Made by a program: the position numbers and the translations under genes. A stretch of DNA of 53,541 nucleotides, filler included, from Streblomastix strix (taxonomy: Eukaryota), in NCBI GenBank assembly GCA_008636045.1. It is 2 parts of 2 records of this genome, joined end to end, with 100 filler letters (N's around TTAATTAATTAA, not from the genome) between each part and the next. Parts side by side here need not be neighbours in the genome. Positions count along the whole stretch, not along the records: positions 26,836 to 53,541 come from SNRW01000158.1; 1 more part is not named here. One strand, written 5' to 3'. How positions within the stretch are numbered: position 1 is the stretch's first letter; the number at the start of each line of letters is the position of its first letter. Shown here one piece after another: positions 1-53,541 of this stretch. Under the pieces are notes generated by a model, which was not told where the DNA came from, did no database searches, and worked only from the letters and a program-made list of their open reading frames with translations.

Positions 1-3000
1 TCTATTTCATCTTTTATTTCATTTTCAGTTTGTTTTGAATCATATTCATTGTTTTATTATGAAAGACTTTCAAATAAATTGATTAGAATAGTTAGAACTG
101 CACTTAATACATAATCATCATCAGATCCATCTCCACCAGAACAACTCATAATTTTGGATACAATTTCCATTTCTTTATATTTGTTAATTAAATCAATTAT
201 TTATTATGCTGAAGCATTTTTATTGATACAAGAAATAATACTTAAACATCTATATTGAATCAATTTGGATTCATTGGTGATTTTTTTCCCCATTTTTTCT
301 CCTTTTGCAAATTTAATAATAAATTCAATCATAGTTGATTCTTAATGAAGCTAATTTCTGATTTAATTTGATATACTCAGCATAGATTGAAGAAGATACA
401 ATGCATTATTTTTCTAATTCAAAGATATTTGATTATTATGATTAAAGATATAAGTTGAAGATACATGAAATATTTCATTATTTTTATTATTGTTATTTGA
501 AGTTGTGAATATGAAAGATATTAAATGATTAAGAATATTATGTTATGAATTCAAATTATCAATTTATTATTAATTCATGCGAAATATTAATTTAGCAAGT
601 GCAAAGTAAGCATATGAGATGATATTTATGAAGAATTGCGAATTTTAAAGTGAAATGCATTAAGAACAATTGCAATTGATATGAATTAATGGTAATATTA
701 TATCATGAATTTAGCAATTCTTAATAATGAATTAGGCGTTATTTTTAGCTGTTCCTAAACATCCTATTGCAAAAAGAACTTTTTCAATCAATTCAATTTC
801 ATCATTTTCAATATTATTCTATTCATTCATTTATTTGGATTTATTTCCAATATTATTATTAGATTTGATTAATTATTGTTGAATTTAATTTATGAAGGAA
901 ATAAATTTAATGCAGAGAATTGTTGAACAATTATTTAATAAGTTTATTTAATCAAGTCTATATTTTTTTGTAATATAGCAAAATGCAATTGCAGCAAATA
1001 ATTTGATTCGTTTATTAATCAATATTAATTCTTAATTTTTATCTTAAATATTTATTTCCTTTTCAAGAATATCCATTATGGTAATGCTAATTTTAGAACC
1101 CGTTATATTTTTTTCAAAATAATTATATTCATAATCACTGCTCATTAATGCACCCCGTTCTGCAATTGAGAGCACCAATAAAATGGTTTTCTCTTTTAAT
1201 AATAATGAAGAAACATTCTATTGACATTCATTAATAATATAATATAAACTTCGGCAGATATAATCATCAATTAAAATAAAAAGAGTTTCATTATCTGAAT
1301 CATTTATGATTATTTGTAATTCATCAATTATCTAATGAATTTAATCTTCATTCCATCTTCTTATCTGATCAAATAGAATTGAATATATTCCCTCATTAAT
1401 AATAAGCATTGATCCTTTAATCAATTCTTTATCCATAATCTCTCTCATAATTTATATCATCTTTCTAATACTCTTCAATAAATTAATATTTTTATTCTAA
1501 TTCAAATTCGCTATTTAAATTGAATTATCTTATTTTTTTAATTCTTATTAAAATGATTGTAATTTCTTATTTTATAAAATGATTTCATTTCTAATTGATA
1601 AAATTTAATCCAATCTTTATTCTTCATTTTGCCAAGCTAATAACTTGAATAATTATAAATTAAGAGAATATTATGAAAATGATTCTTTTTATTATTCTTC
1701 AAATTCATCTTCTCATATTTAAAAGAACATTAAGGTATATTTATACCTATTTATCATCATTGAAATCTTTTCAAATGGTAATATTGATTTGATTTATTCT
1801 CTTGTTTAAGGATTTCCAATCTCAAACATATTGCTGAATATTTAAATAATTTATTATTTGTTATCTTTATCATTATTATCGAATACTGAAATTAATAAAT
1901 GGAGAATATTTTTTCTAAGAATTGTTTCATGATTGTCTTAATGAAGTGAAAGAAACTGCAATGATTCTATCTCTGCAAAAATATCTTCATTTCTTTATAC
2001 ATTATTTTCAATAGATCTTGCAATTAATTTAAAAGTTATATCTAATAATTGTGATGGGAAAGAATGTCCTCTATATAATAAAGTTAATAAATCGATTATT
2101 AAACTTTGAATGTTTTCATTGGATTAATATTTAACTAAATTTTATTCAAGTATTTGTATTATCAAATCTATTTGAAGTTAGTTAAAATAAGGATGATTAC
2201 TATTATTAAGATAAGAAATTTCACAATCACTATTAGATGAACAATGATTATCTCCAGAAAAAATGATATTTCTTATTATATATACAACTTTTTCTACAAT
2301 TTCAATAGATGAATGGTTGAGAAACGGTGATAATATTTGAATAATTCCAAATTTATAGAGTTATTAGTTTGATTATATATTTTCTTGGATTGAAATATTT
2401 TCAATTGAATCTAAATGAATTGGTTTTATTTATGAAATCGGAATTTGTTTCAACATATTAATAAATTCTTAGGGAATAGCTGTTTTAATTATTATTAGAA
2501 TTGTTTCATCATCATCAGTAACTAATGATAATATTTTGCAACAACTGTTTATTATTCCAATTATTTCTGATGTGATATTTTCATCTTATTTTTATTATGT
2601 AAGAATTTCATTTGTTAAAGTAAATTATGAAAGAATGATTGGAATTAATTTATTATTTGTTATGGTAATTTTGTTTTCTTAATTTGCTTATTCATATTTT
2701 TCATATGTACTAAAAAGTTAATTAATTGATTTTAGTTGTTCATAGTCTTTATTCCATTTTATTAATATATTAATAATTCGTTTATCAAATTCTAAATCCA
2801 AATCTCCAATTAATTCTAAGAAATTCATTAAATCAATTGAATTTCTAATCTCAAATTCAACTTCAGACCCTCCATTCTCAATTAATATAAACAATAATTC
2901 AAGCGAATAACTCTTTAATTTAGTAATAATTGATTTGGAATGTTTGATTATTACATCAATGAAATTATCTGAAATTATGTCTGATATGTTAGCTAAATGA

Positions 3001-4298
3001 ATAAAAAAATTAATAAATTCAATTAGATATAATATTAAAGCACACCTTCTTTAAATGCTAATCCACAAAGCACATTCAATCCTTTTTCAATATATTTATT
3101 AGAATTTTCATTTGAAATGTCTTTCTTCAGTTATTAAATCAGCTTTTTCTTCAAATAACTGTCTAATTCCTATGCACGTAATAATGTCCCAAGAATAATT
3201 GCTGTTTTACTTTTCATCTCCTCTGTTTCTCCATTAATGATACAATTCAAAAATATTTAATGAATTACTCCATCATTTTTTTAAATTGAATATTACTGAT
3301 GTGTTTAACGCAATACAATTCTGCTTTCTTCAATATCAAGAATATTAAACAAAGAATTAATAGCATCATCTTTCACTAAAGTATTTGAATGTTCCAAAAT
3401 CCGAGCTATTGTCTTAATTACTTAATTTTACATTAATTATAATTTTTATTCCTTATCAAAATTATCAATTATTAATTTAAGAATTTGAATGTGTACATAA
3501 TCAATTTCATGAAGAGAAAGTGAATTAATAAGTTTTGTTATTTAGATTGGAATATCATTCATATTAATATATTGCAATATATATGGTTTTGCATATATAA
3601 TGAAATTTAGGAATAAATATATTTGTTTTGTTATAAAAAGATCATTCATTGATAAAGAAGACCAAATACCATTTTATTCTTTTTCTTAATATCTTGATGT
3701 GTTTAATAAAATTAATTATTAATTAATTAATTATATTGTCTCATTTTTGAAATAAATATTTGTCTTTATTTATTATTCATCAATGCTTTATAATTAATTC
3801 AATTCTAAGTTAATCTTAAATATTTCTTTTAATTATTAAGCGCATTTATCAATAATAATAAATGTTGATTTGAAATAGATTTATTTTTAACTTATTAAGT
3901 CTAAATAGGATTCATGAGATGACAGAAGTACAAGTGCTTGTCTCAATTCCTTCCCATTACTATTATTAAAATATGTATAACTAAATATAAATAAAAATTG
4001 ATATTAAGAAAGAAAATAAATAAATAATTATACTGATTGGAATCAAATTTGTTTATAAATGAATCCAATTCATCTATTTCTGTTTCAGAAGGTATTCCAC
4101 TTATTAATGCAATATTATCTCCAAATTTGTTTATGTATTCAACAAATATATTCTGAGTTACAAAATAAAATTAATAATTAAAATAATTTGAAAAAATAGT
4201 TATTATCAAAATAAATAAACTGTTATTTTCTCTGTTATTTTTGTATCTTTCACTTTATCAACCATTTCAATGTCTTCCAAACGAGGATATTTTGACAT
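1..4298 (-). CDS. Large ARM/HEAT-like helical repeat protein, multi-exon, 3' end beyond the window start
   Basis: ATG at 4298 (MSKYPRLEDIEMVDKVKD...). Long frames are open when TAA/TAG are read as Gln. GT-AG introns, e.g. 2993-3045. Ile/Leu-rich helical segments resemble the ARM-like modules of neighbouring genes. Confidence 0.6.
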
Positions 4299-4563
4299 TT
4301 AATTCAAACTAATAACTATATAAAGAGTTAATGAGAAATTAAATAAAAAAAAGAAATTTATTAAAAGACAATTTAACAGATTATTAAAATATAAAAATGT
4401 ATATACATGATTTAAATGTGTTTAAATTTATGTTTTACATATTAAAATAATATGCTTAAATCAATAGATGATTATTCAGACTGGAATAATGAAATTAATT
4501 TCAATTAATATATTTGTTGTTTTATACTATGAAAGAAGACATAGTTAATGAAATTCGTATATT

Positions 4564-4790
4564 ATTAGACGTAAATAAATAAGCACAATTAAATACAATT
4601 TAATTTTGACAATTTATAAAAATATTTTTCAAAATGAGAATGAAAATAAAAAAATAAAATTTTATTAGATTATTTTTATCAAGGAATAAAAATTGGTTAT
4701 CAAAATATAAAAATTAGATTAATATTCATATTTTTAACATCTTCTAGAAGTATTCATATATTTATGAATGTTAATTTTATTTTAAAAATC
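4564..4790 (+). repeat. Diverged dispersed intergenic repeat, copy 1
   Basis: Shares ordered blocks (ATTAGACGTA.ATAAATAA, ATGAAAATAAAAAAATAAAAT, AAGGAATAAAAATT, ATGAATG.TAATT) with 7237-7455. Confidence 0.6.
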
Positions 4791-4968
4791 AATATTTTAT
4801 TAAGGAATAAAACTATATAATTCAGTTTAAATTTTGAAAATTATATATATGTATCAAATCTAAATTTTTTTTAAATTAATTCAGTTAATTTATACATCAT
4901 TAAGATAAACTTTTTTATTCCTGTAAAATTTTAAAATAATTAAAATATTTAAAAGCCAATTTAAGAAG

Positions 4969-6911
4969 ATGTTTTCAATTCCACCACTTCCAGTTGGTTG
5001 CATTATATTAGAATCATAGCTCCCTCAAGGCATGATCCGAACAATGAAAAAAATTAGGTTTGTCACTGTCGAAATAAACACCTTTTAATTATATATTTTG
5101 TTTTCTTATTAGCGAAGGAGTATCATTTAAAGTCCCTTCATCAATTGAAGCTGAACTTGCTCGGTATGATATTGAGAGCCAGAAGCTTGTACCAGAATCT
5201 ATCGAAATTACGAAAAAAACAAAAGACGCAAGTTTGCATAATATTCCCGATTTTTCTCTTTTATTTTCAACTATTTTTTAGGTCACAAACTCTACGCTGA
5301 AAGCATTAGAACACATGAACAGACAATTGCTAAAATTGAAGAAGAAACTGTTACGGAGGACTCGGTAGGATCGACTGTTTTTTGAAACGGTTTTATATTT
5401 TCTTTTTCTTTCAGCTCAAGGAACACGCACCAGCCATTGTGGGAATTCTGGAAACTGTAAAAAAATAAATACCAGCCATTATTCACCCGATGAAGGCGAA
5501 ACACTTTTACACGTATCGCAAGCTACGTGTACGAACATAAATTTTTGCTCCACATTTCTATATTGTTGACTATATTTTAATAATATTCTATTATTATGAC
5601 TCAGCAAATTTGCAGAGTTATTTTTACATCTATTACTGGGTCAGCTGATGTAGTTATGCCAAATGAGAAGATCGACACTTTCATTGAAGATCTGCTCTAA
5701 ACCGAAGCATTCAAAATCGTTACAACGGAACCCCCTCCCGAAGAAGATGCATCTGAAATATAAAAACAAACATCGAAGAAGAATAAGAAAGAAACCGAAG
5801 CAGGAGAAGCACAATTGGATGAAGAAGGGAATGTTATTGAACAAGAGAAACCACCCAATGAAGAAGGAGCTGCCGAAGCTGTTGAAGGAGGAGGGGAAGA
5901 AGCAGAAGAAGAACAGGAGAAGTTTCAGGAGATTGAGGAGCCTGTTGTTGAGGTCCACGATGCGTTTGCTCAATGTGCGACTACTACTCGAGGTGCTGTT
6001 ACTTTGGATGAAGCATTCAATGCAGTGAAGATTGCATATATAAACAGAAGAATTAGACCACTGAGAATAAATGAGGAGGAGGTATTTATAATTAATTGAT
6101 AATTTAATTGATATGATATATTGGATTTTATTATTTGTGTTAATATGTTTACAAATTAATTTAATTTATATTTTAAATTTCAATTTTTTTTTATATAAAC
6201 ATTTCATTATTTTTATTTAATTTAATTCTTATTTAATATCCAACATCAGTTATATCACAAAGTCCTAGACCATTTAAAAGCGATCGATGCTATCCTCCAT
6301 CCACCCAAGAAAGAAAAACCGCTTTTACGTCGCGTGAAAAAGAAAAAAGCCAAAAAACAAGAAGACGAAGACGAGGAAGAAGAAGAAGTAGAAGGACAGA
6401 CCAGAAAAAGAAGGAGGAGAAGAAGAAGAAGAAGAAACGATGAAACAGATGGAGATGAGCAAGAAGAAGAAGAGGAAGGAGAAGAAAGAGGATCAGGAGA
6501 AGAATCTGAGTCTGAATCTGAGTATGAGTGGGTTGAAATACCAGAAGAGGTCAAGAAATAAGGGACGAGTGATGAAGATGCAGAAGATAATGAGTAAGAA
6601 GGTGAGTAAGTAAAAGATGAGGAAGAAGAACAGGAAGAAGGAGAAGAAGGAACTGAACACGAGAAGAAGCATCTGAAATATAAAAACAAACATCGAAGAA
6701 GAATAAGAAAGAAGGAGAAGAAGGAACTGAACACGAGAAGAAGCAATTTCCAACTGAGGAACTGTATGAGTTGTTCCAGAGAGTGCCTGAAGTGATTGAT
6801 GAAGTGAGATTGGGTTATAGAGTGGATGATAAATTGATACATCCTGTTGATGAGAAGGCAAATGAAGAAGGAGAAGAAGAATAGGAAGAAGGTGGGAATG
6901 AGGAAGCATGA
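4969..6911 (+). CDS. Hypothetical Glu/Lys-rich protein, multi-exon, frameshifted by a 74-bp insertion in the last exon
   Basis: MFSIPPLPVGCIILESQLPQG..., with GT-AG introns that keep the frame. Without the 6672-6745 insertion it reads ...EKKQFPTEELYELFQRVPEV...GGNEEA-TGA (6909-6911). Confidence 0.6.
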
Positions 6912-7236
6912 GTTTAGATGAATATGATATTAGGCTAAATTGATGAATGAATGGAAGATTTATTTTGTTAGTTTGATTGATTAGCACATGGTTTTATATT
7001 TTATATTTTCAACTTTTTTAATCTAAATGATCTCATGCTCAAATAAACAAAACAATTTCATAACATATTTTAATTTAATTATGTTCGTTTTTAAGTAATC
7101 ATTGAAGATTCCAGAAATGTCTGCCCAACCCTCTCTAGCCCAGCACCAATATTATTGTTACTCCACTTTTTGTTAAAAAAATAAAAAATTCAATTTTAAA
7201 ACTTTTTAAAGTAAAATTTGATATTTATATTAATAA

Positions 7237-7455
7237 ATTAGACGTAGATAAATAAATATAATTTAATTTTACCAAATATTTAAGTTAAATATTCGAATCG
7301 AACATGAAAATAAAAAAATAAAATAATATTTGATTTTTTTTCTAATAAGGAATAAAAATTATTTATTTAAAACAAAAAAAAAATATTTTAAATTATATTT
7401 ATATATGTCTAAGTAATATTAATATATTAATGAATGCTAATTATTTTTAAAAAAT
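7237..7455 (+). repeat. Diverged dispersed intergenic repeat, copy 2
   Basis: Homologous to 4564-4790 in the same orientation. Confidence 0.6.
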
Positions 7456-7570
7456 AACAGTTCTATAAAAAAAATTCAATAAGAAAATCGCTCTAAATAA
7501 ATTTATTTATTCACGTGCCACAATTACTATTGTTCAAAAATATTTGATTAACATGGCAAAATAGCAAATA

Positions 7571-9371
7571 TCAATGTTTCTGAATTTCAGCGTTGTTCGC
7601 TATTTTGAAAAATAAAATAAATAAAAGAAATTAATTTATAAATAAAATATTGGAAATATAATAATAAATATAATTCATACCAGCATTCTTAGAGAGAAGG
7701 TTGAGTGCATTTATAGCTGTCATCTATGTATTCTCATCGGGATCATTTTGAAGCGTTTTCAAATGAGAAATAATCGATTTTCTCATTTGTTCGTCATCAA
7801 TCTTCTTACTCTTGAATAATCTACCAATGCAAATAGAAGCAGAATCTTTGATTTCTTTCACTTGAGTAGTGCAGAAGAGTTTGTACATCTTAGAAATTCC
7901 ATCGCATACAAGAACTGCTTCATAATATTTGTGTGTTTCATCTGGCGATCTTGAGTCATATACATGATGAATGATATTGTGAATTGCTGTCAGTGCACTT
8001 CCTGCAATATTTTCATCAATAGGATGATCTAATATCCTTATCAAAGCAGGAAATGGATTCTTTCTGCAACAATGAATAGTGAATTCATTAGAACAGCAAT
8101 CAGTCATCATCAGATAGGCAGTTAGTAAAGGGAGTGTTATAGTATTGAATTCACGTGTTGCTATAATGAAAAGAAGTGCATCAACAATTCCAATATCAAG
8201 AATATTCTATCTTAATTCATCATCTTCTCGATCTTCAAGAATCGCTGTTATGACTTCGCATTTATGTTCTTGTTCAGTTTATATCATTTTCTTTTCCTCT
8301 GAAGTTCCAATTAATTCTTTTCTTAATGAATTTCTGATCTATATAAGAAGATCTCCTTTCAGAATCTCTGAAAGATTAACTATTTTATGGAATAATAAAT
8401 AAATATTAATAGTAAAACCAAATTGTAATTTTTAATAAAATAATAATAATAATATTAATAATATTAAATATTACTTTTATATATTAATTTCATATACCTG
8501 GATTCCATGATAGATGATTTATAGCAAACAATGCACCATCTCTTGTTTGTTTCTCAGAATCTTCAGTAAGCAATTTAAGATGTTATACAATATAAAGTCT
8601 CATTTTCGAATCTTTAATCTCTCGAGCTCTGAAAAGATATCCAATACATACAGAACAACAATCTCTCGTGTATTTGTTGGCATTCTTTGTGAATATTTCA
8701 TAGATCTTAGCAACACCATTGCATTTTTATATCTCATCAAAATGTTGATGTGGGTCATCTTCTTCAGTGTCTTCAATGCCTTCAGTAATTAGATTGTGAA
8801 TAGATGTGATTGCATTCCTTAATACTTCAGCATCTCCATGACTTAAAAGACGAATTAATGCTGGGTATGGTTTTTTGATAAGAATTTGGTTTCTGATCCA
8901 TTTCGAGCAGAATATTGTGAGGCAGTAGAAGGCAGAACAAAAAGGAACAGTGATTGAATTAAGATCACGTTTTGTCAATATTTGGAGTAGTGAATCTACA
9001 ATGCCTGATTTGATTGCATACATTCTTCCTTCATCATCTTCTTCATTGAATTTCAGCATCTCAACAAATATAACACAAGCTCTTTCTTGTTTTTCAATAA
9101 TATCTTTTTATTGTTGCTATGATCCAGATACTTTTATTTTAAGATCATCATTTATCTATTTGAAGACCTTTTCACGCTCACTTTATTGTATTTGAATTGG
9201 CTATTATTATTAAAGTTTCTGATTAATTTCATTTTCATTCAACTATTGACCTTAAGCTTAGTTTCTAAGATACTCAATTAGTTGATTGAATAGCTGAGCT
9301 TGTTCTGGTGTTATTTATGCTCCCTTTTAATCCTAATTTTCTGCTTTATTCCCATCAGAATTAGAAGCCAT
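7571..9371 (-). CDS. ARM-like repeat protein with two tandem ~230-aa modules, 3 exons
   Basis: ATG at 9371, introns 8380-8497 and 7600-7680, TGA at 7571. Repeated motifs GIVD(S/A)LL..., KKPYPALIRLL/KNPFPALIRIL, H.H/Y..I..C.G..K.Y..F and CIG.LF. Confidence 0.75.
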
Positions 9372-9621
9372 TTGCTAATTAAAAATTAGAAAAATATTTA
9401 AAAATTAAAGGTAAATGATGGAAAAAATAGATTTTTTTTCAATTTAGAAAAATCGGCCACAGTATAAATGAATATTTAATTTGAATATAAATTTGGTACA
9501 TTAACATAGTTTATAAACCATTTATTAATAAAATAAGAATATATAACCTACGTGCGTTTTCAATAAGGTGCAATTTTGGTGAATTTATTTCTCAAGTCTA
9601 AATCAAACATAAACTGAACAA

Positions 9622-12619
9622 ATGAAACTTTTTATTGATGTGACCTGTTTATTGCTCCTATCACTTATCAATGGAAAACTCGACTAAGCATCTATAGAAA
9701 TCAAGCATTTTCCTCGGTCAAATGAATAAGACATTGCTTAATTGACATTTTTATTTGAGTAGTAGTAGCTCACATTATAAGAACAATTCCAATTTACAAG
9801 AGGTATGCAATGTTCAGCTCACTGTTTCGCTTTTATTTTAATTTGATTCGTTTTATTTTACAGACTTGATAATTCGAGATATAAATAATGAAATATATGA
9901 AGTGACCAAGCCAATATCAATTTCATTTCAAACTTTAGTTGAACTTTCAAGTATTATTTATAGTTAAATATGTTTAAAATTATTGATCATTATTTCTTTC
10001 TTTTAGCCGTCACTCTTTTTGAGTAGAACTAATTTGATGATCTTCATGAAGAAAGCGGGCAAAACTTGTGTGATAGAAGGCTTAAAAGTAGCTAAAAATA
10101 TGATGTTTTCAAGCTAAAACCTAGTCGTTTTCTGGTAAAATATTATATTTTTTAATTTTTATAATTATTGGTTGTTACTTTCATATTTCATATAATATTT
10201 TAATTAGTAACTTGTTGATTTGCAAGTGAACATTGACACAGATTAGAAATAAATTCGTTCAACTCTAATGAGTAACGGAAAACATATTAATTTTCAATTG
10301 AAAGAAAATGAAATCATCAAAGATTCTAATATTTCAGTATATAAATTTGAAAAAAATAAAAAAAATAAATAAAAAAATTTACAATTTAAATTTTAATGCA
10401 TATCTTATATTATTATATATTCATAAGTTTATTCTTATTTATATTCTCTAATTAACAGTTCTACTGCCATGCAAACTCTCACATTGCGCCTATCTACTCA
10501 TAAACCTTATCATCTTCTTTACAGTAAACAACATCCATTGAATAAACATCAGAAAATCAATCCATTTTCCTTACAACTCCAATTTCTTTTCTCACACAAT
10601 ACAGCATCGCATTTCCACACATTGATTCTCAGTAATCATCTTCAATTTCAGACAAAATTAGAAGCAAAGAAAAGATCACATATTCAGATATTGGAGAGGG
10701 ATTGTTGATTAGAAACAAATACATTTGGCGTGAAGAAGATTGGGACGATGAAGATGAAGATATAGAATATAAGTATGCAATATATATAATAATTTAATAT
10801 ACTTATATTGATAAATTAATATATATTTATTAGTGTTCAATATTATTATTATTCTTTTTCTTATTTATCAATATCTTATTAAACTTGCCAACAGCGGTGT
10901 TAGTGCTCTGTGCAAGTCCATGCGAAATAAGATCGGAATTGATCCTGCTTGTTATGCTGCTATGATGAACTGTGAATAAGAAAAGGTTTATCATATATAA
11001 TATTAAATTTTAAAATAATAAATATTATTAGTTTTATAAATAATTAATAATATTTATTTTAATATTAAAATCTAGAATTTCCTTACAAAAACAAATAGTT
11101 TAAAAGATGATTAATAATTTTCGGTTGCAGAAAAAACACTCTCTGAATTCCTGATGGAAAACAAGTATCAATTTGCTGGTATGAATTTTAAATATTATAT
11201 TATTTATTATAACAATAGATATTTTTTATTTTATGAATTTTAATAATTATATTTTCATAATTTTGTTTAATATTAATAGAAGAAACAATATCTGATGTAA
11301 GGAGTGTTGCTCTTATTCGTGTTCCTCAATAAGAATAATAATAATAAATTAATAATAATAAATAGAAAAATAATGAATTTATTGAAGAATAACAATAGTA
11401 ATCAATTGATCATTACTATATCACATTCCAAATAACTGCCCCAACTGAAGTACTAGGTTTGATGAGAAGGATGGCTTAACCTGAGATAACACACAGTAAT
11501 ATTACGATCAAAGATAACAACGATGATTAGAATCTTAAAGAATAAGAAGTTGAAGACACCGAGTTGAATTTGGAAGCAAATGTTTAGATAAAGAATAGGG
11601 TTGAATTTGAAGGAGAAATTACAGTTGATTTAGACGATTGTACAGTAAAAATTGGAGATAATAAAAATTCAAATGATAAAGTTGACATCTCAGTATAAAA
11701 CACTGTATCTTAATAATCTTCTCTAAAAGCTTAGATAAATGGAATTGAATAAAAAGATTTTAAGTGGGAAATTACACTGAGAAAGAAAAATACTGAAATA
11801 AATGAAAATGAATCAACATCATAACAACAACTAGATTGGGATAAATCATAATTGAAATGCAAAGTGAGTGTAAAGACTGGAAATAATATTGAAGATTCTT
11901 CTGATATTGTTTCAGATATCGATCTTTCTAAACTTACCATACGCACAGCTCAATAACAAGTGAATAATAAATAACCATAAACAAAATAATAAAAATCTAC
12001 ATCTACATATGAATTCCCAATATCAATGAACTGTTCATCTCATGGTACCCCAATCAATAATGGGATATCATGCATATGTGATTAAGGATATACCAGCTTA
12101 GATTCTACAGTAAAAAAAGAATATAGGATGTGTAATGTAGTTGCGAAGACAGTGTTAGATGAAGAGTTAGAAGAGATTTAAGAAATATAAAAGATGAATA
12201 ATAATGAAACTCAAACAGTTAATAAGAATGATAGTAATAAATTGAAATAATACTGGAATTAACATTCATTCAGCAACAAAATATTGAATTCAACATAAAT
12301 AGAGTAACTCATATCTCAAATCAACATCAATGGACTTCAAACAGTCAGTTGGATTGCTATTTTAGTTTCACTTGTAATAATAATTCTGATATAAGGCATA
12401 TTTGCGTTTATTGTGATCAAACATTCAAAAGGAAGGAAATATATAATTGGTTCTGAATATGAGTAATAATAGATATATAATGATGAAGATGAGGATGATG
12501 AATAATAATCAAATATTGAGATGAATTATAATAACACCCTCAAAGAGAAGAAATAATAAAGAAATAAGAAAGGAGATAAAAAGAATAGAAAAGCAAAGTT
12601 GCAAAAGAAATTGCAATGA
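9622..12619 (+). CDS. Type I membrane or surface protein with signal peptide, membrane-proximal EGF-like Cys motif, one TM helix and an acidic/basic tail
   Basis: N-terminus MKLFIDVTCLLLLSLING; CSSHG...CICDQGY...C near 12030-12135; hydrophobic VSWIAILVSLVIIILIQGIFAFIVI at ~12345-12420; TGA 12617-12619; several GT-AG introns. Confidence 0.6.
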
Positions 12620-13555
12620 ATATAAGGAATGTGCGAGACTCATAAGACAAATAATGCACAAATTCATACACCAAGAATTGCATCAGATGTTATAAAATAG
12701 GTTTGAGTAGTTTTGCCCAGTTAAGAACCTATCTCCTTAAGAGATGGTGATTTTTATTTTGTATTGAGCTATGCCATTGGCTGCATTCAAGTAGAATATT
12801 TTATAAAGTTGTTTATTTGTTATTTCATACACAACAATACATATATTTTTTTTACTTAATCACGCATTCATATTGAATTCCAACGATCTATTTAATATTT
12901 TTGATACATTTTTTATTTTGTTGTCAAGATACAACAGAATGTCTAAAAGATTCGGATTAATTTGTTACTATCTCTCTACAAATCCTAGTTAAAAAATTTA
13001 AGCAAACTAACCAACGTAGAGTATACAAATTATTAAAGTAATCAATAATGATATGTACATATATTATAAAGTAGTAATATGCACTCAAAACAAATATCAA
13101 CCTACTATTTAAGTTCTTTTTTATATGATTTTTGAATAAACCATATTTTCTATTGAAATAAATTAGATACTTTTTATTAAAATCATCCAATATAATCGTG
13201 TAGTATATACACACATTATTTAAATTTCAAATGCATTTTTTATACTTAAATATTAACAGTAAATATGATCTAAAATTTCTTTTAAAAATCTTGCCAAAAC
13301 AGCACAACAATGAAGTATAATTACACTTTGAATAAATAAATAATCGAATAATGTTATTTTGCTATTATTAACTACAAAATTATTGACATTTTATAAATTT
13401 CGCTAGAAGAGCTACGGATTTAAAAAATCATTTTTTCTTTATACTTTTTAACTACTTTATTGATTTTTAATACATATTTTTTATTTGAATTTTTGCAACT
13501 TAATTAGATTTCCTTCAACTTTCTATTGTTAATTAACCAATAATATTAAATAACA

Positions 13556-16500
13556 ATGGAGATCAATGAACAGAAAGATAGTTCTAACCAACTTTTTGAT
13601 GAGAATGTCTTGTCACTTCCCCAAAAGGAGAAATAATAGTATAGCATTGATAAAAATATACATTTTGGAAAGTATCCAAAATAAATTGTCAGTAATAATT
13701 CTAATATTCCTTCTCCAAACTTAACTTAGGCGAATTCCATTTCACTGTTGAGTTAAGAGTTACCATAATAACTGATAATTCCAGACATTTACGTTTAATA
13801 AAAGAATTCAACTAATATTTTAACGGGTTAAGAAAAGCCATCAAATTCTGAACTATAAATTTTATCATTCAAACATGAAAGTTCAATGAATATGTTAGTA
13901 TCTAAATCAGATTATTTTCAAACATAAAATAAGTATAACATTTAATTTTAACATATTTGAATATAACTATCTTATATTATATTATTATTATATATTTTAA
14001 TTCATTCTGATCTTTATCTCTTTATTTATATAGTGTATTCCTACCTGAAGAAGTAGAATACAATGATTGTATTAAATAATTTTTTGCTATTTATTAATAT
14101 ATGATAATTTTTATTATTATTATATTAACAATTTTCATTATTAGTCGAGATTGATACCAAATTCTTTGGTGGAACGATGGGGAAGACTTTCTTAGTCAGA
14201 CATAAATAGACAGGAGTGCTTTATGTGATGAAACGAGGTATGAAATAATGTTTGATTCCGCACAAATATATGAAATTATGCTATTAATTATTTATTGTAG
14301 TTGATTACTTCCACGAGAAAGACAAAAGGATGGCTGATGATGAGATTGCACATATGAAGCGGCTTTCTTCTAAATATACGGTATGATTAAATTCAATTTT
14401 ATATTTAAATGATAATCATATATATTCATATTTTATATATATTTATTCTTCTTATAGGTTCGACTTATTTGGACATTTATTAAGGAACCTGATATGTATG
14501 TAATTACGGAGTATTGCTCACGTGGAGACTTGCGCAAGTTTATAACCGAACTTCAGACATTACCAGAAGCTGAACGAATTGAAGTACGTAAATATTATTA
14601 TGTTGTCAATTATTTATTTTTTTTTTAAATTTATATTTCGATTAGCGTGTTTGGGAGATATTTGCACAGATTATTCTTGGATTGGAATTCATGCACAATC
14701 TCAATATAATTCATCGGGATATCAAACCAGATAATATCTTTATAATGGAAGATGGATCAGCTCGACTAGGTAATTTTTTTGAATTAAAATTAAAATTTTT
14801 ATATTTCTGAAGTTATATTTTTTTTATTATATTAATTATTTAAACTTTAATTATATTTATAAATTATAAATTTCAGGTGACTTCGGATTATCCAAAGTTC
14901 TTGATGAGAAAGATTATGGATCTACTGTAGGAACTAGGTATATCAATGTTTCTAAATTTATATTTAAATATTAAATATTTCTTAATTTATTTATTAATCA
15001 TTATTTTTTTTCATTTATTTTTAAAAAGATATTATAGGGCACCTGAAGTCTTTATGTAGGGAAAGTATGAATTAATATTTCATTTTAAAAATTTACTCGT
15101 TTTTCTCATATTTTATTCTTAGGATGTATTTCAGTTCTGATGTATATGCAGTTGGAATTGTAATAACTGAATGTTTGACTGGAAAACATCCATTAATTGG
15201 AAGTAACGATTAAGAGACCATAAGTAATATAAAACAAGGCAGAGCTACTAAACTTCCTGAATGGATTCCAAATGAGCTTAAAGATCTCTTGCTTAGAATG
15301 ATGAATACTGTTTGATATTAGATATTTATTTTATTTAATTAAATTTATACATAATCTTTATTAATTTTATTATTAATTTAATAATTTTATAATATTTAAT
15401 TTTTATTTTTATATTTTAGGATAAAGATAAAAGGCCAACTGTTCAGGAAATAATATAAAATGAAGTAATTCAATCCACAATTCTGAAAATTAAAGAGAGA
15501 GAAATGCAAAATGATAATGATAAAGAGAAATAATAACAAGCAACTATCTTATCAAACCCAAAACAATTCTCACGAAATAATCTTAAAGAATTTAGAGACC
15601 AAATACATTCACAATTCTTTGAAGGAAAGAATGCACTTGATAATATTGAGTATTTTGAACTATTGAAAAGGGCATTATTCATGATTCGATCGGTATAAAC
15701 ACTCGTAGTAAGCAATTCGTCAGTCGAGATGCTTTCGCTGACAAATGATATAAAAGACATGATTATAGAAATTATTAATAAGACGCAATTCAAATCTAAA
15801 GTGTTAGATTGTGCTATCAACATGGGCGTTATAATGGAATTCATTGATCTTGTCAGACGAACATCATTTAATGAAGTAACGTATTAATACATCTCCCCAT
15901 TATATGAGATCTGCAAAATAGCATCTTTAGAATAATCATATTAACTTTACAAAATGAATGTAATTCAAATTCTTACTCCAAAGCTCAATCAAAATGATTA
16001 ATTTATCAGAGTTCTCATTTTGTAGATAATCATTAATATTATATAAAATGGATGGAAAGTAACAATTCCTTAAATATAATCGTCTTAATCTTCGAGCACT
16101 TCTACATCTTCAATACAATAATCTTCAGTTTAATTAACACAATAACAACTTAATAAAACATCATTTTCAATTTCATCTTATACAACTTCTAAACAATATT
16201 CCAGTTCGTAATCAATAATTCAACCAGAATTACAGCAGATTCTTTTCCTACCACATCCTTATCTATATTCTCTGGATAAACAAGGTGCAATCAGACAAAT
16301 TATTGAAATTATTTTGTTGAATGATGAATCCAATACTCGAAACAAGAGCTAAGTTTGCGAACTCCTGAATTATATCTATATAGAAGGAGCAAGAATACCA
16401 GCTGATATATAACAATAAATCATAGCAAGTATCTGTGAGCAAATAAAAGATGATAATGACCATGTCAATAATTATGCATACGAGGCACTTGTATTCCTGG

Positions 16501-18329
16501 CTGTTAATAAAGGTAATAATTATTAAATAATATTTTAAATTAAAATGAAATGTTTAAATATCGAAATTAACTATTATTTCTTTTATTATTATTATTTCAA
16601 TGTAGATAATCATGAAGTTATTGTTGCGAATGATGTAATTGAGTCAATACTAGCCATCTTCAAGTATAAAATTATTATTAATATTAAATATATATATTTT
16701 TCAATAATTTATTTTTCTTTCCTTTAATATTGAAAATTTTTTAATTTTTTTAATATTATAATTATAATAATATTATCATTAGGAAGCAAACCGAAAGAGA
16801 AACGATTGATTCTGAGATTGTCACATATTCTCTTAGGATCCTGTAATTCATATACATTTATGGCACTCCAACAGTAAGAAAACTCATTCACTTAGAAATA
16901 ACTAATGAAACACTTGAAATATTGAAGAATAACAAATAATATGAAAAGGATGCAATAATCCTTAAATCAATTATTGCTAATCCAAAATCAATGGATATTT
17001 TAATGAAAATGAAGAGAACAATTGAATTTAGAGATTGTAATTATAAAATAAAGCTAATTAAAATAGGAATTATTGACCAATTGAGTGAAATAATTGATTA
17101 ATAAATTTATAATAAACAATAAGATAACAACGAAGGAATATTCTTAATTATCCATGAAATTATCTTCTAGTTAACTTTAGAGAATAATAAAGCTCAACAA
17201 TTGATTTTTTAAGAAACAGACTTTGTTTAACGACAATTGAATATAGTTAAGTCATTCTCTCCAGAATAAATCAAAATATAACATCTTCTACCAATTGAAC
17301 CTCTTTTGAACAGCCTAACATATGAACAGAGTAATCAGTTATATAAGTAAGGGATTATTCAATTGATGATGAATATATTTAATTCTCATGATTAAGAAAT
17401 CAGGATTAAATCTGCTGAAATAATACCAATAATTATTAGAAAAGGATTGTAAGGATTAAAATAAGGTGAATAGCATCCATATAAAGAATAATTAATGAGA
17501 GATGGAACAATAAACAAATTAATTCAAATATTCAGAAGTAATAATAATGATTTTAATCAGGATATTCTCATACAAATCTTTGCATATATGTTCAAAGCAA
17601 ATCCACTTCCAACAGAAATAGAAGCATAAGTTATTGAAGAACTTATGAATTAGAATTAGATCAATGAACTTTTATTTGTAGCTGAGTGCCCTGGTATAAT
17701 AATTATTATTTTAATATCAATATGTATTAATATCTTACTTTTATTTATTAATTATTTTATTTTTTATTTTATTTTATTATTATTAATTACTTTTATTTTT
17801 TTTGATACATTTATTCTCAGATAACCATGACATAATACTTGCAAACAATTTCGAATAATGGATCTTAAAGATCGATTCTGATTTCTTTTGCAACTTTGAT
17901 CTCATTATTCAAATATTCAAAACAGGATCCGATTTGAATAAATCGAAAATATCGCTTATTTTGAAGAAGATATTAAAACATATAAATATAATACTTAATA
18001 ATAATTAGAAGAATAAATATAACGAAGAGAAGAACAATGAAATTATTATTTATGTTTAGAAAATTATTAGATATAATAATGAAAAAGAACAAGAGAAAGT
18101 ATAAAAGAAAGAATAAGAGTTAGAATAATAATAGGAAGAATAAACGATTGAGAAAGAAAAGGAAAAAGAGAAAGAATAATAGAAAGAATAATAATAATAA
18201 TAATAACAACAACAACAATAACAATAATAAGAATGTGAATTAATAATAATAAATACTAGTCCTAAACCTCCTCCATCAATTTCAGATGATGATTGGTCAA
18301 AAAAGAAAAGAAAATGTACAATTCAATGA
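13556..18329 (+). CDS. NEK-like Ser/Thr protein kinase fused to ARM-like modules, with C-terminal polyQ and polybasic CaaX
   Basis: GGTMGKTFLV Gly-loop, VMKR lysine, HRDIKPDNIF, GDFGLSK, GTRYYRAPE and SDVYAVG across about 10 introns. Ends ...DDWSKKKRKCTIQ-TGA. Confidence 0.85.
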
Positions 18330-18784
18330 AAATACAAAATGAATGAATAATAATAATAAATATAAATATAAGAAAATTAAAAATAAAGAAATTTAATTTT
18401 GATTAATATAAAACATTGAATCATCTTTAATATCAATATTATTAATTTTATCAATTTATTAACACATCACCACATTTCTTTGCATTATTTGTATTTAATT
18501 TTATAATTTTTGCATCATTTTTACTCTGACTTATTCTGATCATTATTAATTTTAGTGTCATTTTATATCTTTTTTATCTTCATTAACTTTCCTCATAAAC
18601 ACTATTATATTTTTTGTGAGTAACAGTAAAAATTACTTGAGTTTTAAATAAGTAAAATAATAATTGAATCTAAATTATTAGTTATATATATATTATTTAT
18701 TATTTATATGATGTTTATATAAATAAACAGCTTTAATACTCATTTATGAAGGTTATTTTGTTCAATTATTAGGATTGATAACTT

Positions 18785-20290
18785 TCAAAAACGTCTTTGT
18801 TTTCGTTGAAGGAATCTATTTATTAATTTCATCATCGCACTGCACGAATAACCAACAATTGTTTAATTATCCTCATTTAGTTGGAATTGGTTTATTTCAA
18901 GTTCTTCAGATCCACATTCTTCTTCTATTTACTCATATGCATCTTTTAAGATGTAGGAATATTGATTTATACAAAGATTTATTAATTATTGTATGTAATG
19001 AATGAAACTATACAATAAATTTCCAATTATCAATTAGTTTTATTATCCTAGAGCGAATGGCGTTGATTATGTTTTGATCAAGGTTCTAATATAATTGGAT
19101 TAAATAAGTTGAATAAATCCAGGTATACCATTACATTTTTGAACAAAATTTAATAGGAATACAACATCTGGTATGAATTTGCATATCATGTCACTATCAA
19201 AATTAAATTTATTCTCAAATGTTTTGTATTTCATTAGATTTACGAGAGAAGGAATAAGATCTGCATTCTCAACTAATTTCTAAGTATATTATTCATTGTA
19301 TTGGATAATTTCTTGGAGTGAAAATAGCAATGATTAAATTGAAGCATGCTTTGACTTTATTTCATCAGTTCTGGATAAAGGCATTGGATAATCATTTGGC
19401 CTTATTTTGCTTAAAGTTAAATAATCTTAAGAAACTCCAACAAACAGATGAATAACATGTTATGCGTAATTGTGTTCATTTTCTAGGAAATCTCTAACGC
19501 TCAAACTGAGCGAATATAATTCATGAAGTATTACCACAATTTCATCCTGAATTTATTATATAAATGGAGATGGATTAATTATCAGTCGATTTTGGCAGTG
19601 AATTTCAGTTCCACAATTGAGATGAATGAGCGGAGAAATTATTTCATCAAGTTTATTACTAAAAAAGAATTGTCTATTTTCCCATATTATATATTTTATT
19701 GCATTTAAAAGTCTTGCTATTTAACTCATTAAAGCTTCAATATGAATGAATTATTCATCATTTTCTTATGAGTTCATATATAATTTACTATCATCCTTAA
19801 TATAATTAATTAGATCAGATATTTTTGTTGCTAAGAATTCAGTAAATGGTTATAAAATATTTTATTCAATTTTTTTGTTCTTCATTACCATGAATTAAAT
19901 ACTTACCAATTGAGTTGTAAGATTTGATAATAATTAATTATTATTTTATTATCCTTTGATATTTATGAATTACTACAGAAGAAGATCATGAATTTTTGAA
20001 AGAAGGCCTGTTTGAAGCATAGATTCATGAAAGTAATTATAATATTGAGCTTTATTCAATATAGTTACTCTTTTAATCAGATTTTCCAAAAGATTTAGTA
20101 AAGAAAGCTCTATTTATGTATTACATTCATTAATATTCTCAAAGATCATTGCAAATAACCATTACCAATCATAGCTTTTAATTTACTTATCATCAAGCAA
20201 TTGAATTTATTTTAAAAGTTTATTTATCTCGCTGATTTGAACTTATTTCTTTTGAATATCAATATTAAATAGTGAAATGATATCTTCCAT
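18785..20290 (-). CDS. Hypothetical ARM/HEAT-like helical protein (~501 aa, single exon)
   Basis: 1506 nt from ATG (20290) to TGA (18785), consistent with one frame under TAA/TAG=Gln. Leu/Ile-rich helices; EECGSEELE near the C-terminus. Confidence 0.6.
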
Positions 20291-21199
20291 GGCTGAAAAC
20301 AAGAAAAAATAAAAAAAAATAAAATAAAGTGTAATTTGATGTTTATGTGTAAAAACTGATAATTAAATCGATTGATTTTGGATAATAATTGCTGTTGATA
20401 TTATAAAATTAACAAACAACAAAATTAAATAAAAATCTGCAGCAAAACATTGGCTTAAATTAAAAAAAATACCAATTAGAAAATGTTTGTCATAAAAATG
20501 TTTTAAATGATAAATATTTATGGAAAATAGAACTTAATTAAAAATTAATTAAAAAATAGCATAATTGAGATATAAGTGGCACCAACTAGAGTAAGATTGA
20601 ACTGAAAAACAAATTTCTTTATTTCTAAGCAGATTATTTGAGAAAAATAAAGAAGCAAATAAAAACCACTAGAAAATAATTAGTTAAGATTTTTTTTTTA
20701 TAAATTTATACTAAGTTATAATATATTTTCTGTGGAATTTTGTCCACAAATACATTTCAGCTGTGATAAGGAGTAAACTAAGAGCCAAGTATGTTTTTTT
20801 GTCTGCCTTAAATATTTATCTTCAATTATTTTGTTAATCATTCAATATTTATTTTCTGAGAGTGAAAAAACGACTCAAACTATTGCCCATGCTCTCCTGC
20901 TACAGCCGCTTATAAAAATTTTATATTAACCTTCAATATGTTACTTATATGTACAAACAATAATATTTTTATATATCATTTTGCTGAATATTCTTTATAA
21001 CTCCAAAAATTAATTATGAAAATTTTATTCATTAAATTGCATAATACGCTTTTTTCAATGTGAAATATTTTTTGAGATTAGATTTATTATAATATAATAA
21101 ATGAAATAAAATAGAAAAACTGAATTTAAAACTTGAATATTTCGTTGTTAGCTCACTACATATTAACTGAATTTTACTTTTTTCCATTTTCACTTCAGT

Positions 21200-24109
21200 A
21201 TGCCTTGCTGTGATGTGTTTAATGGTATAATGCGGATTGCAGTTACGGGTACATTTCCGAATTCACCCGTAAAACCGGAGCGCATAGTAGCAATTGGTTC
21301 GGTTTATGCTCTAGGTTTGATATACAATTAATTATTAATTCCACATTCGTCTTTGTTTATTTTATATTAGTTTTGAGCATTTTTGCATATTTAGCTGCTG
21401 GGGTTTTATATTCTATGAGCTATGAGAATAATATAAAGTACAATTATTATTTTTTTATTATTTCTTTTGTTTTTATACTTTAATTTTTAATTTTTTTTTA
21501 TATAATTAATTTAAATTTACAGCATTTATTATGGAATGGCTGATTGTTTTCTAGTTCAATATGCTTAATATGATAACATTAAACCCTTTGATGGTATTTT
21601 ATATATTAACTTTTATTTATATACAAATATTTATAAACTTTTATTAATATACATTTATTTATATACAATTATTTATATACATTTATTAATATACATTTAT
21701 TAATATACATTTATTTATATACATATATACATTTATTAATATTCATATTCATTTTCATTTTCATCCAGAATTCACTCGTGGCAGCTGTGTTAGTATCTTC
21801 AATGTAGAAGTTGTTCCAATTAATGCATCTCAACCAAACAACAAAAGGAATTTGAATGAGTTTATGAGTAAAAACAACAAAATGGATCAAAATTACAAAT
21901 AAAGAGAAAAATTAAAAGAAGAAATCAATGAAGAAACAAAAGGAGAAAATTTAATAGAAGGGTTGATGAATCCGTTCTTCAGCAGAATCACAGAAATTAC
22001 GTTTGTTTTTTACTATGTGCTACTATATTATATATTATGGATTTATTATATATGTATAACTGTATTATATATTAATACATTATATCTTACGTATATGCTT
22101 GATTATTCATCTATATATTATCTATTTAAAATGTAATTGCAGTCCTTCTAAATGTGATGATAATACCAGATATCTTACATTCTGGCCTGAACTTGACCAT
22201 GCAAACAAGCAGAATTCAATGCATTTGAACAGACAATAATAATAATTAATATAATAATAACAAAAATAACAAAATATTTAATCCATGAAACAATACCTTA
22301 CTCGTTCATTCAGATCAAATACTAAACAATCAAATTCTTTTTCTTCTTCTTTCCAATCACATCACCTCACAAGTGCAAATAATCAATAATAATAACTTTA
22401 ATTAAATAGAAATGATTAATAGCATTAATTTAGTTAATAAGAAATCAACCCTAATTTTGATGAATCTACATTGGGTGATGAAGGACAATACTAGAGATGC
22501 TTCTTTGATGCAGGATTGGCTTTGAAACCAACTTCTAATTAATAGCAGTTTAAAAATAACAGAAATTAGAATGAAAAGATTAAGTAGTAAATTAATAAAT
22601 AATAATAGAAATAATAGTTATAGTAAATGATTGATCAATAATAATAATAATAACAAGATGTATATAACAGACATTTGAATACTTTGAGTGATGTCAGACA
22701 TTTCAGATTTGATGTATCAACAAAGAAACTCATCCGTATTGATTAGTTTTATGAATAAAAAACAGATTTATTAAAGGAGGAATAATTAATAGTTGAAAAT
22801 GAATAGAAAATTAATAAATAAAGATAAATTGGTTAATAATTGAGTAATGTTGATAATGATGATAATAATTAATTCAATTCACAGTAAAAGAATAGTTTGA
22901 TATGGGAACCTGGTTTGTAAATCTATATTATATATTCTTTAAATATATTATATATTTTATTTTAATCGTTATTATATATTATCATAAAACTAACATTTCT
23001 TATCTAATAATAACTAATTATTAATCCAATATAATGCATTTATTGATATTATTTATTGCAGGTCGTGTAATCCTCATATTCCCAGAAATATCGCTGATAT
23101 TCAACGTCCTCCTGTTGATGCTCATATTCTTGGTTCCTGCTTTCATTATAATTCCAATTGCAGTATGAATCATATAAATTTATTATATATAGTCAAATTA
23201 CATATATATTATTTATTATTATATATCTAATTCTAACATTCCATTCATTCATAACCATAATACTTATTATATTCCTATCCAATATATTCCCACATACAGA
23301 TATGGCTCATCTATTTGACATACAAACAAGTACGAAGATGCGTCGTCCATCGAAATCTTCGCGACATGGGAATATTCGATGAAGAAAATGAAGAAAACCA
23401 GAACCAGGATAACAATTAGAATAACAATAACAATAATAATAATAATAATCAGAATAATAATAATAATGAAAACAACAACAGAAGAAACCACATTGTTGGT
23501 CCAGATGCACAAAACATTCCATAAAGGGAAAGGAACAATGAAAGAAATCAACAGATGGAGGACATTGGAGATCTGAGATAGCCAGATTCAAGCAGAAGGA
23601 TGAGAAATTCAAGCTCAAGCGGTAGTGGTTCAAGTAGTAGTAGTAATATTAGCAGCGCAAGTAATAGCAGCAGTAGTTTAACCAGTAATATGAGACGAGT
23701 TGATGATGGAAGTGGTTTTGTTGTTCAGAGTTCAGGATAAAATTCGCCAAGAACGAAAACAAGGAAATATAAAGAGAAAGAAAAAGAGAAAGAGAAAATA
23801 AATGAGAAAGAAAAGGAAAAGCTTATTTCTGACGCACTTGAAGACGATCTATACGACACCTCCAGCTAATAACAACAACCATAATTAATACAAACCCCAT
23901 CCGATTCACAACTTCTACAACTCAACTCATCACAATCATCAACTTCCTCTCTATAATCTTCTACATCATAGGAACCTCTTCTTCATCCAGTAATACAGCC
24001 GTCCAGTCAGGAAGACAGGGAAAGGGAAATAAAAGAACGCGATGTGGCCCGTCGTGCGCGCGTGAGGTACTTGGAGCAGCTGCAGAGGAATAAGGGTACG
24101 AATGGATGA
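21200..24109 (+). CDS. Hypothetical multi-exon membrane protein with low-complexity Q/N/S regions
   Basis: MPCCDVFNG...; hydrophobic exons (LSIFAYLAAGVLY; VILIFPEISLIFNVLLLMLIFLVPAFIIIPIAIWLIYL); ends ...ARRARVRYLEQLQRNKGTNG-TGA. Exon structure is only partly resolved. Confidence 0.5.
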
Positions 24110-24451
24110 TTATGATTGTTAATATTATTATGATAATATGATTATGATTATTAATATGATTATTATGATTGTGATAATGTGATGATTATGATAATAATAA
24201 ATTGAGATTGTTATGATTATTTATGTCCATGGTGAGTGTGTGCTTGTGATGTTATATTATTTAGTATTGTTCAGACATTTTCAATTTTTATTTTTATTTT
24301 TTATTTTTTACCGAAATTATTGTTTGCGATAATGATTTATTAAGTCAAAATAATAAATAATAAAACAAATATTCACAAAAATGAAGTGGCATATACAAAA
24401 TAAAACAGCTCAATAATAATATTAATTTCCATTTATAATATTGAATATAAA

Positions 24452-25345
24452 TCACTTCTTCCTGAACTGATGCAACTTCGGATAAATTTCTCGAAATTTC
24501 TGCTCAATTTCTGCTGCAGAACGAGCTCCAGTTATAACAACTTTGCCGCTCACAAAAACGAGGATAATCGCTTTGGATTCTGGGAATCTGTATATTAAGC
24601 CTGGAAACATCTCAGGTTCATACTGAAAAGGGATGTAAATGGATATATATGATAAAATTAAGTATGAGAAAAATAAATATGGAATAAATAGAAATGGGAA
24701 AAATAAATATAGAATAAATAAAAAAGAGAAAAATATGTATTATAAAAATTAAATATTAGAAAAAATAAATATGAGAAAAAATATATATGGATAAAATAGA
24801 TATAAATTGATTGTCATACAGTTGAGTTTTCCTGACAGCTCTGTGAAAGACCTTCAACTCGTATTGGAAACTTCAAATCACAACTTGCTGTATTAAATAT
24901 AAAAAATAAACAAGTTTAATAAAAAAAAATGGCAAATATAATTGAAAGTACAAACCTACAAGATTCTCAATTTTAAAATCCTTAAATTATACATGAAGTG
25001 TTCCTTCAGGATCTGTAAGGAAGAATTATCATAGAAATATAAGTGAAATTAGAAATTAATTTATAACATACGGCATTTCAAAATAGTTTTTGTTGCCCGT
25101 CTGCATGCGTATCGAGCGTCCTCTTCACTCCTTGACCCATTGCAGACCATCTTACCACTCTCGAATATCAGCACAGTTGCCTTCGGATCTACATATCGCA
25201 GTATAGCAGCGGGGAACTTTTTAGGGTTGTACTCGACGTTTTTCGCGTTTGTTGCAATAGCTCGTAGATTGACTGGAGTGCTGAGCGAAGCGGTAGCTAC
25301 AACATTCTATAATAATGGTTGTATGACAAGCTTTTGCTGCTCCAT
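24452..25345 (-). CDS. TBP: TATA-box binding protein, 4 exons
   Basis: [57 protein letters not shown] and [13 protein letters not shown]. Both TBP repeats and all four DNA-intercalating Phe are present. Confidence 0.95.
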
Positions 25346-26458
25346 AACTCTACAATGAGAATAAAAAATAAAATTTCATGATGAACAAATTAAAAATCGT
25401 ATATTGTTGCTAAAAATATTTTATAATTCGTTATGAGTTATTCATAAATAAAAATTCGTGTTTTTGTATGGATAATTGATGTATTTTATTTGTATTAGTA
25501 TTTTTAAAATATTTATTCAAATTAAGTTATCTATGTGAAAAGAAACGATAAAATTAAATTAATAATTTTGCCTATTTTTGTGTAGCGCACACACCATCAC
25601 TATGTATGTATATTCGTAATAATTAAGTGAGCAATTAATGTTTGCACTCAATATTTGTAATTATAATAGAATATAAAATATATACATTCTTTAAAATTAA
25701 CAATTAAAATATTCACAGATACACCAATTAGAATAATAAACATATATAATAATTTGGAAGAGATCCATTATATAAAAAACATTTGACATTAAATATTGTT
25801 TTTGTTATAATTTACGTATTTCTTGAAAAAAATATTACTTATAAATTCTTAAAAATATCAATGTTTAAGCGGCAAATAAATGAGTATTTAAAAAATATTT
25901 TAAGCGGTTAGGTTTAAATGAACCTGAAAAGCAGCGCCTTTATTGGAAAGAAAAAAAAAGCACTCCATTCAGCTTATTTGTATTGAATCATTGTATATTA
26001 TTTGTTAATTTTGAACAAACAATATTTATGACGTATTTTTTAGTATTTTTTTCATTATATTATCAATATCCACCGGAACAGTAAAAAATAAAATTTCTAG
26101 TATATTGTCACCATTTGGGACCTTATTTCTTCTTCTTTTATTATGAGACATTGCCACTTGGACCGTTGCCCCTTGTTCCTCTACAGATCTATGGGTTCGG
26201 CCATAAAAAATAAATATGCAAAGCGATAAAAAAGTTTTTGTATAATTGTGAAAAGTTAAAAGTTATAGGTTAAAAATAAATCCGAATGCCTTGTTATCGG
26301 CAAAATTGGCAGGTGCAAGGAAAAACTGAATTTAAAAGCACTTAGAAAACTTTATCCCATTAGTTTCATATTGTAGGATTATGGAAGTGAGTGAATAAAA
26401 GTTAAAAAGTAAAATAAAGATAAAAAATTAAAATATTAAAGCTCTCTGTTGAAGCTAA

Positions 26459-26723
26459 GTAGTTATGAGAATATGGAGAGTGCCCCATATAGAAAAATAA
26501 AATAAATAATTTTAAATAAAATAATGAATATAAAATAATGAAAATAAATAATAATAATATATAATAATAAATAAATAATGTAAAATAAAAATATTCACTT
26601 GATTAAAATTATTGTTTGAAAATATTGAAGTTAATTAATGAATTGATTAATGAAGTTGATTAATGAATCGATTAATGATGTTGATTTTTGAACGTATGGC
26701 ACTCTCCATATTCTCATAACTAC
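26459..26723. repeat. 26-bp perfect inverted repeat flanking an AT-rich core (MITE-like or foldback)
   Basis: GTAGTTATGAGAATATGGAGAGTGCC (26459-26484) is the exact reverse complement of 26698-26723. Confidence 0.7.
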
Positions 26724-26735
26724 ATGGTGAAGTTG

Positions 26736-26835
26736 NNNNNNNNNNNNNNNNNNNNNNNNNNNNNNNNNNNNNNNNNNNNTTAATTAATTAANNNNNNNNN
26801 NNNNNNNNNNNNNNNNNNNNNNNNNNNNNNNNNNN
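26736..26835. other. Artificial contig-joining linker or assembly gap
   Basis: 44 N + TTAATTAATTAA (standard-code stops in all six frames) + 44 N = 100 bp. Confidence 0.95.
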
Positions 26836-27158
26836 TTGATATGCCTGGTGTTCATAACTTGGTGTTTCAGTCAATTCAGAATTGTGACTCCAAAGTCCGC
26901 AACGAGCTTTTCAAAAGTATCTGCATTTCTGGAGGAACTTCGATGCTCAATGGATTTGCTGAAAGATTGAATAGAGAGCTTGAGATTCTCGCACCAAAAA
27001 CAGCTGATATCAACATTATTGCACCTCCTGATCGCCAATTTTCAGTGTGGGTTGGAGGATCAATTTTGGCTTCTATGAAAGTTTTCGGGGATTGGTTGAT
27101 CACAAAATAAGAATATAAAGAAAGAGGGTATGCTGTTGTGAAATAGAACTGCGTTTGA
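26836..27158 (+). CDS. Actin-family protein (divergent actin or Arp), C-terminal part; 5' part lost in the gap
   Basis: SIQNCD..VRNELFKSICISGGTSMLNGFAERL..EL..LAP....INIIAPPDRQFSVWVGGSILAS...ITKQEYKE.G; TGA 27156-27158. Confidence 0.85.
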
Positions 27159-27391
27159 CTCAATTTTAACTTGAAATCTGTAATTTTTCCACCTTATTTT
27201 TTGTTATACACAAATATATTGTTTTACAATTTTTCAGTATTAATATCTTCATTAGCATTGTTATCTTTTACTATATTAATTTTTAATCTATGATAAAAAT
27301 TTTATTCAAAAACATTTAATTTGATTTGATTTTTAGAGAATGTATAATAATATACAACAACTTCGCCTTTATTGAGTGATTGCCATAAACT

Positions 27392-27437
27392 ATTTGAAGT
27401 GATTCTTCTGGCCATTCCCCAAACAATGTTTACAATG
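27392..27437. repeat. DIRS inverted terminal repeat at the element 3' end
   Basis: ATTTGAAGTGATTCTTCTGGCCATTCCCCAAACAATGTTTACAATG is the exact reverse complement of 34920-34965. Confidence 0.9.
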
Positions 27438-28083
27438 GGGTGGCCATTAAGAAAAACAAAAAAGAAAGGTATAAAAAATAGATAAATCTGGACTCACAAC
27501 AGGAGATCCAGTAGAAAAATTAGACGAAGTGTTGTTTTAAAAATGTAAAGTGGGTGAGAAGAGAGCCAGCAAGAGAAACTCCCCATAAACAAATGATGTG
27601 TAAGAGTAAAAACCAAAATAAATGACAACGTAGTTAAGCATAGAAGTACTCGGATCAAACAAAAAGATTAAAGTTAAATTAAAAAACGTTAATTAAACAA
27701 AATAAAATTAAATGTTAAAGTTAAAGCTGGTTAAAATGTTGAATAAAAATAGTTAAATGTTAAATAAAATGGCCATAAAAGTAAAAATATCTTCGCATTT
27801 AGTTTCAATTCTATCAGCGAAATGCGTGAGCATATCCTCCTATGAATGATTGCTGGCTTATCATGCCCACTTGCTTATTAGATACAATTGTCAACAGTTC
27901 ACCTACTTACTTGTCAATGTTGCATGATGGCATTTCCAGGAGATTGATAAAGATGATGTAATAAAGAAAGTATATGATACATAAAGTGCTGTGATTGATT
28001 CACAAACGCCACGAAGGGTTGGGACTAAAGTAAAAAACTATACTAATACATTTCGATAGTGTTTTAGACTGATAGGTGGGACC

Positions 28084-28119
28084 AAGGCGAAGTTGTTGTA
28101 TATTATTATACATCCTCTA
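28084..28119. repeat. ICR-like internal complementary region
   Basis: 35 of 36 bases are the reverse complement of the terminal extension 27334-27369, which lies outside the ITR. Confidence 0.8.
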
Positions 28120-28175
28120 GTTACCAATAGTCCCACTTTGGCAATTGAGGAGTATATATATTATATCCAACAACT

Positions 28176-29192
28176 TCACCTTTATTTAGTACTTGAAATT
28201 GGACTACATTCCACTTGACCACGAGTATCAGATAGTTTCGTTTCTATTTCATTATCTTTTAATCTCTCTGTAAATACATAGTACTCATTTGTTGATTTTG
28301 AATTTCTCGCATGTTTGGTATATGTGTATAATAACGTTTCGTCTAGACCCATTACTACTAGTTATGTTGCTGCTGAGTGTCTAAATGAATATACTTGTTT
28401 TCCTTTAATTCCCATCACATCTAGTAATTTTTTTAATCTAAGTGAGATTTGGCCTCTTTTGGCTGGTATAATTATGTCTTCGTTCCACAATAATGCTCCA
28501 TACTTATTATCTCTGATGGATCGACCATGTTTGTTATCAATTCTTTTCAACCAATCGAAAAATGTTGCTCTTGGACATATAGTTCGATCTCTAGTCTTTG
28601 GAAGTTTGTGTGAGTGAAGTCCAGACTTTGTTTTCGGCTGTAGTCGTAAGTCTACCTTATCAGTCTATTCGCAAATTACTGATTGTCTTAAAGACATTCC
28701 TTCTATTTCGGCTGGTCTCATTGAACAAATAGTCATAAGGTATGAAGTGTGTTTAGTCTACAGTTCAATATTTGTTAAATTTCGGTTCGATCCTTTTCCT
28801 CTCCAATAATCAAATAGTATTCCCATGTTCCATGTGTCTTCGTATTTCGGTTTAATAATTATGTGTGCTGAAATCGCATTCCTAGTAAATTGGAGCATGT
28901 GGTTATCCTTTAAATCTATGTCTAATGTGAGTGAGAGCATTGATGAGAATCCATTAAGAAACTGAAGTGCTGAGCTTGCTGAAGTGTTTACTGAAGTGAA
29001 TTAAGCTAGAACCTCTGTTATAATGATGTGTGGTTTCTTTGATAATAAATCAAATATTGTGTAATGATTGAACTAGGTCCATTTCTTGAGTTTTTGCAAT
29101 GCAGAATTGTATTTTATTTGGGAATTATATCTTTATCCATATAAAATCATGTCTATTGCTCCCTTGGATACGTCTTGTATCCTCAAAATCAT
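28176..29192 (-). CDS. DIRS tyrosine recombinase
   Basis: MRPAEI (Arg), QPKTK (Lys), CPRA, VYSFRHSAAT, YTKHARNS...EYY (Tyr); TGA at 28176. Confidence 0.85.
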
Positions 29193-31120
29193 TCTTGCGA
29201 ATATTCTCCCCTTCTTGACATTCGATCCATCTGGAAACTGCATATCTTCCTTGGATGAAGTTTCAAATTTTTCTTAATTAACGATGTTCCTGGTTCCAGA
29301 ATTTCGATGCTCCAGCCAAGCATAAGGGATTCAGCATACTCGTTTACCAGTTCTGTGTACCAAATCTGGCCTGGCCATAGAGGAGCTATTATCATTGCTT
29401 CGGTCTATTCCTCTCTGATCTTCTTCAGAACTGCTGGAAGGAGAGGGATACGAGGATGAATCCATGGAAGTTCCATCTTCCAAGTTTGATTTAGAGTGTC
29501 GATTGCTATTTCTCCGAGTCCTCTTATTGATGACATGAATCTTAGTAGGAGATTATTGAAGTGTTGTGAGAATAAATCTATTGTTGAGTTCAAGTTCATC
29601 TGAAGACATGTCTGTAGAAAAATCTTCTCTTTTAGTTTGTAGTCTCCTGCCCTTAAGAATCTGCTTAGTACGTCTGCTATTTCGTTTTTACCTCCTGGGA
29701 GGTGAGTAATCTGGATCTAAATTCCTAGCTTTTCTGTTGTATAGTGTACCTGTTTGATTTCTATTATTAACGATATTGATGCTCTCCATTTCCCAATGTC
29801 GAAAACTGCTGTACTATTGTCGCTTCTGATCGCTAGGGATTGAATTCGCAAAATCTTTAAGATTTTGGTGAAACTTCGTAGGCCTTAAGTTATAGTTTTG
29901 ATTTCCCTGTTGTTGCTTAATAACTTCACTTATCTTTTATTCTAAGTTCCATGAGCCATTGCTATCATTTCCAGTTGTCTCTCTAGTGTTAAACCCCAGC
30001 TACTAGGTGCTTCATCTGTTGTCATTGTCATTTGTGATGGTATCTGTATTAACTGAGCTGGAATGTTCGCCCTGAGTTTCGCAATCCACCAATTTATATC
30101 TGGAATTGCTGTCTTGTTCATTGTAATTGTTGTATTCCATCCTCTCAGTCTTGCAGCTTATGCTTTCTGATGGTCCATTGTGTTCAGGAAGAGTGAGGCT
30201 TCTTAGATTTATAGTTTAAGTAGTTTAGTTTTCCTATTAATTTCGCTGTTTATTTTACTGTTATTTCTGTTCCCGTCTTTATCCATCTTCTCATATTGAA
30301 TAGATCGTGTAGAAGAAGTAATCGCTTCTTCGGTTTCATTTTGACTGTTGCATTGGCTGGATTCCATTCCCATCTTAGAAATATTTCTATTTTACTCGGT
30401 TCTGTCTCGCTCTTTTCTGAGTTCATTGTGAATCCGAAGTATTTCAGTGTGTCTATTGCTCTCTAAGTCATGTTCTTCAGATACTCCTTGATCTGGTGAA
30501 GGAGAAGGATGTCGTCGACATAATTAATTATTCTAATCTCGGTTTTCATTCTTATTTGTTGCATTATTGGTTCCATAACTATTGCAAAGTATATTGGTGA
30601 GTGTTTGGTTCCGAATGGCATTGCTCTATATGTGTAGTAGTTGTTCTGGAATTCGAATGCTAGGTATGGTTGTGATTCTGTTTGGACTATTAGGTTGTGA
30701 AATGCGGAGGAGAGGTCCATTGAAGTGCCCCAATCCCCAAGTCTAATTGTTTGTTTCACCTTGTTCGAATCGTGCATCTTGAAGTGGAAGTCTGCTATCT
30801 ATTTATTCAAAGCTTTCGCAACGAGTATCTTTCTCCATTTCCCGTTTGCTTTCCTTATCATAAATGTCGGGTTTTATCATTTAATCTATTCCTTTTTGAT
30901 CGATACTGCAATGTTCTCTTTCAATTCTTCCTCTAACATTATCTTGTATTCTCCTGCTTCTTCTTCTGTTCCCCTAAATTTCATTATCTTTAACTAACTT
31001 TCTAGTTCGTTAATCCTCTGATTATCTTTAAATTGGAGGGTAAATCCTTACTGGATGAAAGCTTTCATATTAATAGTTTCCCACTGTTCCAAGTATCTCG
31101 CTGTTTATTCTCACATTTCT
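29189..31120 (-). pseudogene. DIRS pol: reverse transcriptase, RNase H and N6-adenine methyltransferase-like domain, disrupted
   Basis: RT: MDLSSAFH, YRAMPFGTKHSP, INYVDDILL. RNase H: TTDEAPSSWG, NNREI, RSDNSTAV, HLPGGKNEIADVLSR. MT: IDLFSQHFN, WIHPRIPLL, IIAPLWPGQIW. In-frame TGA at 30877-30879 and a frameshift near 30220. Confidence 0.88.
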
Positions 31121-31149
31121 GTCTGATATTTCTCTATTCTCCAGGTCGA

Positions 31150-34100
31150 TTTCACGGTTCTCAAGATTTCTGCCCTCCCTTCCTTCTTACTCTCCTTTTT
31201 ACTCAGTCCAACTAATCCGACTAGTCAGTCTCGGAGTCGGGCTCTATTTCTATCTAGTTTTCAGAGTTGAATCTTTGTTTCTGTTTCTTGGATCCTGCAC
31301 TGGTCTTGTTGCCTTTGGAGTGTTTTCCGGACTTGTCTTCAGTAACTGGGGCTACATCTGCCTTTTTTCTCTGGTTATACTAGGGTGTGAAGTGGTTAGA
31401 AGTGTTAGAGTTGGCTCTCGCTTCGGGACTCCCTAAGGACTTATTGGGTACTGACTTTTGTTAACCTGTTTTGCTTCTAGTATCATGGTCGTTGGTTGTT
31501 TATATCCTTTGTCTGGGTTCTACAACATTTCCTTTGACTTAACCTAATTCTGGAGGTGTGGTGATTAGAGGTTGTTAGCCTTTGCGTAATGAAATATTTT
31601 GATTTCTTAGTTCTTATTCGGAATGGGTTGTATGAGGTGATCCTATATCTCTTGGTTTATTATTTCCGTTATCTTGTTCATGTTGGGTTATGTTGTTGGA
31701 TCCTTAATTGTTTTGTTATCCTCCGGTTGTATTATCAGTCGTTTGCTCATTATTGCTTTCATTGCCAGTGTTATCGATTGCTTGATAGTTTTCATGTCCA
31801 TATTCGTTGGTTGCTGTTTGTAAATGCGTCTCGCAACCGTTTCCTCCGAGTCCATCCGATCCGTTTACATTGTGAGGTGGAGTGTTGGCAGATATTTTTG
31901 TGATATTGATCTTGGGATTCGCTTCTCCGTTGACAATGGCCTGTAACTGCATCCCGCTGCCATTCTTTCTGAGTCCATCGTTTCCGTTTGTGAAAAGCTT
32001 GGGTTTGATTACGTACTCAGATTAGTCATTGTCTTCATTGTCGTTTGTTCCTTCAGCTACGATTCTTTCTAATTCATTTGTTAATTGCTCTTGATCTTCG
32101 TTATCTGTTTGTGATTATACAATTTGTTATACTGTGAATGTAATTAAACCTGTTGTTGCTTCGGGTATTGATTGGTACATTTGGGGAGTATGTTAATGAA
32201 TCCAGCCACTCCATCACTGACGTTTAATAATCCTGGGATGTATGATCCCTTTCGTAAATTCGTCCACTCTTCAAGGTTGTCGGTTAGTCAAAGTCAAAAG
32301 GGGACTACGCCCTCGCGTATGTCCCCATTAAATTACTTCCATTGTTCTTCTGAGAGATTTAGGTCTTTAGCCCTGGGAATTGGTGTTGGGCGATAGTTCT
32401 TAGGTGGATAGAAGAAAAGCGGGCAATCCTTGTTTGAGAAATGTTTATGTTATCCTAGTAGCATAGTCTTGAGTTTTTTCTTCTCTTCTTCATTAATTGG
32501 TTTCTTTATTTCATGGAATCTTTCAATTACTTCCATTAGTCCTGCATATTGTTGTAATTTCGGTTATTTTGGTTCTGGTTCCTTTTCCTTATATCCTCGT
32601 GGATCTCCGGGAGAAATTTATCATAGTTTAGATAATGTTTCTTCTAATGAAGGTGATAGTGAGTATTGTTGAGGGTGTGGTGAAAAAGATTTATGAGATG
32701 TATTGTGCAATGGACTTATGTAATATAAGACTATGTTATAATTTGCATGAGTGATCTGGTCAGATTGTATAAGTGAAATGGAGTTTTTTAGCTCTGAACG
32801 CCTTTCTATTTAGTTTTCATTTACTTCTGGATTCTTTTCCATTTGTGATTGTTGTGGTTGGGATTGTTATTGGTTTTAGCCTATTGTTTCTTATCGAATT
32901 CGATCTATCTCTACTTCTCCGTTCGTCTGTGGCGTTCATCATCCTCCAACCAGTACTCATCACCAACGGTTCATGGAACTTCCGTGTTTCCTTTCCCTGT
33001 CCAATCTTCTTATATTTCCTAGCTGTTACTGCTGCCGCTACTGCTACTGCTACTGCTGCTGCTACTACTACTTTGTTTCTTCTTCACTTCTGCCTCAAGA
33101 AATGCCTCGTCTAATCTCGACCTTTTCATTTCTTTCCTATTATTTATTGCGTATTACGTCTCCTTTTCATATATTCTGATCGATTCATTTCTCCTGGACT
33201 TGTCATAAGAACTTTGAGACTTATATTCCTTTGACAGGTAGTGTGGTATATTGATTTACTCCAATGAAAAGCCTGCATCTGACCAAAACTCTCTCCAATC
33301 TCTAAATATGAAGGGTTTCTGTGTTTCCAGCTTGCTATGCCATTTCGAGTTCTTGTATTTGATCACACTACGGTCTTTTACCAAATTATATCCTCTGTTC
33401 TACTATGTTCTTTGTGCTGTCTCTATGTCAGTTCTGTGCGGTGGTAAATGTGGCATTGTTATTCCAGGTATTATTTCATCCAGAAATTCATCCTCATCAG
33501 ATTCATCAGCTCTCTTATGTGTTGGCGATATCGATCTTTAACTCTGTTTCTGTTAATTTCTCTCTGTTGTGTATAGTAGCAGTGGTATCCGAGAAGTTTG
33601 TAGCTGTGGATATGCCGGAATAGGTGGAATCAACATACTTTGTACATTCCGGACTGACGTTGTACTCAGTCGTGGTCTCTCGACTGTTTGCATTGCAGCT
33701 TGATCCATTTATTGACTCGGTTGAATTAAACCTTGTTAATCTCTTACAGTTTCATTGTTTGGTAATCGAGGTTCGTTAATTTATATTCATGTTTGGTTCA
33801 TCGTTGATAAAAACGGATTCAGTGGTAGGATAGCTGGGAACTGAACTGGTTAAATCGGGTATTGCCTTGGTTGTCCAAAGTATTGGAAGGGGTATTATGG
33901 TGGCTGTTATAACTATATCTATTGTTGAGGGTGCTGGTTGTTAAAGGGATTGAGTGGTGCGTATGGTTTCAGGCTCTACTGTTGTAATTGACTCAGTAGT
34001 GGTAAAAACGCAGTCAGTTGGGTTTCTGGTGTATGTTTTCTCGCTAGATCCCGAGCCCATTCTGGTGGCATTATCTCCGGCTTGCTCTTAATCATGTCTA

Positions 34101-34887
34101 TAACTTGTCGCGCGGTCAGCCTCTTCAGTTCTTAGTCAAATTCTCCTGTAAAGCCTGCAATTCCTGTTAATAATGTGTCTACCGATACCGGATGTATTCA
34201 TTCGTTTTCGAGTAGTGTTCACAGCGATCTCAGCATATAATTATTATACCCTGGACGTTTTACTGGTGATAGTTACGTTTTTAGTAAGTTCCCTTGTTCT
34301 GTCGTGTCCATCAGCGCCCATGACATGTTTACCTTGTAAGTCATGTCTTATATGTTTATAAACATGCACAAATTGAATTTCAGAGTTGCAATGCAGTCCC
34401 GTTTCATAATCTATGTTAGTATCCTTTGTAACTGTCTGTACTGTTGCAGCAATTTCTTTTCCAGATATGCGAGAACTTGATCAAAGACGAACATCGGTTG
34501 TGCTAGTGGATAATTATGTTTCGGTGGTTTTCTGCGCATCACCAAATCTGTGGCTACACTTGCGCGTTGTGCAGCTTCTACAACCTGCTCTTCTGACGGT
34601 TCTTCCGCGTAAAAATCAATCTGCGACGTTTCTTGTCCGGATAGCCCCGCCAAGAGTGTCCGTGCTGCTGTTATCGCGATTGGTGGTAACTCCTCTGGTG
34701 TTGCTATTGTTTAGTCAGGGTCCAATGGATCTATCTCCAAGTTCTGGCGGAACGCATTCACAAACGTCGGCTGAGGCTGCACAGTGGCCTGCAGTGGGTT
34801 TTGTGGTACAAAGTTAGCGTAATTCGGTGTCTAGTATGAGTTCCTGTTCGGCGGACATTTGCTTGCGAAACTGGTTTTGCGCGTCAT
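31150..34887 (-). pseudogene. DIRS 5' ORF region (gag-like and accessory, Q/P/S-rich), with several TGA stops and frameshifts
   Basis: ATG at 34887, 33 nt inside the ITR, is in frame with the 34411-34653 ORF. In-frame TGAs occur around 32290 and 32635. Confidence 0.55.
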
Positions 34888-34919
34888 CCTTTCTTTTGCA
34901 GTTTTTAATATGATCACGG

Positions 34920-34965
34920 CATTGTAAACATTGTTTGGGGAATGGCCAGAAGAATCACTTCAAAT
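34920..34965. repeat. DIRS inverted terminal repeat at the element 5' end
   Basis: Reverse complement of 27392-27437. Confidence 0.9.
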
Positions 34966-35938
34966 TATTTGATTCAATAGGTTCATTATCTAATTTTAAT
35001 TATATTTTCTTTAGGTTTTGACGTATCATCGATTATTTCACCAACTACGTTAGCAGGCATTAAATGCTTAGCAGAGCACAAACCTTCGGTTTCGCTTCGT
35101 TCTAGACATATCTTTGGCATTGTCTAAATGCGATTAGCGGCATAATCAACTAATTGCAATCTTATTTTATCATCATGTGTTAGCTCTCTATGTTTAATCA
35201 TAAACGTTTATTTTATAGTTTTTGATATTTTGATTTGGTTTCTTTCAATATCATTTATTATTTTCTTTATTTTAAATTATTTAAATGGACTTACACCATA
35301 TACTAAAGAATTTGATAGAAAATTGTTCAAAATTGAATATTTTGATAATTCATATGTTATCTAAATTAATATTGATATTAAAACATATAAAGAAGGAAAA
35401 AGATTTTTAAAAAATTAACATAAACATAATAGAAAAAGTTATTGTTATAAGCTAATGGAGGAGGCATGAACGAAAGAAAAATTGCATAAAATAACCTTAA
35501 AAAATAAACTGATGATGAAAATTTTGTATCTTATTAACCATAAGAGGATTAAAATGAAAGCTACGAAACATCAATAAGCGAGATTAAAGAAAAACCCATT
35601 AAAGAAATAAGTTAGAAAAATGTGTTGTTAAAAGATCAAAAACTCCATAAATTATTTAAACTAATCCTCAACTTGATTTAGAGGAACTAATCAGGTTGAG
35701 AACACGAAATTCAATTATTAAAAATTAACATTAAGATGCTGCTAAATAAATAGGGAAATATTACTAAAAAGTTAAACGGTATATGTAACCAAAATAGACA
35801 TTTGAAAAAGATTGCGTAATTGTATAAGTTTATGCTCCGAACGAATGCAAAGAGGAATCTACATAGTATGAAGAATATTATAAAGATATTAATTTTTGAA
35901 TTATATTATTTGATTATTTTTTGTTCTTATATTAAAAA

Positions 35939-36145
35939 ATGAATCAATATAATTTCAGTAATATTGAAGAAATTTATAGTGCAATGACAAATAAGTATTA
36001 CAAATTAAAAATATAATTAGGCCATCATTAATTTAAAATTTAAACTGATAGTATTGTTATTGAAGCAATGCAAAATGAATTAGACATAATATTTGAAATT
36101 ATAGTAAATTTTGATTTGACAATAAAGTTATCTAAATTATTTTGA
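35939..36145 (+). CDS. Small intronless hypothetical ORF (68 aa), possibly viral-derived
   Basis: ATG-TGA frame open under TAA/TAG=Gln, within a cluster of tightly packed short intronless ORFs (34980-36145). Confidence 0.3.
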
Positions 36146-36196
36146 ATTATTATTTTTGCTCCTTATTTAAATATCAATAAAAAGTAAGTATTATTT

Positions 36197-36573
36197 AAAT
36201 CATTTGACATTCCAGATTCATTCATTTAATATTCAATTTCTGCATTACTTTAATTGATTTTGCATTGTGAAGAGTCAATTAGAAATATTCCACATGGATT
36301 CATCATCAGAATTGATCCAAAGAAGTATAAACCAACAAATATAGAATCAATAAACAAATTAAGCAGATATATTTTTCCTCCTCTGCAAAATGAGTATATT
36401 ATTCCTGCAATACCAACAGCCAAATGCTAAATCGAATTAATCAGTCTTATTATAGTCAAGAGGCTAAATCCATATTTTGGATAATATGCAACAAAGAATA
36501 ATATGAAGTTCTCAATGCCGAAGATGAACTGGATGATGCAAAATACTAAGTAAGTTTTGTACAAAAAATCCAT
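36197..36573 (-). pseudogene. 3'-truncated duplicate (N-terminal part only) of the multi-pass membrane gene at 47554-48797
   Basis: Near-identical to 48420-48797 (IIQFIFGIENFILF.VAYYPKYGF...MMNPCGIFLIDSSQCKIN). Homology stops at ~36197. Confidence 0.75.
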
Positions 36574-37318
36574 ATTATAATAGTGATGCTCACTGAATAC
36601 TAAATAGAAAAATATATAATTTTATTAAATATAACTAAAAATCAAAAATGTCAATTTTATTAAGGAAAACTTATTGTTAATTTAGGAATGTGATGTGAAT
36701 TTTTATTTCGATAGAAGTAATTTTCTTTTCGGTTTTTAAGGTCAACAAAAATTAAATTGAATAAGTGCCTAGTATTTTTGTTATGAAAGGATATAAATTT
36801 ACTTAAAAATATTGTTATTGTAATAAAATAAGAGTTCCTTATTATGTAAAAATAAAAAAAAGTCGAATATCAACCAAATATAATTATTTTTTTTTCATTT
36901 AAATAAAATAAAATTATCAATTGAATTTATTAGGAATAGAAAAGTTATTATTATGTTTAATACATTCTTATTATTTTATCTCGTTTTGCAAGTTTAATTG
37001 TTTTTCACACATTATAAAAGTAGAATATTCTCATATAAAAACATTAATAACACCAGAAAATACCATATTTTAACCAAATTATTTTCTATATAACGAGATA
37101 TTTCGATATTATTTTAAAAACGCTCGGTTTCGCGATATATGTGCAATATTTATATTCATGGGCGTTTTTTTCGTATATTATACAAGATACAATATTTAAT
37201 TTTAATTAAAAATAATATAATTTATTTCTTTTTTTTTCATAGATATTTGAATGATAGATTCAATTGCATCGTTGGGAGTATTGATCATGTCATCGTATAC
37301 AAATTTGTTTGCGTTTAA

Positions 37319-37852
37319 TAAGAATGTATCGATATAATTATCAAATATAGTGTTCCAACTAAAATAATGAGATTTACAATCCCAGCAATGATTCATAATG
37401 TGTAATTCGAAAAGAAACTAAAAATCATTCCATTAGATATTTAAGCTGACGCTGAATTAAAATTAATAAAAATTCCAATATTATTTCATAGTTCATTATT
37501 AAATTCATTGTTAATATTTGATGATATTGGAAGTAATGCTGATATATAAAGATTCTCTTCAGGATTGTCAAAGACAATAACTCATTTAGTTTCTGATTCC
37601 CGTCACAGTAAAAATACTATTTTCTTTGTTGCTTAACGACCAAGTTACTTATTCAAAATTGCAAGAATATTATCACATGTTATGTGTTTAGGAGATAATC
37701 TATCAGAAAGTGATTTTAATCAAGCTTACGAAGAGAATTCTTTTTAGAATCTTGACTTTGATGAGTTTAAGTTACTGTATGGAACTCTTAATAAATATGA
37801 ATTCATAATACTTTATAAATGGTCTACCCAGTTTCTGATAATTAAATAATGA
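37319..37852 (+). pseudogene. A32/FtsK-HerA-type viral DNA-packaging ATPase, N-terminally truncated (no Walker A)
   Basis: NSLLIFDDIG (Walker B), LVSDSRHSK (Arg finger), TIFFVAQRPSYL (conserved Gln encoded by TAA), ..IARIL; TGA 37850-37852. Confidence 0.8.
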
Positions 37853-37890
37853 AAACTTTATTTAAAAAATAATTATTTTTCGATCCAAAA

Positions 37891-38456
37891 ATGGAAGAAA
37901 TTAATAATTGGTAAGTGTTAGTAGTTGATAATGATTATGAAATATTAACTGAATCACCGTATACAATACGAAAAATCTCAAATGGCTTTATTCCTATCAT
38001 ATCAATTGATAAGAGGTATGATTATTAATATGTTTCTCTAAATTGTGTAAAATTTTAATATCATCGTGTTATAGTAATTTAATTCATTCCTAATCCTTTA
38101 AATTTACCAGATATTGATCATAAAATCATTATCGAGCGGATAATCGATTAGAAAATTTACGATGGGTAACTCCAAAAGAGAATAATACAAATAAATCAAT
38201 CTATGAATATATAGATGAATTACTTGCAGGATCTTAAATATTAAATTAATATAATGAATCAATTCTTGAAGGTTACTGTTTTAACTAAGATTTTAAAGTA
38301 TATTTCCATAATGGGCTAAAATATAGAAAGTTATAGATGTTCATTAAAAAGAATAAATATTAATATGTTTGTGTTCAAGATATTAACGAAAAACCGGTAG
38401 TTATATATATTGATAAGCTGCGTAATGGAAATTATAAAACAAAATATTAAAGGTGA
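37891..38456 (+). pseudogene. HNH endonuclease (HNH_3 / phage homing type) with a 1-nt frameshift near 38125
   Basis: YHRVIVIQFIPNPLNLPDIDHK/[N]HYRADNRLENLRWVTPKEN. Confidence 0.82.
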
Positions 38457-38511
38457 TACTAAAGAATCAATGATAATATGTATGATTATATTTATTTTTC
38501 CTTATTCAAAT

Positions 38512-40599
38512 ATGACATTAGCTAAAACTTTGAGTTAATAATAGATCTAATTTATTCGTTCATTGATTTAATCAGATTTCCAATATTTGATATAATATTC
38601 AAGAAAATCATCAAGTACAAGTAGTCAATTATCAGGAAGTGAATATTCATTGACAGTTGATGAGTAAAACTCATTAATATATGCATCAATTGATAATGCT
38701 TAGAATTACGCAATGAAACTTGAAACTAATGGTGTAATGAATTTGAAAAATATAAATTTATTAAATAATGATTTCTTAGGTAAAATAACTACATTAGAAT
38801 AAGAAGTTAACCTATTACAATAAACATTGGGAACTGCAACTTAAGATATTGGTGGTTTAAAATAATAAATTAATGAAATTAATAATGAACTTAATAGATA
38901 AACACATTTTAGAGGATACTATTTATTGAACACAAATATATAAAATTTACCTAATTCTGCCAATAGTGATTTTGCATTCTCCGCTGAAAGTGGAACAGTA
39001 TGGATGTATGATTAGAGTTGGTACAACAGTGGAAATATAGTTCCTGATTAAGTAACTCCTGCAAGTGATGCTACTCCATTAGTTGATAGTGGAACTGGTG
39101 TTGCAGGAACTTCAAATGAGTATTCTAGAGGAGATCATAAGCATCCACTATAAATTTCTACTGTATTACCAAGTAAAGATACATCAGTTGGTACTATCGG
39201 TTCAGCTAGTTCTTATGTAAGATCTGATCATTAACATCCAATACAGACTGTAGATACTATTCCAGTTAGTGATTCAGCAGATGGATCTTATGGAACAGTT
39301 GAATCATATGCTAGAAATGATCATTCACATCCTATTAATGTCTAAACTAATGCACCAATTGTACCTATAGTTAATGGAGTTGGAAATAATGGAACTTCAG
39401 CATATTATTCAAGACATGATCATGTTCATCCATAGTAATTAACGTATGATGGTAACATTACTGCTACTAAATTTATTAAAACTGGTGGAACAAATTAATA
39501 AATATTAATAGCTGATAGGACAAATAAATAAATAACAGATTTTAATACAAGGGTCATACCAAGAGCTTTTTAAATTGATCCTGCTGATGGCATATATTGG
39601 TTGCGTTTTGCTATTTTAACTATACCTAATTATACATCTAATGGTTCATATGGTTGTACTATTGATATTAATACTACTTATGTCACTGATTTATTTTATC
39701 AGGTTAAATGGAATCTTAGATTTTAGAATAGATATAACAGAAGATTTGAAGCTACTCAATTAAGATAAGTATAAACTGATTTTATGATTTGTGCTGATAC
39801 ACCTGAAACATCTCTTATACTAAGATTCTATATGAAAGTATTTACAAATAGTACTTATATACTTTATAACATTAATTTATCATAATTCTCTGGTTCTAAT
39901 ACACGTGATAATTTTGAACTGTAAGATAATATAAATTAATATAATATAACTACTGATACATTACCCACTGGATCATTATTTACAAGTACACCAATATAAA
40001 ATCAATTAGTAAACTAAGGAGGTAAAATTAATGGAATAGTGTAAATTAACTCTATAATTAATGGTACATTTAATGAAGGTATTAGAATAAGCAGAAACCC
40101 AACGAATTTATGGAGCAATATACAGTTCGGTTGCGATCCAAATTCTAGTACTGGATATATTACTAATTAATGGTTAATTGGCTCAACATGTAATAATGGA
40201 GTTAATTCTCTTGGTTTTATTATTGTCAAATCAGGATAAGAGGGATCAAGTAGTGGCTTACAAATAAATTAATATGGTAATGAATCAAATTTCTATGGTA
40301 AAATGAACTCAGGTAATATATAAATTAACCCCACAGCTGATGGATATGATGATGGTTTGAGAATATCAAGAGCTGATCCAACAAGTACAGGAAATTCATC
40401 AATTTAGTTAGGATGCAGTAGAACATCTACCGTTGGAGCAATTAATGGCTAATGGTCTATATTTACACCACCAAGTAGTTCTACAAATAACCCTCAAAGT
40501 TTTGTAATAGCTGTTTCATCTTAAGCAGACGATAATAATAGAGGATTATAAATCAGTGCTGATGGAAACATATTAACTTTCAATGGTAGAGTACTATGA
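38512..40599 (+). CDS. Putative virion fibre or receptor-binding protein (695 aa)
   Basis: Intact 2088-nt ORF. Coiled-coil-like segment, four Y.R.DHxHP repeats (39121, 39214, 39307, 39406), and two C-terminal QIN...G(I/L)RISR...IQ(F/L)GC...QW.I...GLQI repeats. Confidence 0.72.
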
Positions 40600-40637
40600 A
40601 AATTCTTATCAATGTTTAATTTATTTTTCCTAGAAAC

Positions 40638-41174
40638 ATGTCAAAACCACTTAAATAATTGTTCACTGAACTTGCAAAAACAAACTATGAAGATGAAGAT
40701 TTAATAAGAACAACGATAGAAGCACTATAAAATCTGCTGATGAAAAGTAAATATGATTCATAACATATATTACTTAAGGAATTTATAAGAATTAATAAGT
40801 AATTCACAATATAATAGAGTAAATTATAGTCAATGAAATAATTTGTAGATGATGAAGACTATAAAAATAAAATATATGGTGAGAATAATAAATATTATGC
40901 AAATGACTATAATCAAATCAAGAAGAAGATGGATTTGAATCAATAACCATAATAAATAAAGAAATATATTATATCTGAAGCAACTGATAAAGAAAAATAA
41001 ATATATAATTAATTTGTTACAGATATCGATAATCAACTATTTTGTGGATACTATCAATTAACTCAACTTAATCTCACGAAAAACGAAGATTTACGTTGTT
41101 TATATTATTCTCACGATATTATAAAAACAACGAGTGAAGATCATGAAGCTAATGCAAGACTGTCTAAATAGTGA
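40638..41174 (+). CDS. Viral hypothetical protein (178 aa)
   Basis: Intact intronless ATG-TGA frame, MSKPLKQLFTELAK..., 38 nt after the fibre stop. Confidence 0.6.
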
Positions 41175-41457
41175 AGATAACCAATGATTTCTTATGTTTT
41201 ATCCGAAATCATACCAAATCTTTCATCAAATTATTATTTTTTTTAATCATAGAACTACTATTGATAATCATCTAATTCCTTAGCATCAATCAATGTCTCA
41301 AATATTTTAAACACTTCATAATCAGAGGCATTATGTTCTTTTCCTAATGTTTACGCAAAATAATATAAATCTTCCATTGATGAAGTCAATTACTAAGTTA
41401 ATTATGTAGTAATTATTGATTTATTATAAGAAAAATAATCATACAGCAGAATATTAA

Positions 41458-41664
41458 TCACCGTTTATTTAAGTATTAATCTACTTTCCCCGCGATGTTT
41501 CCTGCAGTTCCCATAATTGCACCGACTCCTGGTTGTAATGTTGAAACGGGGCCACTCAAAACATCCATTACTTTATGAATCGTAGGGGCCAGCCATGAAG
41601 CAGCTTTCTTAACACCGGTTAATATTTTTGAACTAAAATTTTTCAAGCTTGAGAAGAAACCCAT
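41458..41664 (-). CDS. Small amphipathic protein (68 aa), candidate myristoylated membrane-penetration or core protein
   Basis: MGFFSSLKNFSSKILTGVKKAASWLAP...GKVDQYLNKR-TGA. MGxxxS motif; basic amphipathic helix; Gly/Ala-rich tail. Confidence 0.65.
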
Positions 41665-41725
41665 ATTTACTTAATTAATAAAATTCTATTGATAGTTTTT
41701 ATATTAGTTAGTAAATACAAGTACA

Positions 41726-43674
41726 ATGAGTTTCTCTGCAAGTAATTATCTTTAAAGCTCGCATAAGCATAAAATTCTGATTATGTTTCTTCATATTCTG
41801 CTTTGAATGAAATTTTAAGAACTGCATCAATTCATCCATAAAGTTTTAATATAAGTAGAGTTTAGTTCTTTGATTAACCAGTAACTTAATTAACAAGTGA
41901 TGGATAAAGATATGCTCGTGCACCATTAGGTGCTAGAGGAGGTGATATATGTTCAATGGTATAAACTTGTTAGGTTAATTGGTAAATTACGATTCCAGCA
42001 GGTAGATTGGCATTATAAATTAATAAAACTCATGACGGAAATCTTGATGATACGGATGATGCAAATGCAAGAGTAAATTTCAAAGGTGATGAAGATATGT
42101 AATTCAATTATCAAACATCAATGGCATCTGGTGCTGATGGCGATACATAATAATAATTTATTGAAACAGAACATATTAAATTTTGGCTTGGATATTCAAC
42201 AGCATGTGGACCATTTTAATAATTTGCCATTTGTAAAGGTAATACAAAACTATGGGATACATCAATCTATGCAAGAGAATAAGCAGTGATATCAGCAAAT
42301 TCTTTATCAGACTTATGTACAAATAATTCAGTGAGCGTATCACCATTGGAATCAATAGCTGCTGGCAAAAGACATTGCGGAATGTTTATTGATATCCCTG
42401 TTAAAGATTTCTGTACAACAGCAGGTATCTTTAATTATAAAATACCATATCCAATAACATTTTCTGGAGTACTTGATTTAAATTAATTGAATCCAATTTT
42501 CAATTCATTTCCTGTTCTAACACGCAATTATACATCCTTATATCTATTGTTATGGACATAAGATTTCCTATAAGATCTGAAGATTATATGGCTGAACAAG
42601 ACAAATATGGTAACGAATGAACATCTTGCATATTAAATGATTCCACCAGAAAAACCTGATATAATATTCCTAAGAAATCGTAATATCGAATCTTATAATT
42701 CATATGCTGTTAGAATTGTTAATATGGAAGGAAAGCCATATACTGAACAATTTCCTACGAATACGATTTCGCAGATAAAAGATGCAAAATTTGATAAATT
42801 AGACATAAGCAACATAAGTTTCAATATGGAGAATGAAGAAGCAATAATAGATCTAATTCGAGCACAAAAAATAATTAACTTCCCTACTTAAATCATTCGT
42901 ACATTATCAACAAATTTTACTTTCGGTGGCTTTGATGAAGGTGGAGGAAGTTTATAGAGTATAATGTCATTTGCTAACATCAAAGCAATATATATGACAT
43001 TTGCAATGAACTAATATCCTACTTGGTTCTTCCCTGTGTTATTATAGAGGTTTGATTTAATAATTGATTAGCGGCATCTAGTACCAGAAGCTTACGCATC
43101 ACTTAATCCAATGGTTTGTGGCCAAATGATTGATTGCTTTGTTGATTAAGATGTTGTAGCGGCACCATCAGATCTATATCATTCATTAACTTTTGAAAAC
43201 TAATCAACAAATGAATCAGATAAAGATTATTATGGGCGAATGGGAGCTGGTTACTTATAAAGAGAAAATATATTCTATTAAACAACGTTATACAGAGGTA
43301 ATAAAGCTACAAAAGTGTATTATCCTAATAAATTTATGCTTGCATGGAAGATGGCTACAGATGATTCTTTCATGAGAGGCTACAATTCATCTAAAATGGG
43401 TGCAAGAACTAATATTCAAGTTACTTTACAAGGAAGTTTAACACCAGGTATCAATGAAAGTTCTTTAATTAATCCAGGAGAAAATCAGAATAATCACTTA
43501 ACATTCTGTGGAACACGATGTCATCATAATCCTAGAACTGCATAGATAACTCCATTGATGCATTATCTTTGTGATGCTATTGTTAGAGTTACTTTTGATG
43601 ATGCGCCTGATCCATAAGTTCTAACTTTAGAAGTTATTGGTGAATTAGGTGGAACAATGGTTAGAGCAGGATGA
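41726..43674 (+). CDS. Candidate major capsid protein (~650 aa, possibly double jelly-roll), with a 1-nt frameshift near 41760
   Basis: One frame is open from 41761 to TGA 43672-43674; the three ORF-track pieces at 42286, 42637 and 43315 share it. Beta-rich composition, ends ...LMHYLCDAIVRVTFDD...; located in the virion module. Confidence 0.6.
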
Positions 43675-43842
43675 AAAATAAAAATGAGCTAAATTTATTT
43701 TTGTTTAATATGAAAATTTAGTTAAATACTCTTTAGAGCGCGAATGTAATGAGTACTTAAGAAATAACGTTTGCTGATTTAATAATTTAAAATGATCCAA
43801 TTTTACTCTATTTACTTGTATTCTAACACATTCATTTTTAGT

Positions 43843-44022
43843 AAATCGCTCGTTGAAACACGTTTTTGATACTTAATTTTTCGTTTACCATGCTAAATCT
43901 CTCGTTGAAACACGTTTTCAGACTCTAAATTAGCTATCAAAAATGCAAATCGCTCGTTGAAACACGTTTTTGATGCTTAAGATTTCGTCTACAATGCTAA
44001 ATCACTCGTTGAAACACGTTTT
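43843..44022 (+). repeat. Subterminal tandem array: 4 copies of a 24-bp core at exact 52-bp period
   Basis: AAATC(G/T/A)CTCGTTGAAACACGTTTT starts at 43843, 43895, 43947 and 43999. Confidence 0.9.
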
Positions 44023-44084
44023 CAGACATCAAAAAACGAGCTCTACAGAATGCATTATTTTTGTTTTTTGAGCTCTGCAAATCA

Positions 44085-44205
44085 CAAACATGCTTAATTT
44101 TTCGTCTTCCAATTTCAAAACATGCTTAATTTTTCGTCTTCCAACGAACAATTTGCTTAATTTTTGCTCTTCCAACTAACAAATATGTTTAATTTTTCGT
44201 CTTCG
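44085..44205 (+). repeat. Second subterminal tandem array: 4 units with 31-32-bp period
   Basis: TG(C/T)TTAATTTTTCGTCTTC-like unit at 44091, 44123, 44154 and 44186. Confidence 0.85.
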
Positions 44206-44987
44206 AAAATTTTGATAGCGCTTTTTCAAACTTATTTTTCATAAAATATGGCACTTTTTGAGCTTTTTTATCTTGATTTATGAAAAATACGTTAAAATCG
44301 ATATTTACAAACGTAAAAACTGGTAAAAAATGAAAATACCGATTTGCGCCATTCCTATACTACTCTTTATGCATCATGTGATACAATGTTTCCCTAGATA
44401 CCGAATGAAGATATATATAAATATGAAAGTAATTAATATTTAAAAAAAAGAAAAAGTAAAAAAATAGTTTAAATTATTATCAGATAATTGAGATATTCAC
44501 AATTTTCGATATTTATTTTTTAATCTGTTTTTGTGTGATTAGTAATAGGTTATTGAATCACAAAATTTACATAATTTTTTTTAAAAAATATTATAAATTG
44601 AATGTACAAACTTTAAGCATAATAGATACTTTGTGTTATGAGAAAATAAAAGTTTTTCTGATCTCAGACTATGAGTTAAGTCATAATTCAACTTATAGAT
44701 AAATTGATAAATAATAGCAATATATTTATAAAATATTAAAAAATTATAAAAATTTATACATTAATAATCAATTTTTTAATCATAAAATGTTTTAACCGAA
44801 ATATATCGTTTACTCTAGATATTTTTATTAATTTCAATATATATTTTAATATATATTAATGGTTTTTATAATAATTTAATTAAATTTTTAAATTTAAAAT
44901 TAAAAATGAATAAAAAAATTGACTGTCATTGGGCTTGAACCCGGTTTCCAATCAGGAATTAATTTGACTATAGACAGAGCTATTATT

Positions 44988-46785
44988 TAAAAAGAAAGAA
45001 AAAGATTCAAATAATGAAAATAATTCAAATGAAGATCTTTATTTTGCTTTAATTGGAGAAAGATTTGAAGGACAAAAGAAAAATAAAATTAATTAATAAG
45101 AATCAAATATTTAAAATGAAAATGAATAAAAAGAAGATGAAAATAAAACAGAAGAATTACTTGGAAGGGGAGAAATCATGAGTGTTATTCACGTATCAGT
45201 TGAAACAATCAGTAATTCAAATAATATTCAATCATAAATACAAAATATTACATCATCATCTTCATAATAATCATAATCAAATAATAATATTCAATAATCA
45301 TTAACATCCAAACTTCCTATATTATTAAATGAAGATGAATAACAATTTCAAAATCAAAGAATGGTTCATATTAAGAAGATCTGCACACATCCTGAAGTGC
45401 GTGGAGTTGGATATGGATTAGAAGCTGTAAAATAATTGAGACAGTTCTTCAGAGGTGAATTACTGAATGTTGACTAAAATATTGATTAATTTGAAATATA
45501 AAATTAAAATTAAATAGAAAATTCAATTAATAAGAAAAGATTGATTACATATTAAGCTTCAAAAGCACCATTCTTATCATAAGTATCTCGAATTATTCCT
45601 CCAAATGCTGATTTCATTTTCACATCTGTTGTATTGGAATATGATGATGCTGAATCGATCTGCAATTTTTGGTTGAAATGTCAAATGACTCCTGTTTTAT
45701 TATATGGATAATAATCTTCTAATTAATTAAATGATAATCAAATAAATTCCTAAATAAATATCAAATAATAAGAATAAGAATTTATTGATGAATAAGAAGC
45801 AGAAAAGCGAATTAAATAGAAAATGGGAATGAAAGAAGAAAATTCGATAATAAAATCAACGGGAAAGAAAAGAAGAAGAATTGAATAAGAAGATGATGAA
45901 GATAATAATATTAAATAATAGAAAATAATAATAAATAAATAATAAAATGAGAATAAGAATATTAAAACATATTAGGGTGCATCATAATATGAAAGATGGA
46001 TATGTTGTTTTGCATAACCAATTCGAACTGAGGAAGAAGATGATAATGATGAAGAATAAGAATAAATATAATAAATTCAATCTGAATAATAATAAAATAA
46101 TAATAAATAATCAAAATAAACTAAAATCACTCTTTCACAAATCAATTCCTGGATTGAAAGATGTTTTTCTCGTTTCTGTTATCGTCTTCTTTCACTGATT
46201 GATCCGAATGGAAGAAGATTCTTAGGTAATCCTGCTCCTCCAATATCCTAACCAGATATTAATATATAATAATAAGATTAAGATTAATATAATAATAATT
46301 CAAATAGTTATTAATATTATTCACCAACTGAAATGTTTCCATATGTTGCACTACTTCTTCTTACTGGTCGTGTTGCGTGTGGTCTAACGCATGCTGAAGC
46401 AGAACTATTATTAGAAGCAGGTCTTCGAAGTGGAAACTGCCGAGTTAATAAAGAGAAATAATTAAGTAATACGAATAGTGCATTAAATTATCTGAAATCA
46501 ATTGGAGTAGTTCGTTTGTAGAAAATAACCGTTAATTCAATTAGTTAAGATGATCAAGAAAAAGAAGGATATTAATCAGATTAAAGTGAAAATGGAGTAT
46601 TATGTGGAGTAGGAGAAAGACTTGGACTGAAGAATATTCAGGTTATTGAGAAATTGAAAGCAGCATGTGGACGAGTATGGGATTGTGTTAATACAATGCA
46701 GAAAGAATAAGAATAAGAAAATGATGATAATTAATCAATTAATGATAATGATTTAGAAGATAAATAAGAAGATAATAGTGACTGA
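44988..46785 (+). pseudogene. NAT10/Kre33-like paralog, C-terminal (GNAT) half only
   Basis: VHIKKICTHPEVRGVGYGLEAV (GNAT motif A), ICNFWLKCQMTPVLLY, WIERCFSRFCYRLLSL; TGA 46783-46785. No start or N-terminal half; duplicate of 51803-53118. Confidence 0.7.
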
Positions 46786-46943
46786 TATTAATTATCATTT
46801 CAAATTCATTTCATCTCATTTTTTTAATTATTGAATAAAACAATGAGTGCACAAAAATTCATATCTTATATTATTGTTATATGATATATATTGTAAAATA
46901 TTGTCATGAATACAATACTATTTGGAATAAATTGAATATCAAA

Positions 46944-47323
46944 TCAAAGAATCATACAATCTTCGCTCTTCTTCTTCTTTTTCTTTTATTTATCTTTATC
47001 TGATTCTTCTTATTCATTTGATGCTGCTTCACCAAATCGTTGGATAGTTGCTGTTGCTTAAGACTATAAATAAAATTTAAATAAATAATTAAATATTGAA
47101 ATATTAGAATAATAATTGTTATTATTTTTTATTTTTCATACAGTGCTTGTTTCTAATTCAATTATTGTCTGTTTCACTCCAGCCAAATCACTCGCGATCT
47201 TCAGCATGGCAGCATTCACATTGTCGCCTGTTCTCGCTGACATGAAGAAATATTTCATCCCATATTTGTTTGCAAATTGCGAATGATGGTCAAGTTTTAC
47301 AACTCGTTTGTATCCAAGACCAG
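46944..47323 (-). pseudogene. Rab28-like small GTPase, last two exons only
   Basis: KRVVKLDHHSQFANKYGMKYFFMSARTGDNV (G5)...KIASDLAGVK...KKKKKKSEDCMIL-TGA (CaaX). No upstream G1-G4 exons are visible before the next gene. Confidence 0.65.
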
Positions 47324-47553
47324 CTAATAATTATAAAGTTTCATAAAAAAGAAAAAAAAGATTAAATTTGTTATTTTTAAATAAGATGTTGATGTATTGA
47401 TAAACAGTTATATTAAGAAGATTACGATAAAATGAGATATTTGATGTGAATATGAGATAAAAATAAAGGAATGGAAAGTTTAAAATGGTAATGCAATTGA
47501 TCAATACAGAAATATTAGTTTAATTCATTCATTTTCACTTTCAATAATTAATT

Positions 47554-48797
47554 TCATTGAGCATTTTAAGATGAAGAAGAAGACGATGAAGATGAAGTAG
47601 AAGAAGGATTGAATAATGGATTTTATTACATAACATATGGTTATTCTCTTTATTATCCAGGAGTTGTTTCAAAAACTGATAATGGAACTACAATTCTCTC
47701 TTCTTAATTTCGATTATCAATTATTTCACGTTTATTATTATCTTTTGGTTTTCTCTTACAACAATTACAGCATTTTGAGCAATTCATATATTCATCATCT
47801 TCATCATTATATTTATATTCATCTTTACTATCTATATTGGTAAAAATAAATATTAAAGAAGCATGAGCTATGAATGGTTCAAATATTATCATGAAAATCC
47901 CTGCACCAAGTGACAATGATTTTGTATCAGGATTTTTCTCTTTAACTCCAAAAACAATTGTTAATATAAGTCCTGCTATGATTATTAAAATATAGACATA
48001 TATCAGAAATGTAAACAACTTTTCAAATAAGGAATCATCTTCTTTTGATATGGCATAAATAATTATTGCCATAATAATTAGTAATATTAGCGAACACCCA
48101 AGACATGAAGAAGCAGAATATATCAGAATTCTATGCCAATAGAAGCATTCAACAATAATGTACAAAATAGGCCCAGCACTACTAAGTACTATTATCGAAA
48201 TAATTTATATCTAAAATATAAAAATCAAATGATGGTAATAATAAAAATTGATGAATGTTTATATACTAAAATGATTAATAATAATAATCATACAAATTTT
48301 ACATATTCGCCAGCTTTTTCATCCATTGCAAAAAGAATTATAATCTTAAAGTAATAAACAATTGATTGAAGAAAGAAATCAATTCCACCAAACAGAAATG
48401 CCCCATAATAATCTTTATCTAAATCATTTGACATTCCAGATTCATTCATTTAATATTCAATTTCTTTATTACTTTAATTGATTTTGCATTGTGAAGAGTC
48501 AATTAGAAATATTCCACATGGATTCATCATCAGAATTGATCCAAAGAAGTATAAACCAACAAATATAGAATCAATAAACAAAATAAGCAGATATATTTTT
48601 CCTCCGTTGCAAAATGAGTAAATTATTCCTGCAATACCAATTCCTAAAAGCCAGATTGAATTAATCAGTCTAATTATGGTCAAGATGTTAAACCCATATT
48701 TTGGATAATATGCAACAAGGAATAATATGAAGTTCTCAATACCGAAGATGAACTGGATGATGCTAAATATTAAAAAGATCAAGTGGAAACGATTCAT
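47554..48797 (-). CDS. Multi-pass membrane protein (~7-8 TM, Cys-rich cytoplasmic motif), 2 exons
   Basis: Joins ORF-track pieces 48474-48797 and 47704-48165 through TAA=Gln and an intron at ~48211-48293. Contains CSKCCNCCKRK; TGA at 47554. Confidence 0.7.
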
Positions 48798-49429
48798 ATT
48801 TAATTAGTGATGCACTGAATACTAAATAGAAAAATAAAAAATTGTATTCAATATAACTAATAAATATGAATTGTCAATTTTATTTAAAGAAAAGTTATTG
48901 TTAATTAGGAATGTGATGTGAATTTTAATAATTAGTGAAATTATTTTTAATTTAGTTTATATGGTCATCATTTATGAATAAATGTATACGATTAAAATAT
49001 TTGTCAAGTGTATGTATAAATTTAATTAAAAATATTATTATTGTAAAAAATTAAGAATTTCTTATTGTGTAAAAACTAAAAAGTCAAATATCAACCAAAT
49101 GTAATTATTTTTGTCATATTTACATAAAATAAAATTATCAATTGAATTTATTAGGGATAGAAAAGTTATTATTGTGTTTAATACATTCTTATTATTTTAT
49201 CTCGTTTTGCAAGTTTAATTGTTTTTCACACATCATAAAAGTAGAATATACTCATATAAAAACATTAATAACACCAGAAAATACCATATTTTAAATCATT
49301 ATTATTCAATATAACGAAATATTTCATTATTTTTAAAGTGAAATATTTCGCAGCAGAAAGAACATATAATTATTTTTAAATATATTTTTCTTCGAACACT
49401 AATATTTATTTGTTAAATTTTAATTAGAA

Positions 49430-52400
49430 ATGACTGATCTCAATCCTCTTTTCTAGCGATGCTGGAGTTAAGGATACAATTGCATCGTTGGGAGTATTGA
49501 TCATGTCATCGTATACAAATTTGTTTGCATTTAATATTTTATGTTCTTAAATATTATTATCTTTATTTTAAACAATCCAATTTAGATTTATAAAGCTTCT
49601 TCGTTCCTAAAAGAGAAAAAGATAATACCACGAGTTTCTATTTTGTGCTCAAACTTATCACTGTATAATAAATTTTAGTAATAATACTCAATTTTTATTA
49701 ATTTTTGCTTTATTTATAATCATCAGACTATCAGATCATGAAGAACGAATTAAGAAGAAGTTCCATGCTCGATTAATTAACTTTGAATATAATAATATTG
49801 ATTATTTAAATTCCAAACCTGACAATATATGTGTAATTTCGGTATTGATTCACTTTTTAATTCGTTTAATTTATGTATTCTAATAATTTCATGGAATATT
49901 CAATGTAAATGCAGATCTGTTTATCCGAACAATTGTTTAATCCGATCAATTTTCAATCATCGTAATTAACATTGATTATAAATCTTGCAATCTTTCTCCA
50001 GCTGTTTCAAGAATGCTTCATCTTCTTTTCTCTTCTCCAAATTCATTAATTTACTAATCAAACTCAAAATCTGAATAAAATGAAACAAATCTAACATTTA
50101 CAAATTAATCCGAATTACCAATTCAAAAATCACAAAATATAAATTCATCACAATAACGCATATTAGTAGAGCTTCATAAAATTATTGATTCATTTTCAGG
50201 AGTTGATATTATTGAACCTCTTTTGAAATTACTATGTGAAGGAGTTATCAGAACAAACCAAAGATATATTTCAGATTAAGATGATAAAATAAACATAAAA
50301 CAATATAATTCATCAATAACAGCAGATTTTGCATTAGATTCAATAAAAGCATTTCTTATGATATTTGATGCACTATCCCAAAGATCCTGGCTTCCATCAG
50401 CAGTATGTAACTCATCACATACAACAATACATTTACAGAAATAACAAACATCAACCAGTCAAACGATTGTAGTATCAGCACCTACTAATTGTTCAGCATA
50501 AAAATATCGATCATTCATATTTGGTATATCAGTATCATCTGGAGTTGGATTAGGACTTTCTTCTATTTGCATTGTTGGATCATCAGCTGAAGATGCAGAA
50601 CCGATATTCAGTGGATGTGTGAAAGGATTTGATGCACTTGGTTATATTGAAGGAAAAGATTACACGATTATTATGCAGAAATAATAATATGAATAAAATG
50701 AATAATAAATAAGTAATGATAATATTAATGATAATTAAAATACTGATGTATCAAATACAAAAGTTAAAAGAAAAAGAGAAACTGAATATGAATAATAAAT
50801 AAATAAATAAAATAAATCAATTATAATGAATCCTCGAGTTCTCCGAATCGATATTTTCCATTCACACAAACAAACAGTTCAATTCTTACTTCCAACTGAA
50901 CTATAATTGGCTCATGTTTGCGATCTTGTTATTTTCTGCAGTAACTACTTGCTTATTTGAAGCATGAACCGATAATAAGCGATTGGAACATCATAATCAG
51001 CTAAGATGTCAATAATTCCATTAAATATTGGAGGAAATGAAGGATGCTGTGTTCAAATTGCAGGATAAGCTGTATGTGAATTGAGCTAGAGTGAAATTGA
51101 AATTGGATAAATTAAACTAAGAATTTAATATAGAAAGAATAATACAATGAATAAAATGAATTATAGAAATAACGGAAATTTTCATCATTTTCATAATTCG
51201 GATGCAAATGAATTATTTAATTTGAATGGAAAAGGAAGTGGAGTTATAACAACTGTATTATAAAAACCGCCATTAATGAATACATCTGATCCGATTTGTT
51301 CAATTTTGTCTGAATTATTCTTCTTCTCATGGTCACTATTAATTGATTATTAATTGAATGATGAAAAATTAAATAATAAAACAAATTAATTATAATAATA
51401 ACAATATTCATTTTCGCATTAAACATTACAATTGATGATGCAAACGCATAGATGTTTAGCATGTCCACCTCCAGAATTATGCAGTCTTCATTTATTGAAT
51501 CCATCCGCTATGCATATTATGAAATTACCTCTATTTCATACATTTAAATAATAATAATAATAATCAAACAATTCACTTCAGAAACATCATTGATTGAAAA
51601 GAACTAAAACATTAATAATAAGAAAAATAAATAAATAGATGAAAATAATGATGATAATGAATAGAAATTGAATAATATCAGATCATAATCAGAATAAGAA
51701 GAATTATTTCTTGCACGATTCTTTGCAATATATCGTGGATATGAGAGAAATATATCAGGAAATGAAATATAAGAAATTTTGGGGAAGAAATAAATTAATT
51801 AATAAAAAAGAAAGAAATAGATTCAAATATTGAAAATAATTCAAATAAAGATCTTTATTTTGCTTTAATTGGAGAAATATTTGAAACACAAAAGAAGAAT
51901 AAAATTAATCAATAAGAATAAAATATTTCAAATGAAAATGAAAATAAAAATAAAAATAATTAAGAAGAAGATTCTTAAAATTAAAAAGAAGAATTACTTG
52001 GAAGCAGAGAAATCATGAGTGTTATTCACGTATCAGTTGAAACAATCAGTATTTCAAATAATGCATAATCATAAATACAAAATATTACATCATCATCTTC
52101 ATAATAATCATAATCAAATAATAATATTCAATAATCATTAACATCCAAACTTCCTATATTATTAAATGAAGATGAATAACAATTTCAAAATCAAAGAATG
52201 GTTCATATTAAGAAGATCTGCACACATCCTGAAGTGCGCGGAGTTGGATATGAATTAGAAGCTGTGAAATAATTGAGGCAGTTTTTCAAAAGAGAATTAC
52301 TTAAAGTTGACTCAAATATTGATTAAATAGAAATAGAAAATTTAAATTAAATATTAAATTCAATTAATAAGAAATAATCGATCTCTTATTAACATTCAAA

Positions 52401-53118
52401 AGCACCATTCTTATCATAAGTATATCGAATTATTCCTCCAAATGCTGATTTCATTTTCACATCTGTTGTATTTGAATATGATGATGCTGAATCGATCTGC
52501 AATTTTTGGCTGAAATGCAAAATGACTCCTGTTTTATTATATGGATTATAATCTTCTAGTTAAATAAATGATAATCAAATAAATGAATAAATGAATATCA
52601 AGTAATAAGAGTAGGAATTTATTGATGAATAAGAAGCAGAAAAGCGAATTAAATAGAAAATGGGAATGAAAGAAGAAAATTCAATAATAAAATCGACAGG
52701 AAAGAAAAGAAGAAGAGTTGAAAATGAATAAAATAATGAAGATAATTAAAAATAGAAAACAATTGAAAATAAATAAGAAAATAAGAATAAAAACATTAAA
52801 ACATATTAGAGTAAATCATAATATGAAAGATGGATATGTTGTTTTGCATAACCAATTCGAACTGAAGAAGAATATGATGATGATAATAAAGAAGAGTAAG
52901 AATAATAAAATATTAATAAATAATCAAAATAAACCAAAATCACTCTATCACAAATCAATTCCTGGATTGAAAGATGCTTTTCTCGTTTCTGTTATCGTCT
53001 TCTTTCACTGATTGATCCGAATGGAAGAAGATTCTTAGGTACTCCTTCTCCTCCAATATCTAAACCAGACATTAAAATATAATAATAAGATTAAGATTAA
53101 TATAATAATAATAATAAT
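49430..53118 (+). pseudogene. NAT10/Kre33 (RNA cytidine acetyltransferase)-like divergent paralog, disrupted and 3'-truncated
   Basis: KGFDALGYIEGKDYTII, RVLRIDIFHSHKQTVQFLLP, DPICSILSELF, CPPPELCSLHLLN, HPEVRGVGY. In-frame TGA at 50958-50960, frameshifts near 51563 and 51780; diverges from copy 1 at ~53118. Confidence 0.75.
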
Positions 53119-53541
53119 TTAGGATTATTATTTGTATATGATCTTTTACCATATGTATTCTCCCATAGTTCGAGGTCTTTGAACACAATCAACAATATTA
53201 AAACTCTTTATTATACATTTCATATTTTGTTTGTGATCAATAATTTATGAAATAAATTATCATTCAATTGTAATTATACGTTAAAATAACAAAAAGAAAA
53301 TTAATAGTTCTATTTTTCATTAAGTAGCATTTTTAATTAGTAGACACGAGTAATACCTTACACCAGTATTTTCCCTGCCATCTGTGTGAAATATCAAAAC
53401 ATCTTCCTCCTCCGGTATTCCATATTCTTCAATGCATTCTCTCACATCCCCCAAAATCTGCTATGCCAATTAATCTTACCGCTTATTACGCAAATTCTTA
53501 ATAACTGATGAAATACATTGAATAGTAACTGATAGTATGTT

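Follow-up and report, generated by a model that had tools for sequence, protein, structure and literature searches.

The locus at positions 37319–44364 of the window (the whole stretch of DNA analysed here, 53,541 nucleotides from the genome of Streblomastix strix) raises the question of whether it is the remnant of a virus that took up the genetic code of its host, in which TAA and TAG are read as Gln. S. strix is an oxymonad, a protist of the termite gut. Translation with table 6 revealed a compact cluster of ~7 kb with eight viral frames, and the region very probably represents the right part, truncated, of a Polinton-like virus that became endogenous. Like its host, the virus reads TAA/TAG as Gln, and a double jelly-roll capsid protein is predicted as the product of its large gene; the label "Polinton-like" is itself likely for a piece of 7 kb. 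The predicted capsid is accompanied by an A32/FtsK-like ATPase, TGA is the sole stop, and integration into a eukaryotic genome is indicated by host duplicates on both flanks together with GC steps, the right boundary being given by one contig. The first-pass annotation had proposed the virion module and right end of such a virus; the capsid fold, the A32-like ATPase family, the gene linkage, the host code and the right boundary were all borne out, whereas the module is not intact but a damaged fragment.

When the eight viral frames were analysed with table 11 the longest stop-free piece in any of them was only 30–87 aa, so that, as had been claimed, ORF calling with the standard code misses the cluster, while under table 6 all of its proposed features were found in place. 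About 80% of the Gln codons in the viral genes are TAA/TAG, as in the host genes (a share of 0.74–1.0 in seven viral frames and 1/2 in the eighth, compared to 0.61–0.83 in five host frames), and the stop codon is TGA in all eight viral frames that end. When the capsid is aligned with 11 distant non-Streblomastix relatives, Q stands opposite its TAA/TAG positions in 22% of the 296 cells aligned, the figures for CAA/CAG and other codons being 20% and 3%. The genes are thus written in the host code, as first suggested; this use by viral elements of S. strix had already been stated by Bellas et al. 2023 (PMC10120064) and is not new.

Alternatively, a virus with the standard code might have integrated and its defunct copies in the genome might then have acquired the same codons by neutral drift, no active virus ever having used the host code, and this would suit a copy that is broken, an AT-rich drift favouring CAA to TAA and a relative (L001) that has TAA as stop. 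Against this, the TAA/TAG share already equals that of the host although the capsid is just 10% diverged from its nearest copy, and full-length capsid frames have been kept across a clade of 53–90% identity with a stem of 1.9 changes per site, pointing to selection under the TAA/TAG=Gln code; drift of this kind is considered highly improbable. In the preferred reading of a virus that did use the host code, the Gln codons likely drifted to the TAA/TAG share of the host, 80%, during long residence in the recoded host, and since the capsid frame contains 33 codons that are read as stops under other codes, the lineage is proposed to be confined to hosts with TAA/TAG=Gln.

The previously noted ~650-aa beta-rich ORF is located at 41726–43674 on the plus strand (about 649 codons, frameshifted near 41753) and shows 90% identity over 639 aa to the S. 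strix protein P0009 (EZS28_011740). A first model of the window protein, based on a shallow alignment of 58 sequences, all from S. strix, reached a pLDDT of 53 and matched nothing in PDB or BFVD by Foldseek; it was too poor to be used. The fold was modelled on P0009, i.e. on the 90%-identical copy and not on the window's own protein (pLDDT 87, pTM 0.89), and all 19 Foldseek rows listed for it, with E values between 1.6e-11 and 7.6e-10, were viral capsids of the double jelly-roll type, including those of PBCV-1, Sputnik and mavirus (E about 1e-11). Comparison with PBCV-1 gave a VIA Z of 16.0 and an rmsd of 3.9 Å over 345 residues, the first non-capsid row reaching Z 6.2, and comparison with the virophages (Sputnik, mavirus) gave Z 12.7–13.0 at 8–10% identity. 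Profile searches of PDB sequences with the capsid and ATPase alignments gave nothing meaningful. By this model the product of 41726–43674 is predicted to be a double jelly-roll capsid protein.

The left end of the cluster, 37319–37852 (plus strand), contains the C-terminal 177 codons of an A32/FtsK-like packaging ATPase. The Walker B, SRH and hhhhQ motifs that had been pointed out are found here as LLIFDD, DSRH and FFVAQR, and the last Q of the latter is encoded by TAA, as claimed for the conserved Gln. The fragment lacks the Walker A half because the gene is cut at the host junction; its relatives carry a Walker A (GAVGSGKT), which together with the other motifs upholds the A32-like family. 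The best Pfam match, Pox_A32, is weak: two of 11 relatives gave E 5e-5 and 1.6e-4, and the window fragment and the full-length P0444, P0446 and P0151 gave no match. The named proteins listed among the 20 ATPase matches are all from S. strix.

Overlapping the ATPase fragment, at 37849–38456 (plus strand), is an HNH homing-endonuclease gene, frameshifted near 38120 and recognised by HNH_3 (E 1e-4) and the PHROG HNH family (E 3e-7), in agreement with the nuclease first proposed. Contigs of the runs X1, X2 and X3 carry an HNH-free allele that joins 37822/3 to 38456, and the HNH gene is therefore an optional insertion in the 3' end of the ATPase gene, a feature new here. Downstream of it the last ATPase codons, ILKNQ and the stop, lie orphaned at 38456–38473 (plus strand), and the HNH-free relative P0129 ends alike. 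The HNH gene likely homed into the ATPase 3' end, bringing a substitute stop. An ORF of 926 aa (37819–40599) was also considered as a single gene and was rejected, as it consists of the N-half of the HNH gene fused to the fibre gene by the frameshift.

The ORF previously described as fibre-like is situated at 38512–40599 (plus strand, 695 aa) and has a likely coiled coil, four RxDHxH repeats, an exchangeable middle domain and a repeated C-terminal module. The ORF was found as claimed and its assignment is kept as a putative fibre, suggested by the architecture and a likeness to fibres, since Atlas rows with phage-fibre families score 0.78–0.80 only. A profile search of PDB sequences gave nothing meaningful for the fibre, and phage records contained no match for the fibre or the L001 capsid. 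Among its 319 matches the named ones listed are all from S. strix, and the middle domain is swapped between copies, likely exchanged by recombination between them. A fibre with a swappable middle domain is new here.

A small amphipathic protein had also been noted, and it is found at 41458–41664 on the minus strand as a basic protein of 68 aa, the hydrophobic moment of which was reached by 22 of 2000 shuffles. It shows 31% identity over 67 aa to an ORF adjoining the capsid gene of L001. From these properties it is likely membrane-penetrating, and we take it to be similar to adenovirus protein VI. Two more ORFs, additional to the cluster as first described, are located at 40638–41174 (plus strand, 178 aa) and 41141–41377 (minus strand, 78 aa). 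Searches of Pfam, PHROGs and NCBIfam gave no family for the capsid, the fibre or the three small ORFs, and by the same sequence searches of the ORFs no single jelly-roll minor capsid protein was identified.

The proposed linkage between ATPase, fibre and capsid is seen in other copies as well. Fused gene models among 260 proteins join ATPase and fibre in 18 cases, fibre and amphipathic protein in 33 and capsid and amphipathic protein in 3; 13 of the 119 listed capsid matches have a listed fibre match at most six locus tags away on a same-sized contig, and in both L001 and L002 the capsid gene, the amphipathic ORF and the ATPase gene adjoin one another. The capsid has 188 matches, of which the named ones listed are all from S. 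strix, and the family also has metagenome relatives, one of which, L001 (13.4 kb), uses the standard code judging from five of its genes, all ending at TAA. Capsid relatives occur on contigs of 20–22 kb, those carrying P0315, P0329 and P0330, which is a size fitting Polinton-like viruses. Six scans of viral contigs and one of genome contigs gave no relatives.

The family could still belong to cluster 40 (Metamonada group), for which Bellas et al. counted 820 S. strix capsids, and would then offer nothing new at family level; it is in line with this that Atlas ranks a Parabasalia cluster at 0.97 and that UniRef labels some copies "Major capsid protein". According to PMC10120064, however, Trichomonas capsids were the PSI-BLAST seeds for the S. 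strix set, which forms a single cluster with about 32% identity to the capsids of Trichomonas Mavericks. Tables S2 and S3 name one S. strix representative, and the supplement passages searched contain neither three motifs nor five locus tags of the present family. Nor is there any Trichomonas protein among the best 120 of the 188 capsid matches, or any Trichomonas-capsid Pfam family among those listed for 22 members. The cluster criterion of Bellas et al. is at least 25% identity over 30% of the length to cluster members. The present family (about 650 aa) appears not to be among the representatives given in the passages searched, and on these indirect signs membership in cluster 40 is regarded as unlikely. 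The capsid appears, by sequence, to be a second family beside that cluster and likely new. The earlier suggestion that the lineage is poorly described probably holds for the capsid family.

We lean towards the view that S. strix holds a second lineage of Polinton-like viruses that is undescribed and escaped the 2023 survey, with its capsid family also on metagenome contigs of 10–22 kb, at least one of them standard-code, and that one branch entered the recoded host, rewrote ~80% of its Gln codons, was locked in and radiated, its fibre diversifying by domain swapping. If true, the passage of a virus lineage across a genetic-code barrier could be studied here in a tractable case. The locus adds a capsid lineage, likely unrecorded so far, that has members on either side of a code difference, making it possible to ask how quickly a virus adopts the host code and whether the code limits host range; capsid surveys seeded from known families would undercount viruses in recoded genomes.

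When compared with known systems, the elements of cluster 40 share the host, its code, a double jelly-roll capsid, hundreds of copies and short contigs, and the available parts of the paper (PMC10120064) give no gene-level anatomy of them. Polinton-like viruses and Maverick-Polintons (Bellas and Sommaruga 2021, PMC7805220) are alike in PBCV-1-like capsid, packaging ATPase, compact intron-free genes and repeat-rich end, but have pPolB, integrase, a minor capsid protein, paired TIRs and a target-site duplication, none of which is seen in the incomplete piece at 37319–44364. Adintoviruses or MELD viruses (Starrett et al. 2021, PMC8502044) resemble it in gene content, with phage-fibre-like genes and a virion module that includes membrane-active proteins of small size (cupiennin-like, protein VI-like), but here neither protease nor PolB is seen and the host, an anaerobic protist, has a reassigned code. 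Virophages (Sputnik, mavirus) share the capsid fold and differ in the low capsid identity given above and in that no virophage capsid Pfam family was matched; no protease is seen in the incomplete element. The absence of viral pPolB, integrase and protease from the window, already noted in the first-pass annotation, was confirmed by scanning the 32 other frames, in which no penton was identified either; the same four were not identified in six scanned ORFs of the 13.4-kb L001. One fused gene model (P0113) has a stretch resembling the PolB N-terminus, without family match. A tyrosine recombinase at 28179–29330 was rejected as the virus integrase, as it lies within another element, which is GC-rich and bounded by inverted ends of its own.

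In an intact relative, host ribosomes would translate the viral genes, the capsid protein would form an icosahedral shell, the A32-like ATPase would pump in a linear genome with inverted ends, and the fibre would bind the next cell, the membrane of which the small amphipathic protein would breach. The present copy is interrupted at 37319/37320, where host DNA meets the middle of the ATPase gene. A host duplication (36191–37320, 83% identical to 48415–49536) ends here at the start of the ATPase homology (37316–37319), with an overlap of 2–3 nt between the host duplicate and the ATPase frame, and the next 2.2 kb of the duplicate are absent from the copy at 36191–37320. Two contigs of run X2 extend left of 37319 with different letters. 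The copy likely died by a deletion joining the middle of the ATPase gene to host DNA.

The element could also be real while its damage, i.e. the left junction and the two frameshifts, is an artefact of assembling a genome from short reads of a single cell when it contains hundreds of similar copies; the locus would then in truth hold an intact virus or none. Collapsed copies produce false stops and frameshifts according to Bellas et al. (PMC10120064), both frameshifts lie at A-runs, and the junction is unbridged among the contigs listed. The short overlap and the missing 2.2 kb are, on the other hand, as a deletion would leave them, and many annotated copies are likewise fragmentary, the start of the family opening 28 of the 119 listed capsid matches, which leaves an artefact a rather doubtful explanation.

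At the right end the tandem repeats and the ACTACT that had been reported were both found in place. The subterminal repeats (43842–44204) consist of 52-bp units (3.5 copies, 43842–44022) and 32-bp units (3.6 copies, 44090–44204), and are likely part of the right terminal inverted repeat, the partner of which is absent from the window. Polinton ends follow the rule 5'-AGTAGT, and ACTACT at 44359–44364 (plus strand) is the likely right terminus. By itself the motif is weak, with 34 matches on both strands of the window, but it gains weight because one contig of the independent run X4 matches 44364–44554, rightwards only, and differs from the window beyond; across the motif the GC content drops from 0.28 to 0.18.

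When the region at 37319–44364 was translated with the host code (NCBI table 6, TAA/TAG = Gln), seven tightly spaced genes without intron signs were revealed, and under table 11 its longest open frame is 87 codons, so that the cluster is compact, intron-free and hidden from standard-code ORF calling, as the first-pass annotation had proposed. The genes are an ATPase fragment (37319–37852), an HNH gene (37849–38456), a fibre-like ORF of 695 aa (38512–40599), ORFs of 178 aa and 78 aa, an amphipathic ORF of 68 aa on the minus strand (41458–41664) and a beta-rich gene (41726–43674). The GC content is 0.28 within the region, 0.23 on the left flank and 0.18–0.21 on the right flank. The region is a real but damaged fragment of an endogenous Polinton-like virus; the earlier reading as the virion module and right end of a virus holds for the viral identity, but half of the ATPase is lost and the HNH gene is frameshifted. 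Where the ORFs of 178 aa and 78 aa overlap, many other copies skip 90 bp (41071–41163).

The beta-rich protein gave no family match in Pfam, PHROG or NCBIfam, and a model built from S. strix sequences only failed. A profile search retrieved distant full-length relatives (21–31% identity, contigs up to 20–22 kb), and once these were added to the alignment a model with pLDDT 87 was obtained for P0009, an S. strix copy that aligns with the window protein at 90% identity across 639 residues, with no gaps. A Foldseek search using this model, which is of P0009 and not of the window protein, returned capsid entries of PBCV-1, EhV-201, iridovirus, Sputnik, mavirus and faustovirus (E 1.6e-11 to 7.6e-10), and VIA-align placed it on PBCV-1 with Z 16.0 and an rmsd of 3.9 Å over 345 residues, the best non-capsid row reaching Z 6.2. 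A viral capsid fold is thereby shown for the family. By features, the Atlas related the capsid to Preaxostyla, Parabasalia, NCLDV and Sputnik-type clusters (0.96–0.97).

A capsid tree was built from 18 S. strix copies picked for full length and 10 relatives from elsewhere (28 rows). All S. strix rows fall on the same side of a branch that has support 100/100 and a stem of 1.9 changes/site, the root being the midpoint only and long branches meeting. The available text of Bellas et al. 2023 (PMC10120064) describes 820 S. strix capsids, which PSI-BLAST seeded with Trichomonas capsids retrieved and which fall into a single cluster; its Tables S2 and S3 name one S. strix representative only. None of five locus tags and three motifs of the window family occurs in that portion of the article; Table S6 and the Figshare files may also bear on whether the family was counted. 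Literature searches on viruses of Streblomastix or oxymonads listed, besides this article, a Yaravirus preprint only. Some copies are already named 'Major capsid protein' in UniRef. S. strix probably harbours in this family a second type of capsid that has yet to be described, and to that extent the lineage would be poorly described, as had been supposed.

The most striking trait of the fragment, its use of the host code, is already published, the same article reporting, in the part available, that S. strix viral elements use the host's code table. Every named match among those listed is an S. strix protein, for the capsid (119 of 188), the ATPase (20/20) and the fibre (among the best 120 of 319). 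Of the 41 Gln codons in the capsid frame, 33 are TAA/TAG, as are 43 of the 53 in the fibre, compared with a share of 0.61–0.83 in five host frames. In a code-independent test the window capsid was aligned to 11 distant relatives that are not S. strix proteins; glutamine stood opposite TAA/TAG positions in 22% of 296 cells, opposite CAA/CAG in 20% of 76 and opposite other codons in 3% of 5043. Both host-like codon shares and alignment bear out the recoding. The conserved ATPase Gln is indeed encoded by TAA in the window, and by CAA in L001, a metagenome contig in which TAA is a stop in five of five genes checked. The codon data suggest that the lineage spent enough time replicating under the host code for its codon usage to match, and its genes would now be unreadable in any standard-code host.

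The window ATPase retains the C-terminal half only, full-length relatives containing GAVGSGKT. Pox_A32 was the top Pfam family, with hits at E 5e-5 and 1.6e-4 in only two of the 11 relatives and no hit in three full-length ones. The fragment sits between both blocks of the first copy of a local host duplication with two GNAT acetyltransferase genes (36191–37320/48415–49536, 83%, and 44982–46321/51798–53132, 88%). ATPase homology begins at 37316–37319, precisely at the end of block one, and block two restarts at 44982. In the other host copy the blocks are separated by 2261 bp, absent from the copy with the virus, and no part of this DNA matches 44365–44981. The pattern at 37319 is consistent with a deletion, which would have run through virus and adjoining host DNA; since no contig among the matches listed bridges 37319, the left junction may instead be a misassembly.

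Both halves of the HNH gene match HNH families and are divided by a frameshift near 38120, so the nuclease proposed earlier is present as a broken gene. Contigs from three sequencing runs (X1–X3; two samples, two studies) represent an HNH-free allele, linking 37822/3 to 38456 with 14–15 other letters between, and the ILKNQ* codons at 38456–38473 equal the ending of the HNH-free relative P0129. Because of these two observations the HNH gene is placed inside the ATPase 3' end, giving a substitute ending and leaving the old one behind; it may home into this site.

The 695-aa ORF described as fibre-like is present, but its identity as a fibre is putative, with Atlas rows for phage-fibre families at only 0.78–0.80 and no match in phage records. 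Residues 130–325 are conserved, with four RxDHxH repeats and a mean identity of 0.71 in 120 relatives chosen on these residues. The protein is a mosaic: residues 345–495 are 81–83% identical in three copies with shafts only 65–73% identical, and none of the 26 closest shafts (at least 80% identical) shares this middle domain at 50%, the annotated gene models compared holding false introns and fusions. Contigs also jump from 39480–39489 to 40530–41000. Judged from sequence, the pattern suggests that copies have exchanged domains.

Polintons begin with AGTAGT. The predicted ending in tandem repeats and ACTACT was recovered, 52-bp and 32-bp units following the capsid gene and ACTACT standing at 44359–44364; this motif occurs 34 times in the window and is therefore weak proof of a terminus by itself. 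One contig from a fourth run (X4; 249 nt, depth 2.7) matches 44364–44554 and then diverges, as an empty site would.

Among the matches listed, 13 of 119 capsid matches have a fibre match at most six locus tags away on an equal-sized contig, or 13 of 77 on contigs of at least 4.5 kb. Fused gene models also occur, in which the ATPase, the fibre, the amphipathic protein and the capsid are combined in different orders, and two metagenome contigs, L001 and L002, group capsid, ATPase and an amphipathic ORF 31% identical to that of the window. By analogy with Polinton-like viruses, the capsid protein would assemble the shell, the ATPase drive genome packaging, the fibre mediate attachment and the amphipathic protein give membrane entry, while integration would have required an enzyme encoded on the lost arm. 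A family scan identified no pPolB, rve integrase, protease or penton in the window, agreeing with the first-pass annotation for the first three, and none of the four was identified in L001. The latter (1–13454) is a standard-code relative with terminal tandem repeats (64–363), carrying capsid, amphipathic ORF, ATPase, three paralogous ORFs of 200–220 aa, a 701-aa unknown and a fibre-like ORF, with no recognisable polymerase within its 13.4 kb. The fused model P0113 (EZS28_011667) contains capsid, two HNH-like parts and a stretch at residues ~830–1010, which gave no family match and which we take to resemble the Polinton PolB N-terminus; it is a lead for polymerase linkage.

Elsewhere in the window, a GC-rich (0.35–0.43) element at 27390–34970 has 79-bp inverted ends (87%). 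The element encodes a tyrosine recombinase, matched by Pfam Phage_integrase at E 5.5e-5, as well as a long, degraded ORF presumably resembling reverse transcriptase/RNase H, and is likely a DIRS-type retrotransposon; TAA/TAG are only 44% of its Gln codons. Positions 26736–26835 hold a 12-base palindrome between two 44-base gaps, flanked by a 43-bp inverted repeat at 26459–26723, and a host TATA-binding protein gene is located at 24881–25375 on the minus strand (Pfam TBP, E 3e-27).
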